Assembly (NCBI GenBank): GCA_017509755.1
Contig: JAFWOY010000027.1
Location: 1,983 to 65,982, forward strand
DNA length: 64,000 bases
From: Bacteroidales bacterium
GTDB taxonomy: Bacteria > Bacteroidota > Bacteroidia > Bacteroidales > UBA932
Direction: 5' to 3'
Shown here: in pieces, positions 1-64,000 of the stretch
How the letters are laid out: every line of letters begins with the position of its first letter
Numbering within the stretch: position 1 is the first letter of the stretch
Program-made: the position numbers and the translations under genes
The notes under the pieces: generated by a model
Database searches by the model: none
Told to the model about the DNA's origin: nothing
Seen by the model: the letters and a program-made list of their open reading frames with translations, nothing else

Positions 1-2
1 TC

Positions 3-1238
3 GGGAAATGGCACCTGGTCAGTGAGCCGACCGGTTTCGACCATTGGGACATTCTTACCGGGCAGGGGGACTACTACAATCCGGTCTTCATTCGCAATGG
101 AGAGCGGATTGTCCGGGAAGGGTATGCGACCGACATAACGACGGACGTCGCGCTGGAATGGCTGGAGAACCGCGATCCGCAAAAACCATTCTGCCTGTTC
201 CTCCACCACAAGGCACCGCACAGGAGCTGGATGCCGGACCTGCAGGACCTGGGAATCTACGACGAGGTGATCTATCCGCTGCCCGACACTTTTTACGATG
301 ATTATGCCGGACGCGAAGCGGCAGGCAAGCAGGAGATGAGTATCCTGGCCGACATGAACATCATCTACGACTTGAAAATGGCTGACCGGGAAAACGAATT
401 CCATACACCCGACAATCCGTCCCTCGAGGCCTATGGCCGCGACTTGTACCGTCGCGATCTCGGCCCCGGCGAATTGGTGCCCGGCCGGATGAATGCTGCC
501 CAGCAGGCGGCCTGGGATGCGTATTACGACCCGATCATCCGCCAGTTCAAGGAGGATCTCGCTTCCGGCCGCCTGGCCGGGAACCGGCTGAATGAATGGA
601 AATACCAGCGTTACATGCACGACTACTGCAGTGTAATCCACAGCGTGGACCGGAACGTGGGCCGGATCTATGATTACCTGGAAGCGCACGGCCTTTTGGC
701 CAATACAATCCTGGTCTATACATCCGACCAGGGCTTCTTCATGGGAGAACACGGCTATTTTGACAAGCGTTTCATGTACGAAGAAAGCTTCCGGACGCCG
801 CTGCTCGTACGGATGCCGGACGGAAAGGGCCGCGGCGATATCGAGGCTTTCGTCCAGAATATCGATTATACGCCCACATTGCTGGAGGCAGCCGGCCTGC
901 CTGTCCCGGATGATATTCAGGGTGAGAGTTTTTTACCGCTGCTGCGCGGCCGCAAGCCTGCCCACTGGCGCAATTCGCTCTATTACCACTATTACGAATA
1001 TCCGGCCGAGCACGCTGTCCGGCGGCATTATGGTGTCAGGACGGCGCGTTACAGCCTGATGCATTTCTATCAGGATATCGACGAATGGGAGCTGTTCGAC
1101 CTGAAGAAGGATCCGCAGCAGCTGAACAACCTCTATGGGAAGCCGGGTATGGAGAAGGTCACGGCCAGACTCCGCAAGGAACTTGTCCGCCTCCAGATAC
1201 AGTATGACGATCCCATACGGGAACGAAACGGTTTCTGA
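3..1238 (+). CDS. Sulfatase (S1 family); N-terminus lies upstream of the window
   Basis: Frame 3 is open from nt 3 (GKWHLVSEPTGFDHWD...LFLHHKAPHRSW) and runs into listed ORF 231..1238. The core YTSDQGFFMGEHGYFDKRFMYEESFRTPLLVRMP is the conserved sulfatase C-terminal region. The next gene is a sulfatase maturase. Confidence 0.85.
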   Translation, partial: GKWHLVSEPTGFDHWDILTGQGDYYNPVFIRNGERIVREGYATDITTDVALEWLENRDPQKPFCLFLHHKAPHRSWMPDLQDLGIYDEVIYPLPDTFYDDYAGREAAGKQEMSILADMNIIYDLKMADRENEFHTPDNPSLEAYGRDLYRRDLGPGELVPGRMNAAQQAAWDAYYDPIIRQFKEDLASGRLAGNRLNEWKYQRYMHDYCSVIHSVDRNVGRIYDYLEAHGLLANTILVYTSDQGFFMGEHGYFDKRFMYEESFRTPLLVRMPDGKGRGDIEAFVQNIDYTPTLLEAAGLPVPDDIQGESFLPLLRGRKPAHWRNSLYYHYYEYPAEHAVRRHYGVRTARYSLMHFYQDIDEWELFDLKKDPQQLNNLYGKPGMEKVTARLRKELVRLQIQYDDPIRERNGF

Positions 1239-2401
1239 TGCCTGGCTCCGTCCGCACCATCGACTTGCGGGATGCCGCCCGGATGCAGGAGCCTGCATCC
1301 GTCCAGTTCATGGTCAAGCCTGAAGGCTCCCGCTGCAATCTGGACTGCAGATACTGCTACTACCTGTCACTGGCCGGTGCTGAACAGTCAGCGAGGATGT
1401 CTGAAGCCCTGCTCGAGAAAATAATCCGGGAAGTGGGACAGACGGATGAAATCGCTGAAATCACTTTCACCTGGCACGGCGGTGAGCCGTTGCTTGCCGG
1501 TCTTCCGTTCTACCGCCGCGCCGTCCGCCTGCAACGCCGGTATGCCTCTCGAAAGCGAATTTTCAACACGATCCAGACAAACGGGACGCTCCTCAATCCG
1601 GAATGGGCTTCCTTTTTTCGAGACAATGCTTTCCTGGTCGGCCTTTCGCTCGACGGGCCCGGGGATATCCACGATTCATTCCGGAAAGACAGAGGCGGTC
1701 ATGCCACCTTCAGCCGCGTGATGCGCGGGCTGGACTGTCTGCTGCAGGCCGGCACGCCTTTCAACACCCTTTCCGCAGTCAGCGCACGAAGTCAGGGCAG
1801 GGGACAGGAGACCTATCGTTTCCTGCGGGATGCCGGCAGCCGCTATTTGCAGTTCCTGCCCGTTTCGGAGCCGGGCAATGCGCCATGCAACATTACCGGC
1901 GAAGGGTTCGGCCGCTTCCTCTGCGATGTTTTCGACCAGTGGGTGAAACGGGATGTCGGGGAAATCTTCGTCAGCCAGTTTGACGCTGCACTCTGCTGCT
2001 GGTGCGGTCTCCCGCCCGGAACCTGCGTATTCGCACGGACCTGCGCGGATACCCTGACCATCGACTGGAATGGCGATGTATATGCTTGCGACCATTTCAA
2101 GGATGCGGCGCATCGCCTGGGCAACCTGGCCGAGCATTCGCTCTCTGGGATGCTGTCGGATCCGCGCCGGATACATTTTGTCACAGCGAAGTCCGACTTG
2201 CTGCCACCGGCCTGCCGCGCGTGTCCCTGGCTGCCTGCCTGCCAGGGAGAATGTCCGCAGCACCGGGACGGGAAGGGAAACCGCCTTTGCGAAGGATACA
2301 AGATCTTCTTCGCACATACCGCTCCGTATTTCGACCGGATGCGCGCACTGCTGGAAGCGGGGAAAGACGCAGCTGAAATAATGCGGGAAATTCGGAACTG
2401 A
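1238..2401 (+). CDS. Anaerobic sulfatase-maturating enzyme (radical SAM/SPASM)
   Basis: Radical-SAM motif CNLDCRYCYY (CxxxCxxC) near the N-terminus. Cys-rich SPASM-like C-terminal half (CVFARTC, CDHF, CRACPWLPACQGECPQH). The ATG overlaps the sulfatase stop (TGATG); ATG 1283 is an alternative start. Confidence 0.85.
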   Translation: MPGSVRTIDLRDAARMQEPASVQFMVKPEGSRCNLDCRYCYYLSLAGAEQSARMSEALLEKIIREVGQTDEIAEITFTWHGGEPLLAGLPFYRRAVRLQRRYASRKRIFNTIQTNGTLLNPEWASFFRDNAFLVGLSLDGPGDIHDSFRKDRGGHATFSRVMRGLDCLLQAGTPFNTLSAVSARSQGRGQETYRFLRDAGSRYLQFLPVSEPGNAPCNITGEGFGRFLCDVFDQWVKRDVGEIFVSQFDAALCCWCGLPPGTCVFARTCADTLTIDWNGDVYACDHFKDAAHRLGNLAEHSLSGMLSDPRRIHFVTAKSDLLPPACRACPWLPACQGECPQHRDGKGNRLCEGYKIFFAHTAPYFDRMRALLEAGKDAAEIMREIRN

Positions 2402-2416
2402 ACGCGGAAAATTCGT

Positions 2417-2424
2417 TACATTTG
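2417..2424 (+). promoter_or_regulatory. Candidate Bacteroidota -7 promoter element TAnnTTTG (TACATTTG) for cstA
   Basis: Exact match to the TAnnTTTG consensus described for Bacteroides primary-sigma promoters, 19 nt upstream of ATG 2444. Confidence 0.4.
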
Positions 2425-2443
2425 TTGTGCTAAACCTGCGAAT

Positions 2444-3913
2444 ATGATTTCTTTCATCCTGGCCCTGCTGGCCCTGGTAGCCGGCTATTTCTTCTACGGA
2501 CGTTTTGTGGAGCGGGTTTTCGGCCCGGACGACCGGCCGACACCGGCCGTTGCCAAGGCTGATGGCGTGGATTTCGCCGTCTTGCCGTCCTGGAAGATAT
2601 TCATGATCCAATTCCTCAACATTGCCGGCACGGGGCCGATTTTCGGCGCCATCATGGGCGCGAAGTTCGGTCCGGCAGCCTACCTCTGGATTGTTTTTGG
2701 CTGCATCTTCGCCGGAGCGGTGCATGACTACCTGTCCGGCATGCTGTCTGTCCGGCATGGCGGCGCCAATCTGCCGGAGATGATCGGCACCTATCTGGGC
2801 AAGACGACGAAGAATGTGATGCTCATTTTTTCAATCTTCCTGCTGATGATGGTGGGGGCCGTGTTTGTGTTCAGTCCGGCCAAAATCCTGGGCGGTATCT
2901 GGGAGCCGGCCTTCGCAGTCGAGCATTTCGGCCGATACAGTTTCTGGATCGCCATCGTCTTTATCTACTATATCATCGCCACCATGTTGCCGGTTGGCAA
3001 GATCATCGGGCGCATCTATCCGCTTTTCGCATTTGCTTTGATTTTCATGGCTGTAGCGCTGATGGTTGTTCTGTTTGTCAAATTCCCCGATATCCCGGAA
3101 GTGTGGGAGGGCCTGAAGAGCACGCCGAGCGGCGCACTGACCAGCAATCCGATTTTTCCCTGTCTGTTCATCTCCATAGCTTGCGGCGCTATCAGTGGAT
3201 TCCATGCCACCCAAAGCCCGCTGATGGCCCGTTGCATCAAGCATGAGAAGATGGGGCGCCCCATTTTCTATGGAGCCATGATTACGGAAGGCGCTGTGGC
3301 ATTGATTTGGGCCACAGTGGCCAGCTACTTTTTCTATGGGAAACCGGAGCCGGCGTTCCAGCTGCTTCCGGGTGGTGCAGAAGCCATCGGCGATGCACCT
3401 TCCATCGTCAATCTGGTGTGCCGGGAATGGCTGGGTGTGTTCGGCGGTATCCTGGCTCTGCTGGGAGTCGTGGCTGCCCCGATCACGAGCGGCGATACGG
3501 CTCTGCGCAGCGCACGCCTGATTATAGCGGACTTCCTGAAACTCGAGCAACGCACGGTCCGGAAACGTCTCTATATCTGCATCCCGTTGTTTGCGGCTGT
3601 CTTCGCGCTGCTGATGTGGCAGATGAACAATGCATCCGGTTTTGAAAAACTCTGGGGCTGGTTCGGCTGGTCCAATCAGGCGCTGTCCGTGTTTACCTTA
3701 TGGACTTTGACCGTGTATTTGTCGCTGGAGAAAAAGCCTTATTGGATCACATTGGTTCCAGCCCTTTTCATGACCTGGGTCTGTACGACCTTCTTCATGT
3801 TCTCGCCCAATTCTTTGGGCTTGAACCTCTATCTATCGTACGGTATCGGCTTTGCTGCCGTAATCATTGCAGTTGTCTGGTTTGCTTCCTGGCACCGGAA
3901 GCGTTGCCGCTGA
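2444..3913 (+). CDS. cstA: Carbon starvation protein CstA family transporter
   Basis: 489-aa polytopic membrane protein. The N-terminus MISFILALLALVAGYFFYGRFVERVFGPDD and FLNIAGTGPIFGAIMGAKFGP fit the CstA family pattern. Confidence 0.8.
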   Translation: MISFILALLALVAGYFFYGRFVERVFGPDDRPTPAVAKADGVDFAVLPSWKIFMIQFLNIAGTGPIFGAIMGAKFGPAAYLWIVFGCIFAGAVHDYLSGMLSVRHGGANLPEMIGTYLGKTTKNVMLIFSIFLLMMVGAVFVFSPAKILGGIWEPAFAVEHFGRYSFWIAIVFIYYIIATMLPVGKIIGRIYPLFAFALIFMAVALMVVLFVKFPDIPEVWEGLKSTPSGALTSNPIFPCLFISIACGAISGFHATQSPLMARCIKHEKMGRPIFYGAMITEGAVALIWATVASYFFYGKPEPAFQLLPGGAEAIGDAPSIVNLVCREWLGVFGGILALLGVVAAPITSGDTALRSARLIIADFLKLEQRTVRKRLYICIPLFAAVFALLMWQMNNASGFEKLWGWFGWSNQALSVFTLWTLTVYLSLEKKPYWITLVPALFMTWVCTTFFMFSPNSLGLNLYLSYGIGFAAVIIAVVWFASWHRKRCR

Positions 3914-4799
3914 CCTGGCTGTTGCGGTATTGCTGCGGCGAGAGGCCGGTCTTGCCGGTAAACAGCCGCGTGAAGTGGTTGGCGTAGGCGAAACCCAGTT
4001 CTTCCGCAATGGCACCGACTGGCATGGAGGTGCTGGACAGGAGTTTTTGAGCGGCCTGAATGATTTTGCCCTGAATGAATTCCTGTGCCGAGATGTGTAG
4101 TTCGCGTTTGACCAGGGAACTGAAGTAATTGGGTGACAGATTGAATTGCTCCGCGCACCAGCTGACGGTAGGCTGGCCCTGCTGCGCGGCGCTGCCGCTG
4201 GAAAGATAGTGGTCGATTATCGTGTCGAGCCGGCGACCCAGATTGCGTCCCGACGCGACCCGCTCAATATACTGACGCTCGAAGAAGCGCTTGCAGTAAC
4301 TCAACAACTGCCCGATGGAAAGGCGGATCATGTGATTGGTCAGGTAGTCCGGCTCCTGCAGCAACTCGGAAAAAGTGTTTTCAAAACAGTTCACCATGAT
4401 GCCGCGCTCCCGCTCTGTGAGTTCCAGGGCGGACGAGACTTCGTGATTGAAGAAATCGAACATGTAGAAGTCGCGCCCCAGTCCCGATTTGACCAGCAGC
4501 TCCGGACGGAAGGCCAGCATCCAGCCACGGGGTTTGACCGTATAATCCCGCCTGAGGGCGGCTCGCTGCCCGGGTTTCAGGGAAAAGATACTGCCGCTCT
4601 GATAGTGGATTTGCTGCCCGTTTTTGAACAAGTCCCCGAAGGACGCATCCATCAGGATCACACAGTACATGCCGAAATCCTGTTCTTCATAAAGCGCATC
4701 GTCAGCGCGGGACAAGTCGCCCACAGCGACCATCGGGTGCAAGGAGGGCTGGTGAAAATAGTGGTTGAACGTGTCGATGCTGGAAGTGGTTTGTGTCAT
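3864..4799 (-). CDS. AraC family transcriptional regulator
   Basis: C-terminal AraC/XylS double HTH (SWCAEQFNLSPNYFSSLVKRELHISAQEFIQGKII ... AEELGFAYANHFTRLFTGKTGLSPQQYR). Divergent from tnaA. Its last 50 nt overlap the cstA 3' end on the opposite strand. Confidence 0.85.
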   Translation of the reverse strand: MTQTTSSIDTFNHYFHQPSLHPMVAVGDLSRADDALYEEQDFGMYCVILMDASFGDLFKNGQQIHYQSGSIFSLKPGQRAALRRDYTVKPRGWMLAFRPELLVKSGLGRDFYMFDFFNHEVSSALELTERERGIMVNCFENTFSELLQEPDYLTNHMIRLSIGQLLSYCKRFFERQYIERVASGRNLGRRLDTIIDHYLSSGSAAQQGQPTVSWCAEQFNLSPNYFSSLVKRELHISAQEFIQGKIIQAAQKLLSSTSMPVGAIAEELGFAYANHFTRLFTGKTGLSPQQYRNSQVSGNASGARKQTRQLQ

Positions 4800-4819
4800 G
4801 GCCTTGGCAATTACTGGAG

Positions 4820-4827
4820 CAAATATA
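4820..4827 (-). promoter_or_regulatory. Candidate -7 element (TATATTTG on minus strand) for the AraC gene
   Basis: The plus strand reads CAAATATA, 20 nt upstream of ATG 4799. Confidence 0.35.
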
Positions 4828-4944
4828 GAGAAATCCTGTCAAATACTGTAATTTTGGTAGGGGATAAAGGTAAGAATTATAAAAATCGTTGAAAATGGTA
4901 GATATTAACTGAATTTGGTTAACGGCTGCTACTGGTTGGACACG

Positions 4945-4952
4945 TACTTTTG
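4945..4952 (+). promoter_or_regulatory. Candidate -7 element TACTTTTG for tnaA
   Basis: TAnnTTTG match 33 nt upstream of ATG 4986. Confidence 0.35.
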
Positions 4953-4985
4953 CTCCTGCAAACGAAACAAACAAAACCTACCGAT

Positions 4986-6434
4986 ATGTCAGTCAAATTC
5001 TACATCTCCGAGAACCAGGTCCCCCTGGAAATGCACAAGGTGCGTGTCGTTCAGAAACTCAATCTGCTTCCTGTCGAACAACGGCTGAAAGCCATCCAGG
5101 ATGCCGGCAACAATACATTCCTGCTCCAAAACCGGGATATTTATATGGACATGATCACCGATTCGGGCGTCAACGCGATGTCGGACAAACAGGTGGCAGC
5201 CATGCATATCGCAGATGATTCCTATGCTGGATCGGAGACTTTCAACCGGCTCAAAGAGGCCGTGAAGGAAGTATTCGGTGTCGATAATGTGTTGCCCGCG
5301 CACCAGGGGCGTGCCGCGGAAAACATCCTGGCCGAGTCGTTTGTCAAACCCGGTTCTTTCGCACTGATGAATTTCCATTTCACGACGACCAAGGCGCATA
5401 TCACGCGTCTGGGCGGGGAAGTGCTGGAACTCATTGACAAGAAAGGCCTGATTCCGCAGAGTGACGACCCGTTCAAGGGTAACTTCGACCTCAAGAAGCT
5501 GCGGGCCACCATCAAGGAAAAAACGCCCGAAAAAGTGGCGTTCGTGCGCGTAGAGGCCGGCACGAACCTCATCGGCGGCCAGCCCGTCAGTTTGGAAAAC
5601 ATGTTGGCTGTCTGCGATATCTGCCATGAGATGGGAGTAATCAGCGTACTGGACGCCTCGCTCCTGCAGGACAATGTCTATTTCATGAAGATTCGGGAGC
5701 CACGCTGCAAGTACATGGACGTCAAATCGATTTATCAGTTGCTGGCCAGCCGCTTCGACATCATCTATTTCTCGGCCCGCAAACTGGGCTTCAGCCGGGG
5801 TGGTTTCATCCTCTCGACCGACCGCAAGTGGACCGACCGGATGATGGAGTTCGTGCCGCTGTATGAAGGCTTCCTGACGTATGGTGGCATGGAGGTGCGC
5901 TCCATCGAAGCGGCTGCGCAAGGGTTGATCGAGTCGCTGGACATGGACTACATCAATCAGGGTCCTGAATTCATCGCCTATCTGGCTAAGGAGTTGGATG
6001 ATTATGGGGTGCCCGTCATCAAGCCTGCAGGCGGTCTGGGCTGCCACTTGAATTGCTCGGAATTTGTACCCGACCTGCCGCATGACCAATATCCAGCCGC
6101 GGCGGTAGGTGCAGCTGTTTTCATTGCGGGCGGTATCCGTGGCATGGAGCGGGGTACCGTGTCCGAGCAACGCAACCCCGACGGCTCTGAGCGCTTTGCC
6201 GAGCTGGAATTGCAGCGCCTGGCCGTTCCGCGCCGCGTCTTCACGCTCAGCCAGATCAAATACTGTGCGGACCGCGTGAAATGGGTATGGGACAACCGGC
6301 GCCTGATCGGCGGCCTCCGCTGGACGTATGAGCCCAATGTCCTGCGCTTCTTCTTCGGACGGATGAAAGAGATCGGCTATTGGCAGGAAGAGTTGACCGC
6401 CCAGTTCAAGGAAGATTTCGGCGACAGCCTCTAG
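4986..6434 (+). CDS. tnaA: Tryptophanase-type beta-eliminating lyase (PLP-dependent)
   Basis: 482 aa from ATG 4986 (the ORF-track start at 4950 is TTG). Motifs DSGVNAMSDKQVAAM and YFSARKLGFSRGG (PLP-lysine region equivalent to SAKKD of TnaA). I cannot separate tryptophanase from tyrosine phenol-lyase by eye. Confidence 0.75.
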   Translation: MSVKFYISENQVPLEMHKVRVVQKLNLLPVEQRLKAIQDAGNNTFLLQNRDIYMDMITDSGVNAMSDKQVAAMHIADDSYAGSETFNRLKEAVKEVFGVDNVLPAHQGRAAENILAESFVKPGSFALMNFHFTTTKAHITRLGGEVLELIDKKGLIPQSDDPFKGNFDLKKLRATIKEKTPEKVAFVRVEAGTNLIGGQPVSLENMLAVCDICHEMGVISVLDASLLQDNVYFMKIREPRCKYMDVKSIYQLLASRFDIIYFSARKLGFSRGGFILSTDRKWTDRMMEFVPLYEGFLTYGGMEVRSIEAAAQGLIESLDMDYINQGPEFIAYLAKELDDYGVPVIKPAGGLGCHLNCSEFVPDLPHDQYPAAAVGAAVFIAGGIRGMERGTVSEQRNPDGSERFAELELQRLAVPRRVFTLSQIKYCADRVKWVWDNRRLIGGLRWTYEPNVLRFFFGRMKEIGYWQEELTAQFKEDFGDSL

Positions 6435-7867
6435 TCTTTCCGGACCAGGGAAACCACATTCTCCACGTGCGTCGTGTGCGGGAACATATCCACCGGCTGC
6501 ACGTGGAGAATCGTATAATGGGGTGCAAAGATGGCCAGGTCGCGGGCCTGGGTGGCTGGATTGCAACTTACATAGACCATCCGCTTGGGCGCACAAGCCA
6601 GCAGAACTTGCGCCACAGAGGGGTGGATACCAGCCCGCGGCGGATCCAGCACGACGATGTCGGGCTGCCCGTGTCCAGCAATGAAGTCGGCATTTAGTAC
6701 ATCTTTCATGTCACCGGCAAAAAAAGCCGTGTTCGTAATGCCATTCTCACGGGCATTGACTTTCGCATCTTCAATGGCTTCCGGAACATATTCGATACCA
6801 ACAACCTGACGGGCCAGGGAGGCGAGGAAAAGGGCGATGGTGCCGGTGCCGGTATATAAGTCGTAAATGACCGGTGCCGGACTTTCCGTTTCAATGCCTT
6901 CCCGGACAAAATCGCGCACGACGCTGTAGAGCCGGTATGCCTGGGCTGAGTTGGTCTGGTAGAAAGATTTGGGACCGATTTTGAAATGCAGGTTCTCCAT
7001 CTTTTCATAGACGGCTTCCGCACCACTGTACAGGGTACAGGGCAAGTCGCTGAAGTTGTCATTTCCTTTCGGATTGATGACATAATAGAGCGAAGTAATC
7101 TCGGGGAAACGGGTTCTCACTGCATCCAGCAGGGCTTCACGGGCAGGACGGGCCTCTTCGCCCTGGGCTTCGCCGCCAAAGCAGATGACAAGCATATTTT
7201 CGCCTGTGGACGTTGTCCGGACGACCATCGTGCGCAGGAAACCCCGGTTTTCCCGCAGATCGTAGAAACTGAGCCCATGGCCGATGGCGTATTGGCGGAT
7301 GAACAAGCGGATGGCATTGGAAGGTTCGCGTTGCAAATGACATTCCCGGATGTCCAATACTTTGTCGAAGAAGCCACTTACGTGGAAGCCCAGTCCAAGC
7401 CGTTCCTCGTCATTGAGAACGCTCCAGTCTTCGCCCGGCAAGAGCCAGCGCCGGTTCGAGAAGGTATATTCCAACTTGTTGCGGTAATGGTCCGTTTTTG
7501 CAGAACCGAGAATCGGAGATACTTCGGGAATGTCCAGATGCCCGATGCGGGTGAGCTGGTCCACGACCTGCTGCTGCTTGAAAGCGGTCTGCATCGGATA
7601 GGGCAGGGTCTGCCAGGTGCAGCCTCCACATTCACCGAAGTGCTGGCAGAACGGAACCAGACGGTGCGGAGAAGGGGATACGAGGTGGACGATATACCCT
7701 TGCGAATAGCCGCTGCGCACTTTGTTGACCTGCACATCCACGATATCGCCGGGGATACCCCCTTTCACAAAAAGGACCTTGCCGTCCACATGTGCCAGGC
7801 CGTTGCCTTCCGCAGCGGTCGCTTCGATTGCAATCTGTTCCAAATACGGTTTTTTCTGTCTGCCCAT
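6431..7867 (-). CDS. rlmD: 23S rRNA (uracil-C5)-methyltransferase RlmD/RumA
   Basis: TRAM-like N-terminus, Fe-S cysteine cluster FCQHFGECGGCTWQ, SAM-MTase motifs DLYTGTGTIALFLA and VVLDPPRAG, catalytic-Cys region YVSCNPATQARD. Confidence 0.85.
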   Translation of the reverse strand: MGRQKKPYLEQIAIEATAAEGNGLAHVDGKVLFVKGGIPGDIVDVQVNKVRSGYSQGYIVHLVSPSPHRLVPFCQHFGECGGCTWQTLPYPMQTAFKQQQVVDQLTRIGHLDIPEVSPILGSAKTDHYRNKLEYTFSNRRWLLPGEDWSVLNDEERLGLGFHVSGFFDKVLDIRECHLQREPSNAIRLFIRQYAIGHGLSFYDLRENRGFLRTMVVRTTSTGENMLVICFGGEAQGEEARPAREALLDAVRTRFPEITSLYYVINPKGNDNFSDLPCTLYSGAEAVYEKMENLHFKIGPKSFYQTNSAQAYRLYSVVRDFVREGIETESPAPVIYDLYTGTGTIALFLASLARQVVGIEYVPEAIEDAKVNARENGITNTAFFAGDMKDVLNADFIAGHGQPDIVVLDPPRAGIHPSVAQVLLACAPKRMVYVSCNPATQARDLAIFAPHYTILHVQPVDMFPHTTHVENVVSLVRKD

Positions 7868-7950
7868 ACGCTTTGCTATGCTTTTTCAAGGAAGGAACGG
7901 TACTTTTCGTGCATCCCGAACTGAATCGCAAATATAAGCAAAGAATTTCG

Positions 7951-7958
7951 TATATTTG
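7951..7958 (+). promoter_or_regulatory. Candidate -7 element TATATTTG
   Basis: TAnnTTTG match 19 nt upstream of ATG 7978. Confidence 0.4.
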
Positions 7959-7977
7959 AAGGTATAAAACACGCATC

Positions 7978-9246
7978 ATGAAACGTACCTTAACCCTGCT
8001 GCTTGCCTTTCTTGTCGCGCTTCCCTCGATCTTCGCGCAAGAAACGCCGGATTATCTGCAAATCACCGGCAAGGTGGTTGATGGCTCTTCCGGGAAGCCG
8101 ATCCACTACGCTTCCGTCAATCTGGCCGGGACCAATATAGCCAATGTGACCAATGCTGAAGGCATCTTCAGCCTGAAAGTCGATCCGCGGACGGCCTCTT
8201 CGGCCCTCGTGACGGTCAGCCATCTCGGCTACGCAACGGTGACCCTCAAGTTGTCGGATTTTGAGTCTTTCACACCCGATAAGCCCCGCAAAATCTCGTT
8301 GACTCCGATTTCGATCACCCTTGACCCTGCCCTCATCCGGGCCCAGAATCCGGAGGAATTGGTCCTGGCCGCGCTTTACCGGATCAAACAGAACTATCCC
8401 ACCACGCACGTCGGCATGACGGCCTTTTACCGGGAACTCATCAAAAAAGGGAATACGAAGTACCTGACCATGAACGAGGCGATCCTCGATATCGACAAGG
8501 CGCCGTACGGCTCCTTCCAGATGGACCGGGTCGGTATCTACAAAGGCCGCGGGAGCCAGAATTATGATTCTTCGGATACACTGTTCATCCGATATCAGGG
8601 AGGCGTGGTCTCCATTCTGGAGATTGACCAGGCGAAGAACCCGTTTGCGCTGGTCGGTATCGGCGAGTTGGTGCGTTACTATGATTTCAAGTCCGAACCG
8701 GCTGAATTCCTGGGCGAACGGATGTATTATGTGGTTTCTTTCAACCAGAAGCCCATCATGGAAGAGATCTATATGCGCGGCAAGGTTTTCATCGACAGCG
8801 AAAGCCTGGCGATCGGCCGTGTCGAGATGTGGATGAATGTAGAGGGGCGGGAAGATGCCGCGGACATTTTCGTACTCAAGCGACCGCAGAACACGCGCTT
8901 TGAAGTCAAGAGCGCCGAATATGTCGTCAACTACAAGCTTTATGACGGCAAATGGTATTATGACTATGCCAAGATGGAACTGAAGTTCGAGACCCGCCGC
9001 AAGCGCGCCTTGTTCAAGAACAGCTATTCCGTCATGTCGGAGATTGCCATCACCGACCATAAACCTGCGCCTGTTCCGATTGAAAAAGATGCCCGCGTCA
9101 AGTTCCGGGACCAGATGACCGAGAAAGTGTCCGCATTCACCGACGACAATTTCTGGGAAAACTACAACGTGATCGAACCGGATGCCGACATTGAAGCTGT
9201 CATCCGCAAGATCGTCCGCCAACTGAAAAAACACAATCTAGAATAA
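7978..9246 (+). CDS. Carboxypeptidase-regulatory-like domain protein (secreted)
   Basis: Signal peptide. ITGKVVDGSSGKPIHYASVNLAGTNIANVTNAEGIFSLKV is the CarboxypepD_reg-type beta-sandwich pattern. Confidence 0.75.
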   Translation: MKRTLTLLLAFLVALPSIFAQETPDYLQITGKVVDGSSGKPIHYASVNLAGTNIANVTNAEGIFSLKVDPRTASSALVTVSHLGYATVTLKLSDFESFTPDKPRKISLTPISITLDPALIRAQNPEELVLAALYRIKQNYPTTHVGMTAFYRELIKKGNTKYLTMNEAILDIDKAPYGSFQMDRVGIYKGRGSQNYDSSDTLFIRYQGGVVSILEIDQAKNPFALVGIGELVRYYDFKSEPAEFLGERMYYVVSFNQKPIMEEIYMRGKVFIDSESLAIGRVEMWMNVEGREDAADIFVLKRPQNTRFEVKSAEYVVNYKLYDGKWYYDYAKMELKFETRRKRALFKNSYSVMSEIAITDHKPAPVPIEKDARVKFRDQMTEKVSAFTDDNFWENYNVIEPDADIEAVIRKIVRQLKKHNLE

Positions 9247-9251
9247 TTTGT

Positions 9252-12200
9252 ATGAAACGGATTTTGCTTCTGTTTGCCGCCGTGCTGGCTGTCACTGCCG
9301 TATCGGGGCAGAACCTTCGTTTTGCGAGTCGTCCCTCACTTTCGCCAGACGGTCAGACACTTTATTTCTCATACCTGGGTGATATCTATACGGTCCCTGC
9401 CACTGGCGGACAGGCCATGAGCCTTGTCGCCATGCAAGGGAAGAAGAATCATCCGCTCGTGTCTCCGGACGGAAAATGGCTTGCCTTTTCTTCTGATATC
9501 AATGGAAACCAGGATGTATTTGTCGTTCCCGTAGGGGGAGGACAGGCTGTCCAGCTGACATATCACGAGGCCAATGATTTCCCGGTCTCCTGGTCGCCCG
9601 ATGCGAAAACCCTCTATTTCGAGTCCCAGCGATCAGGTTCACGCCGGACGACCTATTGTGTATCCGTGACGGGCGGTACGCCGCAACTGCTGTTCGATGG
9701 TTATTTCACGACCGTGGTCAATCTGGTCGAGAATCCGAAAGACGGTACGTTCTATTTCAATGAGTCGGCCGAGAGCATCAATTTCCCGACGCGCAAACGC
9801 TATGTCGGCGACCATAACCCGAATATCCAGTCGTGGAATCCCAAGAAGAGACAATACGCCGCGCTGACGGACTATGAAGGCAAGGACACATGGCCGATGG
9901 TCGATTCCAAAGGTACGCTGTATTATGTAACCGATGAACTGAACAAGGAGTCGAACATCGTGAAATACGTTCCGGGGGAGAAACCCGCCTATCTGACACG
10001 TTTCAACAGTTCGGTCCAATATCCGCGCATCGCCTGGAACGGTTCGAAGATCACGTATCTGCTCGATTATGAGATTCACGTGCTGGATCCCGCCAGCGGG
10101 AAAGATGTGGTTCCCCACATTGTCGTGACCGCTCCGGATCCTTCGGTCCGCAGGTCGTTCGAGAAACAGAATCCTTCTGCCGGAGCGGTTTCGCCCGACG
10201 GCAAGAAACTTGCTTTCGTCGTCCGGGGTTTCCTGTATGTAACGGATACCAAGGGCAAATTCTTCCAGCGTATGGCAACGCCCGATGATGAACGCGTTCA
10301 CGAGGTCATCTGGGGCGCTGACAACAAAACCCTCTATTACACCCGGACCCAGCACGGCTGGGTGGATCTGTTCCGCATTTCAGCCGACAACAAGGGCACC
10401 GAAACGGTCGTCTATACTTCGCAGGCCAATGTCAAGAGTTTAACGGTGTCGCACAAGGGTGACAAGATCGCTTTCGTTGATGGAAGCGACCGCGTCATGC
10501 TGTACGATGTGAAAGCCGGAACGACCGAAAAGATCGCGGATGCCGAGTTCTGGTCCTTCCAGCAATACGACCTTTCGTTCTCGGGCGATGACAGTTGGCT
10601 GGCTTTCGAGGCCATGGACCGTTTCGAGCCCGACATCTTCCTGTATTCGTTCGCTGACAAGAAACTACTGAACCTGACGCACTCCGCTTCGACCGAGCGG
10701 GAGCCGGTATTCTCGCCCGACGGGAAATATCTGTATCTGATCGCGTCCCCGACAACCTCCTCATTCCCGCGTGGTTACAGCGGACAGCTCTACAAACTGG
10801 CCCTGCAGAAATACGACACGAAATTCAAATCCGATACGTATGACCAGTTGTTCGACGCCAAGAAACCATCCAAGGATTCAGTCGTACGCATCGACACGAA
10901 GGATATTTTCGAGCGAATGACCCCGGTTGAACGCAGCGGCCGCCAGATGGGCCTGCACCTGTATCAGGCCAAGGGAAAGACGCTGCTGCTCTACACGTCC
11001 TTCTCGGACGGAGTACGCGAGGTTCGCGCCCTGGACATTGATGACCCGGAAGCCAGGCCGAAGGCCATTAAAGGTCTTGCTCCCGGTGCTTTCTTCAGTT
11101 CGAAAGAAGGTCTCTATCACCTGACACGCGGCAAGGTCAACAAGATTGATCCGAATTCGTTGAATGCGACGGAGGTCCCGGTTACTGTCAATGTGGACAA
11201 GACGCTTTCCGACGAATTCTCCCAGATGTTCTATGAGACTTGGGCGACGTTGGCCCAGAATTTCTATGATGTCAACTACCACAGTGCTGATTGGACGGCA
11301 GTCCGCGACCGCTATGCGGCATTCCTGCCTGATATCAAGAGCCGGGACCAGCTCCGTACCCTGATGGCTGACCTGTTGGGCGAACTGAATTCCTCTCACC
11401 TGGGTTTCAATTCGATGGGGGCAGAAGAAAGGACCGAGACCCGGATGCATTCCATCGTAACGGGCATCCTGTTCGACAACAAGGATCCTTATGTCGTGGC
11501 TTCCATCCTGCCCGGATCGACCGCCGATAAAGTTGAAATCGACATTCGGAAAGGCGACCGCCTCGTGGCTGTCGATGGCGTACGTACCATGCCTTCAGTC
11601 AATCGCGAGAAATATCTCTCCACGCCCTTGCAGAAAGAGGAGGTGAAACTCACGTTCAATCGTTCCGGCAAAGAATTCGATGTCAAGGTCCACACCATGC
11701 CGCAGATGGCTTTCCGCAACCTGCAGTACAAACAGTGGGAAGACGCCTGCAAGGCTAAAGTGGAGAAGGATGGAGCAGGGAAGATCGCTTATATCCATAT
11801 GCGTGCGATGGGTGGGGAAGACCTGGATTCCTTCCTTACGCAGATGCACACCTATGCGGTTAACCGGGATGCCCTGATTCTCGACCTGCGTTACAATAAC
11901 GGCGGCAACGTGCATCAGGAGGTCATCGACTTCTTGCGACAGAAACAGCACTTCCAGTGGAGTTACCGCGGTTTTGCCAAAGTGTCGCACCCCAACGTAA
12001 CTCCTTCAGACAAGCCGATCGTCGTGCTTGTCAACGAACACAGCCTCAGTGACGCGGAAGTGACTTCCAATGGTATCCAGACGCTGGGCCTGGCCAAACT
12101 TGTCGGTACGGAGACCTATCGCTGGATCATCTTCACTTCGTCTGTCGGTTTGATTGACGGTTCGTCATCCCGCATGCCGGCTTGGGGCTGCTACAACAAC

Positions 12201-12341
12201 GCGGGGCAGGACCTCGAATTCCTGGGCGTCAAGCCGGATATTTATGTGAAGAATACCTTCAAGGACCGCATCACAGGTGCTGACCCGCAACTGGATGCCG
12301 CCATCAAAGAAGTTCTCAGGCAACTTAAGGAAAACAAATAA
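9252..12341 (+). CDS. Tricorn-protease-homologue type S41 peptidase (beta-propeller + PDZ + S41)
   Basis: Signal peptide. TolB-like propeller repeats (SPDGQTLYFSY, SPDGKWLAFSS, SPDAKTLYFES, SPDGKKLAFVV, SPDGKYLYLIA). S41 core LILDLRYNNGGNVHQ and VVLVNEHSLSDAEV. Confidence 0.8.
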   Translation: MKRILLLFAAVLAVTAVSGQNLRFASRPSLSPDGQTLYFSYLGDIYTVPATGGQAMSLVAMQGKKNHPLVSPDGKWLAFSSDINGNQDVFVVPVGGGQAVQLTYHEANDFPVSWSPDAKTLYFESQRSGSRRTTYCVSVTGGTPQLLFDGYFTTVVNLVENPKDGTFYFNESAESINFPTRKRYVGDHNPNIQSWNPKKRQYAALTDYEGKDTWPMVDSKGTLYYVTDELNKESNIVKYVPGEKPAYLTRFNSSVQYPRIAWNGSKITYLLDYEIHVLDPASGKDVVPHIVVTAPDPSVRRSFEKQNPSAGAVSPDGKKLAFVVRGFLYVTDTKGKFFQRMATPDDERVHEVIWGADNKTLYYTRTQHGWVDLFRISADNKGTETVVYTSQANVKSLTVSHKGDKIAFVDGSDRVMLYDVKAGTTEKIADAEFWSFQQYDLSFSGDDSWLAFEAMDRFEPDIFLYSFADKKLLNLTHSASTEREPVFSPDGKYLYLIASPTTSSFPRGYSGQLYKLALQKYDTKFKSDTYDQLFDAKKPSKDSVVRIDTKDIFERMTPVERSGRQMGLHLYQAKGKTLLLYTSFSDGVREVRALDIDDPEARPKAIKGLAPGAFFSSKEGLYHLTRGKVNKIDPNSLNATEVPVTVNVDKTLSDEFSQMFYETWATLAQNFYDVNYHSADWTAVRDRYAAFLPDIKSRDQLRTLMADLLGELNSSHLGFNSMGAEERTETRMHSIVTGILFDNKDPYVVASILPGSTADKVEIDIRKGDRLVAVDGVRTMPSVNREKYLSTPLQKEEVKLTFNRSGKEFDVKVHTMPQMAFRNLQYKQWEDACKAKVEKDGAGKIAYIHMRAMGGEDLDSFLTQMHTYAVNRDALILDLRYNNGGNVHQEVIDFLRQKQHFQWSYRGFAKVSHPNVTPSDKPIVVLVNEHSLSDAEVTSNGIQTLGLAKLVGTETYRWIIFTSSVGLIDGSSSRMPAWGCYNNAGQDLEFLGVKPDIYVKNTFKDRITGADPQLDAAIKEVLRQLKENK

Positions 12342-13814
12342 ATGAAATCATTGCGCTATACCCTGGCAGCAGCGGTTCTCCTGCTGGCCCTGCTGCCAGC
12401 CTTCGCCCAGCGAGGCAGTCAGCGTCCCCGGACCCCTGAACAGGACTTCCTGGACGCCATGTTTGACCATATCAAAGGCGTTGAAATATTCGATTGTGTC
12501 CGCATCCTCTCCGATTCCACACTGTTCCAGGGCCGCCTCAGCGGCTCTCGGGGCATGCGCCGGGCCGTGGACTGGGTCAGTTCCCGTTACGAGGAAATCG
12601 GCTTGGAAAAAGTTCCTGGCCTTTATGGCTATGACTATTCGTACCCGGTGGAGTGCACGGAGGTGACAGGACCGTGTGAAGTATCTGTTGACGGTCGTGT
12701 CTGCACTTGGGCCCTGGAATGGTACGCTGGAGGCACATCTGCCAACGGAGTAGCGGAAGCAGAGATCGTCTTTGCCGGTTTTGGCGTTTCAGCACCGGAA
12801 CTGGGTTATGACGACTATGCCGGCATCGATGTGCGGGGCAAGATCGTGTTGATAGAAGGGGAGACCCCCAACACCAGTCGCAACGACGATACGCTCCGCA
12901 TCTGGTATCCGTACACACTCCACCAGTATAAGGTGGCTAATGCGGTCGCCCACGGGGCCATCGGAATGCTCTATCGCTGGGTTCCCGGTCCGAACAACGG
13001 CTACGATCCTTCTTTCGTGTACGCCTATGTGACTGACGAACTGGCCGATGAGATTGTGGCCGGAAAGGCGGACCATTTCCAGTCGCTGATCCGGGAGCTC
13101 CGGAGCAAGAAAAAAACCGCCTCCTTCGCCACCGGCAAGAAAGCCCGGATCCAGATGACGATGACGCACCGGACCAATGCTTTGGGGCATAACCTGCTGG
13201 GTATGGTCAAAGGCAGCGATCCGGAACTATGCGATGAGTATGTGATCCTGTCGGCCCACTTGGACCATCTGGGCATGATTCCCTATCACATCGCCGGGGC
13301 CAATGACAACAATTCATCGACCGCCTGCTTGCTGGCTGTCGCTAAAGCGCTGCAGGCCAGCAAGGTCAAACCGAAGCGCAGTGTCATTTTCCTGTCGCTC
13401 GACGGCGAGGAAGCAGGCCTGACAGGCAGTTTGTATCTGACCGCCCATCCCGTAGTGCCGGCCGACAAAGTCAAGTTTATCCTGAATCTCGAACAGATCG
13501 GTATCGGCAGGGCTTTTTCCGTTGGATACAAATACGATGCTCCGGAAATCATCGACTATGTGAAAGAAGCCAACGAAAAATACATCCACAGACCCTTGTC
13601 GTTTTACCCCAACCGCTATGTGACGCGGCCGCGTACCGATGGCGCCGTGTTTATGAAAAACGGCTATCCAACCGTTGATTTCTATTCGGTCGGCGGGCGG
13701 TCTTATTATCATGAACCGCGTGACAGCTGGGAAATCCAGGATCCGTCTACGTTGCAGGATGCGGCTCGAGCGCTTTTCTGGAGTGTGATCAATGCCGCCA
13801 ATGCTGTTAACTGA
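12342..13814 (+). CDS. M28 family metallopeptidase (secreted)
   Basis: Signal peptide. M28 metal-ligand pattern SAHLDHLG, GANDNNSSTACLLAVAKAL, LSLDGEEAGLTGS. Confidence 0.8.
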   Translation: MKSLRYTLAAAVLLLALLPAFAQRGSQRPRTPEQDFLDAMFDHIKGVEIFDCVRILSDSTLFQGRLSGSRGMRRAVDWVSSRYEEIGLEKVPGLYGYDYSYPVECTEVTGPCEVSVDGRVCTWALEWYAGGTSANGVAEAEIVFAGFGVSAPELGYDDYAGIDVRGKIVLIEGETPNTSRNDDTLRIWYPYTLHQYKVANAVAHGAIGMLYRWVPGPNNGYDPSFVYAYVTDELADEIVAGKADHFQSLIRELRSKKKTASFATGKKARIQMTMTHRTNALGHNLLGMVKGSDPELCDEYVILSAHLDHLGMIPYHIAGANDNNSSTACLLAVAKALQASKVKPKRSVIFLSLDGEEAGLTGSLYLTAHPVVPADKVKFILNLEQIGIGRAFSVGYKYDAPEIIDYVKEANEKYIHRPLSFYPNRYVTRPRTDGAVFMKNGYPTVDFYSVGGRSYYHEPRDSWEIQDPSTLQDAARALFWSVINAANAVN

Positions 13815-13864
13815 TAGGCCATGACGCCCAGAAGGATCTCTTTTGACCGATGGCAGGTGGCTGC

Positions 13865-16840
13865 TTACTTGTATAGCACCGTCGACACTGTCGAGTCGTA
13901 TTGGAAATTCGCGATGGATTGGCCGTTTTTCAGCCAGATTACAGATAGGGTAGGATTGTTGGTGCAATTCAGATAAGACAACGAGGCATTATTGCTGACA
14001 TCGAGGATGGTCAAACGGTTGTTAGCGCAGTGGAAGTTTTTTAGGAAAGGGCTGCCGCTGACGTCTAAAACAGATAGCTGGTTTCCTCCGCAATAAAGAT
14101 TGACCAACGCACTTTTATTGCTGACATCTAATTCTTTGAGAAGATTGTCGTTACACTCGATATCATAGATTCCGGGATTCTGGCGTAAATCGATGGCAGA
14201 AATCTTGTTTTTGCTGAAGCGAAGGAATTCAAGCTTGGGATTATGACTGACATCCAGGGCGGTCAATTGGTTTTGATTACATTGGAGGCTTTGCAATTCT
14301 GGATTATGACTTAAGTCCAAACCTGTCAGGAGTCCGCGAGCCCGATTAGAAATACTCCTTTGAACAATAATCCTATCTTCTTCATTTTTGTAAATACGGC
14401 TTGCCTCAAAGATTTCACCGCGACATTGCAGATAGCACAGGTACGCATTGTGTGAAAGATCCAATTCTTTTAGGTAGTTAGCTCCGATATCAAGGGTCGA
14501 GAGAAGAGGGTTCTGGCTTAAATCCAGGGACACGAGGTCGTTGTAATAGAGATCTAGTAAAAGCAATTGAGACAGCGGCGTGACATCCAATTCGGTCAGA
14601 TGGCTATAGCTGAGTGTCAGGTATTTTAGTTGGGTGAGTGGCGTCAGGTCCAGAAGGGTCAGGTTCGTATGTGGCGCTTGCAGCCGTGTCAGCCGGGTTG
14701 CTTCACCAAAGAGAAGCTTTTTAATCGGGTTCGCACTACAAGAAAGAGTTTGCAGGTTGCTGTTCTCGGACACGTCCAATTCGACCAATTGATTGAAGTC
14801 ACATTCTAAAACAAGAAGATTGGGGTTATGGGATACATCCAGCGAGACCAACTTACCTGTACATCCACTTGCCTGGGTATACTCGGTCCCGCAACAAATG
14901 AGTTCGCGCAGATTCGGGAAAAACCGAATTTCGGAAATGGAAGTGATCTCGTCCGTACAAATGGATATCTTTGTGATGGCTTCACGCTCGCTTATGGACA
15001 GATGACCATCTTTGTCGGTATCGAAATAAGCAAATAAATAGGTCCTGAAGAATGGATCGGCAACAGGAAAATCCGGATCGTCATCAGGTATATTGCCCTC
15101 TTTAAATGCGATCTTCGAGACCTCTTCATCATACTGCAGGGATATCGACTGTACAGTAAAAAGCCATATTGTCTTCAAGTAAGGATTATTGAAGCACGTG
15201 AGAATACGAAGAGCCAGATTGCCCGATACATCCAGCTCAGTCAGTTGGTTGTCTTCGCAAAGGAGGGCTGTCAGATTAGGGTTTTGACTGACATCCAGCC
15301 TGCTAAGCTGGTTATTGTTGCAGGCCAGCGTCGTGAGGCCAGGGTTGTTCCGTACATCCAACGCGGACAACTGGTTACATTGGCAGGACAGAAATGCAAG
15401 TTTCGGGTTTTGCGAAACATCCACCGAAAGCAGTTGGTTATTATCGCAATTGAGATACGCGAGAGAAGGGTTTCCAGATAAATCCAACTCGGTAAGTTCT
15501 CCGCGACCGCCACCGTCAGGATCGGTTGTACCGGAGCAGATCAATTTCGTGAGTCGAGTGAAATGCTTGACCTCTGTGATCGATCGGATGTTGTCGGTAC
15601 AAATGTCAATGGTGTCAATGGCTTCTACCTCTTCTTTCGATAACCAGTCATTCTTATCTTTGTCGAAGGAAGACAACAAATACGACCTGAAATTCGGATC
15701 GTCAATAGTGATATTAAGATGTGGAATGTCCGTTCCGCGAAATAAAACCGTAGCGATATCGGTGTCATATTGGAGGGAAACCGGTTGCCCCTTGCATAGC
15801 CAAATCTGGGCCAGCAGCGGATTATCGGAACAATCCAGTTCAGCCAGTACCGGATTGTTCGAAGCATCCAGACTGGTCAGCCGGTTGTTCTGGCAATGTA
15901 ATGTTTCCAATAACGGATTGGCGCTGATGTCCAGCGTATCAAGCGAACCTTGACCGGGGGCGGAACCTTGGCAGAATAGCGATTTCAACAAAGGCATCTG
16001 TCGGATTTCAGCGACAGAAGAGATACTGTCCGTACAAACGCGAATTGAAGTAAGTTGACCGAGTTCCCGATAGGAGAACGCGCCATCCCCGTTCAAATCG
16101 TGTTTTTCTGTCAGGTACCGTTCAAAGACAGGATCGGCGATAGGGGCAGGGAAATCTTCCGTACACGTCAAGGACAACGCAGAGGGACTATAGGCATACA
16201 CTTCGTTAGCGGTCTTCTCAGCGTTCTCCGCATATGCTCTGAAATAGTAGGTTTCACCGAATTCCAGTCCGGGAATTCGGGCAGTGAGTATAGAATCCTC
16301 TTCCAACGCGCAGGGTATCCGGTTCTTTTTCATTTCTTTCAAGTCGGGGGTCTTTCCATAGCAAAACCCCGTTTCATTGACGGGCCGGCCCCCATCATCC
16401 AATAGCACAGCGGTCAGGCGACCTTTCTGAAACGAAACCTCGGAGAGTAGCGCTGCGGATGTGGTTGGCATCTGCCGGGTAATCTCTTGGGAATATTTCT
16501 TTCTCAGTGTACTGGCCAGATAAGAGCGGAATACATACTTCATACCCGGTTTCAATTGGAGCGTGCAAGAGAAAGATGTCTCACTGTCTTTGGGTGGGTT
16601 GATAATCAGGGTATCTGCTGTACCGGAGAAAGCGTTTTCGGCAATCTCGAATCCATATTCGACAATATCTGGACGGGGTGTATAGGATCCCGACAACTGG
16701 ATGAACAGACGAGAGGGCATTTCCGGACCAAAACTGATGGTTGGTGGATTCGGCTCATTAGAGGGTGCAACCGGATCGGGCAGGCAAGACTGCAGAACCA
16801 AACTGAGGAATAGAATCAGAAGTCGGGAAAGCGCTTTCAT
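13865..16840 (-). CDS. Leucine-rich-repeat surface lipoprotein with three tandem DxDxDG-loop + LRR modules
   Basis: Lipobox LVLQSC. ATG at 16840 (the ORF-track start 16846 is TTG). Many LDVSxNPxLxxLxCxxNxL repeats. Three modules each open with ADPxFRxYL...D.D.DG...E...I.ICTD and close with IWLxxGQ..SLQYD. Confidence 0.85.
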   Translation of the reverse strand: MKALSRLLILFLSLVLQSCLPDPVAPSNEPNPPTISFGPEMPSRLFIQLSGSYTPRPDIVEYGFEIAENAFSGTADTLIINPPKDSETSFSCTLQLKPGMKYVFRSYLASTLRKKYSQEITRQMPTTSAALLSEVSFQKGRLTAVLLDDGGRPVNETGFCYGKTPDLKEMKKNRIPCALEEDSILTARIPGLEFGETYYFRAYAENAEKTANEVYAYSPSALSLTCTEDFPAPIADPVFERYLTEKHDLNGDGAFSYRELGQLTSIRVCTDSISSVAEIRQMPLLKSLFCQGSAPGQGSLDTLDISANPLLETLHCQNNRLTSLDASNNPVLAELDCSDNPLLAQIWLCKGQPVSLQYDTDIATVLFRGTDIPHLNITIDDPNFRSYLLSSFDKDKNDWLSKEEVEAIDTIDICTDNIRSITEVKHFTRLTKLICSGTTDPDGGGRGELTELDLSGNPSLAYLNCDNNQLLSVDVSQNPKLAFLSCQCNQLSALDVRNNPGLTTLACNNNQLSRLDVSQNPNLTALLCEDNQLTELDVSGNLALRILTCFNNPYLKTIWLFTVQSISLQYDEEVSKIAFKEGNIPDDDPDFPVADPFFRTYLFAYFDTDKDGHLSISEREAITKISICTDEITSISEIRFFPNLRELICCGTEYTQASGCTGKLVSLDVSHNPNLLVLECDFNQLVELDVSENSNLQTLSCSANPIKKLLFGEATRLTRLQAPHTNLTLLDLTPLTQLKYLTLSYSHLTELDVTPLSQLLLLDLYYNDLVSLDLSQNPLLSTLDIGANYLKELDLSHNAYLCYLQCRGEIFEASRIYKNEEDRIIVQRSISNRARGLLTGLDLSHNPELQSLQCNQNQLTALDVSHNPKLEFLRFSKNKISAIDLRQNPGIYDIECNDNLLKELDVSNKSALVNLYCGGNQLSVLDVSGSPFLKNFHCANNRLTILDVSNNASLSYLNCTNNPTLSVIWLKNGQSIANFQYDSTVSTVLYK

Positions 16841-16842
16841 GG

Positions 16843-17700
16843 TCAAAACAATACGCCAACACCCGCGCTGGCTTCGAGATACTTGAACTGATTGGTCCGA
16901 ATACCGGCTGATACGGCAACCGCATTCAATCGAAGCAGAAGACCGAATTCCAACTCAATGCCGGAGAAAGAATGTGTGCTGACACGAGCATACTGGTATT
17001 CCCCAGGGGCCATATACATTTCCCAGGCAAGGACACGGCTGCCATAACCACCTCCAGCATAAAGATATAGGGGGACAGCTAATTGTCTCAGGTAGCCCCC
17101 GGTAATGGCAAAGCGGCTTTTTCGGGAAGCTCCCGTGAACCAGGCTGTTTCGCCATCGACAGTTCCATCTCCTGAACAGTTGGATGATGGTTTGAGCATA
17201 CGATGGAAATCGCTTACGATATGGACATATCCGCCGTTTATTGTGCAAAGACCCAACATCAGCCCATAGGAAGTATGGGGCAGATTATACTGCACGGTCG
17301 GCAAAATGAGGGTATGGATGGGATTTGCGATGTCCAGAGAGAGGGTATAACCATAAGCGGGCATCAGCGGCTTGTCAAGCGGGAAAACAAAGTGTAGAAC
17401 CGCATAGCCGTCTACGCTGATATCAATCCATTTAGAATTGGCCGGTATGAAAACGACCCATTCTCCCGGGTATTGCAAGGGCTCTCCAATGATATTGCCG
17501 GCAAAATGAACGGAATCTTCTGAGGAGAGATAGATACTGATCATAGCAGAGGGTTGGCCGTTCTGATCATAGACCGGGGATGTCTTTGCCCTCAGTTCAA
17601 AAGGATTTACTTCAAAACTTCGTACGAGAAGGCGCTTTTCCTGGGCATGCAGGAAAAAAGGCAGGAAAAGGAATGCCAGCAGGAAAACAGCCTGTCTCAT
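16843..17700 (-). CDS. Exported protein, N-terminal beta-sandwich-like domain + C-terminal OM beta-barrel-like domain
   Basis: Signal peptide MRQAVFLLAFLFLPFFLHAQ. The C-terminal half has alternating hydrophobic strands and Gly/Tyr-rich turns and ends in ...SAGVGVLF (terminal Phe, typical of OM beta-barrels). ATGA overlap with the upstream gene. Confidence 0.7.
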   Translation of the reverse strand: MRQAVFLLAFLFLPFFLHAQEKRLLVRSFEVNPFELRAKTSPVYDQNGQPSAMISIYLSSEDSVHFAGNIIGEPLQYPGEWVVFIPANSKWIDISVDGYAVLHFVFPLDKPLMPAYGYTLSLDIANPIHTLILPTVQYNLPHTSYGLMLGLCTINGGYVHIVSDFHRMLKPSSNCSGDGTVDGETAWFTGASRKSRFAITGGYLRQLAVPLYLYAGGGYGSRVLAWEMYMAPGEYQYARVSTHSFSGIELEFGLLLRLNAVAVSAGIRTNQFKYLEASAGVGVLF

Positions 17701-18695
17701 TTGCCGATTCTGAAACTGTTGATGTCAATAATCTGGTTTTCGTCAAGCGCGCGGGTCCGTTCTTCGTCCATCCAGTAGGGTTGCCAGGTCCTGACGTGGA
17801 TCTGCGGTCTGTCTTCGTCCCTAAAATCCCAGAGCATAAACAAATAGCCTTCATCGGAATAGGGGATACCTCCGTCATAGAGAGATTCATAGCCCTGTTT
17901 TAGAAGAACCCCATAATAACCTTCAATGGAAGGATGCTTTGTTACTCGTATGTCGCTGAAATCAACCCGGATATATTTCGTATGCGGAAAAATGTGCTGT
18001 TTCAGTCTGTCGAGATACGCTTTTTTGGAATGCTTTGTATAAGCGATTTCATCGTTTATAATCGCAGTCCTGTCGCCGCGTTTCCTTTGAATAACCTTCC
18101 CGGTAATGATCAAAGCATCGTCGCTGAACACCATGTCCAGAAAATGGATATCCTTCTTGCAGTATGCTGTACGGAATTGCTCGACATAATCGAGGATCAT
18201 CTGCCGATGCCGCAGGTCGCCCACTTTACTACCGTCCGTCATGATTCTCCTATACAAATGGGAACCGATGGCCATATTGATGCGGGTAATGCGGCCGGAA
18301 CCGTCCATTTCGATCACAAGTTCCTGATAGTCATCGTTTCCTTGAAGATCCCGCATTTGGATTGGTACGTTCCTGACCTGCCAGCCGCCATTGTAGGTCC
18401 CGATAATCCGTTCCACGACCTTCGCTTCGTCACAATGAAAAGGCATGTTATCCCATAACACGATCACAGAAGTTTCGGCGTCTTTCGTAATGGAGACCGC
18501 TGAAAAATCGGGTATGGCGCCTTTCATGTCATAAGCCCGGTTAAATTCTGTCAGCAGCAGGGAAAGGTTGGCGTTGATCTTGTCTTTCAGCGGGCCGTTT
18601 TCCAGGCCGTCATTAATCAGAAAGGTAACCGTCTGCGCAGATAGTGCGGTATGTATGATGAGAAGCGCGACAAGCAGAAAGAAAGATCGTTTCAT
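17697..18695 (-). CDS. Exported hypothetical protein (C-terminal NTF2/SnoaL-like fold suspected)
   Basis: Signal peptide MKRSFFLLVALLIIHTALSAQ. RHRQMILDYVEQFRTAYCKKDIHFLDMVFSDDALIITG resembles the start of NTF2-like (DUF4440-type) domains. ATGA overlaps at both ends. Confidence 0.7.
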   Translation of the reverse strand: MKRSFFLLVALLIIHTALSAQTVTFLINDGLENGPLKDKINANLSLLLTEFNRAYDMKGAIPDFSAVSITKDAETSVIVLWDNMPFHCDEAKVVERIIGTYNGGWQVRNVPIQMRDLQGNDDYQELVIEMDGSGRITRINMAIGSHLYRRIMTDGSKVGDLRHRQMILDYVEQFRTAYCKKDIHFLDMVFSDDALIITGKVIQRKRGDRTAIINDEIAYTKHSKKAYLDRLKQHIFPHTKYIRVDFSDIRVTKHPSIEGYYGVLLKQGYESLYDGGIPYSDEGYLFMLWDFRDEDRPQIHVRTWQPYWMDEERTRALDENQIIDINSFRIGK

Positions 18696-19396
18696 TGTAG
18701 CATTTGCATGATAGTTTTGTCAACAAAAATCCAATAAGCAGGAACCATCCTATATTTCATCGGGTCCGTCAACGATCCGGATCGTATATTTGTCCTTACC
18801 CCCATGGAATCTCTTGGTGACATGATCTCGATGATACGGTCTGAAGAGTGTTCGTAATAGACCAGAAATCCGCCATCCACATATTCCTGGGGTGTCTCGA
18901 TCGTAACCGGTCCCGACATGATATGAGCTTTTGTTCGGGATGTTGGGAGCAATTCCTGAATGTCTGACAGAGTCTCGATTTCGGGCAGCTGGCGGAAAAA
19001 CTCCAGAATGGCATTTCGACTAACATGATCGAATGCCGCCGCTTCAATCTGTTCCAACTCCCGGAGATGCGACTTGCTGATATAAGCAATTGTCCGGTAA
19101 TGATTAGGATCTTTTCTCATCGTGATAAGCTGGATCACCTCTGGCGGACAAGCACTGGCTCCACGAATATACACAAAGCCATTCTCTTTCAGATAATGAG
19201 CCAGACGGTCGTTCAAGTCAAGCGTGGCTTCGACAACGGATTCTTCAAGGTCGGGCATCGTGCAACTGCCATACAGGTAGTCCGGATCAAGCTTGATAGC
19301 AGCCATCCGCGCAAGAAGCGAGTCTTGCGACTGTCCGGCTGCATACTGGAAAAAGAACATTCCGGCAAGAATAAACAGGATTAGTACTTTACGCAT
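18692..19396 (-). CDS. Exported hypothetical protein (234 aa)
   Basis: ATG 19396 gives the signal peptide MRKVLILFILAGMFFFQYAAGQ. The longer ORF-track start at 19510 would overlap the TIR gene by 130 nt and lacks a signal peptide. Confidence 0.65.
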   Translation of the reverse strand: MRKVLILFILAGMFFFQYAAGQSQDSLLARMAAIKLDPDYLYGSCTMPDLEESVVEATLDLNDRLAHYLKENGFVYIRGASACPPEVIQLITMRKDPNHYRTIAYISKSHLRELEQIEAAAFDHVSRNAILEFFRQLPEIETLSDIQELLPTSRTKAHIMSGPVTIETPQEYVDGGFLVYYEHSSDRIIEIMSPRDSMGVRTNIRSGSLTDPMKYRMVPAYWIFVDKTIMQMLQ

Positions 19397-20301
19397 TTTC
19401 CCAGCTGTTTGTCCAACTCGATGTCGGGATAATCGCCCAACTTGATGAACGCTATTTTTTCTCCATCGGCATGGTGCCATTCGCCGTAATTCAGGTGACC
19501 GCGAGTCCAATTTCCAATAATATAATCCCCGACTTCCGCAGTTCGTGCCTGAGGATCGTGCATATCGATACGCCGACGGTGCATAAAGGTGTAAGTGCCA
19601 CTTCCATCGGGCAATCCGGATATGATTGTCCCGGTAAACGTATCGGTGTCAGGGCCCGTACGGGGCTGTTCCTTGACAATTACTATTTGTGGCGGCCTGT
19701 TTCGGATCACTACGGGTTTTTCCACCACGAAGGTATCGAAGGCAGGAGGTGATGAATTCACAGGCTCCGATGCAGGCCGGTTATTTTTGATCCAAGGGGG
19801 CAACAACAAGAAGGCTGCGAGTGCCAAGATACCCAACAAAGGGAGGATGAAAAGCCGTGCTTTATTGCCTTTAGCGGGCGATTCTGAAATGCTGACAGGT
19901 AAATTGCCATTCTGCTGCTTAAGAATGATCTTCTCAAGCACGGCAAAGTCTTTCTTGAAGTCCCCCGAATAGGGGATTCGCTGTTTATAAGAAAGGTAGT
20001 ATTCCAGATCATCGTCGAAGGGCGTATCATCCAGGCAATAGGGGAGAATGAATTTGGAACTGTTGAAGGCCAGGTTGATTTCTGTCTTTACATGCTCCGA
20101 TTGGCTCGCGTTCTTGGAACAGATGACGACAACGAGGAGGGCCGCACGGATTGCACGTGTGATTTCGCCCGCATAAGAGACGCCTGATTGAATGTCGCGA
20201 GGTGCAATCCAGCAGGAAACATCATGTGACTCTAGCCAGTTGCAAAGGGATTCGGCAATCTTCCGGTCCCGCCGTCCATAACTGATGAAGACTTTGGTCA
20301 T
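19381..20301 (-). CDS. TIR domain - single TM - MORN-repeat membrane protein
   Basis: ATG 20301 forms ATGA with the upstream stop. KVFISYGRRDRKIAESLCNWLESHDVSCWIAPRDIQSGVSYAGEITRAIRAALLVVVICSKNASQSEHVKTEINLA is a TIR_2-type pattern. TM helix LFILPLLGILALAAFLLLPPWI. MORN-like YIIGNWTRGHLNYGEWHHADGEKI. Confidence 0.8.
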   Translation of the reverse strand: MTKVFISYGRRDRKIAESLCNWLESHDVSCWIAPRDIQSGVSYAGEITRAIRAALLVVVICSKNASQSEHVKTEINLAFNSSKFILPYCLDDTPFDDDLEYYLSYKQRIPYSGDFKKDFAVLEKIILKQQNGNLPVSISESPAKGNKARLFILPLLGILALAAFLLLPPWIKNNRPASEPVNSSPPAFDTFVVEKPVVIRNRPPQIVIVKEQPRTGPDTDTFTGTIISGLPDGSGTYTFMHRRRIDMHDPQARTAEVGDYIIGNWTRGHLNYGEWHHADGEKIAFIKLGDYPDIELDKQLGKCVKY

Positions 20302-21290
20302 GCAAAATCTTTCCAGCTCAATTTCTTGCCGCAGGAAGGGCAGTATTTCATATTCGGCGCTACCGGCCCTGAACAATGGGGACATTTGTAGCTCTCTCCA
20401 CGTGAGAGGTTGAATCCCAGCTTCTTGACGAGTCTCAGCGCGTCGAAGGCGGTCCGTCTGTCATATTCTTTTTCTGATTCTGGCAAGTCGGAGTAGGGGA
20501 CCATGTCAGGATTCTGCTTCAGCCTGTCATCCCGGAGGGGGCCATAGCTCCAGCCTTCTTTCTTGCGTTCGGCAGCCCATACTTCATGGGTATTTTCCGC
20601 GATGGTTTCAGTCAGTTCAAGCAATTCATCATCGAGCAATACATCTGTCAAATCAATCGGATGTGGATCATAGGCCAAGGAATCGATATCCGAACTAACC
20701 AGATAACGCCGTGAGGCGCGCCATGCTTCCAGGAAATCTTCGATCAGCCAGTCCATGTCTTTTTCTTCAGCCGGATCGTAGATTTTTATCAATCCGCCGA
20801 CCAAAGAGAGCGGGACGACTGCATGAAAACGGTTATCCCGTGCGATGACCGCAATCATTTTCACCCGGCGGAGCATATTGATTCGAATGTCTTCAACCGT
20901 ACAATCATATTTGCGGCAAACTGACAGACCGTGTTGTTCCAGAAGACGGCCGATATTATACAAAGGCATGCCTTCCTTTCGTAGCCAGCGGTTCGTGCTG
21001 ATATCGATGGAAAGAGTATCATCATCTACCAGATAGTCACGCAAGATCCGTTGCTCGCATTGGATGTCGCACAAGTTGTCCTCTGAGGCGGCGGCTAATT
21101 TCGCCATCGGAATACCGGCGCCTTTCGATTCTTCATATCGGTCAATGCAATTGATGATGAACAAAGTCTCACGCAGCGATTCGTCATGTGCAAGTGCTTC
21201 AACCACTCGCATTGTCTCCTCCGGGGTTGTCGTTCCCTCCGTATAGGCCGCTAACAGCTCGTCGGATATTTCGTAGCGATTATTTTTCAT
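20298..21290 (-). CDS. Anti-sigma-like N-terminus + C39/papain-like segment + RyR domain + zinc ribbon (soluble)
   Basis: ATG 21290 overlaps the sigma gene stop by 11 nt. ISDELLAAYTEGTTTPEETMRVVEAL is anti-sigma-like. TETIAENTHEVWAAERKKEGWSYGPLRDDRLKQNPDMVPYSDLPESEKEYDRRTAFDALRLVKKLGF is a near-consensus RyR domain. CPHCSGPVAPNMKYCPSCG is a zinc ribbon. Confidence 0.8.
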   Translation of the reverse strand: MKNNRYEISDELLAAYTEGTTTPEETMRVVEALAHDESLRETLFIINCIDRYEESKGAGIPMAKLAAASEDNLCDIQCEQRILRDYLVDDDTLSIDISTNRWLRKEGMPLYNIGRLLEQHGLSVCRKYDCTVEDIRINMLRRVKMIAVIARDNRFHAVVPLSLVGGLIKIYDPAEEKDMDWLIEDFLEAWRASRRYLVSSDIDSLAYDPHPIDLTDVLLDDELLELTETIAENTHEVWAAERKKEGWSYGPLRDDRLKQNPDMVPYSDLPESEKEYDRRTAFDALRLVKKLGFNLSRGESYKCPHCSGPVAPNMKYCPSCGKKLSWKDFA

Positions 21291-21852
21291 AATACTTGAC
21301 ATCTTTTTGTGCAACTTGCGTGAATTCGGCGATAGCACGCCTTTTAATGTTGTAAAGTGTCGCAGCCGTGATCTTCATTTCATTGGCGAGCTTTTCCGGC
21401 TCCATGTCATTAAGGATCAATTGTTGAAGAACATAGGCGTACCTTTTGTTTTTCATCCGGTGCAAGATCCGGAGCATGTCTTTCCTCGCAGTATCGCGCG
21501 TAGGGCCATCGGCCAATTTTTCTTCTGCTACTTTGTCCAAAAGAGCATCCTGGCTACGTTTCTCTGCCAGATTGTCTCTTTTTTTGATAAAAAAACGAGT
21601 TGCACTGACTTTTATCCAGCCAAACAGCGAACTACGATCCCGAATTTGACGGAGTCTGTAGCCATCGTTCTCAAGCAGGTAGGCATAGAACTCACTGACA
21701 GCTTCTTCATACTCGACCGGGTAAGGGAAAACATAATTCAGAATGTTCATTAACAGGAGTTTGCAAGATTTTTCCTTATCGGAAAAAAAGAAATGCCGGG
21801 TAATCCGTTCATCCTTGGAAAGCAGTCCTTCGATGATTTCGGTTTCAGTCAT
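21280..21852 (-). CDS. RNA polymerase sigma-70 family (ECF-like) sigma factor
   Basis: 190 aa from ATG 21852 (ORF-track start 21903 is TTG). Region-2-like SSLFGWIKVSATRFFIKKR. Region-4 HTH-like RYAYVLQQLILNDMEPEKLANEMKITAATLYNIKRRAIAEF. Confidence 0.75.
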   Translation of the reverse strand: MTETEIIEGLLSKDERITRHFFFSDKEKSCKLLLMNILNYVFPYPVEYEEAVSEFYAYLLENDGYRLRQIRDRSSLFGWIKVSATRFFIKKRDNLAEKRSQDALLDKVAEEKLADGPTRDTARKDMLRILHRMKNKRYAYVLQQLILNDMEPEKLANEMKITAATLYNIKRRAIAEFTQVAQKDVKYYEK

Positions 21853-21990
21853 AGAGTCGTTTCTCAATTTTATGCAATTTACGACATATTTTGTGAAAAA
21901 CAAAATTTATACAATTTATATTATGTTAAATAGTATTTATCGCGTGCCCCTCCTGCGTTCGATTTGATTCGTGTGACGCAAATTTTTCGT

Positions 21991-21998
21991 TACCTTTG
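21991..21998 (+). promoter_or_regulatory. Candidate -7 element TACCTTTG immediately upstream of rarA
   Basis: TAnnTTTG match ending only 5 nt before GTG 22004. If used, it implies a leaderless or near-leaderless mRNA. Confidence 0.3.
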
Positions 21999-22003
21999 TC
22001 ACA

Positions 22004-23305
22004 GTGAAAAATCAAAACGATATTCCGTTGATTCCGTTGCCGGAAAGACTTCGGCCCCGGTCTCTTGACCAATATGTAGGTCAAGAGCATCTTGTCGGCC
22101 CTGGTGCAGTTCTCAGGAAGATGATTGAGTCTGGCAATGTTTCTTCATTCATTCTCTGGGGTCCTCCAGGTGTTGGAAAGACGACGTTGGCTCGGATTAT
22201 CGCCAACCAGTTGAAACGTGAATTCTTCACGCTCTCAGCCATCAGTTCCGGTGTAAAAGATGTGCGTGAGGTCATTGACAAAGCCAAGTCCGGCCGTATG
22301 TTCGCAACGGCGGGCGCACCTATTCTGTTTATTGATGAGATCCACCGCTTCAACAAGGCGCAGCAAGATGCTTTACTGGGTGCTGTGGAGAGTGGCTTGA
22401 TAGTCTTGATTGGCGCCACGACGGAGAATCCTTCGTTCGAAGTGATTTCCCCGTTGCTTTCCCGTTGCCAGGTATATGTCCTCAAGAGTCTTGATGTCAG
22501 CGACTTGGATATCCTTTTGCAACGGGCCCTGACGGAAGATGTTTATCTGAAAGAGCGCCAGATCCATGTGGTCGAAAAAGAAGCTTTGTTCAGATTCAGT
22601 GGCGGCGATGGTCGTAAATTACTGAATATCATTGAGATAATAGTTCAGTCTTTTCCGGAGGATGCGACAATTACCATTGATAATAAAGTCGTTACCAATC
22701 GTCTGCAAGAGAATATCGCACTTTATGACAAGAATGGCGAACAGCACTATGATATCATTTCGGCCTTCATCAAGAGCATGCGTGGCAGCGATCCCAACGG
22801 GGCCATCTATTGGATGGCGCGCATGCTGGCCGGCGGTGAGGATCCGTTGTTCATTGCCCGCCGTATGCTGATCCTGGCCTCCGAAGATGTGGGGCTGGCG
22901 AATCCAAACGCGGCCCTGCTGGCGGAAGCGTGTTTCAATGCCGTGCATCAGATCGGCATGCCCGAAGCGCGCATCATCCTGGCCGAAACCTGTATCTATC
23001 TGGCGACTTCTCCGAAGAGCAATGCGTCGTATCTTGCAATCGATGAGGCGCTCGCATTGGTCAACAGTACAAGCGACGCGCCGCCCGTCCCCCTGCATCT
23101 GCGCAACGCCCCTACCCAATTGATGAAAGACCTGGGCTACCACAAAAATTACAAATACGCGCACGATTTCGAAGGCAACTTCGTCGATCAGGAATTCCTC
23201 CCCGACATCCTCCACGGCCACAAATTCTACGATCCCGGCAACAACGCCCGCGAAGCCGACATCCGTCGCCGCCTCCAGTCCCTCTGGAAGAAATACAATT
23301 ACTAA
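22004..23305 (+). CDS. rarA: Replication-associated recombination protein A (AAA+ ATPase)
   Basis: RPRSLDQYVGQEHL, Walker A GPPGVGKTT, Walker B ILFIDEIHRFNK, and MgsA C-terminal domain HYDIISAFIKSMRGSDPNGAIYWMARML. GTG start. Confidence 0.9.
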   Translation: MKNQNDIPLIPLPERLRPRSLDQYVGQEHLVGPGAVLRKMIESGNVSSFILWGPPGVGKTTLARIIANQLKREFFTLSAISSGVKDVREVIDKAKSGRMFATAGAPILFIDEIHRFNKAQQDALLGAVESGLIVLIGATTENPSFEVISPLLSRCQVYVLKSLDVSDLDILLQRALTEDVYLKERQIHVVEKEALFRFSGGDGRKLLNIIEIIVQSFPEDATITIDNKVVTNRLQENIALYDKNGEQHYDIISAFIKSMRGSDPNGAIYWMARMLAGGEDPLFIARRMLILASEDVGLANPNAALLAEACFNAVHQIGMPEARIILAETCIYLATSPKSNASYLAIDEALALVNSTSDAPPVPLHLRNAPTQLMKDLGYHKNYKYAHDFEGNFVDQEFLPDILHGHKFYDPGNNAREADIRRRLQSLWKKYNY

Positions 23306-23334
23306 CACTATTTTCAAACATCGGATCGTTTTAC

Positions 23335-23464
23335 GGTTTGTGTGAGGGGAGTCTCTCGGGAACCCATGCCACCCTCGGCACTGTAAGAGGGAGGGGCCCA
23401 AGCGTAGCTTGGGAGGGGTCGCGCGGAGCGCGACGGTTCCCGAGAGACTCCCCTCACACAAACC
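23335..23464. repeat. 130-nt cloverleaf-like palindromic element (perfect 30-bp closing stem + three internal hairpins)
   Basis: The arms 23335-23364 (GGTTTGTGTGAGGGGAGTCTCTCGGGAACC) and 23435-23464 are perfect reverse complements. The 70-nt interior contains CCCTC/GAGGG (23372-76/23387-91), CCCAAGC-GTA-GCTTGGG (23397-23413) and GTCGCGC-GGA-GCGCGAC (23418-23434). It lies between convergent rarA and the MATE gene. Confidence 0.8.
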
Positions 23465-23485
23465 CAGAGCAGCGGAGCCCGTTAA

Positions 23486-24817
23486 CTAGTAACCATATCT
23501 TTTTCTATAGGACAGAATCAGCGTCGTGGCTAGAATGAGGCAGCAGAGGTCGGCGGCATCGACAGCCAACCAGATGCCGTCGCCGCCCATCAGGGCCGGC
23601 AGCAGGAAGACAAACCCAAGTTCGAAGACCAGATTGCGGATGAACGAAACGATGGCCGAAACCTTTCCATTGCCCAGACCGGTAAACCAAGCCGACGTGA
23701 AAAGATTGATACCGGCGATAAAAAAGCTGATCATGTAGAGCCGGATGGCATGTTTGGTCAGAACTGTCAAATCCGGATCATAACCCACAAACAGCCGGGC
23801 GGCCGGTCCGGCCGACAATTCAGAGACGGCAGTCATCAAAAAGCCCAAGGCAAGCAACAGCCCGACCGAATGGCGCAGCAGGCTTTTCAATTCCGCCTTG
23901 TCCCCTGCCCCATAATTATAACCGATTATCGGGGTCACAGTGATGTTGTAACCGAAGAAGACGGCTGCAAAGATATAGCCGTAGTAGAGGAGCACCGAGT
24001 AGGCCGCCACCCCATTCTCCCCCATCATCCGCAGCAGCTGCAAGTTATAGCAGATAGCCAGCACATTGAACGAGATATTGCCCACATACTCAGAAAGGCC
24101 GTTGCTGCAAGCCCGCAAGATCGGCCGTCGCTCGAAAAAAGCGGGAACGAGCCTGAGTGAGCTGCGGTTGTGGCTGCTCGAAAAATACCAGAACGGATAG
24201 AATCCGCCCACTAAACAGGCCAGCATCGAAGCGGCAGCCGCACCAGCCAGCCCCCAATCGAAAACAACGATAAACAACGCGTCCAGCGTCATGTTGGTCA
24301 CCGCACAGACAATCGACATGATGGTGCCCAGTTGCGGTTTCTCCGCCGTCATATAGAAAGACTGGAAACACATCTGCAGCATGAAGCCCGGCAACCCCAG
24401 CGCACAGATCCGGCCGTAAATCACACACTGATGCACCATCTCCCCTTCCGCGCCCAACAGCCGCGCCAGCGGCTCCATCAGCAAAAACAGCGGAATCATG
24501 AACAGGACAGCCAGATAGAGCGTAAAGCGGATCAGCATGCTGAAGATCTTGCTGGCCCGGAGGAGTTCCCCCTGCCCCATCGTCATCGACACCAAAGCGG
24601 AACCGCCAGTTCCGATCATCAACCCCAATGCGCCTATGATCATGACGGCCGGCCAAATGACGTTCAGCGCCGCAAAAGCCGTCGTCCCCACGAAATTAGA
24701 GACAAACAACCCGTCCACGACACTGTATATACTTCCCACGAGCATCATCAGGACGCTCGGAATCGAAGACCGGACCAGTCGCCGGTAGCCGTAATGACCG
24801 TTAAGCGCTATCTTCAT
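23486..24817 (-). CDS. MATE family efflux transporter
   Basis: 443-aa protein with 12 predicted TM helices and a two-fold MatE repeat architecture (…VVDGLFVSNFVGTTAFAALNVIWP…). Confidence 0.8.
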   Translation of the reverse strand: MKIALNGHYGYRRLVRSSIPSVLMMLVGSIYSVVDGLFVSNFVGTTAFAALNVIWPAVMIIGALGLMIGTGGSALVSMTMGQGELLRASKIFSMLIRFTLYLAVLFMIPLFLLMEPLARLLGAEGEMVHQCVIYGRICALGLPGFMLQMCFQSFYMTAEKPQLGTIMSIVCAVTNMTLDALFIVVFDWGLAGAAAASMLACLVGGFYPFWYFSSSHNRSSLRLVPAFFERRPILRACSNGLSEYVGNISFNVLAICYNLQLLRMMGENGVAAYSVLLYYGYIFAAVFFGYNITVTPIIGYNYGAGDKAELKSLLRHSVGLLLALGFLMTAVSELSAGPAARLFVGYDPDLTVLTKHAIRLYMISFFIAGINLFTSAWFTGLGNGKVSAIVSFIRNLVFELGFVFLLPALMGGDGIWLAVDAADLCCLILATTLILSYRKRYGY

Positions 24818-24840
24818 GGCCGTCGTGCAATGCGGGACCG

Positions 24841-24848
24841 CAAAGATA
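24841..24848 (-). promoter_or_regulatory. Candidate -7 element (TATCTTTG on minus strand) for the MATE gene
   Basis: The plus strand reads CAAAGATA, 23 nt upstream of ATG 24817, in the 39-nt gap after the zinc-ribbon gene. Confidence 0.4.
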
Positions 24849-24856
24849 GCGCTTTT

Positions 24857-25531
24857 CTATAAAACAGCCTTTCGGAAGGGAGCGCTCGCTACTTGCGCGC
24901 CCTTGTTGACATAGAGTGTGATCAGCGAGTCAGCAGCAGGGGCAGCCAGGAGAAACGTATGGGAAACGCTGTCATGCGCCGTATCGATCAGGCGCAGCTT
25001 CTCGGCCGCATCATATCGCCACTTGCCGTGCCCGAACAAGAAGACATACTCCCCTTTTCCCTTTGCCGCCAATTCAGGCAGCGGTTGCGCGAAATGCCAG
25101 GAGACGGTCTTGCCGTCGCCATTGAACCAGAGGGTATCTCGATCGCAGACAAAGGTACCGTTATGTGCGGCCGGAAAGGGCGTTCCCGGATCCGGCGGCG
25201 TATGGGTATAGGAGCAACTGGAAAAGAAACCGATCAGCAGGATGACCAACGGAATGACGATGAAAATCAGGACGAATATCCAGCATCCGATTTTCCGGCC
25301 TTCTTTTTTAGGCGCGGCCTTTCCTTCCGGGCGAGACGGCGCCTTTTTCGGCTTCGGTTCGGGTGTTACTTCCCAGGTGGAGAGCGTAACCACGCCGGGC
25401 GCATCGGAAGCGTGGACTACATCTTTATCACCGGACTGCGGGGTAACCGCGGCCGTCACGCGCGTGCCGCAATTCGCGCAGAATTTGGCGCCCGGTTCCA
25501 GTTTTGCGCCGCAGTTTGTACAGAATGCCAT
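24857..25531 (-). CDS. Zinc-ribbon - TM - extracytoplasmic domain protein
   Basis: ATG 25531 (ORF-track start 25546 is TTG). CTNCGAKLEPGAKFCANCG zinc ribbon, Lys/Pro-rich linker, TM helix IGCWIFVLIFIVIPLVILLIGFF, then a ~110-aa C-terminal domain. Confidence 0.7.
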   Translation of the reverse strand: MAFCTNCGAKLEPGAKFCANCGTRVTAAVTPQSGDKDVVHASDAPGVVTLSTWEVTPEPKPKKAPSRPEGKAAPKKEGRKIGCWIFVLIFIVIPLVILLIGFFSSCSYTHTPPDPGTPFPAAHNGTFVCDRDTLWFNGDGKTVSWHFAQPLPELAAKGKGEYVFLFGHGKWRYDAAEKLRLIDTAHDSVSHTFLLAAPAADSLITLYVNKGAQVASAPFRKAVL

Positions 25532-25538
25532 AATCTGA

Positions 25539-28500
25539 TTAACCAATATTAAACAATGTATCCCCCAACTCTTCCAGCAGTGAATCGCGCGTATAGCCCA
25601 TTCTAGTCAGCATCGCATCCAGTTCCGAAAGTGTACATCCCTTGCTGCCGGGATCGAAGAGTTTCTCACATTCGCTGATAGCCGTACGAAGACGCATCGA
25701 AATCTTACTGCCGCCATTTTCCCCGGCACGGGCGATATCGCGCGGGTTGATGTAATTCTTGAATTGCTTCATGCCCTGCCGGAGTCCTTCCATATATTTG
25801 TTGACGGCTTCCGAACGGAGCGTCAGACGTTCGGTCTCATCCAGGACATTCTCGGCCTGCTTCAGAAGGGAATCTCCCTCCCTGAACCACTCTTTTCCCT
25901 TGTAGGTAACGGCATCCGCCACCTTTTTCGGATCGGACAGTTGCATATGCACCTTCTGGGGATCCATCAGGATGTCGATATCCTTTCCGTAGCTTTCAGG
26001 ATGGTTCAGCACATCTTCGATGTTGGTCTGGTCGATGGATTTGGCAAACTTGTTGGACAGTTCTGCACTCTTGCTCCGGAAGCCCAAGCCCGCATCCGCA
26101 ATCTGATGGTTGTAGATCTGGGTGGTCATATTCTGGTCGAAATACACCTTTTCTCCCTTCGCATTGCGGTAGAAATAGGTGACGTCCCGGTCGATGGTGA
26201 CCTTCTTGCCTTTCCGCATCAGGTCCAGGTCGGCATTCTTGCTCGCATTGAATACCTCAATCCGATCGGCAGGGATTCCGTAGATCTGGCTCAGTGTCTT
26301 CTTGGCATTGAGGTCCGCTTTCGCGTACATTTCCCCCAGCGTCTCATTCAATTCTTTGCGGGTAAGGTCCAAGGAATCGTCCGCATAGTTCTGGAGCAGA
26401 TACATCGCCTGCTTGTTTTTCTGGCATTTGATGACCAGCTGGTTCTTCAGCTTCAGGTTCTCGGGACTCATCGGATTCATGTGGTACAGTTCCACAGCCG
26501 CCTGTAAGTCCTTGACATCCTGCAGCGCACGCTTCCGGCCGTAATCCACCGCATCGTCCAGCGGATTCGGCGTTTTCTGGGACTTGACCAGGTCCATGAA
26601 CTGGTCTGCATTCCGGCTGGCGGCATCCATGGCATTCTTCGAATTCTGGATGGCGTTCTTGGTGACCTTTCCTTTGATGGAACTGAAGAACTCACCGGCC
26701 TCCGCCTTCATCTCCTGGAAGGCGTCTTTCAGGCTATCCTTAGTAATACCGGCCTTGGCGGCCATCTCCCCCACCTTCTTCATTCCGAAGGCCATTCCCT
26801 TCTCCATCAGATACTCCCGGCCAACAATCTTGGCGCCGACGCAGAAACCGCCCCAAACGCTGTCACCGCCCTTGTCCACATATTCCTTCATGCTCCGCGC
26901 TACCTCCAGGGTCGTGAAGACGACATCCGCACAACCCAAAGTAGCCACACCCAAGGCGAGACGGCTGAAGAAGCCCATGGAATCTTCGACCTCTTTCGCT
27001 TTGTCGAAGAAACAGGAGACAAACAGGAGCACCTCATCCGCAATCGTCAGCGGCTTGACGTCTCCGTTGGCCCCGAAACTCTCTCCGGAAACGACACCGT
27101 TGAAGATCCGCTTCACGGTCTCGACCTGCTGGGGATCGTAACCATAGTCGGCACTGTAGCCGTCCACGATCGTATCGATGAACTTGTCGAGCGAGAAGAG
27201 CTGCCGGTACATGTTCAGATAATGGATCTGGCTCTGGATATGAACCAACTGCTCGGAAATGTGCTGATCCCGTTTGAGGGCCTCCATATATTCCGATGTC
27301 GGCAGGTCACGCCGGGGCTGGGAACACAACAGGACGTCCGCATACCCATAATAATCACGCCCGTTGAAGGAAGTCTTCAACATGATCTGGGCCTTGATGC
27401 GGGAAGGAGCGTCAAGCGTGGCCTGGCAGCAGCGGAAGAAACAGAGCCGGGCCCGGTCTTCGATTGTTCCACTGCTTACGTCACACTGGATGGCAAGTTT
27501 GTCCACCATATCCTGCTTGGTGTCATCCAAGGCCACAATCTTGTAGTCAGTCGGGACTGGCGCAATCTCAAGTACCTTGTGCTCATTCTCGTCATAATCA
27601 AAGAGCGTAATCCGGGCCTTGGTCTCGGCGGGCACATAGGTTTTCCCGTCCATGCCTTTCGCGGCAAAACGCCGGGTCTGGTGCCGCGAGGGGTCATATT
27701 CCTCTATAAAACACTTGACCTCATAAATGCCAGCCAGTGCAAGACCCATCTGGAAGCGCAATACTTCCAGCTCGTTCTCGATGGCGCTCCCCTTGCCGCT
27801 CCGGGCCGTCACTTTCAGGGAGTAGCGCTCGAATTCACCAGGCATCAGGGTCGGAACTTTCTCTCCCGGCTTTGGAGGAATAAATTTCTCTGTTATGATA
27901 GCCTCGTGCAGTCGTGTCTCCTTGTTCCACGTCGTTTTCACTTCATAGCGCCCACCCGGAATTACTGCTTTGACCTGGGCTTCCTCATCCATGCCGACAA
28001 CCAGGAACGGCAAATGGATGGGTTTGTCGTACCCCACGGGAATTGTCAGGTTATCCTGGCCGAAGACAATCGCCCCGGCCCTGATTTTGAAATGCACGTG
28101 GTTCGTATAGGATCCTTTCCCACCGGCCAGCCGGAAGGTTACGACACCTTCTTCCGGTGCTTTGTCCGTCTCCGGGGCAACGACATCTGCGGCTTTCCAT
28201 CCTTCATGAAGTGCCGCGTGGGGAGAGACTTGCAGATAATTGTCGCCCGTGACGGTCAACATGGAAGTCAGCTGAAGGTCGGGCGTCTCTTCGCCCTGTG
28301 ACGGAATCTTCACGATCTGGGCATAGACCTGACGAGGCCCGTTGCCGGGAATGAGCGTATCGCCAAACTCCTTGTACATCCGCATCGCATAACGGACAGC
28401 CGGCTGATTGTCTTCTTCCTCTTCTTCTTCCGGTTCTTGATTGCCGGCATCTCCGTCGTCCGATGGCGCGGCCCGGCGTTTTCTCCGTCTGCGGATTGCA

Positions 28501-29186
28501 ATGCCTGTTATACCGGCGATGACAGCAGCCGGGATGACGTAATCCATCCATCCTTCCCATTCGAAAGCTTTGTTGTCTTCCTCGAATTGGCTGTTCCCCT
28601 CGTCCTCGCCAACACCATGTTTCTTCTTTCCAAAGCCCAAGGGCGACTTGGTTTCTTTTTGGGGTTTCGAATCCGCATTCTGATCGACCTTGTAATCGAT
28701 CATGACAGCCACACCGCCACCCATGGGAGCCCAGTCGATACCGCCTGTACTGGAAAAGCCGAGTTGGACGCTCACCGCTTCCGCCCCATCAGGCACCGTA
28801 TAACTGGTCGACAACGACGGAAGTGTTCCATGGGGGCCGTCTTCGCTCCTGCTGGCAGGCGTTTCTTCCCAGTAATGACTTCCTTTCATTACCACCGAGA
28901 CCGTGATATGTGCCTCGTTGGCGCCTATCCCGTCTTCATCGGAGTAGCCTCCCAAAGCTTTCATACTTAGGGTGATGGTTTCCCCCGGCTTGATGGTTCC
29001 TTCATATTTCTTGAAGTTGGATTCGTGGTCCAGGAAATCATTCACAAACTCGAACTTGCCGCCCTTGAAAGAAAAGGAGGCTTTGGCTTTGTTGGATTCC
29101 AACGTCACGCTGTCAGCCTTCGCGGCAGGAGCACAGCATAGCCAGGCGGCAAGGCAAAGGACGGTGATGAGAACCTTATTTCGCAT
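25539..29186 (-). CDS. Giant type-I membrane protein (1215 aa), function unknown
   Basis: Signal peptide MRNKVLITVLCLAAWLCCAPAAKA and a ~190-aa external domain. TM helix YVIPAAVIAGITGIAI followed by RRRRKRR and EPEEEEEED. Beta-rich middle region. The C-terminal ~510 aa are paralogous to the C-terminus of the 1155-aa protein. Confidence 0.75.
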   Translation of the reverse strand: MRNKVLITVLCLAAWLCCAPAAKADSVTLESNKAKASFSFKGGKFEFVNDFLDHESNFKKYEGTIKPGETITLSMKALGGYSDEDGIGANEAHITVSVVMKGSHYWEETPASRSEDGPHGTLPSLSTSYTVPDGAEAVSVQLGFSSTGGIDWAPMGGGVAVMIDYKVDQNADSKPQKETKSPLGFGKKKHGVGEDEGNSQFEEDNKAFEWEGWMDYVIPAAVIAGITGIAIRRRRKRRAAPSDDGDAGNQEPEEEEEEDNQPAVRYAMRMYKEFGDTLIPGNGPRQVYAQIVKIPSQGEETPDLQLTSMLTVTGDNYLQVSPHAALHEGWKAADVVAPETDKAPEEGVVTFRLAGGKGSYTNHVHFKIRAGAIVFGQDNLTIPVGYDKPIHLPFLVVGMDEEAQVKAVIPGGRYEVKTTWNKETRLHEAIITEKFIPPKPGEKVPTLMPGEFERYSLKVTARSGKGSAIENELEVLRFQMGLALAGIYEVKCFIEEYDPSRHQTRRFAAKGMDGKTYVPAETKARITLFDYDENEHKVLEIAPVPTDYKIVALDDTKQDMVDKLAIQCDVSSGTIEDRARLCFFRCCQATLDAPSRIKAQIMLKTSFNGRDYYGYADVLLCSQPRRDLPTSEYMEALKRDQHISEQLVHIQSQIHYLNMYRQLFSLDKFIDTIVDGYSADYGYDPQQVETVKRIFNGVVSGESFGANGDVKPLTIADEVLLFVSCFFDKAKEVEDSMGFFSRLALGVATLGCADVVFTTLEVARSMKEYVDKGGDSVWGGFCVGAKIVGREYLMEKGMAFGMKKVGEMAAKAGITKDSLKDAFQEMKAEAGEFFSSIKGKVTKNAIQNSKNAMDAASRNADQFMDLVKSQKTPNPLDDAVDYGRKRALQDVKDLQAAVELYHMNPMSPENLKLKNQLVIKCQKNKQAMYLLQNYADDSLDLTRKELNETLGEMYAKADLNAKKTLSQIYGIPADRIEVFNASKNADLDLMRKGKKVTIDRDVTYFYRNAKGEKVYFDQNMTTQIYNHQIADAGLGFRSKSAELSNKFAKSIDQTNIEDVLNHPESYGKDIDILMDPQKVHMQLSDPKKVADAVTYKGKEWFREGDSLLKQAENVLDETERLTLRSEAVNKYMEGLRQGMKQFKNYINPRDIARAGENGGSKISMRLRTAISECEKLFDPGSKGCTLSELDAMLTRMGYTRDSLLEELGDTLFNIG

Positions 29187-29790
29187 TTTTGCAGCGGGAT
29201 TTAATGAAATCGTACACGAAGTCGAAATCTTCTTCCGGTACGTAGATCTGGTTTTTGTTCAGCAATTGGTTGACCTTGATCAGATGGAGTGAACGACGGG
29301 GTATAACGCGGCGGACATGGGCATACTCGGACGTGCTGGAGGTCTTGCCGGAGGCCAGAAGACCCGCGCCTGCTGCCGTCGGTTTCTTTGCAGCGAGACC
29401 TACCAGCGTGGTAATCAGACTGATTGCCTGTGCCTTCTTGACTTGACGCGGCAACTGGATGTGTTTGATCTCCTGCTCGTCCATCTCAAACAGGACGACA
29501 TACTTTCCTCCATAGAGGAGCGCCAGGAACAGGACTCCCAGCAACGTCAGTCCCGCCATGATCGCGAGCGCGACCAGCATGCCTTTGCTCATATCGAGAA
29601 AGCCTTCGAAATCGCCGTGGATGAGATACAGGAATGTACCGAAAATCAGCCATCCCGCAAGGATGATGTATAAGAAAATCTTGAATACGGTCAGGAAGAT
29701 AGTGGGATTCGTGAGCATGTTCATCTCGTAGACCCAGCGGTATTTGCCGTCATCGCAAAGACGGACGCGGGCATCATCGTTTTGCTTCAT
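29176..29790 (-). CDS. Small membrane protein with two TM helices (204 aa), function unknown
   Basis: TM1 NPTIFLTVFKIFLYIILAGWLIFGTFLYLI and TM2 MLVALAIMAGLTLLGVLFLALLY. The soluble C-terminal ~90 aa may be bacterial-PH/YcxB-like (low confidence). The start shares 1 nt with the upstream stop (TAATG), and the stop overlaps the next start by 11 nt. Confidence 0.65.
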   Translation of the reverse strand: MKQNDDARVRLCDDGKYRWVYEMNMLTNPTIFLTVFKIFLYIILAGWLIFGTFLYLIHGDFEGFLDMSKGMLVALAIMAGLTLLGVLFLALLYGGKYVVLFEMDEQEIKHIQLPRQVKKAQAISLITTLVGLAAKKPTAAGAGLLASGKTSSTSEYAHVRRVIPRRSLHLIKVNQLLNKNQIYVPEEDFDFVYDFIKSRCKNAK

Positions 29791-32700
29791 TACTTGCCGG
29801 AAGGATTAAAATTAGGATTGAATTCTCGGATCAGGTCGTTCACGACCTGCATGGCGTCTTTGCCGCCCGTATCCCGCTGGATTTCGCGGTTCAGGCGATG
29901 GATTTCCGTCGGATTGCTGGTCTCTTTACCGATTCTGCCCAGTTTCTTGCTCATGTCCTGCCAGTATTCGATATCACCGGCAATCCTTTCAGCTTCCTTT
30001 GCATTGGAGGCGTTCTTGAGTTCCTGTTTCAGTTTCGGAACGAGCATGTTGTCGATTTCCTTGGTAGATTCGCGGCATTTGGCCTGCATCTTCGTCGTCT
30101 CGGTCATCCGGATATTACCCTCGATGGTATTGACCTTTGATTCAAGCACCTTGCCGATGCTGGCGATGTCCTCCGCCTTCAGTTTCGAGTAATCCACATC
30201 TTTCTTCAGCAGTTCCGGCGTACTGTACGCCTCGGGATGGGCGGACGTAGTCAGGTTCATTTCGGAAGCCTTGGCGCTGAGGCCCTCATGCTGCTGCTTA
30301 TAAACCGTATTCATTGTCTTCTGGGCGTCATTCATGAATTCCCGGGCAGTCACCTGTTCGCCGTTCTTGTAGAACACGGGCTCCTTGCCGGTGCTTTTGG
30401 AAACAGGAGCCAGGTCGAGATCCATACTGGAAGAACCGGAACTCGACGAGTTGCGGAACTGTTTGAACTCGATGTCGCTCATATCATATCCCTGTTTGGC
30501 AAGCGATTCGGACATCTTCGGCGTCATTTCCCGGTAATTCGACTGGACGGCCTGGTCGAAATGCGCCCGCTGCATGGGCGTGGCCTTGTATTTCATATAC
30601 CACTTGGCGTGATAGTCTGAATTCATCGAAGCCGCCAGTTGGTTGATCTGCTTCCGGGTAGCGTCCAGGGTAGCCTGCGGTGTCTTCTTGTCCGCCAGCA
30701 TCGTAATATATTCGTCGTTCAGTTTCGAGAAAGATTTGACGGCATCTTCCGCCTCCAACCGTTCGCGCTGGGTGCGCAGCACATCGAGTTTCTGCCTGCC
30801 CGTGCTGGACATGCCTTTGGTCAGATTGAAATTCACGATACCGTCGGGCAGGAAAGCGGAGGCCGTCTTCGCAACACCTGTTGCAGCGATTTCCATCCCC
30901 TTCCCGATCAGGTAATCCATACCGGCTTTCTTGGTCCCTTCCCAGATCTTTTCATAGGTTGACATCCCTTCGGTCCCTTCAGCGGTATAGCCTTCAATGA
31001 AAGAGGCGATGCCGCCTGTGACCGGATGGAAATAGCCCGCCGCCGAAGATGCTGCCTTGCCGGGGCCGCCGGCGATGTAGCCGGTCACACCGCCATAGAC
31101 GGCACCGACGGCGCGGGAACCCCAGATGGTAGCCGCGGTACCGGCACCGTAAGCGCCGGCCAGCGCTTCGCCGGCCAGACCGACGGTGATGGAACCGCAT
31201 GCCATGATCACAGCGTTGGCGCCCGCCTCTTTCAGGTCAGCCCATGCGACTTCGTCCTGGGCTTCAGCCTGAACCTTCAATTCGTGGCCCAGAATCTGGT
31301 TGTTGAAGGCATTAGCCAGTTTGCGCGCTTTCTCGATATCACCCGAGGCCAACGCACCGTCTTCATAGAACATCTTTTCAGCCCGATCGCGGGCAGCATC
31401 CCGGTCTTCTTCCGGCAGTAAGTTGATCTGCCGGTCGATAATGGCCGCCGCCTTCTTGGTCTGGATGTAGCGTTCGGCTTCCACCTTTGAATCGTGGATC
31501 ATTTTGGCGTTGGCATACTGTTCGAATTCCGTACGCGTGTGGACGAACTGCCCTGTCTGCAGCTGACGGATGTTGTCGCGTTCACTCTGAATATCGGAAC
31601 GCTGATACATGATGCGCCGGTTGTAGTCGTCGATCTCCTGCTGGATCCATTGGCGCTCCTGTGCAGTCTTGGCGGATGACAAGCGCCGCATCGCGTTGCT
31701 CCTTCCCTCTTCATCGCGCCGGATATTGTTCTCGATGAGCTTGATGTTCTCTTCGCGCCAGGCAATGGATTCCTGTTTAGATTTCTCTTCGAAAGCCAGC
31801 GAGTCCTGCACCTGCTGCTTGCGGGCTGACGCCTGGTCGAAAGCTGCCTGCGCGGCCTGGGTATCGGCGCCGGAATCATCTGCTTCATCGTTTTTCTTCT
31901 TCCGGTTGCCACCCAGCCGGAGTTTCGGCAGATTCTTGGCATTGGCAGCTTCAATGACTGCCTGTTTCTTGAAGGCTTCCTCCAGATCGTCGATCAGCTT
32001 GTGCGGGACGACACCGTCGTCTTTCCAATCATAGCTGTTGAACTTGTCCTCCATAGCCCAAAGGAGCGCGGTCTTGAAAAAGACACCGGCACGCAGGACA
32101 CGATTCCCGTAATGCGCGGCCATCTCATGGTATTTCTCTTTGCGCGCCGCATAATTCGGATTCTCTTTCCGTTCCTCGTCCGAGACATACGAGGTCTCGT
32201 ACTGCCGCATCAGGTTCATCGTCATCATCGTGAGGGCCATGGCCGGCGGTCTCGGATAATAGGTCTGGAAAGTGCCGTCCGACTTGAAATCCGGCATCAG
32301 ATTGCCCTTGTCGCTGAAATACATCTGCTCGATCTTGACATTGCCCACGCCTTGCGGGTCGTTTTCCTTGTCCTCGACCGGGATCCCGTCTTCCTTCAGT
32401 TCCAGTACGAAATAGCGGTCCTCCCCTTTCACCTTCACCTTCATCAGGTAGCGCATCATCGGCTCGGTGAGCGCATCCAGGCCTTCCACCTGATGCTCCT
32501 TGTCGATGCGCGTACCCATCCAGGTTTCGCCCAGATAGATTTCCTTGGGCTTGAAGGCCCGGCGGTAGCGGTCACGGGCTGCCTGACGTGCCTCGAACGG
32601 ATTGGGCGGATTGCCCAGCGCCAGGATGCGGTTGGCCAACTCGTCCATCGCCGCCTCCAGTTGCTTGAGCGTACCCGTATAAAGTTTGGCCTGGAACATC

Positions 32701-33257
32701 GCGGAACTGAAAGCTTCCTTGTCCTCCCATCCCATCGCCTCGGCCGCATCAAAAGAGAGGAGTTCCACGTTCGACACACTGTTCAGGTAGCTCTCGCGGG
32801 CCACGATGAACTGGCTCAGGAGTGGTGTCAGTTTGTTCATGTAGTCGATGATCTCCTGGGTCGGATTGTCAAAGAGCGGCGCCCACATCTTCATGAACTG
32901 CTCCGCATCCTTTTCGCTCATCTCGCCGTAGATGATGCGCAGGCATTCGAATGCCACGGACACGGCCATATTGTATTCGATCGTCGAGATCTTGGACACG
33001 TCCGGCAGCGGGGCCGGAATAACGGCCTTGACGCCTTCCGGCAGTTTGACCGGTTCGGTAGAGACAGTTTCCCAAGGCGTGCCGTCGGTCTTCTGGTTTT
33101 CCTTGGCATAAGGGTCGTCGGCATTGAACTTGACCGTTGCCGTCTTGAGGGAAGGCATCTTCAGGTTCAGTTTCTTTTTGCTCTGCGCCAAGGACGGATT
33201 CACGGAAATCACAAAAAGCGCCAGCAGCACAGAAAGTACGGAGAAGAGTCGTTTCAT
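29790..33257 (-). CDS. Giant secreted/membrane protein (1155 aa) with coiled-coil region and glycine-zipper segment, function unknown
   Basis: Signal peptide MKRLFSVLSVLLALFVISVNPSLAQ. Long Glu/Arg/Gln-rich helical stretch (res ~470-670). Gly-zipper GAYGAGTAATIWGSRAVGAVYGGVTGYIAGGPG. The C-terminal module is paralogous to the 1215-aa protein. Confidence 0.75.
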   Translation of the reverse strand: MKRLFSVLSVLLALFVISVNPSLAQSKKKLNLKMPSLKTATVKFNADDPYAKENQKTDGTPWETVSTEPVKLPEGVKAVIPAPLPDVSKISTIEYNMAVSVAFECLRIIYGEMSEKDAEQFMKMWAPLFDNPTQEIIDYMNKLTPLLSQFIVARESYLNSVSNVELLSFDAAEAMGWEDKEAFSSAMFQAKLYTGTLKQLEAAMDELANRILALGNPPNPFEARQAARDRYRRAFKPKEIYLGETWMGTRIDKEHQVEGLDALTEPMMRYLMKVKVKGEDRYFVLELKEDGIPVEDKENDPQGVGNVKIEQMYFSDKGNLMPDFKSDGTFQTYYPRPPAMALTMMTMNLMRQYETSYVSDEERKENPNYAARKEKYHEMAAHYGNRVLRAGVFFKTALLWAMEDKFNSYDWKDDGVVPHKLIDDLEEAFKKQAVIEAANAKNLPKLRLGGNRKKKNDEADDSGADTQAAQAAFDQASARKQQVQDSLAFEEKSKQESIAWREENIKLIENNIRRDEEGRSNAMRRLSSAKTAQERQWIQQEIDDYNRRIMYQRSDIQSERDNIRQLQTGQFVHTRTEFEQYANAKMIHDSKVEAERYIQTKKAAAIIDRQINLLPEEDRDAARDRAEKMFYEDGALASGDIEKARKLANAFNNQILGHELKVQAEAQDEVAWADLKEAGANAVIMACGSITVGLAGEALAGAYGAGTAATIWGSRAVGAVYGGVTGYIAGGPGKAASSAAGYFHPVTGGIASFIEGYTAEGTEGMSTYEKIWEGTKKAGMDYLIGKGMEIAATGVAKTASAFLPDGIVNFNLTKGMSSTGRQKLDVLRTQRERLEAEDAVKSFSKLNDEYITMLADKKTPQATLDATRKQINQLAASMNSDYHAKWYMKYKATPMQRAHFDQAVQSNYREMTPKMSESLAKQGYDMSDIEFKQFRNSSSSGSSSMDLDLAPVSKSTGKEPVFYKNGEQVTAREFMNDAQKTMNTVYKQQHEGLSAKASEMNLTTSAHPEAYSTPELLKKDVDYSKLKAEDIASIGKVLESKVNTIEGNIRMTETTKMQAKCRESTKEIDNMLVPKLKQELKNASNAKEAERIAGDIEYWQDMSKKLGRIGKETSNPTEIHRLNREIQRDTGGKDAMQVVNDLIREFNPNFNPSGK

Positions 33258-33282
33258 GGGTGAGGATGAAGGAATGGTTTCT

Positions 33283-33290
33283 CAAAGTTA
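33283..33290 (-). promoter_or_regulatory. Candidate -7 element (TAACTTTG on minus strand) for the 1155-aa gene
   Basis: The plus strand reads CAAAGTTA, 25 nt upstream of ATG 33257 and directly after the potD terminator T-run. Confidence 0.4.
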
Positions 33291-33291
33291 C

Positions 33292-33324
33292 AAAAAAAAG
33301 ATATTCAACGGGATTGAATATCTT
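33292..33324 (-). terminator. Rho-independent-type terminator after potD
   Basis: The minus strand reads AAGATATTCAA-tcccg-TTGAATATCTT followed by a T run (plus-strand A8 at 33292-33299), 23 nt after the potD stop. The stem is AT-rich (2 GC pairs), so its strength is uncertain. Confidence 0.45.
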
Positions 33325-33346
33325 TCTTTCTACAGAAGATGTCCGG

Positions 33347-34642
33347 CTACCGGTGCGACGTTTTCTTGCGGCGGCGTTTACGGCTCTTGTTGCTGAAGAC
33401 GATGGCAGCGATGATGGCCAGCAGCGCCAGGACGATGATGACGTAGGTCATGCCGCTGGCATTGTCGCCTTTCACGCGCGACCACATGGCTAAAAGCTTG
33501 TCGGTATCCTTGCCCCAATCGTGCTCCAAGGCGCAGCGGTCAATGACGGCTTTATCCGGATAGAGCACCGGATTGACGCAGACGCTGGCGGCCTGTTCCC
33601 CGAAGAAATAACTCAAGTCGATCGGATCGTATTGTTCGTCAATCTGTGATTCAAGCACCTCGTAAGCACCGTTGGCAGAAACATACCCGGTACCGTCCAT
33701 GTTGCGGATGGCAATGTCGGGGCGGCACATGAAACTGATGAAATACGTAGCGGCCTTGACATTCTTGGCATATTTGGGAATCACCCAGCCATCGAACCAC
33801 ACATTGCTGCCTTCGTCCGGCACAATGTAGTCAAGCGATACGCCAACCTCGGCAGCTTCCTCGATAGCCCAGACGGCATCGCCGCTCCAGTTGAGCGAGA
33901 CAACGCCGCGGCCTTTCGTCATCTGGTCTTTGCCGAAATCAGCTTCCCAGCCCAAAACGCCCGGTTTGACTTCTTTCAAGAAGGACTCGACGGCGGCGAT
34001 GGACGCGTCCGACGAATCATGCATGAGTTCCTGCAAGGTAACCTTTCCTTCTTTGAGCTCCTGTTGTTTCAGGTAGATCAACACAGGGCCATAGACATCG
34101 CGCGGCGCATCCTTGATGAGGATCTGACCGGCGAATTTCGGGTTGCGGATTACATTCCAAGTGCCGGCTTCTTCCGCCGTAACTTTCTCGGTGTTGTAGA
34201 TGATGCCGGATGTGCCCCACATGTACGCGACAGAGTAGTCATTCGCGTTGATTGTTGGATTGATCTCGTCAAAGACGCCTTTGATGTACGGCGACTTGTT
34301 CAACTCGATATAATTGATCTCGTCGGGAAGCGACGCGAAATCCAGCGGAAGCAGCAGCCCTTCATTGAGCATACGTTCGATGATATAATCGGACGGGCAG
34401 ACCACATCATAGTCTTCATGCCCCTTCTCGATCTTCGAGAGCATCGTCTCGTTGACATCAAAGGTCTGATAGACGATCTTGATATCCTCGCCCGTCTGGG
34501 CCTTGTACCAGGCTTCAAACTCGGGGAGGACCGACTCGTCGATGTAGTCCGACCAGTTGTAAACTTTCAGGACCTGGTCGCGGTTTGCGCTGCACGACAG
34601 CAGGACGGTCGAAAGTGCCGCCAGAATCAGGAATTTCTTCAT
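33347..34642 (-). CDS. potD: Spermidine/putrescine ABC transporter substrate-binding lipoprotein with extra C-terminal TM anchor
   Basis: Lipobox LLSC. PotD/PotF-like pattern (VYNWSDYIDESVLPEFE..., WGTSGIIYN, WSGDAVWAI). Last in the potABCD order. The C-terminal tail is MTYVIIVLALLAIIAAIVFSNKSRKRRRKK. Confidence 0.8.
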   Translation of the reverse strand: MKKFLILAALSTVLLSCSANRDQVLKVYNWSDYIDESVLPEFEAWYKAQTGEDIKIVYQTFDVNETMLSKIEKGHEDYDVVCPSDYIIERMLNEGLLLPLDFASLPDEINYIELNKSPYIKGVFDEINPTINANDYSVAYMWGTSGIIYNTEKVTAEEAGTWNVIRNPKFAGQILIKDAPRDVYGPVLIYLKQQELKEGKVTLQELMHDSSDASIAAVESFLKEVKPGVLGWEADFGKDQMTKGRGVVSLNWSGDAVWAIEEAAEVGVSLDYIVPDEGSNVWFDGWVIPKYAKNVKAATYFISFMCRPDIAIRNMDGTGYVSANGAYEVLESQIDEQYDPIDLSYFFGEQAASVCVNPVLYPDKAVIDRCALEHDWGKDTDKLLAMWSRVKGDNASGMTYVIIVLALLAIIAAIVFSNKSRKRRRKKTSHR

Positions 34643-35451
34643 TTCTTGTCTATTAATGCTTGTTGTTTGGATTGACGGATGTTGATGACCAGCAATACGA
34701 TGAGGATAATCAGGAAGATGATGCTCATCAACGGCTTGAGTTCGGGCGTCAGGCCTCCCTTGCGGGCGTCTGCATAGATATAAGTCGAGAGGGTATCCAG
34801 ACCGATGGTGCCGCGGGTAAAGAACGTGACGGCGAAATCGTCGAGGCTCATGGTGAACGAAAGGATGAAACCGGAAATCATGCCAGGACGGAGTGCGGGC
34901 ACGAGCACCTTGCGCAGCGCCTGCGCCGGTGTAGCGCCCAGGTCAAGCGCCGCCTCATAGATATTGGGGTTCATCTGGCGTAGTTTCGGCATCACGTTGA
35001 GCACCACATACGGGGTGCAGAACGTGATATGGGCCAGGATTACGGTCAGATAACCTTGCGATATGCCCAGGAAAACGAAAAGCAGGAACAACGACACACC
35101 GGTAATGATGTCGGGGTTGATCATCGGGATGTTGTTCAGGAATGTCATTGTCTGCTTCTTGCGGCCGTGCAGATGATAGATGCCGATGGCCGCAATCGTG
35201 CCCAGGATTGTCGCCACGATGGACGCGGCCAGGGCGATCAGAAGGGTATTCTTGACGGCAGCAAGCAGTCCCGAAGAATTCTGCATACTTCCGTTGAACA
35301 GGTTTTCATAGAGCTGTGTGGAGAATCCGGTCCAGTTGCCGAGACTCTTGGCTTCGGTGAACGAGAAAACCACGATGAACGCGATAGGCGCGTACAGAAT
35401 GAGCAGTACGAGCCACAGATACGACTTGGCTAAGACTTTCTTCGCATTCAT
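34639..35451 (-). CDS. potC: Spermidine/putrescine ABC transporter permease
   Basis: 6-TM permease with the EAA-type loop YEAALDLGATPAQALRKVLVPALRPG. ATGA overlap with potD. Confidence 0.8.
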   Translation of the reverse strand: MNAKKVLAKSYLWLVLLILYAPIAFIVVFSFTEAKSLGNWTGFSTQLYENLFNGSMQNSSGLLAAVKNTLLIALAASIVATILGTIAAIGIYHLHGRKKQTMTFLNNIPMINPDIITGVSLFLLFVFLGISQGYLTVILAHITFCTPYVVLNVMPKLRQMNPNIYEAALDLGATPAQALRKVLVPALRPGMISGFILSFTMSLDDFAVTFFTRGTIGLDTLSTYIYADARKGGLTPELKPLMSIIFLIILIVLLVINIRQSKQQALIDKK

Positions 35452-36224
35452 CAGATGAGTCCTCCACTGGTTTCTTCAGCCTGTTCCCCGCCCTGCAGGA
35501 ACGTAGTCAGGCCGATGATGAGCAGCATTATGAGCGACAGCGCGGCGCCATAATTCCACATCGAATTATTGATATTCTCCTGGATGATCGTACCGAAGAG
35601 CTTGATCTTGTTGTTGGTCAGGAATTCGGAGATGGCGAAGGTCGAGACGGTCGGCATGAACACCATCATGACCCCGCTCATCACACCCGGCATCGACAGT
35701 GGCAGGGTCACTTTCCGGAATACCTGCCCGGGCGTTGCACCAAGGTCCTCGGCAGCTTCGGCCAGGGAATTGTCCATCTTCTTGAGCTGGTTGTAGATCG
35801 GGTAGATCATGAACGGCAGGTAATCGTAGCACATACCGAAAAGCAGCGTGCCCTTCCCTAGCGGAACGCCCGCCATCGTAAACAACTCAGCGGTCGCCAA
35901 CGTCCTCATGAGGGCGTTGATCCACATGGGAAGGATGAACAGGACCACCGTGACAGCACTGCGGTTGAGTTTGTTGTCAGCCAGTATATAGGCGGCCGGA
36001 TAGCCGATCAGGATGCAGAGCAGGGTATTCTCGATCGCCACCTCGATGGAGAGGGCGAAGGTGCTCAGCGCATCCTTGTCGGTGAAGAACTTGGTGATGT
36101 TGCTCAAGGTGAAATGGCCCGTGCCGTCCTGCAGCGAATACAGGACGATCATCACCAGCGGCAACACCACGAAGAGCACCAGGAAGATGAAATAGGGCAA
36201 AGCCCAGCTCGACCTCTTATTCAT
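35451..36224 (-). CDS. potB: Spermidine/putrescine ABC transporter permease
   Basis: 6-TM permease with the EAA-type loop [26 protein letters not shown]. 1-nt stop/start overlap with potC. Confidence 0.8.
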
Positions 36225-37614
36225 TTCCTGCGGTTCGTTTGGAAAGTTTGATGTCTTCGGGAAGGATCTTGATGCCTACGAAATCGCCCTTGTCCCAGAT
36301 GTCGTTGGTGTCAACCCAAATGTTCTCGCCGCACTCGGTCTTGACGGTAAGGTGGTAGTGGTTGCCCATGTAGAGGATGAATACCACGTTGCCGGTGGTG
36401 TCGGCTTCGTCCTCATGGTCGAGCAGGTCCACCTTCTCAAAGCGGATGGTTGCGGTGACTTCGTCGCCGGACTCGAAACCGGTGGTATCGCACGCGAACG
36501 TCGTTCCGAGGAATTCGACCTTCCCCTCTCCCGTCACTTTGCCTTCATAGACGTTGGCCTCGCGTTCCTTCTTCATGACCTGGATATCATCGGGATCGAT
36601 GTAGAGCATGACCTCGCTTCCGACTGGATATGGGTCGTAATCCTGGATCATCAACTCATAACCCGTATCCGTATCGACCCACATCTCATAGTGGACGCCC
36701 TTGAAGGTGCATGAATTGACCTTGGCCTTGAACTGGCATTTGGCCGGATCGTTGGTGAAATAGATATCTTCGGGCCTGACCACCACGTCCACCTTGACAT
36801 CCTCGCCGAAACCTTCGTCGACGCAGTCAAACTCATGCTTGATGAAGGCTACGCGGCGGTCGCGGAGCATCCTGCCTTTGAGGATGTTGCTCTCACCGAT
36901 AAAGTCTGCCACAAAGGGGTTCACAGGCTCATTGTAGATGTCTGTGGGTGTGCCTATCTGCTGGATCTTGCCTTCGTTCATGACCACGATGGTGTCGGAG
37001 AGTGTCAGGGCTTCCTCCTGGTCGTGGGTCACGTAGATGAAGGTGATGCCCAATTTCTTATGCATCTCTTTAAGCTCGATCTGCATGTCCTTGCGCATCT
37101 TGAGGTCGAGCGCCGCAAGCGGTTCGTCGAGCAGGAGCACGCGCGGCTGGTTGATGAGTGCGCGGGCGATGGCTACGCGCTGCTGCTGTCCGCCGGAGAG
37201 CGACTCGACATCGCGGTCCTCATAGTCCGACATGCTCACGAGTTTCAGCACCTTCTTGACGCGCTTCTCGATCTCGTCTTCGGGAACTTTCTGAAGCTTG
37301 AGCCCGAAAGCCACGTTGTCATACACGTCGAGGTGCGGGAACAACGCATAGCGCTGGAAAACTGTGTTGAGTTTGCGCTGGTACGGCGGCACGTCGTTGA
37401 TTACCTTGCCCTCCATGGTCACGGTTCCTTCGTCAGGTTTGCCGAAACCGGCGATCAGGCGCAGCGTCGTGGTCTTGCCGCAGCCCGAAGGACCGAGGAA
37501 AGTCACAAACTCACCGCGCTTGACATAGAGGGATATGTCGTCGAGCACTTTCTTGTCGCCGAAAGACTTGGAAATGTGGTCCAGCCGGATGATGATATCC
37601 TTTTCTTCTGCCAT
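36217..37614 (-). CDS. potA: Spermidine/putrescine ABC transporter ATP-binding protein (with extended C-terminal domain)
   Basis: Walker [10 protein letters not shown], signature [15 protein letters not shown], Walker [12 protein letters not shown]. 465 aa, about 90 aa longer than the classical PotA. Confidence 0.85.
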
Positions 37615-37629
37615 GTCGGATGCGGGAAG

Positions 37630-38643
37630 TTAGAAGAGATTGAATTCGAAGAAATAGGTGGCACCGGCAGACAGGTATAGATCGGTATCAGAACCTAAAG
37701 GACCCCTGGTCACAGACGGGGCGGCCATGAAATGGACGCGGAGATCCTCGCTGTCGCGAAGCGGATACCAGTTGCAGAGTACTCCGCTGAAGAAACGGCC
37801 CGCAAATTCATATTCGTCCCAGTTGCTGCTGAACGAGTCGTAGCCCAACTTTCCAACCAGACCGAGTTTGTCAGATACCTTTGCCTCCAGGGACAGGGAT
37901 CCGGACTTGAGGAAATTGGTGACATTGAGGTCCGTGCCGATCGTCAGCACGTCGGTGAGGCCGATCTTGGCGCCGAGTGCGCCGATCCAGCCCCAGGAGC
38001 CGGAATGAGTCACGGAGCCCATCACGGAGACCGTTTCGCCTTCATAGAAGGTGTTGAAGGTATATGCGTAATTAGCCAAGTCGGAGGTTTCGAAGAAACG
38101 ATACATTCCCGGATCGGTGGTCATCTGCAGCGAAACCGTCAAGGTCTCGTCGACATTCTGCCAGCCGAAGCGGCCGCCCCACTGGTAGACCTGGAAGTTG
38201 TCCCAGAGGAAAGAATTCATCTGCCAGTGCGAGTTGTAGTCATATTCCTCGATTTCGAAATTGGCGATGCGCATATAGTCCTTGCCGGCGGAAATGAAGA
38301 AATTGCCCAGTTTCAGCGTCAGGTTGGCCCAGTCCACCCAGTTGCATTCGGAAGCCTTTCCGGTCATGCGATAAAGCGCAGCCGCGTCTTCAATGTCTGA
38401 AGTGAAAGCGAACCAGTGGTTGCACACGGAAAACGACAGATTCTTCGAAAGATTGCCTTCGAAGAGTGTGTACAACGAGGTGCTTCCCAAGTCGAAACTC
38501 CAGCTTTCTCCACCGTAATAGGATGGTTCCAGATCGAGACGGGGTACAATAAGCAACGTGCCCTCCGACTGCGCTTTTACATCTTGTGCGAAATAGGCAC
38601 ACGAAAGCAGGAGGAAGGCAAACAAGACAAACATTCTTTTCAT
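37630..38643 (-). CDS. Putative outer-membrane porin, first gene of the pot operon
   Basis: Signal peptide, alternating beta-strand pattern throughout, C-terminal ...ATYFFEFNLF. Confidence 0.6.
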   Translation of the reverse strand: MKRMFVLFAFLLLSCAYFAQDVKAQSEGTLLIVPRLDLEPSYYGGESWSFDLGSTSLYTLFEGNLSKNLSFSVCNHWFAFTSDIEDAAALYRMTGKASECNWVDWANLTLKLGNFFISAGKDYMRIANFEIEEYDYNSHWQMNSFLWDNFQVYQWGGRFGWQNVDETLTVSLQMTTDPGMYRFFETSDLANYAYTFNTFYEGETVSVMGSVTHSGSWGWIGALGAKIGLTDVLTIGTDLNVTNFLKSGSLSLEAKVSDKLGLVGKLGYDSFSSNWDEYEFAGRFFSGVLCNWYPLRDSEDLRVHFMAAPSVTRGPLGSDTDLYLSAGATYFFEFNLF

Positions 38644-38786
38644 TCGAGTATTTGTTTTATTTGGGGGTTAGACGGTTCCGGTTCCCAACGGCACGAGACC
38701 GAGCCCCGACACGCAGGAGAGCGGGTCGAACGCGCTGGCATAACCGTTGGAGAAAAGAAAGTTTTTCATAAGCCGGGATAACGGCG

Positions 38787-38794
38787 CAAAGATA
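38787..38794 (-). promoter_or_regulatory. Candidate -7 element (TATCTTTG on minus strand) for porin-potABCD
   Basis: The plus strand reads CAAAGATA, 143 nt upstream of ATG 38643. This would give a long leader. Confidence 0.3.
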
Positions 38795-38805
38795 GAAAAA
38801 AGATG

Positions 38806-38813
38806 TAAATTTG
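38806..38813 (+). promoter_or_regulatory. Candidate -7 element TAAATTTG for atoE
   Basis: TAnnTTTG match 18 nt upstream of ATG 38832. Confidence 0.4.
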
Positions 38814-38831
38814 CATATCAATTTTTGCGCA

Positions 38832-40181
38832 ATGTTCCAGAAAATCATCCGCGGTTGTGTCAAGCTTGTCCAACGTTTTCTTCCTGAACCATTTATCTTC
38901 GCTGTAATCCTGACGATCGTCGCTTTTTTGGTCGCGATGCCAGTGTGTCGGCAGACACCGCTGGAAGTCGTCGAGCATTGGGGCAACGGCGTGTGGTCTC
39001 TTTTGGCCTTTGCCATGCAGATGGCCCTTGTGCTCGTGTGCGGTTCCACCCTGGCGGCGGCCCCGGCTATCAAAAAGGGTATCAGCGCCCTGGCTTCCCT
39101 GCCCAAGACGCCGGCCGGAGCCATCGCGATCGTTACCGGCGTATCCGCCGTGGCCTGCTGGCTCAACTGGGGTTTCGGCTTGATCGTAGGTGTCATTTTC
39201 GCCAAGGAAATTGCCCGCAAACTCCGCGGTGTGGACTACCGGCTGCTGATCGCTTCTGCCTATAGCGGTTTCGTGGTCTGGCACGCGGGCATCTCCGGGT
39301 CCATCCCGCTGACGATGGCTACGCCGGGCAATGGCTTGAAAGAAATCACCCGCGGGGCCCTGGTCAATCCTGTCCCCATCTCCCAGACCGTGTTGGATCC
39401 GCACAACCTAATCATGGTCGCGCTGGTCATCGCTACGCTGGTGCTTGTCAATTCGCTGATGCATCCCAAAGGAAACCAAGTCATCACGGTTGATCCGGCC
39501 CTTTTGGTGGAAGAAGAGCCCAAGCCGGTCGCCAAACCCGATACGCCCGCCGAAAAGATGGAAAACAGCCGTTTGCTGAGCTGGATCATTGCGCTGCTCG
39601 GTCTTTCCTACGTCGTCATCAAATTGTTCTTCCGCGGCGGATCGCTCGACTTGAACACGGTCATCATGATCTTCCTGTTCACGGGTCTTATCCTGCACAA
39701 GACGCCGCTTTCCTATGTCGGCGCATTCACCAAAGCCGCCACCGGCGCGGCCGGTATCCTGCTGCAGTTCCCATTCTATGCCGGCATCATGGGTATCATC
39801 ATGGGCGTCGGCAAATCGGGCATTTGCCTGGGTACCGTCATCAGTGACGCTTGCATCAACATCTCGACGCCGACATCCTATCCCCTGTTCACCTTCCTCT
39901 GCGCTGCGATTCTGAATATGTTCGTCCCATCGGGCGGCGGACACTGGGCCATTCAGGCACCAATCATGTTCACGGCAGGGGCTGATCTTGGGGTGGATCC
40001 CGGCCTGACCGGCATGGCCATCGCCTGGGGTGATGCATGGACCAATCTCATCCAGCCTTTCTGGGCCATCCCCGCCCTGGCTATCGCCAAACTCAATGCG
40101 AAGGATATCATGGGCTTCTGCTTGATCGACCTCTTTGTCTCCGGCGCCATCATATGCACAGGATTGCTTATCTGGGCCTGA
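38832..40181 (+). CDS. atoE: Short-chain fatty acid transporter (AtoE family)
   Basis: Collinear with my recollection of E. coli AtoE: RFLPEPFIFAVILT, WGNGVWSLLAFAMQMALVLVCG, NWGFGLIVGVIFAKEIARKLRGVDYRLLIASAY, LHKTPLSYV, LLQFPFYAGI, VPSGGGHWAIQAP, QPFWAIPALAIA. Confidence 0.85.
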   Translation: MFQKIIRGCVKLVQRFLPEPFIFAVILTIVAFLVAMPVCRQTPLEVVEHWGNGVWSLLAFAMQMALVLVCGSTLAAAPAIKKGISALASLPKTPAGAIAIVTGVSAVACWLNWGFGLIVGVIFAKEIARKLRGVDYRLLIASAYSGFVVWHAGISGSIPLTMATPGNGLKEITRGALVNPVPISQTVLDPHNLIMVALVIATLVLVNSLMHPKGNQVITVDPALLVEEEPKPVAKPDTPAEKMENSRLLSWIIALLGLSYVVIKLFFRGGSLDLNTVIMIFLFTGLILHKTPLSYVGAFTKAATGAAGILLQFPFYAGIMGIIMGVGKSGICLGTVISDACINISTPTSYPLFTFLCAAILNMFVPSGGGHWAIQAPIMFTAGADLGVDPGLTGMAIAWGDAWTNLIQPFWAIPALAIAKLNAKDIMGFCLIDLFVSGAIICTGLLIWA

Positions 40182-42478
40182 TTGCAGCCCTTCTACTTGG
40201 CGCAGCCTGCGCCAAAGCCCCCGAGAGCGGTGTTTCGTACGAGTTGGCCGTCCAGCGACGCGCCCAGATTGACTCGCTGCGCTACCAACTTCATTTTGAT
40301 CTGCCTGCCAACCGGGAAGCCCCGGTCGAAGCCTCGGAAACCATCACACTGCAGCTATCGGAAAAAGGCACCCTGGTGCTTGATTTCCGGGAAGACCCTT
40401 CGCTTCTCAAATCTCTCAGTATAAATGGAGATAGCATTACGCTATCCTTTGTAAACGAGCATATTGTAATTCCTAAAAAGCATACTGTAGCGGGCGAGAA
40501 CCACATCGAAATCGTCTTCACGGCCGGCGACCAGTCGCTCAACCGGCGTGACGAGTTCCTCTATACGCTGTTGGTTCCCGACCGGGCCCGCACACTCTTC
40601 CCTTGTTTCGACCAACCGGACCTGAAAGCCAACTATACACTTTCGCTTACGGTCCCTGGGGACTGGACAGCCGTTTCCAACACTTCTATTGTAGAAGAAT
40701 GGGAAGCCGGTGCGGGGCGCAAATCCATCCGTTTTTCCGAGACCGAGCCCCTCAGCACCTATCTTTTCTCTTTTGTGGCCGGCAAGTTTGAAAGGGCTTT
40801 TTCCCAACGCGGCGACCGGACCATCTCGATGTATTACCGTGAGACAGATCCTGCGAAACTGACCCAGCAAGATGTGGTTTTCAGCCTGGTCTTCAACGCG
40901 CTTGACTACATGGAAGCCTATACGGGTATCCCCTATCCTTTCGCAAAATACGACTTTGTCGTCCTGCCCGATTTCCAGTATGGCGGCATGGAACATACCG
41001 GTGCCACGCTATACAATGACCGCCGCATCTTCCTGAACGCGAAGCCCACGGCCGATGAATTGCTCGACCGGGCCCAGCTGATCGCCCACGAGACGGCCCA
41101 CATGTGGTTCGGAGACTTTGTTACGATGCGATGGTTCGACGATGTCTGGACCAAGGAAGTCTTTGCCAACTGGTTCGCGGCCCAGATCGTCCGGCCGGCC
41201 TTTCCGGAAATCAACCATCAGCTGAATGACCTGAAAAGCTATTATGCCCCCGCCTATGCCGAAGACAGGACGGTCGGTGCCAACCCGATCTGGCGTCCGC
41301 TGGACAACTTGCGCAACGCGGGCCTGATCTATGGGAACATCATTTACGACAAGGCTCCCGTCGTGATGGATTTTCTGGCGCGGAAAATGGGTGCAGAGGC
41401 TTTCCGCCACGGTTTGCAGGCATATCTGCGCACCTATGCTTACAGCAATGCCACGTGGGATGACCTGATTGCCATTCTGGACAAGGAAGCGGACTTCGAT
41501 GTGGCAGACTGGAGCCGGGTCTGGGTCAAGGAAAGCGGGATGCCCTGCCTGACACCGGAAGCCTTTGCCGCGGATCAGATGGCTTATGGCTGGCTCCCCC
41601 TGGATGATGAGCAAGCGGAACGGGCGTACAAACAATACCCGGAACGCGACGAAACAGCCCGGTTGCGTTCTTTGATGAATTTGTATGAGAATGTGTGGCG
41701 GAAAAAGATTGATGCGGCCCGCTTCGTCACTTGGGCTGCCGAGGCCCTTTATGCAGAAACCAATCCCCTGATCTTCAGTTCACTGCTCGGCTATGCCAGC
41801 GACGCGCTCCGCTTCTCGGGCGAAACCATCCCGATTCTGGAACAAACGCTCCATGCCATCGCTTCGGAGCGCGTCCGCCCGCATGATATCCGTCTGCAGG
41901 CTTTCCGCACCCTGTCTCGAATTGTAACCAAACCAGCCGTGTGTGATCAATTGTTCACAATCTGGGAAAGCCAGTCACCGCTCCCGGGTCTGACGCTGGG
42001 TGAAAGCGATTATACAAATCTGGCTTATCAGCTGATGGTCCGTTTCCCGGACAAAGCCGAGGCAATCCGCGCGGAACAGCGCCAGCGCATCAGCAACCCG
42101 GATCGCGTGGCGACCTTCGATTTCGTAGCGCAAGCCGCCGCACCGCAACGGAAGGACCGGGAGGTTTTCTTCCGCTCCCTGCTGCAGGTTGAAAACCGTC
42201 GCCCCGAATCGCGAGTCCTCAGCTCGCTGGACCTGCTCTGCCATCCGCTTCACGCAGGCGAAGCGGTTTTCTATATCCGTCCCGCCTTGGAAATCCTGCC
42301 GGAGATCCAGCGGACTGGCGACATTTTCTTCCCGGCTTCCTGGTGCAAGCGGATTCTGGGTCCGCAGACCTCCCAAGACGCAAAAGAAGAAGTGGAAGCA
42401 TTCCTTGCATCGCATGAGGATATGCATCCACTTCTCCAGACCAAGATCCGGCAGAGCGCCGGCTATCTATTGCAGTAA
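40154..42478 (+). CDS. M1 family aminopeptidase (lipoprotein)
   Basis: ATG 40154 gives the lipoprotein signal MHRIAYLGLIAALLLGAAC. GGMEH (a GxMEN variant), the HETAHMWFGD zinc motif, and a downstream Glu in WTKEVFANW. Overlaps the atoE 3' end by 28 nt. Confidence 0.85.
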   Translation: MHRIAYLGLIAALLLGAACAKAPESGVSYELAVQRRAQIDSLRYQLHFDLPANREAPVEASETITLQLSEKGTLVLDFREDPSLLKSLSINGDSITLSFVNEHIVIPKKHTVAGENHIEIVFTAGDQSLNRRDEFLYTLLVPDRARTLFPCFDQPDLKANYTLSLTVPGDWTAVSNTSIVEEWEAGAGRKSIRFSETEPLSTYLFSFVAGKFERAFSQRGDRTISMYYRETDPAKLTQQDVVFSLVFNALDYMEAYTGIPYPFAKYDFVVLPDFQYGGMEHTGATLYNDRRIFLNAKPTADELLDRAQLIAHETAHMWFGDFVTMRWFDDVWTKEVFANWFAAQIVRPAFPEINHQLNDLKSYYAPAYAEDRTVGANPIWRPLDNLRNAGLIYGNIIYDKAPVVMDFLARKMGAEAFRHGLQAYLRTYAYSNATWDDLIAILDKEADFDVADWSRVWVKESGMPCLTPEAFAADQMAYGWLPLDDEQAERAYKQYPERDETARLRSLMNLYENVWRKKIDAARFVTWAAEALYAETNPLIFSSLLGYASDALRFSGETIPILEQTLHAIASERVRPHDIRLQAFRTLSRIVTKPAVCDQLFTIWESQSPLPGLTLGESDYTNLAYQLMVRFPDKAEAIRAEQRQRISNPDRVATFDFVAQAAAPQRKDREVFFRSLLQVENRRPESRVLSSLDLLCHPLHAGEAVFYIRPALEILPEIQRTGDIFFPASWCKRILGPQTSQDAKEEVEAFLASHEDMHPLLQTKIRQSAGYLLQ

Positions 42479-42480
42479 TC

Positions 42481-42729
42481 CTATTTCGTTGCTGCGACGA
42501 TATAGTCGCAGACCTGGCCGACCGTCTCAAAAGGAGCGGCCGCATTGTCGAATTGCATGTTGAATTTGTGCTCAGCCGCCAGGGAGAGCAGCAGCATCGA
42601 CAGCGAATCAATGCCAAGGTCACTGACCAATTTGCTGTCGAAGCCCACATTCGTCAAATCGGTCCGGGGCTTGACACCGGAGATAATCTCTTTCAGGCCT
42701 TCAAAAACATCTTCTCTTGTCATGGACAT
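42481..42729 (-). CDS. Acyl carrier protein
   Basis: 82 aa with the phosphopantetheine attachment motif DLGIDSLSML. Lies 5 nt downstream of the AMP-ligase gene. Confidence 0.8.
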   Translation of the reverse strand: MSMTREDVFEGLKEIISGVKPRTDLTNVGFDSKLVSDLGIDSLSMLLLSLAAEHKFNMQFDNAAAPFETVGQVCDYIVAATK

Positions 42730-42734
42730 CTCTC

Positions 42735-44228
42735 CTACTGGTTACGGGCGACTTTCAAGCTTCCGGTCCGTTTGAAATCCTCCTTGCGGACGGTCACTTT
42801 GGCGATACGGTGCGTGGACGGCAGACCTGCGTTGATCTTGGCGACCAATGCGTTCATGTACGCTTCGACCTCTTCCCACGGTTTGCCTTCAAAAGCCGGC
42901 ATCTGCGGGAGGATCTCGACAGCAATGACCTGGGTTCCGTTCAGGGTATCTTCTTTGACCATCGCATCGCGGACACAAGGATCGGCATAGAAGGGTTCTT
43001 CCAGGCTTTCAGGGCTGACATTCTCACCGTTCGGCAGGATAATCAAGTTCTTGATGCGGCCCGTGATATAAAGGAATCCTTCTTCGTCGAAACGAACCAG
43101 GTCCCCCGTCTTGAACCAGCCGTCTTCCGAAAAGGCCTCGGCAGTCTTCACTGGATCCTTATAGTAGCCGGAGAAGACATTGTCCCCTTTGATCCAGAGT
43201 TCGCCATCTACTACGCGGGCTTCCTGGCCTGGATAGATTTTGCCGATCGAAGTCGGTTTCTCAAGTGCATTCGCATTGGCGGAAGTCAGGTTGGCAGTCT
43301 CCGTCAGACCATAACCGAAGCAGAATTCCACGCCCAGTTTGGTAAAGATATCCACCAGCCGCGGCGGCACGTTGGCGGCGCCGGAAATAATCATCCGGAG
43401 CTGGCCGCCCAGGAATTGAGGGCCGTAAAGCTTGCAAAGACCGGCCAGGATGTCGCAAATGCCCGGGACAATGATCAGGATGGTCGGTTTGATGACAGGA
43501 AGCTGGCCGATAGTGGCCTTCATGTCTTCGCAGGTATGGATCAGGTTGCCGGTATAGAAGCAGCCCATCGTTCCGGCAATCAGGCCGAACACGTGGCTGA
43601 GCGGAAGCAATGCAATGTAGCGGTGCACACCGATGACCTTGCCCGGTTTGAAGATCGCGTTGTAAGCTCCCCGCATCAAGGCGCGATGGCTCAGGATAGC
43701 CCCCTTCGGCGCGCCCGTGGTTCCACCGGTGAAGAAGATGGCAGCAGGTGCATCCGGATCGACCGTGGCGACCGGAGTCTCTACCTCAGCGATACTGGAG
43801 GCAGGCAGGACTTTTACACCCTGCAGGTTGGCGCAAAGCGGAGCGAATTCATCCCGGACGAAAACAGCAGCGATGTCAAACTTCTTGCAGGAGCCGATGA
43901 CGGCTGGTTCCGGCAACGATGCCGGGAAATTCATTGCCACATAGCCCGCACTGGTGACAGCAAAGAACAACTCGATGGCATCCTGGCTGTTACGGTCAAA
44001 GATGGCGATATTCGCACCTTTAGGAAGACCGAGGCCGTCGATAAAGGTACGGCGCCGCGCGATGCGGCTGCACATTTCACGATATGTGAAGGTCTGCTTC
44101 AGATCGGACAGCGCTGGATTATCCGCATACTTTTCCCCAATCCAGTCGACGAAAGCCGGTACGGTGGGATAATAGGACAGCTGCTGCAGCTCTTCAGCAG
44201 GAATCATGTCATAGAAATATTGGCTCAT
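42735..44228 (-). CDS. AMP-dependent synthetase/ligase (long-chain fatty acid-CoA/ACP ligase type)
   Basis: Adenylate-forming motifs FFTGGTTGAPKGAILSH, GYGLTE, GWFKTGDLVRFDEEGFLYITGRIK. Confidence 0.85.
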   Translation of the reverse strand: MSQYFYDMIPAEELQQLSYYPTVPAFVDWIGEKYADNPALSDLKQTFTYREMCSRIARRRTFIDGLGLPKGANIAIFDRNSQDAIELFFAVTSAGYVAMNFPASLPEPAVIGSCKKFDIAAVFVRDEFAPLCANLQGVKVLPASSIAEVETPVATVDPDAPAAIFFTGGTTGAPKGAILSHRALMRGAYNAIFKPGKVIGVHRYIALLPLSHVFGLIAGTMGCFYTGNLIHTCEDMKATIGQLPVIKPTILIIVPGICDILAGLCKLYGPQFLGGQLRMIISGAANVPPRLVDIFTKLGVEFCFGYGLTETANLTSANANALEKPTSIGKIYPGQEARVVDGELWIKGDNVFSGYYKDPVKTAEAFSEDGWFKTGDLVRFDEEGFLYITGRIKNLIILPNGENVSPESLEEPFYADPCVRDAMVKEDTLNGTQVIAVEILPQMPAFEGKPWEEVEAYMNALVAKINAGLPSTHRIAKVTVRKEDFKRTGSLKVARNQ

Positions 44229-44258
44229 TCGGTTTCAGTATTTTTAGTAAAAAACCTT

Positions 44259-44266
44259 CAAATTTA
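44259..44266 (-). promoter_or_regulatory. Candidate -7 element (TAAATTTG on minus strand) for the ligase-ACP pair
   Basis: The plus strand reads CAAATTTA, 30 nt upstream of ATG 44228. Confidence 0.35.
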
Positions 44267-44277
44267 GCAAAAATACT

Positions 44278-44285
44278 TAAATTTG
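44278..44285 (+). promoter_or_regulatory. Candidate -7 element TAAATTTG for the GNAT-like gene
   Basis: TAnnTTTG match 25 nt upstream of ATG 44311. Confidence 0.4.
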
Positions 44286-44310
44286 TAGCGATAAGACCTA
44301 AAACCTGATC

Positions 44311-45435
44311 ATGAGAACTATCATACGGAAAGTTTGTAACCGCAAGGATTTGCGTACATTTATCACTTTTCCGGAAAAGCTTTATCAGAACTGTGCAAAT
44401 TGGGTCCCTTCCCTGATCGGAGACGAATTCGATACACTCGGCGACAAGAATCCTGCGCTTGAGTTCTGCGAACGCTCCTATTTCCTGGCCGAACGGGATG
44501 GCGAGACCGTCGGACGCATAGCTGCCATCATCAACCACAACGCCAACCGGGACTGGAAAGAAAACGTCGTCCGTTTCGGGTGGATTGATTTCATCGAAGA
44601 CCTGGAAGTTGTCCAGGCCCTGACCGATAAAGTCGCCGAATGGGGCCGGGCCCGTGGCTGTGTCAAGATCAAAGGCCCGCTTGGATTCAGTGATTTTGAC
44701 AAGGAAGGCCTGCTGGTGGAAGGATTCGAGCACCTCTCCCCTTTTACGGTCATTTACAATTATCCGTACTATGGTGGATTATTGGAAGCGGCGGGCTTCC
44801 GGAAAGATGTGGACTGGACCCAGAAACTGGTGGAAGTTCCCGATACGATTCCGCCGCAATTCCAATATACCGACCTCATCGAAAAGCGCTTCGGCCTCCA
44901 TCAGGTGACAGGCCGGTCCATGAAGGAACTCGGCAAGCGCTACGGGATGGAAATCTTCCATCTGGTCAACAAGGCATTTGCGGAGCTGTATGAATTCACG
45001 CCTTTCTCCGACAAGCAGATCGAAGGCTATGTGAAAGCCTATCTGCCCATTCTGAACAAAGATTTCATTTCAATTGTCGTGGATGCCGACGACAATGTCG
45101 CCGGCTTTGCCTTCTGCGTTCCTTCGCTCTCCAAAGCGATCCGGAAAGCGCATGGCCGCCTTTTCCCTTTCGGATTCATCCATCTCCTGAAAGCGCTCAA
45201 GAAAAACGATTCACTGGACGCCCTGATGATCGGTGTTCTGCCGGAATACCAAGGGAAAGGCGCCAGCCTATTGATTTTTAAGCAGATTCACGAGAGTTGC
45301 CTGAAATACGGCATCAAGCAGATGCTGGCCAATCCCCAATTGGAGACCAACTACAAAGTACAGTCGGTCTTCGACGACATCTACGTGACCCATGAATTCC
45401 AGCGTCGTCGCAGTTATGTGAAGAACCTGGTTTAA
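44311..45435 (+). CDS. GNAT-superfamily acyltransferase-like protein (374 aa)
   Basis: VLPEYQGKGASLLIF matches the GNAT acyl-CoA-binding motif Q/RxxGxG/A. The two-lobed length suggests a tandem GNAT-like fold. The substrate is unknown. Confidence 0.6.
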   Translation: MRTIIRKVCNRKDLRTFITFPEKLYQNCANWVPSLIGDEFDTLGDKNPALEFCERSYFLAERDGETVGRIAAIINHNANRDWKENVVRFGWIDFIEDLEVVQALTDKVAEWGRARGCVKIKGPLGFSDFDKEGLLVEGFEHLSPFTVIYNYPYYGGLLEAAGFRKDVDWTQKLVEVPDTIPPQFQYTDLIEKRFGLHQVTGRSMKELGKRYGMEIFHLVNKAFAELYEFTPFSDKQIEGYVKAYLPILNKDFISIVVDADDNVAGFAFCVPSLSKAIRKAHGRLFPFGFIHLLKALKKNDSLDALMIGVLPEYQGKGASLLIFKQIHESCLKYGIKQMLANPQLETNYKVQSVFDDIYVTHEFQRRRSYVKNLV

Positions 45436-45441
45436 GTGCTT

Positions 45442-46377
45442 ATGACACAGTTCAACCGGAAAATGAAAATGGCCGATCTCGTGGAACGCGATTTCCACCT
45501 GCTCGGCTTGCTGGCGCGTTTCGGCATCGAACAGCGCTTCGGTGACAGCAGTGTCGAGACCATCTGCCTGGAAGCTGACGTTGATGCGGACACCTTCCTG
45601 CTCTTGTGTGAGATCTATGCATCCGCCGATTTCCGTCCTACGATGGAAATGTTGCGCGCTTGCCGGATCCAGGACATCCTGCACTATCTGAATCAGTCGC
45701 ACGACTACTATGTCAACCGTTCGCTGGTCGATCTGGCCAACGCGCTGGAAGACTTGGTCGAGCCCTGCACGCCCACCCAGAAACAAGTCATCCACCGCTT
45801 TTTCGCCGATTACCGGACCGAACTGCAGCGTCATTTCGATTACGAGGAGCGAGCAGTCATCCCCTATGTGCGCAACTTGCTGGTAGGCAACCGCAACACC
45901 AGTTTTACCATCGACCGCTTTGAGGAGAATCACACACAGATCCACGAGACTCTCTCCGACCTGAAAAACCTGATCATGAAATCGCTGCCGGACGCCTGCA
46001 GCAATGAAAAACGCATCAGCGTCCTGCTTTCGATCTACAATCTGCAGCAGGATCTGGATCACCATACATGCATTGAAGACGATGTATTGGTCCCCATGGT
46101 CCGGATGCTGGAATCGCCGGGGCGTTTCACAGCGCCGTATGACAACGCCCAGCAAGATGCCCAGCGGGAAGAACTCTCCGCACGGGAGAAAGAAATCCTG
46201 GTCAGCGTGGCGCAGGGCCTGCTCAACAAAGAAATCGCAGACCGCCACAACATCTCCATCAACACGGTCATCACGCATCGCAAGAACATCACCCGCAAAA
46301 TCGGCATCAAAACGGTGGCAGGCCTGACCGCCTATGCCATCCTGAACAATCTCATCGACATCAATTCCATAGAATAA
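45442..46377 (+). CDS. LuxR-type HTH regulator with N-terminal ScdA/RIC-like di-iron (hemerythrin-like) sensor domain
   Basis: C-terminus LSAREKEILVSVAQGLLNKEIADRHNISINTVITHRKNITRKIGIK (LuxR/GerE HTH). The N-terminal part has His/Glu pairs spaced as in hemerythrin/RIC proteins (LHYLNQSH, RHFDYEERAVIPYV, NHTQIHE, DHHTCIEDDVLVPMV). Confidence 0.7.
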   Translation: MTQFNRKMKMADLVERDFHLLGLLARFGIEQRFGDSSVETICLEADVDADTFLLLCEIYASADFRPTMEMLRACRIQDILHYLNQSHDYYVNRSLVDLANALEDLVEPCTPTQKQVIHRFFADYRTELQRHFDYEERAVIPYVRNLLVGNRNTSFTIDRFEENHTQIHETLSDLKNLIMKSLPDACSNEKRISVLLSIYNLQQDLDHHTCIEDDVLVPMVRMLESPGRFTAPYDNAQQDAQREELSAREKEILVSVAQGLLNKEIADRHNISINTVITHRKNITRKIGIKTVAGLTAYAILNNLIDINSIE

Positions 46378-46383
46378 CCCGCC

Positions 46384-46935
46384 ATGAAAAAAACAACCCT
46401 CCTGCTGATGATGGTCCTCGTCATCGCATCCTGCGGCAAGAAACAGAAAGCCGCAGAACCGGCTCCGGCCCCTGAAACAGCCATTGACATGAGTCAGTAT
46501 ATTCCCTCCGTCGAGATCGGTACCCAAGCGCCCGATTTCGAAGCCCCCGACGTGCTGGGAGCTCCTGTCAAGTTGAGTGACTACCGCGGCAAGTATCTCG
46601 TGCTGGATTTCTGGGCTTCCTGGTGCAAGGATTGCCGGGCCGAAATGCCTGCCGTCAAGGAACTCTATGAAAGATTCCATCCGGAGGGCGTTGAATTCCT
46701 GGGCGTATCGTTCGATACCGACTTGCAGGCCATGATTGATTACGGCATCGAAGCCGATATCCCCTGGATGGTGGTCTGCAACCAGATTAAAATGAAAGAG
46801 AATCCAATTTCGGCCGCGTACGGCCTCCATTGGATTCCCACGATGTTTCTCATCTGCCCGGAGGGCAACTTGCTCGGCTACGCCTTCACGGCGGAAGAAA
46901 TGGAGAAGCTGCTCGTCGAGAAGATCAAACGCTAG
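46384..46935 (+). CDS. TlpA/ResA-like thiol-disulfide oxidoreductase (lipoprotein)
   Basis: Lipobox VIASC. Thioredoxin fold with active site WASWCKDC. Confidence 0.8.
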   Translation: MKKTTLLLMMVLVIASCGKKQKAAEPAPAPETAIDMSQYIPSVEIGTQAPDFEAPDVLGAPVKLSDYRGKYLVLDFWASWCKDCRAEMPAVKELYERFHPEGVEFLGVSFDTDLQAMIDYGIEADIPWMVVCNQIKMKENPISAAYGLHWIPTMFLICPEGNLLGYAFTAEEMEKLLVEKIKR

Positions 46936-47921
46936 ACCATATTTTCCATCGCCCAGGCATTGACCTGGTTCCTGTCCACAATAGGTCTGAGTGCCAGTTC
47001 GGCAGTCGGACCTATTCTTTTGCGAAGTACTTCCATCTCACGCAAACGGTCTGAATTAACCCTGTCGCGGATGGGATCCATCCCGGCCTCTTTCAGGATG
47101 AGATTGCTGCGGGCCGCGATGGAGAGTTCCAGGTAATTCTGGATGTAGCAATACATGTCAAAGAAGGTTTCAGGCTCGAAACGTTCCTTGAGGGTAAGCA
47201 GGTACTCCCCCGCGCGGGTCGTAGTGAATTCTCCCCGGTTCAATGCACCCAGCAGACCGATCTCGTTGTTGATGCCGGCATCCAGCCAGTCATGGACGAA
47301 CTTGCTGTTCTTCTTGAAGAGCGAGCGCTTGCTCAGCACGAAATAGATGATCAGCAAGAGGGTCAGCAGGAGCGGGTTGATCGGTTCCAGGGCATGGATG
47401 TAATGGATCAGGTATGCCGCCAGGAAGGCCGCCACGCTGCCAATGGTTTTGGCGCGCATCGAAGCGCCGAATTTGCCTTGATGAACCATGATCAAAGCCA
47501 TAGCGAGCGTCGAGGTACAGCCGATATGCATCACGGCCGCCTCGAAACCCAGAAAGATGGTATGCAGTACATTCGCTCCGCCGTGGGCCGCCAGTTCCAC
47601 GATATTCGAGACCATTCCGAAACCGGCGCCGATCGCGGAACCGTAAATGGTTGCATCCCCGAGAAGGCCCACCTTCCGCCGGGCAATCAGGAGATAGACA
47701 ATGGCGCCCTTGCAGCTCTCTTCGATAATCGAAACAAGCAAGCGGTTGGACCCGATGGCCGGAATCCGGCAAATCAGCCAGGAAACGCCGAACATCACCA
47801 TACCCGCAATGACAGAGGTCAACAGCAGGGACCACTTCGTCAATGAGAAGGAATCCATCACCAACAGGAAGATGATGAACAGGGCCAGCGGAACGGCGGA
47901 GAGAATATAGAGCCAGATCAT
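46932..47921 (-). CDS. PrsW-family intramembrane protease-like protein
   Basis: Polytopic membrane protein with IIEESCKG (ExxK-type motif, EExxK) and conserved His residues in later TM helices. The C-terminal cytoplasmic extension is about 110 aa. Confidence 0.5.
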   Translation of the reverse strand: MIWLYILSAVPLALFIIFLLVMDSFSLTKWSLLLTSVIAGMVMFGVSWLICRIPAIGSNRLLVSIIEESCKGAIVYLLIARRKVGLLGDATIYGSAIGAGFGMVSNIVELAAHGGANVLHTIFLGFEAAVMHIGCTSTLAMALIMVHQGKFGASMRAKTIGSVAAFLAAYLIHYIHALEPINPLLLTLLLIIYFVLSKRSLFKKNSKFVHDWLDAGINNEIGLLGALNRGEFTTTRAGEYLLTLKERFEPETFFDMYCYIQNYLELSIAARSNLILKEAGMDPIRDRVNSDRLREMEVLRKRIGPTAELALRPIVDRNQVNAWAMENMV

Positions 47922-47923
47922 AG

Positions 47924-48553
47924 TTACTTGGTACCGAAAATCCGGTCGCCGGCATCACCGAGACCCGGAAGGATGTATGCATCGCTGTTGAGTTCTTCGT
48001 CGAGGGCAGCGACGTAGATATCCACGTCCGGATGCTCTTTCTGAAGTTTCTTGACACCCTCGGGCGCAGCCACCAGGCACATCAGCCGGATGTGGGTGCA
48101 GCCCAGGTTCTTCAGCATCGTGATGGCATCGGAGGCGCTGCCGCCGGTAGCCAGCATCGGATCGGTCACGATCACCAGGCGCTGGTCGATGTCAAACGGC
48201 ATCTTGCAATAGTACGACACCGGTTCATGCGTTGTCTCGTCGCGATAGAGGCCGATATGGCCGACTTTCGCGACAGGCAGCAACGTCAACAGGCCGTCCA
48301 CCATGCCGAGACCGGCCCGGAGAATCGGAACGATGGCCAGTTTCTTGCCCGAAATGGTACGGGCGGTCATCTTCTTCATCGGGGTTTCAATCTCGATATT
48401 TTCCAACGGGAGGTCCCGGGTAATCTCGTAACCCATCAGGAGGGAAATCTCCTTCAGCAATTCGCGGAAATCCTTGGAACCGGTGTGGACGTCGCGCATG
48501 ATGCTCAGCTTGTGCTGCACCATCGGGTGGTCAATGATATGAAGTCTACTCAT
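47924..48553 (-). CDS. upp: Uracil phosphoribosyltransferase
   Basis: 209 aa. PRPP-binding loop [14 protein letters not shown], and the typical Upp ending [17 protein letters not shown]. Confidence 0.9.
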
Positions 48554-48570
48554 AATAATATAGCGGTTGG

Positions 48571-51390
48571 TTACTTGGTTTCTCCGTACATGATCACGCG
48601 GGTCTGGTTCCGCTGCTTCAGGATATTGTCGATGGCTTTGCGCACATCCTCAGTCGTGATGGAATCCAGGACCTTCTCGTAGTCAGTCACTTCATCGATG
48701 CCGTACTTCTTCCAGAAGTACATCTCACCCGACCAGTAACCATTCTGGCGAAGGTTTTCCTGATAGGTCTTGTGCATGTAATCCTTCACTTTCTTCATAT
48801 TGGCCTCCGAAGGACCGTTCTGGACAAATTCGCCGAGCAGTTCCTCGATGCGGGCGTTCAGGCGCTCGTAGGCTTCGGGGCTGGTCTGATAGATGATCTG
48901 CAGGTAGGCGTCGGTTTCCTTGGGACGCTGGTTCAGGCCGCCGGCCGTGCTCACGCCGTACGTACCGCCTTCCTTCTCGCGAATTTCCTCGGTGTAAATG
49001 ATATCGAGGACCTGGTGTGCGATATCGAGGGCCAAGTCGTTCTTCAGGTCATTCTTGCCCTTCCCGGTTTCCATATAGACCACGACGGCCATCGGAACTT
49101 CCATATCCTTGGCGAATACCTTGTCCTGCATACCCTTGGTGAAGTTCATGCCCACCTCGCGGGCTTTTTCCTTCTTGCCCTGGGCAGGCAGTGAACCGAT
49201 ATACTGGGCGATCAGCGGCAGCATTGTCTCCTCATCGACGGCACCGGTGAAAAGGAAGGTGAAGTCGGCAGCATTGGCGAAACGCTCTTTCGCGATCTGC
49301 ATGATACGGGCGTAGTCCACTTTGTCAACATCAGCAGCCTTCATCACCATCGCGCGCGGATTGTTGTTGTAGAGCGCACGGCTCAAGGTATCCTGCAGGG
49401 CGGTCATCGGCTGTTTCTCGGCGTTGAGCAACTGGGCGCGCGTCTTGTTCTGCCAAGACTTGAAAGCGTCCTCATCTGTGCGATGGGCCGTGAAGTACAG
49501 GTAAACCAGCTGAAGCATCGTCTCGAAGTCCTTCGGAGTAGAATTGCCTCTCATGCCTTCCTCGTACAGGTTGATGTAAGGGTTGACACCCACCTGTTTG
49601 CCGGCGAGAGCCTTGGTCAGGGCCGTGGAGCTGAAGTTGCCCACGCCGCCTTCTTTGAACAAACTGACGTTATTGAGGCTGAGGGCTTCACTTTCCGGAT
49701 AGAGCGACATGCCGCCTTCGCTGAAGGCGCGCAGGACGATCTGGTCCTTATTGAAATCGGTGGGCTTCACATAGACGGTAGCACCGTTGGAGAGCTTGTA
49801 CATCGTATAACCGAACTTGTCAGCCTTGGTCTTGACAATCTTGCCCCCGGTCGGAATCTGGGCCAGCAACGGTTCATTGGAGACTTCTTCCTGATAGGGT
49901 TCGATATTCTCCGCAGCCACGTCAGCGAGCATTTTCTTCATTTCGTCCACAGTGGGATAGGACACGCCTTCCTTCTCAGGAAGCATGCAGGCCACCACGA
50001 GGTTCTTGCCTTCTTCCACGAGCTGGCCGAACAACTGGTTGATCACTTCGACCGGAATGTTCGGGCAAAGCTGCTGGGAGAGCGCGTATTCATTTTCGAT
50101 GCCCATGATGGGTTCGGCATCGATGAAGTGGCGAACATATTCCGAGCAATAGCTGGCACTGTTCTTCTTCTCGCGGGCATTGTATTGCGATTCGACCTGG
50201 CTCATGTATTCGGAACGGGCACGCTCATATTCGCTGGCCGTGAACCCGCCGCGCTTGGCACGCAGGATCTCGCGCCAGACCGTGGCGACGGCGTTCTTCA
50301 ACTGGTCTTCGCCGCTGACAATGATACCCATATAGGATTTCTTGGTCTTCGCCAGGAAGAAATTCTCATCCGAGCCGAACTGGGCCATCATGAACGGCGG
50401 TTCAGGAAGCTGCGTAAACTCTTTCAGGCGCTCGTTCAGCATCATCGAGGTCATGCCCATCGCGTACTGGTACACCAGGTAGTTCATGTCGCCCTTCATC
50501 TCCATGGGATAAGCGTCATGTTTCCAGAAGAGGAAGGTCTGGGCATACGGGAACTCCTTGTCGGCCGCCATGCTCACGATGGTCTCATCGTTGTCTTCGA
50601 CCTGCACATAGTAGCGCTCGGCCGGATTGACGGGCGTGGCGATCGTGCCGAAAATGTCCTTGATCTTGGCTTCCACTTCGTTCACGTCGATGTCACCGAC
50701 CACTACGATACCCTGGTTGTCCGGACGATACCATTTTTCATAGTAGTCGCGAAGCACTTGATAGGGGAAGTTGTCCACAACCTCCATCAGGCCGATCGGC
50801 AGGCGCTCGCCGTACTTATTGTGATTCGGATAGATCTCAGGCAGGATCTTCTCATAGATACGCATCTGGGCGTTCTGGCGGCTGCGCCATTCCTCATGGA
50901 TCACGCCGCGCTCCCCGTCTATGTCTGCCGGATTGAGCAGCAGGCCGTCAGCCCAGTCGTGCAGGATCCAGAGGCAGGAATCAATCGCACTCGGGACCTT
51001 GCCCACAGGTACGTTGTCGATGTTATAGACCGTTTCGTCGATGCTGGTATAAGCGTTCAGGTCGGCACCGAATTTCACGCCGATCGACTCGCAGTATTTC
51101 ACCACGCCATTGCCCGGGAAGTGTTCCGTACCATTGAAGCACATGTGTTCCAGGAAGTGCGCCAGGCCGCGCTGGGACTCATCCTCCAGGATGGAACCCA
51201 CCTTCTGGGCGATATAGAAATTTGCCTGTCCTTTCGGCTCTTCGTTGTGCCGGATGTAATAGGTCAGGCCATTGTCGAGTTTGCCGATTTTCACGTTGGG
51301 ATCCACGGGAATCGGCGGCATCTGCTGGGCAGAGGCCACGACGCCCAGGCCAAAGCCCAGTGCGACGATGAAAGAAAAGATTCGTTTCAT
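48571..51390 (-). CDS. M16 family (pitrilysin/insulinase-like) zinc peptidase, fused two-unit form
   Basis: Signal peptide. Inverted zinc motif [11 protein letters not shown] (HxxEH). 939 aa, consistent with active + inactive M16 halves in one chain. Confidence 0.85.
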
Positions 51391-51473
51391 ACGATGAATG
51401 TTGATTTATAATAATACACGTTTTCTATTCTTGCTTCGGTTTATCCATCCTGCAAATGTAATCAAATAAACGT

Positions 51474-51481
51474 TATCTTTG
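51474..51481 (+). promoter_or_regulatory. Candidate -7 element TATCTTTG for the ThrE-family gene
   Basis: TAnnTTTG match 36 nt upstream of ATG 51518. The divergent M16 gene has CAAATGTA (51453-51460) on the other strand. Confidence 0.35.
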
Positions 51482-51517
51482 CAGTTCGAAGCCTGAATTT
51501 ACTGATTAGACGCATCC

Positions 51518-52789
51518 ATGTCCGAAATACTACAGAGTCCGGAAGAATTGTTGGAGGAACGCCACGCCGAAGCACTCGCCATAGCCTCGGAAGCGGGACA
51601 TATCCTGCTGGAAAACGGTGCGGAAATTTCCCGCGTCGAGGAGACGATGGAGCGCATCGCCTCTCACTACGGGGTGGATAAGAAAAGTTTTTTCGTACTG
51701 AGCAACGGTATTTTCACCACCAGCAGCTTCAACAAATATGCGAACGTGGAGTTCATCCCCTTCAAAGGCACGCAACTCGACAAAGTCGTGGCCGTCAACC
51801 AGCTTTCCCGAGACATCGTCTCCGGGAAATACACCCTGGAGGAAGCCCGTGCCAAATTGAAGGAAATCCGCACGATGCGTCCCCACCCCTACTGGGAGCA
51901 GATCCTGGCTTCCGCGCTGGGAAGTGCCGGATTCTGCATCGTCTTCGGAGGCGGGTTGCTCGATTGCGCCGCATCTTTCGTCTGCGGCATCCTGCTCTGG
52001 CTCTTCGTACTCTATGTCACTGCACCGCACATGTCCAAGATCGTGGGCAATATCGTCGGCGGCTTCTTCGTCACGGCCCTGTGCATCATATTCCATCGCA
52101 TCGGCTTCGGCCATAGCCTGCCCAACATGATTATCGGTGCGATCATCCCCCTGATTCCGGGAGTTCCGTTTGTCAATGGTGTCCGAGACGTCGCCAATGA
52201 AGATTATATTGCCGGCGCCACGCGTCTTCTCGACGCGCTCCTGGTCTTTTTCTGCATCGCAGCCGGCGTCGCGCTGGCTTTCGTCTGCGACGGATTGATT
52301 TTCGGCAAATTGATTGTACTCAAAGGGATGACTGTCGATCCGGTCACTTTTGCGATGCCTATCCAGATCGTGGCCTCTTTCATCGGAACGGCCGCCTTTG
52401 CCGTCCTGTTCGGCGTCCCGCGCAAGTACTATTTCCTGTGCGGTGTCTGCGGCGTCCTGGGCTGGATTCTCTATATGATCCTGGCGCGCTATGCCGGCTT
52501 CACGCCTCCGGCCGCCACGGTCTTCGCTACGATGCTCGTAGTCTTGTCAGCCCGCTACTTCTCGGTCCTGGACCGCTGTCCCGCCATCGTATTCCTCCTC
52601 TGCGGCATCTTCCCGCTGGTCCCCGGTGCCGGCGTCTTCTGGACATCCTACTATGTGGTTTCCGACCAACTCAGGCTGGCGCTCAGCAGCGGCTTCATGG
52701 CCGTCAAAGTCACCATCGCCATCGTCCTGGGCATCATCCTGATCAGCGAACTCCCCAACCGGATGTTCTCCTGCAGACGTCATGCCTGA
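51518..52789 (+). CDS. Threonine/serine exporter (ThrE) family membrane protein
   Basis: The N-terminal soluble + TM half (HILLENGAEISRVEETMERIA) is typical of ThrE/DUF1212, followed by a second 5-TM half (ThrE_2-like). Confidence 0.7.
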   Translation: MSEILQSPEELLEERHAEALAIASEAGHILLENGAEISRVEETMERIASHYGVDKKSFFVLSNGIFTTSSFNKYANVEFIPFKGTQLDKVVAVNQLSRDIVSGKYTLEEARAKLKEIRTMRPHPYWEQILASALGSAGFCIVFGGGLLDCAASFVCGILLWLFVLYVTAPHMSKIVGNIVGGFFVTALCIIFHRIGFGHSLPNMIIGAIIPLIPGVPFVNGVRDVANEDYIAGATRLLDALLVFFCIAAGVALAFVCDGLIFGKLIVLKGMTVDPVTFAMPIQIVASFIGTAAFAVLFGVPRKYYFLCGVCGVLGWILYMILARYAGFTPPAATVFATMLVVLSARYFSVLDRCPAIVFLLCGIFPLVPGAGVFWTSYYVVSDQLRLALSSGFMAVKVTIAIVLGIILISELPNRMFSCRRHA

Positions 52790-53219
52790 CCTCGGAGCCT
52801 GGGGCCTGTGGGGCCTCTTCCTCGGCACCTTCCTGGCCGCGACCGTCGTGCCCTTCAGCTCCGACGTCCTTTACGTGGCTATGCTTCAAATGACCTCCTC
52901 CCCCTGGGCATGCCTCGCTGTCGCCACAGCCGGCAACTGGCTCGGTTCCCTCTCTTCCTTCGGCCTGGGCTGGCTCGGCAAATGGGAATGGCTCGAAAAA
53001 TGGTTCAAAGTTGACCGCGCCAAACTCGAGAAGCAAAAGGGTTACGTGGACCGCTACGGTGTCTGGCTTGCCCTCGTCAGCTGGCTTCCCTTCGTCGGCG
53101 ACCTCTTCTCTATCGCCCTCGGCTTCTACCGCACCAATCCCTGGCTCACCGCCCTGCTCATGCTGGCCGGCAAGTTCCTCCGGTTCCTGTTCTGGAACCT
53201 CCTGCTGGGGGCGTTTTGA
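52782..53219 (+). CDS. YqaA/DedA-related small membrane protein
   Basis: 145 aa with 4 TM helices. FLAATVVPFSSDVLYVAML and VDRYGVWLALVSWLPFVGDLFSIALG fit the YqaA (SNARE-associated-like) pattern. 8-nt overlap with the upstream gene. Confidence 0.6.
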   Translation: MPDLGAWGLWGLFLGTFLAATVVPFSSDVLYVAMLQMTSSPWACLAVATAGNWLGSLSSFGLGWLGKWEWLEKWFKVDRAKLEKQKGYVDRYGVWLALVSWLPFVGDLFSIALGFYRTNPWLTALLMLAGKFLRFLFWNLLLGAF

Positions 53220-53328
53220 TAATTCGTCTATCGACATGTTGCCTTGAATCGGAATTTATTGCAAATTACCAGTAAATTCCGACAAGTTCAGATACAGACC
53301 GGACGGGCGAAGGACGATGTTATTTTAC

Positions 53329-53449
53329 ACAATGGACACAGAATGCGTCTCCCCCACCAAATTCGCATTCTGTGTCCGCAAAACTTCGAAAACCGCCCCA
53401 TTCCCGGCCACAGAATGAACATTCCTGCCCAAAAACGCATTCTGTGGCC
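53329..53449. repeat. Repeat R1, copy A: two consecutive hairpins built on GGACACAGAATG
   Basis: Hairpin 1 is 53334-53347/53364-53377 (14 bp, perfect). Hairpin 2 is 53406-53417/53438-53449 (12 bp, perfect). About 85% identical by eye to copy B at 58952-59072. Confidence 0.85.
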
Positions 53450-53593
53450 ATTCTTCTTCTGGCTTAGCTAGATTTCGCCACCTTCATTCATTTCATCATT
53501 CGGATCGGAAACGGTGAGGAGAGAAGTCATTGACCTAAGTTCTATTGATTCGGTTTGAGGAGTTGTGTATTGATTTTTCATTTTCTTACGTAG

Positions 53594-54970
53594 TTAATAT
53601 TGAACATTTACATTGACATTTTCTGAACCCATTGCCCCGCCCTCGGTATTGATTCTGATGCCGGAGCCGCTGACGGTCTTCGAGGAGCGTATATGGTCGG
53701 CATATGCACTCCAACCATTGGCGGATTGATAATCATCGACGGACTCTTCCGGCACGATGATCATCATATTCTCCGGTGTACCGGCAAAAGCGTTGGCACC
53801 AAGCGCCGGTGGAGTGCTCGGATTCACATAGACTTCGACCAGTGAACTGCATCCTGAAAACATATTGTCAGGTATCACCGAAATCTGTCTGGGAATGACA
53901 ACACTGGTCAAATCTGACTGGTTCGTGAAAAGCGGCAGTGTGGTCAGGCCATAAAAGAATTCCAGTTCCTCGAAAGCAAGAATGCCTGCCGGAAGTGCTG
54001 AAGGAAAAGTGGTAACGCCGGCAATCTCTACCATTGAGAGTTTTCCATCCCCGTTCTTGTCGAAATTCGACAGACAGTAGGCCCGGACACGCGAATCCTC
54101 AAACGAGAGGTCGTCGTCCAGAAAACCGGACACATTCGTGTTGTAGGCGTATCCGTTCTGCAATCGCGCCGACGTGAAGGTTGTCTCAAACGAATTCGTA
54201 GTAGTTTCCAATTTGATTGACCTCGTTGCGGACGCGGAAGCCGGAACAGCCACATACAGTGTTTTCACGCCTGCATCTGAAACAGATTGCGAATCAGGTG
54301 AAAGCACGATATTCCCGGTTGTCGGTGTGATATCGAATCCGGTCTTTCCGGCATTGATTTTCAAGTCAAAGCAATTGGTCACATTCGTCAGAGTGACGTG
54401 TTCGATCTTGGCGGAAGCCGGCATATCAGACATTCCCATCATAATGTAACTCATCAAGAAACTGAAAGATATCGTCGCATTCTGGAAAGAACCGCTACCA
54501 GCCTTTGCAACAGAATAAACGCAAAGCGGAACAGCCCCGGTCGTGCCCTTCTGGGCTGACATATCCACGTGAATCCCAGAAAAAGTTATCTCGGATGTAT
54601 TCTCCTGTGCCGGATAGAAATAGGCAATCTGATCGCCCTCATTCACCGTCCCCTGCAGCGACCCAGAGAATGTCGTAGATGTCCCGCTGGAGTTGGCTGT
54701 CAGCCATCCGCCCAGCAGTTTTCCCGATGTCAGGTTGACCACAGAAAGTTTATCTCCAGCGGACCAGTTGATACGGACTGTATACTGCGTAGAGGCCTTC
54801 GTGCCCACGTCTTCTTCAGCATTTGTCAACACGGGAAGTTCAGGCAGATTCGCCGTCAAAGACAAACTGAAGGTGCCTTCTCCCAAAGGAATCGACTCTG
54901 CCTCAAAGACGTTGTCACTACAGGATCCTAATACAAACAGTAACGCAAAAATGATGTAATACCGTCTCAT
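53594..54970 (-). CDS. Lipoprotein: pilin-like N-terminal part + DxDxDG loop + BspA-type LRR C-terminus
   Basis: ATG 54970 gives MRRYYIIFALLFVLGSC. GTKAS motif ~45 aa after the lipobox. FDKNGDGKLSMVE. C-terminal VVIPRQISVIPDNMFSGCSSLVEVYVNPSTPPALGANAFAG (BspA-like LRR). Confidence 0.75.
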   Translation of the reverse strand: MRRYYIIFALLFVLGSCSDNVFEAESIPLGEGTFSLSLTANLPELPVLTNAEEDVGTKASTQYTVRINWSAGDKLSVVNLTSGKLLGGWLTANSSGTSTTFSGSLQGTVNEGDQIAYFYPAQENTSEITFSGIHVDMSAQKGTTGAVPLCVYSVAKAGSGSFQNATISFSFLMSYIMMGMSDMPASAKIEHVTLTNVTNCFDLKINAGKTGFDITPTTGNIVLSPDSQSVSDAGVKTLYVAVPASASATRSIKLETTTNSFETTFTSARLQNGYAYNTNVSGFLDDDLSFEDSRVRAYCLSNFDKNGDGKLSMVEIAGVTTFPSALPAGILAFEELEFFYGLTTLPLFTNQSDLTSVVIPRQISVIPDNMFSGCSSLVEVYVNPSTPPALGANAFAGTPENMMIIVPEESVDDYQSANGWSAYADHIRSSKTVSGSGIRINTEGGAMGSENVNVNVQY

Positions 54971-54977
54971 TATTCTC

Positions 54978-55994
54978 TTATTGAACCGGGATAATGACAC
55001 CATCGGATCCGATGGTATTCTCTGATTCTACTGTCAAGTTCATTCCAGCAGACTGGTCGGAGCTGCCCAGACTGATCTTAATATTGTTCAAGCAGTTGCG
55101 TTTAATCTGGATGGTTTTCGTTCCATAGTCTTCCGTCACGCCGATGCCGCGCTTCCAGGAAACCGCCAGCGTCATATTCTCCATATAGTCATCCGCATAG
55201 AGCCAGGCATTCCTTGCCTGATAGAAGGCATAGAACTGCGGTTCACTGGAATAGGTTGCAGTACTGGTCGTGTTGTCAATGAAAGTCTTGTTGTCGTTAT
55301 AAACCTTCACAGTCACTTCACCATCCGTCACGCCCGAGAGTTCATATTTGAGTTTGAAACCGACCCGTTTGAGGTCCATATTCAGCGTTTCGTACTCACC
55401 GGTCGGGGAATAATCATTGATTTCGCCATAAAACCAATCGTCGCATTGGGGATATTTAGTTCCACACGCGACAGCTTTCTCAATTTCACTTAACTTATAA
55501 GCTGAAGAACCTCTGACTTTTAGTACTGTGGTATTATTTGTTTCGTAATAATAATAACTACCTACGGAATTATAATACCACATATTAATAGCCTGATACC
55601 ACGCATCACTATGATAGTACGTATCGTTGCCGTATTGGTCAGAATGCAAACCATTATTTACCGAACTGTACGCCGAACTTAGAAGAATCTTACCATTTCT
55701 TATACAACTGATGATAATTCTATAATTGTCAGTTCCATTCTTTAGATTAACAGCCATTTTCGCTATGTCATCAAAATACCCCATAGCAAAATGATTACTC
55801 CCTCTATATACTTGTACAAAAAAAAGATCATCCGTAGAAGCTTTCGTCATGGGCGTATCCGTTGTTTTGATTTCACCGTCCAAATTGAAAGATACCAGAC
55901 AATCACTCTCTTCTTGTGCATCCGCATTACCCAATTGACTGCATGCCGATAATAGGGTAATGAAGACAAACATCAATACATAATACTTTTTCAT
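54978..55994 (-). CDS. Lipoprotein, type-V-pilin (fimbrillin)-like; paralogue of 56002..57030
   Basis: Lipobox LLSAC. VSFNLDGEIKTTDTPMTKAS aligns with VSLNLKGDFDVEVTQDPLTKAAS of the neighbouring gene, and FYGEINDY...LKRVGFKLKYELSGVTDGEVTVK aligns with FYGETDQY...LKRVVFGAKFVVTGVQEGSVLVK. Confidence 0.7.
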   Translation of the reverse strand: MKKYYVLMFVFITLLSACSQLGNADAQEESDCLVSFNLDGEIKTTDTPMTKASTDDLFFVQVYRGSNHFAMGYFDDIAKMAVNLKNGTDNYRIIISCIRNGKILLSSAYSSVNNGLHSDQYGNDTYYHSDAWYQAINMWYYNSVGSYYYYETNNTTVLKVRGSSAYKLSEIEKAVACGTKYPQCDDWFYGEINDYSPTGEYETLNMDLKRVGFKLKYELSGVTDGEVTVKVYNDNKTFIDNTTSTATYSSEPQFYAFYQARNAWLYADDYMENMTLAVSWKRGIGVTEDYGTKTIQIKRNCLNNIKISLGSSDQSAGMNLTVESENTIGSDGVIIPVQ

Positions 55995-56001
55995 AAGGCA
56001 C

Positions 56002-57030
56002 TCAGTTGTTAGGGTTTACATTGATGTCAATCAAACTGTTTCCATCGATGCCGATGTTGATGTCGTTATCATCTCCCATCGGTTCTTCCGTGAGGGTGAA
56101 CTGGGCACCAGACAAATCAGGAGAAAGGTTGATGGTAATGGTCGTCATCACATTCCGTTTAAATGTCACACTCTGGCTATTGCTGAGATTCCACAGTGTT
56201 CCACCGCGGTCGCTTGTATAATTGATGGACACATTGGCAGCGGAAGAATAGGTTTCACCCGGATGATCCTCCTCGTATTTCCAGCAAGTATAAGGGCCTG
56301 CGAAAGTGTAAAGCGTTTCGGTTCCAGAATCATCGGCCGTATAGGTCTGATTGAAAAAGTCTCCACACTTGACAAGGACACTCCCCTCTTGTACGCCAGT
56401 TACGACGAATTTGGCTCCAAAAACCACGCGTTTCAAATAGATATCGACAGTCCCGTTCGCAACAGGAACATATTGATCAGTCTCCCCATAGAAACGATTC
56501 ACGTGAGCATAATTCGTGGCATTGCTGGTCGAAGGAGAAGAAGTGGATTTCAGGTGAGCCGGTCCATTGCCGATACCAGACAAATAGATATTACTTTCAT
56601 TGATGATAAACCGGTTGCCGACCTGCGTCGATCCGGATGATGAAGTCTGGAACGGATAAGCATACCCCGAAAAACTATTGTTGAACGCCTGCCCATAATA
56701 CAATTGGTTCTTGGCATCTTTAATTAGGGCGCAGGTGAATTTGTACTTGTGCCCCGATAACAATGTGATAGACATTGCCGGAATGTTGTCGAAAAGCCCA
56801 TAGGCGTACACATCATTCGTGACACCATCGCTCTCTTTGTCATAATAGACATTGATACCATATGCATCGTTCGATGCCGCCTTCGTCAGCGGATCCTGAG
56901 TTACTTCCACATCAAAGTCGCCTTTGAGGTTTAGGGAGACTGTCACTGGCTCTGAAATACCATTCTCATTAATGAGACTAGTGCAGCCTAAAGTAATGAC
57001 GCCAGCTAATAAAACGATAAATCGTCTCAT
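56002..57030 (-). CDS. Lipoprotein, type-V-pilin (fimbrillin)-like; paralogue of 54978..55994
   Basis: Lipobox ITLGC. PLTKA motif after the first beta-strand. ATGA overlap with the upstream small ORF. Confidence 0.7.
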   Translation of the reverse strand: MRRFIVLLAGVITLGCTSLINENGISEPVTVSLNLKGDFDVEVTQDPLTKAASNDAYGINVYYDKESDGVTNDVYAYGLFDNIPAMSITLLSGHKYKFTCALIKDAKNQLYYGQAFNNSFSGYAYPFQTSSSGSTQVGNRFIINESNIYLSGIGNGPAHLKSTSSPSTSNATNYAHVNRFYGETDQYVPVANGTVDIYLKRVVFGAKFVVTGVQEGSVLVKCGDFFNQTYTADDSGTETLYTFAGPYTCWKYEEDHPGETYSSAANVSINYTSDRGGTLWNLSNSQSVTFKRNVMTTITINLSPDLSGAQFTLTEEPMGDDNDINIGIDGNSLIDINVNPNN

Positions 57031-57302
57031 AATTGGATATGCATTTTTTTAATAAAGTCGATAATAACCATCATTTTATCATAGTACTTTTGACAGATAC
57101 CTCGCTTATATGACCGCGAAGTGTACGTATAACGTTTTGCCTCTTTGCTGAAGACTTCACGTGTCACGTTCTCGCCTTGAAGGTAAAACTGCTTGACGAA
57201 TTGATAGAATCGTTCATCATCCAGGGGATGGATTTGAATTCCATCAAATGTTTTGATCCAAGCATCAAAAGCTTCCCTTGTTTTTTCTGACTTCAGTTCC
57301 AT
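57027..57302 (-). CDS. Small hypothetical protein (91 aa)
   Basis: ATG start, 2-nt gap from the upstream ORF and ATGA overlap with the downstream lipoprotein gene. Basic and helical in composition. No motif recognised. Confidence 0.5.
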   Translation of the reverse strand: MELKSEKTREAFDAWIKTFDGIQIHPLDDERFYQFVKQFYLQGENVTREVFSKEAKRYTYTSRSYKRGICQKYYDKMMVIIDFIKKMHIQL

Positions 57303-57304
57303 CT

Positions 57305-57565
57305 CTATAGCAGATCTAATAACTCTTCATTCAGGGCTAAGACGGCCTTACAAATCGCTTCTTCAGAATCTTCTGTGTGCGAAGTTCCTTTAATATCTCT
57401 AGTAAGGACTCTCGTTGCGTTTTTTTGAAATGTTTCACGGATGCTAACCGTAATAACAACTGATTTCGGTTCATTTGATTCCGAAATAGTCCAAACAGCA
57501 TTCTGAACAGCATCTGTTCCTTCTAACCACTCCCCTACTTTTTTCTCAAAGTTACTTTGATCCAT
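57305..57565 (-). CDS. Small hypothetical protein (86 aa from ATG 57565; 102 aa if TTG 57613)
   Basis: First ORF of the minus-strand operon. Acidic. No motif recognised. The start codon is uncertain. Confidence 0.45.
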   Translation of the reverse strand: MDQSNFEKKVGEWLEGTDAVQNAVWTISESNEPKSVVITVSIRETFQKNATRVLTRDIKGTSHTEDSEEAICKAVLALNEELLDLL

Positions 57566-57846
57566 CTCCCAGTTAATCTGACTATGGCCCCAGTAGTCGA
57601 ATAAAGTACACAAAAAGAAAGTGTGGAGCCCTGCTTATTTGACTGGAGGCTCTGGTAAGACCTTGAAACGAATAAGCAATACCCCACACCCGTATGGTGA
57701 GCGGCGCAGAGTACGCCGTAGGATTCCCATACAAGGGTGATGAGTGATGTGCTGTCCTCGTTTCGTGAAAATTTACCAGATTTCCAGTCAAGGATGAAGC
57801 ATACACTTTCATCTATATGTCAATCGATTCCGGGGAATCGACCTTA

Positions 57847-57854
57847 CAAATATA
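57847..57854 (-). promoter_or_regulatory. Candidate -7 element (TATATTTG on minus strand) for the small-ORF/pilin-like operon
   Basis: The plus strand reads CAAATATA. It is followed 6 nt downstream (minus sense) by the 16-nt palindrome CGATTCCGGGGAATCG (57825-57840). This would give a 230-280-nt leader. Confidence 0.3.
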
Positions 57855-57970
57855 GACAATTCTTTTCCGAAATCAAAAAGAATCTTCGTCACGCGTGCGG
57901 GGTATTGCCGCGATTGTCATTATTCGCAGTGCGAATATATATAAACACAGGGCTCTTCAATCATCCATTT

Positions 57971-58046
57971 CGTCCATTTCAAAAAACTTTCGCCCTGAAG
58001 TGATAAATTGTTTTTTTGTCAAAGGTGTCCGGATGATTGTGTTTAC
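57971..58046. repeat. Repeat R2, copy C (upstream region of the KilA-N gene)
   Basis: A 76-nt block CGTCCATTTCAAAAAAC...GGATGATTGTGTTTAC differs at 6 positions from copy D at 59103-59178 (hand alignment). Confidence 0.85.
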
Positions 58047-58074
58047 CTTTATGCTGACAGTTGGATTATACGTT

Positions 58075-58893
58075 ATGGCAAAGCAAAACACAATGACGGT
58101 CAAAGACCTGAGCGTGAGGACGCTGAACAAAAATGGCATCGACTATATCTGCATCACGGACATTGCCCGGCAGAAGAATGCCGTTGAGCCCAAGGATGTT
58201 GTTAAAAACTGGATGCGCCAAAAGAATACGCTTGAATACCTTGGATTATGGGAACGATTGAACAATCCTTCATTTAAAGGGGTCGAATTCGACCCCCTTT
58301 TGAATGAAGCTGGTAGTAATTCCTTTACGATGAGTCCTACCAGATGGATAGAGTTGACATCCGCCGTAGGGATTCTTGCAAAGAATGGCGCTGGTGGTGG
58401 TACATTTGCCCAACGTGACATTGCCTTCAAGTTCGCCAACTGGGTTTCAGTTGAATTCGAACTATATCTGATCAAAGAATTCCAGCGGCTCAAATCCGAG
58501 GAACAGAAGCAGTTGGGCTGGTCGGCGAAACGCGAACTCTCGAAGATCAACTACCGCATTCATACCGATGCCATCCGGCGTCATTTGATTCCGGAGGAGA
58601 TAACTGCGGCGCAATCGATCATTATCTATGCCGAAGAAGCCGATGTGCTAAATGTCGCAATGTTCGGTATGACGGCAAAAGAGTGGCGCGAAGCCAATCC
58701 CGACCTGGACGGCAACATCCGGGACTATGCAACCATCAACGAACTGATCTGCCTTTCGAATATGGAGAATATCAACGCGGTGTTGATCGGGGATGGCATC
58801 CCGCAAAGCGACCGCTTGATCAAGTTGAATCGGATCGCAATCCAGCAAATGACTATCCTCACGGGAGACAATAACCGTCATCTCCTGAAATAA
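58075..58893 (+). CDS. KilA-N domain-containing protein
   Basis: ATG 58075 (MAKQNTMTVKDLSVRTLNKNGIDYICITDIARQKN). GGGTFAQRDIAFKFANWVSVEFELYLIKEFQRLK is the KilA-N core pattern. The ORF-track extension to 57895 runs through repeat R2 and is rejected. Confidence 0.8.
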   Translation: MAKQNTMTVKDLSVRTLNKNGIDYICITDIARQKNAVEPKDVVKNWMRQKNTLEYLGLWERLNNPSFKGVEFDPLLNEAGSNSFTMSPTRWIELTSAVGILAKNGAGGGTFAQRDIAFKFANWVSVEFELYLIKEFQRLKSEEQKQLGWSAKRELSKINYRIHTDAIRRHLIPEEITAAQSIIIYAEEADVLNVAMFGMTAKEWREANPDLDGNIRDYATINELICLSNMENINAVLIGDGIPQSDRLIKLNRIAIQQMTILTGDNNRHLLK

Positions 58894-58951
58894 AGTCCTC
58901 GCGGACAGGAAACGGACTCTGATAGACACAAGACAGCCCGTCCTATTAACA

Positions 58952-59072
58952 ACAGTGGACACAGAATGCGTCCCAACCCGGATTCGCGTATTCTGCGTCC
59001 ACAAAAACCTTGAAACAGCCCCATTCCCGGACACAGAATGAACATACCTACCCGAAAATGCATTCTGTGTCC
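58952..59072. repeat. Repeat R1, copy B
   Basis: Hairpin 1 is 58957-58970/58987-59000 (one mismatch, one G-T wobble). Hairpin 2 is 59029-59040/59061-59072 (12 bp, perfect). Confidence 0.85.
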
Positions 59073-59102
59073 ACCCATAGTCCTCACTCCATTCCTCAAT
59101 TA

Positions 59103-59178
59103 CGTCCATTTCAAAAAACATTCGCCATCAAGCGATAAATTGCTTTTTTGTCAAAGGTGCCCGGATGATTGTGTTTAC
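59103..59178. repeat. Repeat R2, copy D (orphan; no downstream plus-strand gene)
   Basis: See copy C. It is followed directly by the 3' end of the minus-strand kinase gene. Confidence 0.85.
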
Positions 59179-59222
59179 ACTGACCCGTGGGTCGCGTTGA
59201 CATCTACCAACCCCGGCCGCGG

Positions 59223-60890
59223 CTACATCGTGCCCCCGCCGATGAAGGCGCGGAGCAGCGAGGTGGCCGGAATATCCTTGTCGGAGACAGGAATAAAGTA
59301 GTGGAGGAATTTCAGGAGACGGTGGGCTTCACTGTATTCCGGGCAGTTCTTCGGGACGGTGCGGAGGATCAGTTCTGCGTGGGTGTGGAGCACGGCAAAT
59401 TCCACCAGATAGGCGGAGTTGAACATCACATCGGCATTTTCCTGATAGGGATAGATCCACTGCTCTTCCGAGCGGCGCACGTTGGGCCACTGGTTGATGG
59501 TCTCACGGGCGGAGAAAGCGCCTTTGTTGTAGTCGCGGATGATACGGCGCAGCAGACGGTTGTCGCTGGTCGGCACCCAGTTGTGATCGTCAAGTGCGAT
59601 GCTGGTGAGCGTGGAGATGAAAATCTTGAACGTGCTTTCAGTCGGGACTTGCGGAATCAGCTGCGGGTTGAGCGCGTGGATACCCTCGATAAGCAGCACG
59701 CGTCCCGGCTTCATCTGCAGGTGCTTGCCGTTATACTCGCGGCGGCCTGTCACAAAATTGAATTCGGGCATATCCACCACTTCTCCCTGCAGGAGTTTCA
59801 ATACATCCTGCTCCAAGGCTCGATGGTCCACCGTTTCGAAATTGTCGAAGTCGTAGCTGCCGTCCGGAAGTTTCGGCGTCTCGATACGGTTGACGAAATA
59901 GTCGTCGGTCGAGAATGAAATGGGCCGGAGGCCACAGGCTTTTAACTGCACGCTCAGGCGCCGCGTGACCGTAGTTTTGCCACTGCTGGAAGGCCCGGTA
60001 ATCAGGACAATGCGCACCGGATTCACGGGATCGTTGTAACGCCGCTCAATCTCCTCGGCAATCTGCACCAGCTTCTTCTCCTGCAGCGCTTCTGAAATCT
60101 GGATCAGGTCGGACGCGCCGCCTTCCAGGCAGACGTGGTTCACGTCGCCGGCGTTGCGTAAGTTCATGATCTTGTTCCAGCGGAAATTCTCGGAAAAGAC
60201 CTCGAACGTCTTGGGCTGGTCCACATAAGGCGCCAATTCGTCCGGATTGTAGCGGTCCGGGACTCGCAGCAGAAGGCCACCGTGGTAAAGCACGATGTCC
60301 CACACCTTGATATAGCCGGCAGACGGGAGCAGACGGCCATAGTAATAATCCACCGTGTCCCCCAACTTATAATAATCCACATAAGGTTGTCCGCTTGTTT
60401 CCAGCAAGCGGACTTTGTCTTCGTATCCCTGCTCCCGGAAGATCTGGATCGCTTCCTCGAGCCGCACTTCCCGGCGGTGGAACGGAAGGTTCTCGTTGAT
60501 GATCTCCTGCATCCGGGCCTTGATCATCTGCACGTCCGCTTCCGTGGGTTCTGTGCCGTCCGGCTTGGTGAGCTCGCAGAAATAGCCGTTCGAAATCGGG
60601 TGTTTGATCTCGATCTTGGCCTGCGGGCAGATGTCCATGGTGGCCTTGCAAAGCAGGAAACAAAGCGAACGGCAATAGACGCGGCGGGCACTGGCATCCC
60701 GCAAGTCGAGGAATTCGATGTCGCGGTTGTTATAGACGCGGAACCGGAGCCCTTGCGACACATTGTTCACTTTGGCAGAAACGATGGGATACGGACGGTC
60801 GAACTCAAATTCCGGAAGCATCTCTTCCAGTGTGGTTCCTTCGTTGAACTGTTTGTACGTCCGGTTGTTCTTGCAGTAGATCCTGAGCAT
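59223..60890 (-). CDS. Nucleoside (uridine-type) kinase with N-terminal TGS/ThrRS-like domains
   Basis: P-loop LITGPSSSGKTT in a uridine-kinase/PRK-like C-terminal half. The N-terminal ~250 aa resemble the TGS + second additional domain of ThrRS. Confidence 0.75.
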   Translation of the reverse strand: MLRIYCKNNRTYKQFNEGTTLEEMLPEFEFDRPYPIVSAKVNNVSQGLRFRVYNNRDIEFLDLRDASARRVYCRSLCFLLCKATMDICPQAKIEIKHPISNGYFCELTKPDGTEPTEADVQMIKARMQEIINENLPFHRREVRLEEAIQIFREQGYEDKVRLLETSGQPYVDYYKLGDTVDYYYGRLLPSAGYIKVWDIVLYHGGLLLRVPDRYNPDELAPYVDQPKTFEVFSENFRWNKIMNLRNAGDVNHVCLEGGASDLIQISEALQEKKLVQIAEEIERRYNDPVNPVRIVLITGPSSSGKTTVTRRLSVQLKACGLRPISFSTDDYFVNRIETPKLPDGSYDFDNFETVDHRALEQDVLKLLQGEVVDMPEFNFVTGRREYNGKHLQMKPGRVLLIEGIHALNPQLIPQVPTESTFKIFISTLTSIALDDHNWVPTSDNRLLRRIIRDYNKGAFSARETINQWPNVRRSEEQWIYPYQENADVMFNSAYLVEFAVLHTHAELILRTVPKNCPEYSEAHRLLKFLHYFIPVSDKDIPATSLLRAFIGGGTM

Positions 60891-60909
60891 GGGATAAGTG
60901 AATTAACAG

Positions 60910-61842
60910 TTAGGCCAAAACGTTGTCGATAAAAGTGAGCAGGTCGTTCCAGACCCGTTGGCGGCCGGTCTCGTTGTGGATCTCGTGCCGCATCTGTGGA
61001 TAGACCTGTGCCGTCACATTGTGATAACCCACTTCGGGGAGCAGGCGCACCGCTTTGCGGAAACGGGAGTCCGAGCCGCGGCAAGGGTCCTGCTCGCCGG
61101 ACATGAAATGGATATGCATCGAGGGATTGCGCACAGCCCATCCTTTCGTACTGTAGCAATCCTGCATCAGGCCCATCAGGTTGTAGAAGCCATTGGCCGT
61201 AAAGACATACTGGCAGAGCGGATCCGCATGGTAGTCCTTGAGCGTTTCCGGGTCGGAGCATACCCAAGCCGCCGCCCAGCCTTCATCAGCAAAAGGCTTG
61301 TTATAAGCGCCAAAGGACATTTTTTGCAACAGGGCCGGGCGGAAGTGCCATCCTTTTTGCCGTCCAAACAACCAGGCCAGGGCCTTCCCCGCCCCTTTTG
61401 CGGGATTATCCACGGGGCAACCACTTACCAGCAGGGCGGAGATCCGGTCGTCATATTGCTTGGCAAAAGAACGGACGACCATCGAGCCCATGCTATGGCC
61501 ATACAGAATCACCTTGAGATCAGGATATTGGCCGTGGATCCAATCGTTTACGACGCGGACATCTTCCACCATCGCCTTCCAACCACCCTCATACATATAG
61601 CCAAGGTCTTCCGGGCTCTTGACCGAAGCGCCATGGCCGCGATGGTCGTGGATCACGCAGATGAGCCCATGACCGCTGAAGAACTGCATCAGCGGGATAT
61701 ATCGCTCTTTGTGTTCGCACATGCCGTGGACAAGCTGGACAATGCCCCGCGGGGTCTCATCTTTCACATCCGGAACGGATACAAGCCCGGCTAGTTTAAG
61801 TCCGTCTGCGGATGCATCCAGCGAAAAGGGAGTGATTGCCAT
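60910..61842 (-). CDS. Alpha/beta hydrolase (lysophospholipase/monoacylglycerol-lipase-like)
   Basis: ATG 61842 (MAITPFSL...). Oxyanion region LVHGMCEH and nucleophile elbow GHSMGS. The ORF-track start at 61968 would overlap the lacZ 3' end. Confidence 0.75.
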   Translation of the reverse strand: MAITPFSLDASADGLKLAGLVSVPDVKDETPRGIVQLVHGMCEHKERYIPLMQFFSGHGLICVIHDHRGHGASVKSPEDLGYMYEGGWKAMVEDVRVVNDWIHGQYPDLKVILYGHSMGSMVVRSFAKQYDDRISALLVSGCPVDNPAKGAGKALAWLFGRQKGWHFRPALLQKMSFGAYNKPFADEGWAAAWVCSDPETLKDYHADPLCQYVFTANGFYNLMGLMQDCYSTKGWAVRNPSMHIHFMSGEQDPCRGSDSRFRKAVRLLPEVGYHNVTAQVYPQMRHEIHNETGRQRVWNDLLTFIDNVLA

Positions 61843-61877
61843 GGTGGTAGTCGGGATTAGATTGCGAATGTACAAAA

Positions 61878-64000
<2,123 letters not shown>

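Follow-up and report, generated by a model that had tools for sequence, protein, structure and literature searches.

A mobile Bacteroidales operon that looks like an undescribed envelope-to-transcription pathway joining a membrane TIR protein, a RyR domain and a sigma factor

A seven-gene operon in a gut Bacteroidales genome looks like an undescribed envelope-to-transcription signalling pathway, because one of its proteins carries a RyR domain, and phage proteins with this fold have recently been found to bind TIR-made cyclic ADP-ribose. We tentatively favour, with somewhat less than even confidence, the reading that the operon is a mobile, Bacteroidales-specific unit of two modules, in which an envelope TIR protein would make an ADP-ribose (ADPR)-type signal, a RyR-domain protein would read it and a sigma factor would be freed. 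An earlier note on this DNA had recognized no already-named system here, and this holds: no PADLOC system model matched the operon and our literature search found no paper describing it.

A tightly packed operon on a mobile island

The window, that is, the whole 64,000-nt stretch of DNA that was analysed, contains seven tightly packed minus-strand genes spanning ~8 kb, as established by an open reading frame listing and direct reading of the junctions:

13864..21932, no strand assigned: island, consisting of the seven-gene operon and 80 bp of upstream leader (8.07 kb)
21853..21932, minus strand: AT-rich leader, candidate promoter region 5' of g1
21280-21852, minus strand: g1, 190 aa, divergent ECF-type sigma factor
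20298-21290, minus strand: g2, 330 aa, soluble anti-sigma-like / C39-like peptidase / RyR / Zn-ribbon protein
19381-20301, minus strand: g3, 306 aa, TIR / single transmembrane (TM) helix / MORN-like protein
18692-19396, minus strand: g4, 234 aa, exported protein, unknown fold
17697-18695, minus strand: g5, 332 aa, exported protein, weak NTF2-like signal
16843-17700, minus strand: g6, 285 aa, exported protein, candidate small outer-membrane barrel
13865-16840, minus strand: g7, 991 aa, lipoprotein with InlJ-type cysteine-ladder LRR units and EF-hand-like caps

Both approaches reproduce the seven genes, their starts and all six junctions as first described: from g1 to g7, an 11-nt overlap, ATGA, a 16-nt overlap, ATGA, ATGA and a 2-nt gap. 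This packing supports the original view of a single tightly coupled unit. The 11-nt sigma/RyR overlap and the ATGA RyR/TIR junction also occur in distant relatives (L001, L006 and L089), and in Prodigal-called relatives the sigma and RyR genes either overlap in the same way or are separated by 2 nt. The earlier note proposed that the sigma factor would auto-induce the operon; in most relatives, a gene other than the sigma gene comes first in the operon.

The seven-gene operon is a horizontally mobile island. Together with its leader, it is 99.1% identical to its counterparts in L093/L094, where the adjoining flank is ~95% identical, and a 99% identical copy of the island occupies another genomic context. 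L172 shares the Tricorn-M28 ... RarA-MatE synteny but carries BACON-SusD-SusC-pyrG at this site instead. The GC content of the operon is 46-49%, compared with 53-55% in the flanks; searches for border repeats and tRNA genes detected none. The leader is conserved along with the operon (99% in L093, ~90% in L006/L008).

The low GC content and mobility of the island, its variable site and the near-identical copy elsewhere would also suit anti-phage abortive infection. The membrane TIR protein would then be an effector that depletes NAD+ when an envelope or surface receptor senses phage, with g1 and g2 inducing or amplifying expression and the RyR domain reporting stress by sensing a drop in NAD+ or a rise in ADPR/ATP-type nucleotides. 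We consider this unlikely as the full explanation; the genes flanking the operon in the window are housekeeping genes, not a defence island.

Domain content of the sigma-factor pair, the TIR protein and the envelope cassette

For g1, the sigma-factor assignment draws its strength from the family. The protein alone matches TIGR02937 at a sub-threshold E value of 1.4e-3, spanning nearly the full model, but all 40 members of the aligned family match it (best 4e-16), 16 of them also matching Sig70_bacteroi1. With region 4 matching FliA sigma-28, these profiles identify g1 as a divergent ECF-type sigma factor.

The adjoining g2, which has more than 1,000 homologues, is a cellular protein (1 match among 2.9 million viral contigs). 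No TM segment was predicted in it by hydropathy scan, and its AlphaFold2 (AF2) model (pLDDT 76) and sequence divide into four parts:

21129..21269, minus strand: three-helix anti-sigma-like N-terminus, residues 8-54, motif ISDELLAAYxEGxTTPEE...
20688..21077, minus strand: C39-like papain-fold peptidase domain, residues 72-201, with C74, H156 and D172
20403..20672, minus strand: RyR (R12-type) nucleotide-binding domain, residues 207-296, PF02026 E 9.8e-30
20319..20390, minus strand: C-terminal zinc ribbon, residues 301-324, several sub-threshold Zn-ribbon Pfam matches

All four parts had been named in the earlier note, and the first two stand with differing firmness. The N-terminal helices (10-17, 23-35 and 37-54 in the AF2 model) weakly resemble anti-sigma factors: zf-HC2 matches g2 at E 0.026, and among 35 relatives 13 match zf-HC2 and 3 match RseA_N. 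A PDB sequence search with a profile of the N-terminal half gave no match. Sigma-factor binding by these helices is a prediction from this resemblance. The peptidase domain receives no C39 call from Pfam on g2 itself, but Peptidase_C39_2 is matched by 26/35 relatives (best 1.6e-8), Foldseek matches g2 to the C39-bearing PCAT1 (E 1.5e-5), and C74, C78, E79 and H156 are invariant across the family, with YDP / D172 nearly so. The zinc ribbon is visible as CxxC...CxxC in the tail sequence; in related loci the same tail also ends M48 peptidases and small TM proteins.

Profile searches confirmed the RyR domain, as they did the TIR and LRR lipoprotein assignments below. It resembles the Bacteroides thetaiotaomicron RyR structure 3NRT (53% identical, TM 0.92). 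A 2026 preprint gives independent support to the earlier guess that the TIR protein signals to this RyR protein: phage PF02026 RyR-domain proteins bind or hydrolyse TIR-made 2'/3'cADPR, with H75, W78 and D117 of the phage protein RyDEP binding and cleaving it; 6/8 phage homologues tested formed stable complexes with signals, and two characterized sponge-type homologues bound with nanomolar affinity (PMC13232231). In g2, H235, W238 and D277 have the spacing of these three residues, a mapping made by spacing and not by sequence alignment, and all three are invariant in 86/86 family members. At the position equivalent to H100, the fourth ligand residue of RyDEP, g2 carries Asn and the family varies between N, H and T.

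Since the invariant His and Asp correspond to the catalytic dyad of the RyDEP hydrolase, the RyR domain might destroy the signal instead of transducing it. It would then act as an off-switch that hydrolyses or sequesters the TIR-made nucleotide, protecting the cell against its own TIR enzyme or resetting the pathway, with the sigma/anti-sigma pair answering another cue and setting operon expression. The dyad is also kept in 31-32/32 stand-alone RyR proteins, and 95-aa stand-alone RyR genes lie immediately upstream of g3-type TIR genes in L092, L106, L114 and L120, as is typical of an antidote or regulator. We nevertheless find an off-switch improbable, as it leaves unexplained the fusion of RyR to anti-sigma-like helices and a peptidase beside a sigma gene. 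The anti-sigma/C39 module is joined to RyR in 57/61 representative matches that are 280 aa or longer, and some of these have tandem RyR domains. Most RyDEP homologues with the conserved residues bound the signal without cleaving it (PMC13232231), and hydrolysis and sensing can coexist, as in the CalpL SAVED ring nuclease (10.1101/2024.05.08.593092).

The TIR protein g3 has more than 100 full-length homologues and an AF2 model with pLDDT 78.5, and is built of three parts:

19912..20301, minus strand: TIR domain, residues 1-130, predicted cytoplasmic, catalytic E74
19783..19854, minus strand: transmembrane helix, residues ~150-173, preceded by K/R residues
19384..19644, minus strand: conserved beta-hairpin domain with two MORN-like repeats, residues 220-306, probably periplasmic

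TIR_2 matches at E 8.7e-20, the ThsB_TIR model matches too, and the catalytic Glu is retained in 91/93 neighbourhood TIR proteins; the domain is predicted to be catalytically competent. The 90%-identical stretch that this locus shares with L006/L098 stops at window position 19922, directly after the TIR domain. The TM helix was placed by hydropathy scan and AF2 (helices 153-173), with variable Pro/Ala/Gln-rich linkers on either side in the family alignment. The C-terminal domain is highly conserved (pLDDT 92-97); its designation as MORN is sub-threshold in g3 (12.5 bits against a Pfam cut-off of 22.5) but recurs as weak matches, counted at E<=1, in 33/40 relatives. Abortive infection would be consistent with the TIR fold being closest, by Foldseek, to the NADase TIR domains of SARM1, SPARTA, AbTir and B. 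cereus ThsB, and with partial PADLOC TIR matches in the operon. PADLOC system models match no non-TIR component, and a dedicated sigma factor with adhesin-like LRR/Big_2 proteins suits environmental or host sensing at least equally well.

The remaining genes form an envelope cassette. Signal peptides of g4, g5 and g6 were read from sequence. No match to g4 was found in Pfam or the PDB; in ~26 loci it is conserved alongside the g3-type TIR gene. The best-conserved cassette member is g5 (mean column identity 66%), with weak matches to DUF4440, Cds6_C and the NTF2-like entry 2r4i (E 0.053). No Pfam or PDB match was found for g6 either; it is conserved in ~20 cassette loci, and its Gly/aromatic-rich C-terminal half ending in ...GVGVLF, which had prompted the initial beta-barrel reading, weakly suggests a small outer-membrane barrel. 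The lipobox LVLQSC of g7 was likewise read from sequence. LRR_4 matches g7 at E 1.1e-25, with EF-hand matches or EF-hand-like loops as well; g7 also matches the internalin_J model at E 2.6e-78, below that model's cut-off.

Two separable modules

The block is two separable modules and not an indivisible seven-gene system, so that the earlier expectation of co-conservation stands in part. Module A consists of the ECF sigma gene and the soluble anti-sigma-like/C39/RyR/Zn-ribbon gene, the former directly upstream of the latter in 84-86 of 88 related loci, nearly all from Bacteroidales. Module B, represented by 35 loci, combines the TIR-TM-MORN-like protein with conserved exported proteins and with a large LRR or Big_2 protein at the surface, g4-g7 travelling with the TIR gene. 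Roughly half of these TIR cassettes lack a neighbouring RyR or sigma gene. The full seven-gene order recurs in diverged loci (L089 and L095-L097; TIR ~50% identical), and further sigma/RyR loci have quite different TIR proteins and partners.

TIR genes accompany the sigma/RyR pair in 62/88 loci, and 34/41 full-flank loci have one no more than 10 kb from module A. The linked TIR genes are on the same strand in 84/88 cases (p 1.6e-20), and their median distance is 2.6 kb. Conversely, 20/35 module B loci have a RyR-domain gene within 6 kb, and none of 43 unrelated soil TIR loci has one nearby. The partnership is frequent but not obligate, because 12/25 g3-type cassettes with enough upstream sequence have no nearby RyR gene and 7/41 module A loci have no TIR gene inside 10 kb. 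Cassette-linked RyR genes are of three architectures (anti-sigma-RyR, membrane-RyR and stand-alone RyR). The linked TIR proteins mostly have an N-terminal TIR domain, a TM segment and a C-terminal domain that varies greatly (MORN-like, Lcl_C, beta-propeller, FGE-sulfatase or Sel1), a pattern expected of diversified sensors feeding one reader.

Could the operon be regulatory only? An ordinary ECF sigma/anti-sigma pair would then run a variable surface-protein (adhesin) operon, with the TIR domain a non-enzymatic scaffold or unrelated and the RyR domain binding a housekeeping adenine nucleotide. In Bacteroidota, surface operons are commonly under sigma-factor control; here g4-g7 encode envelope or surface proteins, and the last gene swaps between LRR and Big_2 giants in relatives. 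R12 domains also bind ATP/ADP, as in human RyR3 (PDB 6UHH, 9L9B), so the RyR ligand need not be the TIR product. We regard this account as very doubtful: the near-universal catalytic Glu argues against it, as does the recurrence of RyR-TIR linkage with three RyR architectures and many TIR C-terminal domains that are unrelated to one another, and PF02026 domains have been shown directly to bind TIR products (PMC13232231).

SIR2-TIR and Macro-TIR fusions in sister loci place the family in NAD+/ADPR biology. They qualify the earlier claim that classical TIR partners are absent: PADLOC gave no SIR2/SLOG, Macro-TM or other ThsA match in this operon, but classical NAD+/ADPR partners do occur in the wider family. 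These fusions, together with neighbours that resemble toxin or defence genes in some loci (PIN in L089; AAA/ClpP/Thg1 in L001), would also fit an anti-phage role, which overlaps the two-module signalling pathway that we prefer and does not exclude it.

Proposed pathway and known systems

In the preferred pathway, module B (g3-g7) would be the input. We infer that g3 is a single-pass inner-membrane protein whose TIR domain faces the cytoplasm and whose MORN-like domain faces the periplasm, where it may partner with g4 and g5, both predicted to be periplasmic, with g6, which is probably an outer-membrane protein, and with the surface LRR lipoprotein g7; such a complex is proposed from co-inheritance. 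An envelope event would switch on the TIR domain, which would convert NAD+ to a nucleotide derived from ADP-ribose, most likely an isomer of cADPR. The output would be module A (g1-g2): soluble g2 would hold g1 through its N-terminal helices, its RyR domain would bind the TIR product, and binding would release g1, plausibly by RyR-domain dimerization and/or cleavage by the C39-like cysteine peptidase. The freed g1 would alter transcription of its putative regulon.

The closest analogue is CalpL-CalpT-CalpS, a type III CRISPR ancillary system of matching logic, in which a protease activated by a nucleotide sets an ECF sigma factor free (10.1101/2024.05.08.593097); in the operon studied here, cleavage and release are proposed steps. 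The signal would come from a TIR protein instead of Cas10, the sensor would be a RyR/R12 domain instead of SAVED, and the protease a C39-like cysteine instead of a Lon serine enzyme. Unlike in CalpL-CalpT-CalpS, a single soluble protein carries the putative sensor, the protease and the anti-sigma helices, and no CRISPR locus is present.

Like Thoeris (ThsB TIR and ThsA), the operon places a catalytic-Glu TIR domain beside a protein with a domain of a kind able to bind TIR-made ADPR derivatives. It differs in lacking a ThsA-type effector, in having a TIR protein that is predicted to be anchored in the membrane with a second domain outside the cytoplasm, in its cassette of envelope proteins, and in its proposed output, a sigma factor and not NAD+ depletion or membrane damage. 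With phage RyDEP it shares a PF02026 domain bearing the His-x2-Trp ... Asp constellation and a genetic tie to TIR signalling. RyDEP is a phage counter-defence hydrolase or sponge, whereas g2 is cellular, fused to anti-sigma-like and peptidase domains and encoded in the same operon as the TIR protein, which suggests a receptor role on the host side.

FecI-FecR-TonB-dependent transducer systems of Bacteroidota and Proteobacteria likewise encode an ECF sigma and anti-sigma factor with outer-membrane or surface proteins and pass information from envelope to transcription. Here, by contrast, the anti-sigma-like protein is soluble, with neither a TM segment nor a FecR domain, there is no TonB-dependent transducer, and a TIR enzyme would carry out the inner-membrane step, implying a diffusible nucleotide and not a protein relay. 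Two animal systems are alike in logic only. Toll-like receptors have an LRR outside, a single-pass membrane segment and a TIR domain inside, but the LRR and TIR parts here are separate polypeptides, predicted to lie in different membranes, and the TIR domain is N-terminal. The cADPR-ryanodine receptor axis associates a TIR/cADPR-type signal with an R12-type domain, which is carried here by a putative sigma-factor regulator and not by a Ca2+ channel.

Organization of the operon and its products

ORF listing reproduced all seven minus-strand open reading frames at 13865-21852 (g1–g7) with the starts proposed in the earlier note, and reading of the sequence returned the same junctions: an 11-nt overlap (g1/g2), ATGA stop/start overlaps (g2/g3, g4/g5 and g5/g6), a 16-nt overlap (g3/g4) and a 2-nt spacer (g6/g7). 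The operon has a G+C content of 46–49%, versus 53–55% in both flanks. A scan of the operon for sigma-70 promoters and terminators was uninformative: the consensus is inapplicable to Bacteroidota, and intragenic matches were at about the level of shuffled sequence. Alignment of upstream regions yielded only a short AT-rich block common to close relatives alone, and the idea of a general autoregulatory promoter before the sigma genes was dropped, since most loci show translational coupling of the sigma gene to the gene upstream of it.

The sigma-70-family call for g1 was sustained by its relatives. TIGR02937 aligned with g1 over positions 9–160 of 165 but below cut-off (E 1.4e-3), while 40 of 40 aligned relatives matched this ECF model independently (best 4.2e-16); sigma-2 and sigma-4 regions are detectable over the full length. 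A Bacteroidetes ECF subfamily model was matched by 16 of these 40, Sigma70_r2 and Sigma70_r4_2 by some relatives, and region 4 matched FliA. These matches identify g1 as a divergent ECF sigma factor.

The proposed architecture of g2, for which we found more than 1,000 homologues, holds: an anti-sigma-like segment, a C39-like domain, an RyR domain and a zinc ribbon, although the anti-sigma part is the weakest piece of this domain reading. In the AlphaFold model (pLDDT 76), three N-terminal helices are followed by a disordered linker, an alpha/beta domain, the RyR domain and the ribbon; Pfam likewise placed a zinc-ribbon tail on the protein. In an alignment of 19 sequences the N-terminus bears the motif ISDELLAAYxEGxTTPEE, four residues (C74, C78, E79 and H156) never vary, YDP is nearly invariant, and the RyR block reads AENxHEVW...YDR. 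The putative C39 catalytic residues in the family are C74 and H156, both invariant, and D172, which is nearly so. Peptidase_C39_2 (PF13529) was matched by 26 of 35 relatives (best 1.6e-8), g2 itself giving only a weak NCBIfam C39-type match (3e-4), and Foldseek paired the model with a chain of PCAT1, an ABC transporter with a C39 peptidase domain (E 1.5e-5). We infer the identity of the nucleophilic cysteine. For the anti-sigma part, zf-HC2 gave E 0.026 with g2 and matched 13 of 35 relatives, and RseA_N matched 3 of 35, all below Pfam cut-offs; no zinc ligands were seen in the N-terminal helices, and a profile search of PDB chain sequences with the anti-sigma/C39 half returned nothing significant. 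Membrane segments were predicted in neither g1 nor g2.

The RyR domain of g2 was assigned well above threshold (PF02026, E 9.8e-30, 103 bits against a cut-off of 27.4). It shares 53% identity with the Bacteroides thetaiotaomicron structure 3NRT (TM 0.92, Foldseek), and Foldseek also returned human RyR3 Repeat12 bound to ATP or dantrolene. The anti-sigma/C39 family is small, with 196 clusters at 50% identity among 1.84 billion representatives. When a single-sequence query was used and representative matches of at least 280 aa were counted, the module was fused to RyR in 57 of 61, which ruled out exchange of RyR for other sensor domains. Some members (P0320, P0340, P0386, P0407 and P0410, all g2-related proteins) carry two tandem RyR domains, resembling the pseudo-dimeric Repeat12 (R12) of animal ryanodine receptors; single-RyR forms presumably dimerise.

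The TIR assignment of g3 was upheld (TIR_2, E 8.7e-20; ThsB_TIR, 24.1 bits where 21.2 suffices), and its fold matched SARM1, SPARTA, AbTir and Bacillus cereus ThsB. Among more than 100 full-length relatives, the family alignment runs from the TIR domain through a variable Pro/Ala/Gln-rich linker, one TM helix and a second variable linker to a highly conserved C-terminal domain of 85 residues with two MORN-like repeats; both globular parts are modelled with high confidence. The MORN label did not reach threshold for g3 (PF02493, 12.5 bits against a gathering value of 22.5), and 33 of 40 relatives matched at E<=1 (best 0.012). Motif-like repeats and a modelled beta-hairpin would fit MORN but do not establish it. 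The only predicted membrane segment follows the TIR domain and there is no signal peptide; the TIR domain is therefore predicted to be cytoplasmic, and a secreted host-directed effector of the TcpB or TirS type was rejected on the same two features.

Among the exported proteins, g4 and g6 had no Pfam match, g5 had only weak NTF2-like hints, and profile searches of PDB chain sequences with all three families gave nothing significant. The LRR call for g7 was borne out by Pfam (LRR_4, E 1.1e-25, plus EF-hand-like loops):

13865-16840, minus strand: g7, at least three repeated units, each an EF-hand-like Ca-binding cap followed by cysteine-ladder LRRs of about 21 residues

These LRRs are of the Listeria InlJ type, with an Fn3/Ig-like region N-terminal to the repeated units, and the encoding DNA carries repeats D1–D4.

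Linkage of sigma, RyR and TIR genes

With the g2 alignment as query and one genome for each GTDB species as target, we recovered 433 relatives, of which the best 80, nearly all from gut or rumen Bacteroidales MAGs, were analysed together with eight loci from exact look-ups (88 loci). A g1 homologue lay directly upstream of the g2 homologue, the two genes overlapping or abutting, in 84–86 of the 88, so the sigma–RyR pair is near-obligate. An iterated TIR profile detected 93 TIR proteins in 62 of the 88 loci; of the 41 loci flanked by 8 kb or more on each side, 34 have a TIR protein. TIR genes lay on the strand of the RyR gene in 84 of 88 cases (p 1.6e-20), with a median separation of 2.6 kb. 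The TIR domain was N-terminal in 78 of the 93 proteins and followed by at least one TM segment in 63, and the catalytic Glu (E74 in g3) was kept in 91. Their C-terminal parts vary widely: MORN-like, Lcl_C, beta-propeller, FGE-sulfatase, Sel1/TPR or four TM segments.

RyR domains also occur in these neighbourhoods outside g2-type proteins. Stand-alone RyR proteins of 96 aa were present in 32 of 88 loci. A further recurrent type, of about 680–800 aa (typically about 750 aa), combines N-terminal TM segments with a TrkA_N/RCK-like domain and a C-terminal RyR-like domain. Examples, all outside the window, are:

L062:10966-13293, multi-TM, TrkA_N/RCK- and RyR-like protein
L051:7307-9460, the same type
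L101:180-2213, the same type

It falls into two families, present in 28 and 23 of 88 loci. An adjacency count places its gene immediately before the sigma gene in 28 of 83 loci, often with translational coupling; in other loci it directly precedes g3-type TIR genes. It is a channel-like membrane protein that sets an RyR domain beside a TIR enzyme. SIR2_2-TIR and Macro-TIR fusions just downstream of sigma/RyR pairs in several loci (L082:7728-9110 and L045:5559-6644) link the wider family with NAD+/ADP-ribose chemistry.

Other recurrent neighbours were PrsW intramembrane proteases, TPR and WG-repeat proteins and BspA-type LRR proteins. M48 metallopeptidases and small TM proteins in related loci bear the C-terminal zinc-ribbon tail of g2. 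Examples of the tail and of PrsW are:

L062:13658-14536
L048:15288-15797
L071:7719-8408
L045:12121-12834

The common tail and the recurring PrsW hint at a proteolytic cascade or a shared docking tag. For the seven operon proteins and for ten partner families alike, PADLOC returned partial matches to TIR domains and no others.

In the reciprocal test, which started from g3, 35 loci carrying a C-terminal domain of the g3 type were collected by look-ups and a metagenome scan. Their cassette order is a TIR-TM-MORN-like gene, a variable gene (205–380 aa, absent from the window), g4, g5, g6 and one or two giant LRR or Big_2 genes. An RyR-domain gene lay within 6 kb in 20 of the 35, comprising eight sigma/anti-sigma-RyR pairs, six membrane-RyR genes immediately upstream and six small RyR genes immediately upstream; among the 25 loci having at least 2.5 kb of upstream sequence, the count was 13. 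No RyR gene was found in 43 unrelated soil TIR loci (356 kb). Since RyR lies near only part of the g3-type cassettes, the seven genes constitute two modules, often but not always joined: the sigma and anti-sigma-RyR pair (g1–g2) and the TIR cassette (g3–g7). The full seven-gene order does recur in the diverged loci L089 and L095–L097. The observation itself is confirmed, and its interpretation as a sensing module is partly supported and sharpened.

A possible route from TIR to sigma factor

A May 2026 preprint describes the mycobacteriophage protein RyDEP, a PF02026 RyR/R12-domain protein that hydrolyses 2'/3'cADPR and in which W78 stacks on adenine and H100 contacts phosphates (PMC13232231). 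Stable complexes with these signals were obtained for six of eight phage homologues tested, two sponge-type homologues had nanomolar affinity, and the ligand residues are conserved family-wide, animal RyR included (PMC13232231). Mapped by spacing alone, RyDEP H75, W78, H100 and D117 correspond to H235, W238, N260 and D277 of g2. H235, W238 and D277 are invariant in 86 of 86 anti-sigma-type relatives, and the same H, W and D are kept in 31–32 of 32 stand-alone RyR proteins, whereas N, H or T can occupy the fourth position across the family. The preprint concerns viral proteins and leaves the cellular sigma-linked family unmentioned (PMC13232231). RyDEP is a phage-encoded anti-defence protein, whereas the genes for g2 and its relatives lie in chromosomes or MAGs of Bacteroidales, with a single relative in IMG/VR.

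In the core model, which is the most economical reading, the diversified membrane TIR proteins would be sensors generating an ADPR-type nucleotide and the RyR domains would be its readers. The reader in this operon shares its polypeptide with a peptidase and with anti-sigma-like helices, which would hold the ECF sigma factor. This route from TIR through RyR to sigma, whose steps beyond the domain assignments we infer, is a serious candidate that we place slightly short of probable. The RyR domain may instead be an off-switch that degrades the signal, as the hydrolase dyad of RyDEP is intact in g2; the island may be primarily an abortive-infection device; or the linkage may be only regulatory. 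Under the core model, g4–g7 would connect the TIR receptor with the outer membrane and the surface of the cell. The fullest version, a Toll-like trans-envelope pathway in Bacteroidales, is unlikely as a whole: a surface LRR/Big_2 lipoprotein, an outer-membrane protein and periplasmic adaptors would gate a single-pass TIR receptor, and a self-cleaving anti-sigma protease would read its cADPR-type product through an RyR/R12 domain, turning on the ECF sigma factor. If it were true, RyR would be the physiological cellular receptor of TIR-made nucleotides, and the pathway a prokaryotic antecedent for the disputed link between cADPR and animal ryanodine receptors.

Known systems share parts of this scheme. 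The nearest mechanistic precedent is CalpL-CalpT-CalpS, in which a SAVED-Lon protease, once switched on by cA4, frees an ECF-like sigma factor of its anti-sigma factor (10.1101/2024.05.08.593097). The likeness is functional only, as g2 has RyR and a C39-like domain in place of SAVED and Lon. Thoeris has a ThsB-type TIR with a catalytic Glu, present in g3 also, but pairs it with a ThsA-type effector; the operon has none, g1, g2 and g4–g7 lacking a SIR2-SLOG/Macro-TM-type match in PADLOC, Pfam and NCBIfam, in line with the earlier remark that a ThsA-like partner is missing. Toll-like receptors combine an LRR ectodomain, TM and TIR in one polypeptide, whereas here the LRRs are in g7 and the TIR and TM in g3. 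Literature searches on RyR/TIR/sigma-type combinations found no description or published name of the system. The core model would follow the general scheme of a nucleotide second messenger, a sensor-protease and a sigma factor, with a TIR generator; the RyR reader, membrane-receptor TIR and envelope cassette would be its unusual parts.

A nucleotide-sensing role for RyR/R12 did not come to light until 2026, and then solely in counter-defence proteins of phages. The family described here is widespread and cellular, and has the same domain and ligand residues beside TIR genes and fused to an anti-sigma-like protease; under the core model, TIR signals would have a receptor on the host side and a sigma factor as a new kind of output. 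The varied extracytoplasmic domains and the envelope and surface partners suggest that TIR enzymes act as transmembrane receptors and not only as cytoplasmic phage sensors. The recurrent RyR–TIR gene pairing offers a simple bacterial system for asking whether R12 domains recognise cADPR isomers. As the family is common in gut and rumen Bacteroidales, what triggers it, be it phage, host or neighbouring microbes, matters for the biology of the microbiome.

Exchange of the island

Window positions 13864-21932 are 99.1% identical to two other contigs, L093 and L094. There the flank on the RarA side is only about 95% identical, with an additional pyrG separating RarA from the operon, and the opposite side is unrelated. 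A third contig, L172, has the Tricorn-M28 ... RarA-MatE frame of the window (97% and 93% identical), with BACON-SusD-SusC-pyrG replacing the operon. The site between the M28 peptidase and RarA has three alternative contents:

window 13806-22018, the operon
L172:11468-18899, BACON-SusD-SusC-pyrG
L093:6661-8369, on a contig with the operon and an extra pyrG

By this comparison, the site is a swap hotspot. The window site holds the operon without pyrG, so CTP synthase must be encoded elsewhere in that genome. Loci L006 and L098 match window 19922-21933 at 90% identity over the sigma, RyR and TIR-domain sequences only, the match ending at 19922, right after the TIR domain; beyond it lie a different TM/periplasmic part and a shorter cassette. 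This breakpoint points to recombination swapping the sensor half. Together with the 99.1% copy elsewhere, it marks the unit as a recombining accessory island with an exchanged sensor half.

No tRNA, integrase or border repeats were found for the island: tRNA and Rfam scans of the window returned nothing, and direct or inverted repeats sought at the borders were limited to the LRR-coding repeats within g7. A phage or prophage origin was rejected, given one viral-contig match and no flanking phage genes.

Two other stretches of the window bear on these subjects:

24857-25546, minus strand: 229-aa ORF starting with a CxxC...CxxC zinc ribbon (MAFCTNCGAKLEPGAKFCANCG), then a TM segment
53594-57030: second low-GC patch (43–45% GC) with three minus-strand ORFs

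The ribbon of the first, 3 kb outside the island, is of the same kind as the tag on sigma/RyR-locus components. The second may be another acquired surface-protein island; its 469-aa product matches BspA-like/TpLRR leucine-rich-repeat surface proteins, and a 342-aa product has no PDB relative.

Follow-up and report, generated by a model that had tools for sequence, protein, structure and literature searches.

A receptor-like TIR protein at the head of a Bacteroidales envelope operon suggests a possible signaling route linking the cell envelope with gene expression

Bacterial TIR proteins are known as soluble signal makers (Thoeris) or as NAD+ killers, and to our knowledge, it was not until 2026 that RyR domains were tied to TIR-made nucleotides, in every case as counterdefense proteins of phages. 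The locus analyzed here combines a TIR and a RyR domain on a bacterial chromosome and places the TIR in the membrane, behind what appears to be a sensor module that receptor kinases also use. What would a TIR domain in this position respond to, what would it make, and what would read the product? We addressed these questions in a 64,000-nucleotide stretch of DNA from a Bacteroidales bacterium (the window) and in related loci.

Results

A conserved gene encodes a TIR protein with one membrane-spanning helix

The gene and its parts are as follows.

19381..20301, minus strand: TIR-TM-MORN gene (306 aa; TIR domain, transmembrane [TM] helix, MORN-type module)
19912..20295, minus strand: predicted cytoplasmic TIR domain, residues 3-130 (Glu74 at 20080-20082, His70 at 20092-20094)
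19855..19911, minus strand: variable, Pro/Ala-rich cytoplasmic linker, ending in the K/R cluster KGNKAR
19789..19854, minus strand: single TM helix, residues 150-171 (also given as 150-168)
19648..19788, minus strand: variable, low-complexity, Pro-rich periplasmic linker, pLDDT <50
19432..19647, minus strand: MORN-type beta-hairpin module, residues 219-290, predicted to be periplasmic and followed by a conserved tail

The open reading frame at 19381-20301 on the minus strand is uninterrupted, and its retranslation gave the same stop-free, 306-aa product as a preliminary description of this DNA, whose coordinates were correct throughout. The ATG overlaps the stop codon of the upstream gene (ATGA), and the start Met is common to homologues. 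We found at least 142 homologues and aligned a family of 40 members (alignment A1), in which the full-length proteins are 46 to 61% identical; all homologues with a name come from uncultured Bacteroidales. This is a real, conserved gene. Two open reading frames on the opposite strand (19471-19752 and 19595-19972) were dismissed as genes because protein-level conservation across homologues is found only in the minus-strand frame. A phage database held a single match, partial and restricted to the TIR part, and thus gave no sign that the gene is phage-borne. Both linkers vary across the family: the cytoplasmic one, modeled with low pLDDT, differs in length, and the periplasmic one differs widely in length and composition. 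We consider the product likely to be a receptor-like membrane protein, with an NAD-cleaving TIR domain inside and a small sensor module outside.

The TIR domain has a catalytic-position Glu and an unusual His

The Pfam TIR_2 profile (PF13676) matched residues 4-114 (E value = 8.7e-20; 71.9 bits, cut-off 28), and the Pfam ThsB_TIR model also matched the protein (24.1 bits against 21.2). AlphaFold2 modeled residues 1-130 with pLDDT mostly >90, beta-strand A beginning at residue 3, and a Foldseek search with the full-length model returned SARM1, SPARTA TIR-APAZ, RRS1/RPS4, AbTir, and BtTir as its top PDB matches (E values of 1e-5 to 4e-4). The TIR_2 pattern previously recognized in the letters of the sequence thus scores above the curated profile cut-off, and the predicted fold is the flavodoxin-like one of TIR domains such as those of SARM1, SPARTA, and AbTir.

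Glu74, which had been proposed to occupy the catalytic position (in the alpha-C region of TIR domains), aligned with the conserved Glu of TIR-STING ("FEM"), TLR6 ("YEL"), and Cat1 ("DEL") and was invariant in 40/40 family members, both of which uphold the proposal. Glu74 alone is no proof of activity because the nonenzymatic TIR domain of TLR6 has this Glu too. Four positions before it lies His70, likewise invariant in 40/40, which aligned with the Trp of Cat1 and TIR-STING, so that the family has HxxxE instead of WxxxE; the aromatic residue (W, Y, or F) on which cyclic products depend is absent at this position. In 12 of 12 characterized cyclase TIRs, the residue four positions ahead of the catalytic Glu is aromatic, and in AbTir, the W204A substitution lowers 2'cADPR from 93% to 24% of the product (bioRxiv 10.1101/2022.05.07.491051). 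The invariant His70 therefore makes a classical cADPR isomer doubtful as the product, which may be a different nucleotide. We regard the TIR domain as a likely NAD-cleaving enzyme with Glu74 as its candidate catalytic residue.

The retention of the catalytic-position Glu in nonenzymatic TLR TIR domains and the lack of the cyclase-type aromatic residue would also suit a TIR domain that serves as a nonenzymatic oligomerization scaffold. Against this, hardly any change is seen in E74, H70, and the "SEHVKNE" motif around them among proteins with 46 to 61% overall identity, which suggests an active site. An enzymatic TIR domain is the more likely option, rather than an adaptor platform of the TLR kind.

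Charge bias and a shared module point to a receptor

Residues 150-168/171 are the sole hydrophobic segment in all 40/40 members, at the place (nt 19789-19854) where a single TM helix had been read before. Across these 40 members, the 15 residues preceding the helix contain on average 3.3 K+R and those after it contain 2.1, with mean net charges of +2.5 and +0.3; K+R is higher before the helix than after it in 30/40 members and lower in 1/40. This bias agrees with the N-in orientation that the positive-inside rule had predicted. With no signal peptide, one TM helix, and a positive-inside bias, the protein has, at the level of its sequence, the features of a single-pass N-in/C-out protein, indicating a predicted type II topology with the TIR domain in the cytoplasm and the C-terminal module in the periplasm.

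The C-terminal part of the protein has been described as two MORN-like repeats. In the window protein, the Pfam MORN profile (PF02493) stayed below its cut-off (14.5 bits against 22.5, E value = 0.034), and all 32/32 family members tested matched it at subthreshold scores (best E value = 8.8e-4), while a family profile of the module matched MORN4 in the PDB (6jle, E value = 6.7e-4). D246, H248, D249, H269, and C303 are invariant in this part of the family, the last being the single invariant Cys of the tail that follows the module (nt 19393-19395). All top 50 Foldseek matches of the full-length model were TIR matches and were therefore uninformative on the C-terminal module, which was predicted again alone. 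AlphaFold2 gave confident beta-hairpins for the isolated domain (pLDDT 82.7, pTM 0.76). Foldseek returned nothing at an E value of ≤1e-3 for it, and the weak, nonsignificant matches included RSP1 (probability 0.80), junctophilin-2, and radial-spoke head proteins.

An exhaustive search for the module yielded 328 proteins, in which it sits almost always at the extreme C terminus, and 118 more distant relatives were examined for domains. Pfam MORN matched 36/118 of them at an E value of ≤1e-3 (best, 3.7e-23); module relatives reach an E value of 5.6e-25, and among these, P0365 scores 36.6 bits on Pfam MORN. The two repeats form one module that is predicted to fold and is homologous to true MORN proteins; the window copy itself falls short of the Pfam threshold. 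Among the other domains in the 118 relatives were Pkinase (17), Big_2 (18), TIR_2 (5), and caspase (1); Pfam zinc-ribbon families matched about 6/118, and a zinc ribbon also forms the N terminus of the alignment consensus.

A bacterial receptor kinase consists of a cytoplasmic kinase, a TM helix, and an extracellular sensor. Module-bearing Hanks Ser/Thr kinases follow the order kinase, one TM helix, linker, module, and the zinc-ribbon proteins also end in a MORN-type module behind one TM helix. That kinase, zinc-ribbon, and TIR single-pass proteins have the same C-terminal module supports the "receptor-like" label given to the window protein, and on this distribution, the module is a reusable, predicted sensor cassette at the C terminus of single-pass proteins.

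The TIR gene is followed by a conserved set of envelope genes

Downstream of the TIR gene, the following genes are encoded.

18692..19390, minus strand: g232, exported, with a signal peptide and a fold without a family match
17697..18695, minus strand: g332, exported, with an NTF2-like C-terminal half and weak Pfam DUF4440 and Cds6_C matches
16843..17700, minus strand: g285, exported, with a signal peptide, ending in ...GVGVLF, without a family match
13865..16846, minus strand: 993-aa lipoprotein in which an EF-hand-like loop precedes each LRR block; the variable surface component

The start of g232 overlaps the TIR stop by 10 nt. Family searches, including NCBIfam and PADLOC, gave no match for g232, nor was NCBIfam informative on g332 or g285; the sequence of g285 suggests that it is possibly an outer-membrane beta-barrel. 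The 993-aa protein matched Pfam LRR_4 (E value = 1.1e-25) and EF-hand families, and its signal ends in ...LVLQSC, which we read as a lipobox. Other loci fill this slot with Big_2, LRR_5, or LRR/EF-hand giants; surface proteins of this variable LRR/Big_2 kind occur in most loci.

We counted these genes in 26 loci with at least 4 kb downstream of the TIR gene: g332 and g285 follow in 26/26, and g232 was detected by tblastn in 24/26. The most conserved protein of the operon is g332 (about 45 to 62% identity among nonself loci), with 3950 homologues, one of which is named "nuclear transport factor 2 family protein" in one source; when loci were sampled from the g332 side, 3/3 started with a TIR-TM-MORN gene. 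Among the structural genes of this conserved envelope operon of gut and rumen Bacteroidales, the TIR gene comes first. PADLOC matched only the TIR domain, with no defense model matching the neighbors, and the operon is flanked by housekeeping genes; a defense role is therefore unsupported. A scan for sigma-70 promoters and terminators was uninformative for this Bacteroidales operon.

These counts bear on whether the protein could be a self-contained Toll-like receptor analogue, in which the MORN module binds an external ligand, the TIR domain signals by protein contacts, and the neighbors are unneeded. The succession of ecto-module, TM helix, and cytoplasmic TIR fits such a protein, as does the occurrence of the module in proteins from other contexts. 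We nevertheless hold this to be very improbable: the TIR gene is translationally coupled to its neighbors, of which g332 and g285 follow it in all 26 loci counted and g232 in 24, and the window contains no nearby gene for a TIR-containing adaptor partner.

The upstream genes encode a RyR-domain protein and a sigma-like protein

Upstream of the TIR gene, the window encodes two further proteins of the cluster.

21280..21852, minus strand: divergent sigma-like protein of the ECF type (190 aa, counted from "MTETEII"), encoded by the gene that opens the cluster
20298..21290, minus strand: long-form RyR protein (anti-sigma-like N terminus, C39-like peptidase, RyR domain, C4 zinc ribbon)
21186..21263, minus strand: anti-sigma-like N-terminal helix, residues 26-51, with a weak, subthreshold Pfam zf-HC2 match
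20694..21101, minus strand: C39-like papain-fold peptidase domain with the candidate triad Cys90, His172, and Asp188
20403..20672, minus strand: RyR domain (PF02026) with His251, Trp254 (HxxW), Arg269, Asn276, and Asp293
20319..20390, minus strand: C-terminal C4 zinc ribbon of the RyR protein, with C319, C322, C333, and C336 invariant

Window genes from the sigma-like gene to the LRR lipoprotein overlap end to end, and the stop of the sigma-like gene overlaps the start of the RyR gene. The open reading frame of the latter extends to a GTG at 21338, from which its residues are numbered here; the start is probably the ATG at 21290, which corresponds to the Met with which the homologue P0121 begins. 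The protein has no TM helix.

The RyR domain was the clearest match (Pfam RyR, E value = 1e-29, 103.1 bits against 27.4), and its PDB matches were RyR Repeat12 (E value = 1e-59) and the Bacteroides thetaiotaomicron protein 3NRT. Over the core, it is 43.5% identical to gp68 of Pectobacterium phage CB1, with H129/W132/K147/H154/K170/D171 of gp68 aligned with H/W/R/N/Y/D of the window protein. Phage RyR domains have been described in 2026 preprints to bind or cleave 2'/3'cADPR, and the residues aligned with His251, Trp254, Arg269, Asn276, and Asp293 bind gcADPR in the phage proteins RyR Tad and RyDEP (PMC13232231; bioRxiv 10.64898/2026.06.04.730250). Within the family, H251 and W254 are invariant and D293 is ≥90% conserved; the phosphate-contacting position 276 is Asn in the clade of the window and His in most members.

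The remaining parts of the RyR protein were examined in 34 homologues (alignment A3). In the C39-like domain, C90 (nt 21069-21071) and H172 (20823-20825) are invariant and D188 (20775-20777) is ≥90% conserved; at an E value of ≤1, 12 homologues matched Peptidase_C39 (best, 1.6e-5), 8 matched Peptidase_C39_2 (best, 5.4e-8), and 10 matched DUF3335, while the window copy is below Pfam detection and has a weak NCBIfam C39-ABC match at residues 120-202. The zf-HC2 matches of the N terminus are subthreshold, in the window copy (E value = 0.1) and in 10/34 homologues at an E value of ≤1 (best, 0.0084). Zinc-ribbon families of Pfam matched 34/34.

The sigma-like gene precedes the long RyR gene at every long-form locus inspected. 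The NCBIfam sigma70-ECF model (TIGR02937) was covered nearly in full by 6/6 homologues of its product (best E value = 5.2e-7), all of them below the 42.9-bit cut-off, and the window copy scored 18.3 bits against 42.9. A profile of this family had no match in the PDB, and Pfam gave only DUF1492 and one Sigma70_r4_2 match at an E value of 0.052.

Animal junctophilin combines MORN repeats with a TM anchor and couples to RyR. We rejected a parallel with the present MORN and RyR domains as a probable coincidence, since the MORN module is predicted to lie in the periplasm and the RyR domain in the cytoplasm.

RyR genes accompany TIR genes across loci

A RyR gene is linked to the TIR-TM-MORN gene in 17/29 distinct assessable loci and ends ≤15 nt from the TIR start in 14 of these 17; in the other 12/29, no RyR gene was seen within the sequence available at each. 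The RyR genes have three architectures, namely, the long form (co-directional with, divergent from, or downstream of the TIR gene), a stand-alone form of 106 to 114 aa, and a membrane protein of 676 to 683 aa. Long-form loci that lack a TIR-TM-MORN gene carry other TIR proteins in 3/3 cases; those adjacent to the RyR gene in L094 and L096 are membrane-anchored, and the one in L095 is a 423-aa protein without a TM segment. In L003/L047, the TIR gene is preceded by a gene for a 420-aa protein that looks RyR-like by eye (HxxW ... PYSDL), but its RyR match was nonsignificant (hmmsearch E value = 0.0035 in a seven-sequence search; blastp, 0.094), and this locus was counted as RyR negative. We searched the literature for RyR in combination with TIR, MORN, or Bacteroides and found no account of a TIR-RyR system, and RyR is absent from the 29 effector types and supplements of a 2025 Thoeris survey, as far as the accessible portions of that source go.

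The linkage counts return us to the idea of a scaffold, in which a nonenzymatic TIR would serve on the cytoplasmic side of an apparatus spanning the envelope, one that builds, anchors, or exports the variable LRR/Big_2 surface proteins, and the RyR protein would sense common adenine nucleotides, ATP for example, rather than a TIR product. The exported and surface genes indeed have the tightest and most universal linkage (26/26, against 17/29 for RyR), and the RyR Repeat12 domain has been described as an ATP and drug binding site (bioRxiv 10.64898/2026.06.04.730250). RyR genes, however, accompany unrelated TIR proteins in other loci, so that RyR is associated with the TIR domain rather than with the envelope genes, and the kinases that bear the same ectodomain are signaling domains, not structural anchors. 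We judge the scaffold to be quite unlikely.

Alternatively, the TIR domain could be an executioner that depletes NAD+ in an abortive infection upon envelope insult, such as phage adsorption or injection, with the RyR proteins as buffers or antidotes that sponge or hydrolyze stray product against self-intoxication, as phage RyDEP and RyR Tad do. NAD+-consuming SARM1 and SPARTA are among the Foldseek matches, the placement of short, stand-alone RyR genes immediately ahead of the TIR gene recalls that of antitoxins, the His and Asp of the RyDEP catalytic dyad are conserved in the neighboring RyR domain, and sigma/RyR modules sometimes lie among HipA toxins and TIR-STAND proteins. The housekeeping contexts, however, are stable and bear no defense-system signature, the long RyR protein with its protease and sigma-like partner and the 676-aa membrane form look like output devices rather than antidotes, and plain NAD+ depletion needs no sponge. 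This makes an executioner unlikely, and we favor a TIR that signals to the RyR protein.

Discussion

A proposed route from envelope to transcription

The locus suggests an undescribed signaling route that would connect the cell envelope with gene expression and in which the single-pass inner-membrane TIR protein would be the signal-generating component of the envelope operon. The domain layout, the single TM helix with its N-in charge bias, the ectodomain shared with other proteins, and the conservation of the operon are directly seen, and the input sensed through them would be an envelope event relayed by g232, the NTF2-like g332, g285, and the variable LRR/Big_2 surface lipoprotein. The periplasmic modules would then change their association, and the cytoplasmic TIR domains would form an active oligomer. 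The conserved Glu is likewise observed; through Glu74, the oligomer would cleave NAD+ and release an ADPR-derived nucleotide, to be read by the co-encoded RyR-domain protein, whose linkage and conserved ligand residues are plain and whose pairing with this ligand we infer. The reader in the window is fused to a C39-like cysteine protease with a conserved candidate triad and to an anti-sigma-like N terminus and is paired with the ECF-like sigma protein; ligand binding to the RyR/C39-like protease would thus lead to proteolysis that frees the sigma factor for a transcriptional response.

This proposal is analogous to CalpL-CalpT-CalpS of type III CRISPR. Against it count His70, Asn276, the 12/29 RyR-negative loci, and the subthreshold sigma and anti-sigma matches, and we give the whole chain, from an envelope-sensing TIR through an NAD-derived signal and a RyR sensor/protease to sigma, about an even chance of being right. 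A broader reading, which we put forward only tentatively, is that Bacteroidales have a chromosomal trans-envelope TIR-to-RyR pathway, in which a receptor TIR makes an NAD-derived nucleotide, a cellular RyR domain reads it, and the outputs are locus specific: a ligand-gated C39 protease that would release the ECF-like sigma factor in this window, a multi-TM membrane effector in sister loci, and a small buffer protein in others.

The operon is widespread in rumen and gut Bacteroidales, as the 3950 g332 homologues indicate, and it therefore probably matters for their envelope biology. If the proposed route is real, TIR signaling triggered from outside the cytoplasm would be a new activation mode, and RyR readout into transcription or a membrane effector would be a new way of reading a TIR signal and the first cellular, nonviral role of bacterial RyR domains. 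The action of cADPR on animal ryanodine receptors has long been debated; the route would be a prokaryotic counterpart of that disputed link and would offer a tractable bacterial system for the ligands of RyR Repeat12-type domains, bearing on that debate.

Comparison with known systems

Thoeris systems (ThsB plus effector; types I-XI) resemble the locus in that a TIR domain with a catalytic-position Glu lies beside a protein with a domain of a type that binds TIR-made nucleotides. They differ in that the TIR of this locus is integral to the membrane and bears a predicted periplasmic sensor, a RyR domain takes the role of putative reader, the output is predicted to be a sigma factor, and the Trp of the motif has given way to His; the locus lies outside a defense island, and PADLOC and the flanks revealed no adjacent known effector such as ThsA. 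The view in the preliminary description that the protein is unlike Thoeris therefore holds for the architecture and probably fails for the logic because a likely signal-reading domain is encoded next door.

The phage proteins RyDEP (DyoEdafos) and RyR Tad (gp68 of Pectobacterium phage CB1) share PF02026 with the window protein, and their His, Trp, and Asp contacts are kept here. Unlike these small phage proteins, which destroy or sequester host signals, the window RyR domain is encoded by a bacterium in one operon with a TIR, and its chain also contains a protease, an anti-sigma-like segment, and a zinc ribbon; among sister loci, the domain either stands alone or forms part of a multi-TM protein.

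In CalpL-CalpT-CalpS, a cA4-activated SAVED-Lon protease acts with an anti-sigma factor and an ECF sigma factor (bioRxiv 10.1101/2024.05.08.593097; PMC11417357). The likeness is in the proposed logic, from a nucleotide messenger through a sensor-protease and anti-sigma relief to an ECF-like sigma factor. The parts are unrelated: where the CRISPR system uses SAVED, Lon, and Cas10, the window locus has RyR, a C39-like Cys protease, and a TIR, respectively, and here the putative sensor, protease, and anti-sigma-like segment lie on one polypeptide.

Soluble NADase TIRs (SARM1 TIR, AbTir, BtTir, SPARTA TIR-APAZ) have the same fold and the same catalytic-position Glu, whereas the window TIR is membrane-anchored and has HxxxE instead of WxxxE. 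PknB-like receptor Ser/Thr kinases (P0406, P0408, P0415, and P0385) carry the same module with one TM helix and a low-complexity linker, and their cytoplasmic output is a Hanks kinase rather than a TIR.

Like Toll-like receptors, to which the topology of the protein had been compared, the window protein has a sensor outside, a single TM helix, and a TIR in the cytoplasm, and its operon also encodes an LRR surface protein. The comparison stands for this set of parts and fails for polarity and ectodomain: a Toll-like receptor unites an LRR ectodomain, a TM helix, and a C-terminal TIR in one type I chain, whereas here the TIR is N-terminal (type II), the ectodomain is of the MORN type, and the LRRs are on a separate lipoprotein. 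The common arrangement looks convergent rather than orthologous, and if the proposed route is real, the TIR protein and its co-operonic LRR surface protein would together form a "split" Toll-like receptor.

The TIR protein belongs to a conserved envelope operon

The minus-strand ORF at 19381-20301 translates exactly into the 306-residue TIR protein of the preliminary description. Its ATG at 20301 overlaps the stop codon of the upstream gene (ATGA); the longer ORF from 20385 is not the one used, and the homologues share the start methionine (M-x-K-V-F-I-S-Y). A word-indexed search gave at least 142 relatives, the full-length ones 46 to 61% identical to the window protein (alignment A1), and all named hits came from uncultured rumen or gut Bacteroidales genomes. 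One metagenome contig, JAEEGI010000397.1, was 99 to 100% identical to the window. This is a genuine gene under selection.

Seven minus-strand genes overlap end to end from 21852 to 13865, in this order:

Genes of the operon, 5' to 3'
21280-21852, minus strand: ECF-like sigma factor
20298-21290, minus strand: long RyR protein
19381-20301, minus strand: TIR protein (TIR domain, transmembrane [TM] helix, MORN-type module; TIR-TM-MORN)
g232, minus strand: exported protein
g332, minus strand: exported protein, NTF2-like
g285, minus strand: exported protein
13865-16846, minus strand: 993-aa LRR/EF-hand lipoprotein

We compared 32 distinct full-length loci, basing downstream counts on the 26 with at least 4 kb of downstream sequence. 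Both g332 and g285 lay 3' of the TIR gene in 26/26 loci, g232 was detected in 24/26, and the last position held variable LRR or Big_2 giants. There were 3950 homologues of g332, and loci sampled from the g332 side had the TIR-TM-MORN gene first in 3/3 cases. Thus, the TIR gene does not stand alone but forms an integral component of a widespread envelope operon. The LRR lipoprotein of the window has EF-hand-like DxDxDG loops at three places, each immediately ahead of an LRR block; Big_2 or LRR_5 giants occupy its position at other loci, so this is the variable and presumably surface-exposed part of the operon.

The operon is flanked by housekeeping genes (RarA, a MATE transporter, and peptidases), and PADLOC recognized nothing beyond the TIR domain itself. 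Beside the operon, positions 9252-13814 (plus strand) encode a tricorn-like S41/PD40/PDZ peptidase (1029 aa) and an M28 peptidase, both ordinary housekeeping genes. Beyond the MATE and RarA genes, positions 24857-33257 (minus strand) hold a run of large ORFs with almost no family assignment (229, 1215, 204, and 1155 aa), of which the 229-aa ORF combines a zinc ribbon with a hydrophobic stretch resembling a TM helix.

A predicted cytoplasmic TIR domain with a glutamate at the catalytic position and an unusual histidine

The TIR domain proposed from the sequence was borne out by Pfam TIR_2 (residues 4-114, E = 8.7e-20). The AlphaFold2 model of residues 1-130 had pLDDT mostly >90, and its PDB matches (Foldseek) were SARM1, SPARTA TIR-APAZ, RRS1/RPS4, AbTir, and BtTir. 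Glu74, for which a catalytic position had been claimed, indeed aligned with the conserved glutamate of TIR-STING, TLR6, and Cat1, a CRISPR-associated NADase, and was invariant in 40/40 relatives. Four residues before Glu74, the Trp of WxxxE is replaced by a His that is invariant in the TIR-TM-MORN family (SEHVKNE). TIRs making cyclic ADPR products have W, Y, or F at this aromatic position in 12/12 cases, and in AbTir, W204A lowers the 2'cADPR share of product from 93% to 24% (Manik et al., bioRxiv 10.1101/2022.05.07.491051). With the catalytic Glu predicted to be in place and His at the aromatic position, the product of the window TIR may be linear ADPR or non-classical. The alternative that the TIR is a non-enzymatic scaffold for surface-protein assembly is favored by the exported proteins encoded alongside it and disfavored by the invariance of Glu74, and we consider it quite improbable.

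The preliminary description also placed a single TM helix after the TIR domain, with the N-terminus inside. Exactly one hydrophobic segment was present in 40/40 relatives (window residues 150-168/171), between linkers of variable length and low complexity. Across these 40 proteins, the 15 residues before the helix held a mean of 3.3 K/R (net +2.5), compared with 2.1 (net +0.3) behind it. More K/R preceded than followed the helix in 30/40 proteins, and the reverse was true in 1/40. The AlphaFold2 model left no room for a signal peptide, because TIR strand A starts at residue 3. Judged by this positive-inside bias, the single helix, and the absent signal peptide, the predicted N-in/C-out orientation is well supported computationally.

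The external module is a MORN-type cassette shared with other signaling proteins

Residues ~219-290 were modeled confidently as beta-hairpins, within the full-length protein as well as in isolation (pLDDT 82.7, pTM 0.76). The suggested MORN-like repeats stood insofar as the module is homologous to MORN proteins; the window copy alone falls below the Pfam MORN threshold (14.5 bits against 22.5), and matches were sub-threshold in 32/32 family members tested. The family profile matched MORN4 in the PDB (E = 6.7e-4). Foldseek with the module alone gave no significant match, the weak ones being repeatedly RSP1, junctophilin-2, and radial-spoke head proteins.

When 1.84 billion representative proteins were searched exhaustively with phmmer, the module turned up in 328, nearly always at the extreme C-terminus. 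Among 118 examined, Pfam MORN matched 36 at E <= 1e-3 (best, 3.7e-23), and other domains were Big_2 (18), Pkinase (17), TIR_2 (5), and a caspase domain (1). A zinc ribbon was the consensus N-terminus of the module-protein alignment, with Pfam zinc-ribbon families matching only ~6/118; the zinc-ribbon proteins carried one or three tandem module copies. The kinase-type proteins had the order kinase, one TM helix, low-complexity linker, module. These relatives and architectures identify the module as a MORN-type extracytoplasmic cassette common to single-pass signaling proteins, which is the strongest argument for the "receptor-like" label first given to the TIR protein. Taken further, the protein would be a self-contained TLR-like receptor, a reading that we weigh against its place in a conserved operon and find very unlikely.

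In the TIR-linked family (window 19393-19647, residues 219-303), D246, H248, D249, H269, and the single Cys303 of the module are invariant, which suggests a putative metal or ligand site. The four kinase-linked relatives that we read keep both Asp residues; H248 is replaced in 3/4 and H269 in 1/4.

RyR domains accompany membrane TIR proteins

The gene upstream of the TIR gene encodes an RyR domain (Pfam E = 1e-29; PDB matches to RyR Repeat12 and B. thetaiotaomicron 3NRT). Phage RyR proteins hydrolyze (RyDEP) or sequester (RyR Tad) 2'cADPR, 3'cADPR, and cADPR, contacting the ligand through a His-x-x-Trp pair, Lys, His, and Asp (two 2026 preprints: PMC13232231; bioRxiv 10.64898/2026.06.04.730250). 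In our alignment with the RyR Tad gp68 of Pectobacterium phage CB1, H129/W132/K147/H154/K170/D171 corresponded to H/W/R/N/Y/D in the window; the position of the Asn is His in most relatives. These phage activities bear on a further alternative, in which the TIR is an NAD+-depleting suicide effector and the RyR proteins are its antidotes; the housekeeping flanks speak against it, and we judge it unlikely.

Using an RyR HMM, we found an RyR gene in 17/29 assessable TIR-TM-MORN loci, ending <=15 nt from the TIR start in 14 of these 17, and none visible in 12/29. Three architectures occurred:

Architectures of the RyR genes
Long form with sigma gene: co-directional, divergent, or downstream
Stand-alone form: 106-114 aa
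Membrane form: 676-683 aa, 3-4 N-terminal TM helices, two Rossmann-like stretches (GxGxxG), C-terminal RyR; L099:3698-5728, L009:2033-4063, L023:180-2216; also L026, L029, L039, L041

The membrane form lies directly 5' of the TIR gene in these seven sister loci. Its RyR domain keeps all five gcADPR-contact residues, and from its sequence it could be an RyR-gated membrane effector or channel. At L003:8696-9958 (= L047), a 420-aa protein 5' of the TIR gene has a C-terminus (EHNRW ... RPYSDL) that recalls RyR with an insertion, with match statistics for an RyR domain that were not significant.

Long-form RyR loci without TIR-TM-MORN had other TIR proteins next door in 3/3 cases; therefore, the association follows the TIR domain. 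An N-terminal TIR plus TM was found in the adjacent TIRs of loci L094 and L096 and in the second TIR of L012, while the 423-aa TIR of L095 had no TM segment. The inspected TIRs of L012, L094, and L096 keep an aromatic residue (W or Y) at the position four before the Glu, in contrast to the His of the MORN family.

Other Bacteroidales N-terminal TIR + TM proteins beside sigma/RyR modules
L012:8816-9943
L096:10078-11262
L094:10143-12468
L004:1-716

An outside domain of ~170 aa is present in some of these, and others combine a zinc finger with four TM helices. Membrane TIRs may form a wider class. At L095:1-19008, the sigma/RyR module has as neighbors two HipA toxin loci, a TIR-STAND ATPase, a TIR-kinase-transglutaminase protein, and another short RyR gene; this setting looks like a conflict-system neighborhood, unlike the housekeeping flanks of the window.

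A candidate route from TIR product to sigma factor

Among 34 aligned homologues of the long RyR protein (numbered from the GTG at 21338), Cys90 (NLCD) and His172 (FHAVV) were invariant and Asp188 nearly so. At E <= 1, the Pfam models Peptidase_C39, C39_2, and DUF3335 matched 8-12 of these homologues and anti-sigma zf-HC2 matched 10/34, in all cases weakly for individual members; the C-terminal end is a C4 zinc ribbon. For the preceding gene, the ECF sigma model TIGR02937 matched 6/6 homologues, always below cut-off. The arrangement would thus place a sigma-like factor ahead of a single chain holding an anti-sigma-like segment, a candidate Cys protease, and a putative nucleotide-binding domain.

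Our main reading, to which we give an even chance, is that a membrane-anchored TIR enzyme would sense the envelope, that its NAD-derived product would be read by co-encoded RyR domains, and that in the window this would lead through the protease to the ECF-like sigma factor. Its main weaknesses are the His at the cyclase position, the Asn at one RyR contact in the window clade, the lack of a visible RyR gene at 12/29 loci, and the sub-threshold sigma and anti-sigma calls. The original observation is confirmed and its hedged interpretation supported; the more interesting part is the context: in Bacteroidales, membrane TIR proteins and RyR domains form a conserved pair on the chromosome.

The searchable literature yielded no description of such cellular systems pairing TIR with RyR, and RyR does not figure in the 29-type Thoeris survey or in its accessible supplements. 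In CalpL-CalpT-CalpS, the protease that removes the anti-sigma factor is activated by cA4 (bioRxiv 10.1101/2024.05.08.593097; PMC11417357); the sigma/long-RyR pair of the window resembles that system in its logic, not by homology.

Follow-up and report, generated by a model that had tools for sequence, protein, structure and literature searches.

The window analysed here is a stretch of 64,000 nucleotides from a Bacteroidales bacterium (contig JAFWOY010000027.1), and all positions refer to it. Its minus strand carries a seven-gene operon encoding a predicted sigma factor, a protein with a RyR domain, a TIR protein with a transmembrane helix (TIR-TM), three secreted proteins and a surface leucine-rich-repeat (LRR) lipoprotein (Table 1). 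At the junctions along all seven genes, each start overlaps the preceding stop by 4-16 nt, and the operon is translationally coupled. The gene of interest, that of the RyR protein, begins with an ATG at 21290 and overlaps the stop of the sigma gene by 11 nt, as had been claimed from the sequence alone. The open reading frame and all residues named in the original prediction, including C74 and C78 within NLCDIQCEQ, H156, D172 and four C-terminal cysteines, were found in place. No second RyR gene was found in the window. Upstream of the operon, the gap between the start of the RarA-like gene (22004, plus strand) and that of the sigma gene (21852, minus strand) contains no gene; scanning the operon for sigma-70 consensus promoters and terminators was uninformative, as this consensus is not suited to Bacteroidota. 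The gene beyond the LRR lipoprotein (12342-13814, plus strand) is convergent to the operon.

Table 1: Features of the RyR operon and of the protein under study (positions in the window).
Feature	Position	Strand	Remarks
Intergenic region upstream of the sigma gene	21853..22003	-	AT-rich; common with divergent RarA-like gene; presumed operon promoter
Divergent ECF-type sigma factor (predicted)	21280..21852	-	190 aa from ATG 21852; assigned by fold and homologue starts
RyR-domain protein	20298..21290	-	330 aa, soluble; four parts: anti-sigma-domain (ASD)-like head, C39-like peptidase, RyR domain, zinc ribbon
Three-helix N-terminal domain, anti-sigma-domain-like	21132..21275	-	residues 6-53; without H-x3-C-x2-C zinc motif
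C39/papain-like cysteine peptidase domain	20691..21110	-	residues 61-200; Cys74, His156, Asp172
RyR domain (Repeat12-type), nucleotide-binding (predicted)	20403..20672	-	residues 207-296
C-terminal four-Cys zinc ribbon	20319..20390	-	C303, C306, C317, C320; optional in the family
TIR-TM protein	19381..20301	-	306 aa from ATG 20301; ATGA overlap with stop of RyR gene
p272, secreted	18692..19396	-	234 aa from ATG 19396; signal-peptide-like N-terminus
p332, secreted	17697..18695	-	weak NTF2-like (DUF4440) match
p285, secreted, possible outer-membrane beta-barrel	16843..17700	-	signal peptide; C-terminus ...GVGVLF
LRR lipoprotein, final operon gene	13865..16846	-	993 aa; lipobox LVLQSC; EF-hand-like motifs

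The TIR-TM protein matched TIR_2 with E=1e-19 and consists of a cytoplasmic N-terminal TIR domain, one transmembrane helix (residues ~150-168; Kyte-Doolittle value 2.66) and a C-terminal domain (~135 aa) with a predicted non-cytoplasmic location. Its Glu74, in an S..S.WV..E motif, aligns with a Glu, which we take to be the TIR catalytic residue, shared by 97% of the 92 TIR domains found in related loci. A PDB sequence search with this protein gave no match, and PADLOC returned weak TIR-domain matches only, the best being a SAVED-TIR model with E=2.5e-9; the remaining six proteins had no match, and neither a known Thoeris effector nor a system-level match was obtained. Among the secreted proteins, p272 likewise had no Pfam or NCBIfam match; in the close relative L081 its counterpart is fused to the TIR-TM protein as the outside domain, residues 237-450 of that TIR protein being 62% identical to p272. 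The p332 protein is again found after a TIR gene in loci L002, L024 and L039. The p285 protein is kept in L002 and L081 and, judging by its C-terminal aromatic signature only, is possibly an outer-membrane beta-barrel. Pfam matches of the LRR lipoprotein were LRR_4 (E=1e-25) and EF-hand_6 (E=4e-7), and its orthologue in L081 is 67% identical.

As predicted, the 330-aa RyR protein lacks a transmembrane segment, the maximum 19-residue Kyte-Doolittle mean being 1.10. Three of the four parts that the original prediction had assigned to it stood firm, while the fourth, the anti-sigma-like head, is less securely placed. The RyR domain itself is far past chance: the PF02026 profile matched residues 207-296 at 90 of its 91 positions with E=9.8e-30 (103.1 bits versus a cut-off of 27.4), and phmmer detected animal RyRs as well as a Bacteroides thetaiotaomicron protein annotated as 'putative ryanodine receptor' (3NRT, E=2.5e-29). 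Foldseek superimposed the domain on 3NRT and 6UAG with TM 0.90-0.92, an rmsd of 1.3-2.3 A and 52-54% identity. The B. thetaiotaomicron RyR (~100 aa; 3NRT, 4N05, 6UAG) is a stand-alone domain with no role assigned to it, whereas the protein studied here adds a head, a peptidase and a zinc ribbon.

As two-fold dimers, RyR domains bind adenine nucleotides, and those of phages bind the TIR products 2'cADPR and 3'cADPR at nanomolar affinity or hydrolyse them (PMC13232231; 10.64898/2026.06.04.730250; both 2026 preprints). The claim that no function has been assigned to bacterial RyR domains thus still holds for cellular proteins but no longer for viral ones. RyDEP of mycobacteriophage DyoEdafos and RyR Tad (gp68) of Pectobacterium phage CB1 bind or cleave gcADPR via H/W/K/H/D residues (PMC13232231; 10.64898/2026.06.04.730250); both belong to PF02026, and the core identity to gp68 is ~39-44%. 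Direct alignment to gp68 placed its ligand contacts H129, W132, K147, H154, K170 and D171 at H235, W238, R253, N260, Y276 and D277. The His-x2-Trp, Lys/Arg and Asp contacts are hence retained, and dimer function would be expected, whereas H154 is replaced by N260 and K170 by Y276. For RyDEP (H75, W78, H100, D117) the mapping rests on identical spacing (3, 22 and 17 residues), and H100 likewise corresponds to N260. Among 112 family members, H235 and W238 are conserved in 100% and D277 in 99%, and position 260 is variable (H 43%, T 32%, N 23%). The phage preprints and the aligned binding residues strengthen the earlier idea that this domain may sense a ligand. The phage RyR proteins differ in being small viral counter-defence sponges or a glycosidase, whereas the protein described here is cellular, multi-domain and tied to a sigma factor.

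The family is widespread among the Bacteroidales of gut and rumen. It comprises more than 1000 proteins and 196 clusters at 50% identity, and 576 matches were confirmed in genomes representing species. It may therefore be relevant to the way in which dominant gut bacteria perceive phages, neighbours or the host. In nearly all cases the ASD-C39 module comes with 1-3 RyR repeats attached. A search with residues 1-200 against 1.84 billion representatives gave no indication of fusion to other nucleotide sensors: ten out of ten longer relatives scanned still carried RyR (1-3 copies), and a few relatives of ~214 aa are without it. In 79 of 80 Bacteroidales loci across many families, the gene directly upstream, in most cases with an overlap, is the sigma gene. 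TIR genes were detected in 52-53 of the 80 loci, depending on the ORF-calling method, and were missing within +/-8 kb from 27-28. They follow the RyR gene immediately in 22/74 loci and are co-directional in 83/87 cases, and in L002 the TIR cassette is relocated upstream, still linked to the sigma/RyR pair. The enrichment of RyR-TIR-sigma adjacency for which the original prediction had proposed a survey was thus found, six-frame counts giving 90 TIR ORFs in 1.13 Mb, whereas control loci of Bacteroidota had 0 in 0.75 Mb. The sigma and RyR genes are a fixed pair across Bacteroidales, located in TIR-rich neighbourhoods.

Three types of RyR protein occur in the related loci, namely the type studied here, solo RyR proteins (present in 27 loci and of the stand-alone B. 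thetaiotaomicron type) and TM-RCK-RyR proteins. In one alternative to a sensor, the RyR domain and the nearby solo proteins would serve as a sink, which hydrolyses or sequesters TIR-made cADPR isomers and so sets a threshold or ends signalling, the link to sigma coupling only expression or stability. The occurrence of solo proteins favours such a sink. The equivalents of the RyDEP catalytic dyad (PMC13232231) are H235 and D277, both of the near-complete conservation given above, and these loci also encode Macro-TIR fusions, which likewise pair a TIR with signal degradation. Most phage homologues with the same residues, however, do not hydrolyse (PMC13232231), and a sink would leave unexplained both the near-invariable sigma coupling and why the domain is always joined to a peptidase and an anti-sigma-like head. 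We regard this explanation as distinctly unlikely.

The TIR proteins of the related loci bear on a further alternative, in which the RyR domain reads ATP/ADP, as has been suggested for Repeat12 of animals, and signals the collapse of NAD+/ATP caused by TIR NADase effectors, the TIRs then being outputs of the sigma regulon. Structures of human RyR3 Repeat12 with ATP, ADP and AMP-PCP (6UHH, 9L90, 9L9B) are in line with such an energy-state sensor, as are the many TIRs that carry a SIR2 or Macro domain in the manner of effector-type proteins. The commonest TIR layout, however, is receptor-like and the same as that of the TIR-TM protein in the window, with an inside TIR domain, one transmembrane helix and a variable outside domain in 49 of 88 TIR proteins. 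We consider this possibility very unlikely.

The upstream gene is an ECF-type sigma factor by its predicted fold, not by sequence thresholds. TIGR02937 matched with E=1.6e-3 and 18.1 bits, below its cut-off of 42.9, Sigma70_r2 and r4_2 were found in 3/37 and 2/37 homologues, respectively, the precomputed Pfam field was empty for all 120 listed homologues, and a PDB sequence-profile search gave nothing significant. The AF2 model (pLDDT 82.7) shows two helical domains joined by a disordered linker (residues 98-115), and the Foldseek top-50 were all members of the sigma-70 family, mostly ECF. The best match was sigmaE/RseA (1OR7; E=5.7e-3, prob 1.0), and further ones included AlgU, SigK, SigW and BldN, many of these structures having been solved with anti-sigma partners. 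Homologues have 182-190 aa and begin with MT(D/E)xEII; a longer ORF starting from a TTG at 21903 is unlikely.

For the N-terminal head of the RyR protein, AF2 predicted helices at residues 10-17, 23-35 and 37-53, and G19 and E25 are nearly invariant. The sequence similarity to anti-sigma factors that the original prediction had seen here was not significant: zf-HC2 gave E=0.097 in this protein and E<0.01 in 3/34 homologues, HHalign of the head with the RseA N-terminus gave P=26% and E=7e-4, and none of the 60 listed PDB profile matches for the N-terminus was an anti-sigma chain. The H-x3-C-x2-C motif, which marks the ZAS subclass only, is absent, the matching stretch AHDESLRETL having no Cys. 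What stood of the claim is the coupling to the sigma gene, and we infer an anti-sigma role mainly from this gene context and from the sigma fold of the neighbour. The head might instead be an unrelated helical or degenerate EF-hand-like module of an enzyme with peptidase and RyR domains, whose gene just happens to stand in the same operon as that of a transcription factor. Such a module would fit the non-significant zf-HC2 and RseA scores, and a profile of 30 N-termini matched only calmodulin EF-hands in the PDB, albeit marginally (full E=3.5e-5, per-domain 0.28 or worse). The EF-hand loop, however, lacks the first two acidic ligands and is not a calcium site, and a gene directly following and overlapping a sigma-fold gene in virtually every genome is a hallmark of sigma/anti-sigma pairs. 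We consider this last alternative highly improbable.

The C39/papain-like domain proposed earlier remained sub-threshold in the protein itself, in which no Peptidase C39 profile exceeded its threshold and the only match was the NCBIfam peptidase-ABC model NF045998 (E=3e-4, 19 bits), and was supported by its homologues, its fold and its conserved Cys and His. At E<=0.01, Pfam detected Peptidase_C39_2 in 8/34 homologues (best 5.4e-8) and Peptidase_C39 in 5/34, P0248 being the only Pfam-scanned family member shown above the curated cut-off (Peptidase_C39, 26.2 bits versus 22). Foldseek matched the AF2 model to the PCAT1 peptidase domain (8VP5, 6V9Z, 4RY2) with E=7e-7 to 3e-5 and prob 1.0. Across the 112 members C74 and H156 are invariant (100%), C78 is conserved in 99%, and position 172 is D in 71% and N in 27%. 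The Cys, His and Asp expected for catalysis thus stand in the proper order and spacing, and both the C-x3-C-x3-IL-x2-Y motif and the H-x15-D-P spacing are present, in agreement with the C39 signature.

Compared to the C39 domains of bacteriocin ABC exporters (PCAT1, ComA, LagD), the fold, the Cys-x3-Cys helix and the His-x15-Asp-Pro spacing are the same, whereas our protein is cytoplasmic, fused to RyR and devoid of an ABC transporter, a membrane domain and a double-glycine leader substrate. An ABC transporter was not found in the operon either. The oxyanion-hole Gln, expected ~6 residues before the Cys, is missing; the residue at position 68 varies, and conservation lies on A66/A67, the invariant A66-A67 pair belonging to the first strand of the peptidase fold. 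N72 (87% conserved) might substitute for this Gln. A conserved Gly-Gly-type cleavage motif was not found in the head, the head-peptidase tether or the sigma family. With both this motif and the oxyanion Gln missing, the domain is a putative peptidase. The tether has ~7 flexible residues (pLDDT ~61 over residues 51-60), residues 61-73 being part of the peptidase fold in the AF2 model, and a self-cleavage site in it was ruled out, as residues 53-60 hold no conserved small-residue pair. The N-terminus was also rejected as a double-glycine leader for the protein's own C39 domain, position -2 being Asp/Glu/Ser instead of Gly. Superficially, the hydrophobic spacing of I8, L13 and Y16 together with G19 is leader-like.

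The combination of a sigma-binding-like head, a protease and a RyR domain in one protein beside a membrane TIR enzyme suggests that a TIR-made, NAD-derived signal may switch on transcription. We tentatively propose, with somewhat less than even confidence, that the protein is a soluble anti-sigma factor with a nucleotide sensor as release switch, i.e., an anti-sigma protease that senses a TIR signal, by analogy with CalpL/CalpT/CalpS. The operon coupling, the domain matches with their conserved residues, the sigma fold of the neighbour, the fixed sigma pairing, the TIR enrichment with its conserved Glu, the three types of RyR protein and the phage RyR contacts all speak for it. In the resting state, the sigma factor would be held by the N-terminal helices. 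A cue from the envelope or outside would activate the membrane TIR, which would convert NAD+ to a cyclic ADP-ribose-type messenger, and this messenger would bind the RyR domain, which would pair with a second copy or a small RyR protein, a closure that would activate or reposition the C39 peptidase. The peptidase would then cut the anti-sigma head or the tether, probably in trans within the dimer, and the freed sigma factor would direct RNA polymerase to its regulon, probably including its own operon. Asn260 in place of the phosphate-contacting His of the phage proteins speaks against this proposal, as do the non-significant anti-sigma similarity of the head, the missing cleavage motif and oxyanion Gln, and the 27-28 loci lacking a TIR gene nearby, and the TIR proteins could be outputs, i.e., NAD-depleting effectors, instead of inputs.

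Release might also proceed without cleavage. Nucleotide binding to the RyR dimer would then alter the hold on sigma, as in RsiG-WhiG, and the C39-like domain would be a second sigma-binding surface or scaffold, or would cut an unrelated substrate. The short tether, the lack of a cleavage motif in tether or sigma and the absent oxyanion Gln favour such ligand-tuned sequestration, and nucleotide-bound anti-sigma complexes exist, the c-di-GMP complex of RsiG-WhiG (7LQ4) being among the sigma fold matches. The c-di-GMP-armed RsiG-WhiG of Streptomyces resembles our system in that a soluble anti-sigma factor holds sigma in dependence on a nucleotide second messenger, but fold, ligand and phylum differ and RsiG has no protease domain. 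Inactive C39-like domains, moreover, usually lack the Cys, whereas here the C-x3-C and H-x15-DP signatures are fully retained, with Cys74 and His156 in all members and Asp/Asn at position 172 in 98%. Sequestration of this kind appears unlikely.

A close analogue of the proposed TIR-signal-sensing anti-sigma protease is CalpL-CalpT-CalpS of type III CRISPR, from work of Rouillon et al. in 2023, in which a cA4-activated SAVED-Lon protease reportedly cleaves an anti-sigma factor and thereby frees an ECF-like sigma factor. Both would combine an immune-type nucleotide messenger with a jointly encoded sensor domain, protease, anti-sigma factor and ECF-like sigma factor. Here, in contrast, the sensor is RyR and not SAVED, the protease is C39 papain-like and not Lon, sensor, protease and anti-sigma head reside in one polypeptide, the messenger probably comes from a TIR enzyme and not from Cas10, and cleavage is putative. 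The system is also reminiscent of Thoeris in that a TIR with a catalytic Glu stands beside a protein with a domain known to bind TIR products. It differs in having no ThsA-type effector, in a PADLOC match limited to TIR, in transcription as predicted output and in TIRs that are mostly membrane proteins with outside domains.

Literature on RyR together with sigma or anti-sigma factors, or on a mechanism linking cADPR to anti-sigma factors, was not found, nor was a prior description of a cellular RyR-sigma-TIR system. TIR enzymes and their NAD-derived messengers play a key part in the immunity of bacteria, plants and animals, and the bacterial TIR outputs known so far are cell-killing effectors. 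Sigma release, if true, would add transcription to these outputs, and RyR would be a new host-side receptor domain, recognised within mere months of the finding that phages turn RyR against the same signals. The RyR repeat occurs in four copies per animal ryanodine receptor and has no agreed function. If the proposal is correct, the system would offer a tractable bacterial model for this repeat, in which ligand, conformational change and downstream consequence are measurable.

A still wider, and rather doubtful, extension is a Toll-like trans-envelope pathway in Bacteroidales. Outside sensors (LRR lipoprotein, WD40, FGE-sulfatase-like and p272-like) would act on single-pass TIR enzymes, and the resulting cyclic ADP-ribose-type messenger would be read by RyR proteins, namely the anti-sigma protease with transcription as output and, in related loci, the channel-like TM-RCK-RyR protein with the membrane as output. 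If true, this would represent a prokaryotic counterpart, and possibly an ancestor, of animal cADPR-to-ryanodine-receptor signalling, and the RyR repeat would for the first time have a cellular role other than that in the animal channel.

The CxxC...CxxC zinc ribbon read from the sequence at the C-terminus of the protein is missing in 44 of 112 relatives (39%). Within the window protein it is sub-threshold (E=2e-4 to 4e-4), but the four cysteines are present and Zn_Ribbon_1 was detected at E<=0.01 in 29 of 34 homologues (best 2.7e-8), in agreement with the earlier assignment.

The protein encoded between the sigma gene and the TIR gene, hereafter the RyR protein, carries a RyR domain beyond doubt and belongs to the RyR family. 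As originally predicted, Pfam PF02026 was matched, over residues 207-296 and with 103 bits (cut-off 27.4; E = 9.8e-30), and phmmer recovered 3NRT, a stand-alone RyR protein of Bacteroides thetaiotaomicron (E = 2.5e-29), together with the four repeats of the animal RyR1-3. An AlphaFold model of the whole protein, built on a 34-sequence alignment (mean pLDDT 83), superposed in this domain on 3NRT and 6UAG with TM scores of 0.90-0.92. The residues quoted in the original prediction were all found, namely Cys74 and Cys78 in NLCDIQCEQ, His156 and Asp172 in NRFHAVVPLSLVGGLIKIYDP, and Cys303, Cys306, Cys317 and Cys320. The claimed lack of a transmembrane (TM) segment likewise held, the top 19-residue Kyte-Doolittle mean being 1.10 compared to 2.66 for the TIR protein. 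Overall, the observation was confirmed and the interpretation that came with it is supported, with two corrections, one on the function of RyR domains and one on the grounds for the anti-sigma call.

Coordinates of the genes and regions discussed (L001-L080 denote the loci fetched around homologues of the RyR protein, L081, L130 and L165 further records; all other positions refer to the window)
Feature	Position	Strand	Product
Sigma gene	ATG at 21852	minus	190 aa; start agrees with homologues
RyR protein gene	20298-21290	minus	330 aa, N-terminus MKNNRYEISDELL
Head of the RyR protein	21132-21275		residues 6-53
TIR gene	19381-20301		TIR protein
p272	18692-19396	minus	secreted protein
p332	17697-18695	minus	secreted protein
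p285	16843-17700	minus	secreted protein
LRR lipoprotein gene	13865-16846	minus	993 aa
Double zinc-ribbon protein	24857-25546	minus	229 aa
Overlapping neighbour	25539-29186	minus	1215 aa
Solo RyR proteins	L048:13969-14259; L005:7953-8240; L068:9030-9323		~96 aa
TM-RCK-RyR proteins	L045:9166-11385; L053:5139-7331; L024:5359-7434; L068:5291-7426		~700-900 aa
Downstream trio	L004:7757-8635; L060:12551-13057; L037:11337-11594
Solo RyR of MT837259.1	L165:5983-6285

The RyR gene is part of an operon of seven genes with successive overlaps of 4-16 nt; its ATG shares 11 nt with the stop of the sigma gene, and its own stop and the TIR start at 20301 overlap as ATGA. On one side the operon is flanked by a gene in convergent orientation, at 13814, and on the other by a RarA-like gene in divergent orientation, at 22004. 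The G+C content of the operon, 43-50% compared to 53-57% in the flanks, shows up as a dip over positions 14001-22000. One relative from a metagenome (L130), with a RarA 91% identical, lacks window positions 9246-22000, the homologue of 7362-9245 being joined straight to RarA. The operon is therefore part of a variable stretch of ~12.8 kb, which also includes two peptidase genes and is present or absent between strains.

The sigma protein falls below every curated sequence threshold (TIGR02937, 18 bits compared to 42.9), and a precomputed Pfam domain was listed for none of 120 homologues. Its AlphaFold model (pLDDT 82.7) consists of two helical domains with a disordered linker between them, and the best 50 PDB fold matches were all sigma-70-family proteins, headed by ECF sigma factors whose structures include the anti-sigma partner (sigmaE-RseA, AlgU-MucA, SigK-RskA and SigW-RsiW). 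On the basis of this predicted fold, we accept the product as a divergent ECF-type sigma factor.

The pairing of the two genes is fixed across the related loci. The RyR protein family exceeds 1000 members in a set of 5.8 billion proteins. Species-representative genomes yielded 576 confirmed matches, nearly all from gut or rumen Bacteroidales, and the family forms 196 clusters at 50% identity. In 79 of the 80 loci fetched around homologues, a sigma homologue is located directly upstream on the same strand, mostly overlapping. With an iterated TIR profile, 87 TIR genes were detected in 52 of the 80 loci (among the 60 that span 12 kb or more, in 44); 83 of them are co-directional with the sigma-RyR pair, and a TIR gene directly follows the RyR gene in 22 of 74 cases. 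As a control, homologues of the RarA gene in the window were used to fetch 80 Bacteroidota loci, which were searched in six frames with the same profiles. The adjacency of RyR, TIR and sigma genes expected from the original prediction was borne out, with 90 TIR and 119 RyR ORFs in 1.13 Mb of test loci compared to none of either in 0.75 Mb of control loci. In one locus (L002), the entire TIR-p272-p332-p285-LRR cassette is located upstream, not downstream, of the sigma gene; the link between cassette and pair survives rearrangement.

The N-terminal head (residues 6-53), originally likened to the sigma-binding N-terminus of anti-sigma factors, is the weakest assignment among the four parts of the protein. 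Three helices are modelled at residues 10-17, 23-35 and 37-53, and the sigma gene context fits, but likeness in sequence is weak (zf-HC2, E = 0.097; HHalign to the RseA N-terminus, 26% probability). G19 and E25 are nearly invariant. The head family profile also matched calmodulin EF-hands in the PDB, marginally (full-sequence E = 3.5e-5, per-domain E of 0.28 or worse), through a DG-x-T-x-x-E segment and the helices that follow it; this match is probably compositional. The anti-sigma call rests on context. A role for the RyR protein other than that of an anti-sigma factor agrees with the weak likeness to RseA, but set beside the upstream sigma gene in 79 of 80 loci it is very improbable.

The second part, described as resembling C39 or papain-like peptidases, is a real but divergent C39-like domain. 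The Cys/His/Asp set is present and the model matched the PCAT1 peptidase domain (E about 7e-7), but the protein itself reached only E = 3e-4 with an NCBIfam peptidase-ABC model; among 34 homologues, eight matched Peptidase_C39_2 (best 5.4e-8) and five Peptidase_C39. Across 112 family members, Cys74, Glu79, Trp102, Gly107 and His156 are invariant and Cys78 is 99% conserved, while position 172 is Asp in 71% and Asn in 27%. Both the C-x3-C helix and the spacing H-x15-D-P are signatures of C39 peptidases. The usual oxyanion Gln is absent, and neither a cleavage motif nor a substrate for the domain was found. The protein is fold-level kin of the C39 peptidases, yet departs from them in two defining features. 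A non-proteolytic, RsiG-like ligand switch, which the missing glutamine would suit but the invariant Cys74 and His156 speak against, is conceivable, albeit unlikely. The predicted C-terminal zinc ribbon with its four Cys stood: it is sub-threshold in the window protein, but Zn_Ribbon_1 was matched at E <= 0.01 by 29 of 34 homologues (best 2.7e-8). Since the ribbon is missing in 44 of 112 relatives, it is an accessory part. Another ribbon of this type, shared with several proteins of related loci, was observed in a 229-aa protein elsewhere in the window, which has an N-terminal double ribbon (FCTNCG...FCANCG) and a TM helix and overlaps the end of a 1215-aa protein with signal peptide and TM segment.

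The view that bacterial RyR domains have no assigned function has been overtaken by the assignment of viral ones. RyDEP of mycobacteriophage DyoEdafos is a glycosidase opening 2'cADPR and 3'cADPR, and several of its homologues instead bind these TIR products at nanomolar affinity, the contacts being H75, W78, H100 and D117 (2026 preprint, PMC13232231). RyR Tad (gp68) of Pectobacterium phage CB1 binds 1''-3' gcADPR (Kd 43 nM) as a back-to-back dimer through H129/W132, K147/H154 and K170/D171 (2026 preprint, 10.64898/2026.06.04.730250). By direct alignment, the gp68 contacts map to H235, W238, R253, N260, Y276 and D277 of the window protein, and the RyDEP residues map by identical spacing to the same H/W/N/D positions. 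In the family, H235 and W238 do not vary and D277 is retained in 99%; position 260 is His (43%), Thr (32%) or Asn (23%). The RyR protein might, like the phage proteins, merely act as a signal sink, which shared contacts would allow but which we regard as improbable beside the fixed sigma pairing. In neither preprint are RyR proteins of cells described as receiving TIR signals. Ryanodine receptors are named in a systematic survey of TIR-based systems in the animal context only, and our literature search found no paper in which a sigma/anti-sigma pair is connected with RyR domains or with cADPR.

The operon TIR is the only one found in the 64-kb window. Its TIR_2 domain (E = 1e-19) precedes a single TM helix and a further domain of ~135 residues at the C-terminus; Glu74, in an S..S.WV..E motif, aligns with a Glu kept in 97% of 92 TIR domains from related loci, at the position of the catalytic glutamate of TIR NADases. 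The same layout, a TM helix directly after an N-terminal TIR and then a variable domain (FGE-sulfatase-like and WD40 among others), occurs in 49 of 88 TIR proteins of the loci, others being SIR2-TIR and Macro-TIR fusions. A reversed order, with the RyR protein sensing ATP/ADP and the TIRs as outputs, is quite improbable.

Starting from the operon structure, domain identities, conserved catalytic and ligand residues, sigma pairing and TIR enrichment shown above, and from reports that TIRs produce isomers of cADPR to which RyR domains bind as dimers (PMC13232231; 10.64898/2026.06.04.730250), we propose the following mechanism. The head would hold the sigma factor sequestered until the membrane TIR responds to a cue perceived at the envelope; the messenger would close a RyR dimer, either a homodimer or one with a solo RyR protein, and the C39 peptidase, thereby switched on, would cut off the head, probably in trans, and set the sigma factor free. 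This would follow the CalpL-CalpT-CalpS logic, with different parts fused in a single chain. The protein may work like a nucleotide-gated anti-sigma protease system but belongs to none of those described. We consider the route from sensor to sigma factor tentative, at somewhat under an even chance, and the proteolytic step more doubtful still.

Solo RyR proteins of the 3NRT type occur in 27 loci within the same co-directional arrays, at times directly after the gene of the RyR protein, and could pair with the single RyR repeat of the RyR protein; none was found in the window. One solo RyR, 71% identical to that of L048, is encoded on a 12-kb human faecal record labelled 'UNVERIFIED Bacteriophage sp.' with neither TIR nor sigma nearby, and represents either a gut phage carrying an RyR sponge of host type or a piece of bacterial DNA filed wrongly. 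The head-peptidase module is almost never without RyR: all ten longer relatives scanned have 1-3 repeats, a few ~214-aa forms none. About 50 of the 80 loci additionally encode membrane proteins with N-terminal TM helices, RCK/TrkA-like Rossmann domains (Slo-like_RCK, E = 4e-5) and a divergent C-terminal RyR domain (Pfam, 29-30 bits in two), hence a RyR domain on a channel-like protein. The gene is directly upstream of the sigma gene, often overlapping, with TIR genes nearby; it is absent from the window.

The three proteins encoded after the TIR gene have signal peptides, and the last operon product is an LRR lipoprotein. The closest relatives, whose RyR protein is 94% identical, have the gene order sigma, RyR protein, TIR, p285-like and LRR; p332 is absent, and a p272-like domain forms the C-terminal outside domain of the TIR-TM protein (L081:1655-3010), a fusion that links p272 with the TIR receptor. 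The window instead encodes p272 on its own, as a secreted protein, and its TIR protein ends in a different, MORN-like tail. The LRR lipoprotein contains EF-hand-like calcium-binding motifs between LRR blocks (residues about 603-630; EF-hand_6, E = 4e-7), and D-x-D-x-DG...E segments repeated ahead of each block resemble dockerin- or EF-type spacers. Recurrent companions in the loci are an M48 peptidase with zinc ribbon, PrsW protease, TPR proteins, an nSTAND1 NTPase and small zinc-ribbon proteins. PrsW-family intramembrane proteases were observed in nine loci, and 16-24 loci have, downstream of the pair, a trio of an M48 metallopeptidase with C-terminal zinc ribbon (~292 aa), an 85-aa protein and a 168-aa protein with a terminal zinc ribbon.
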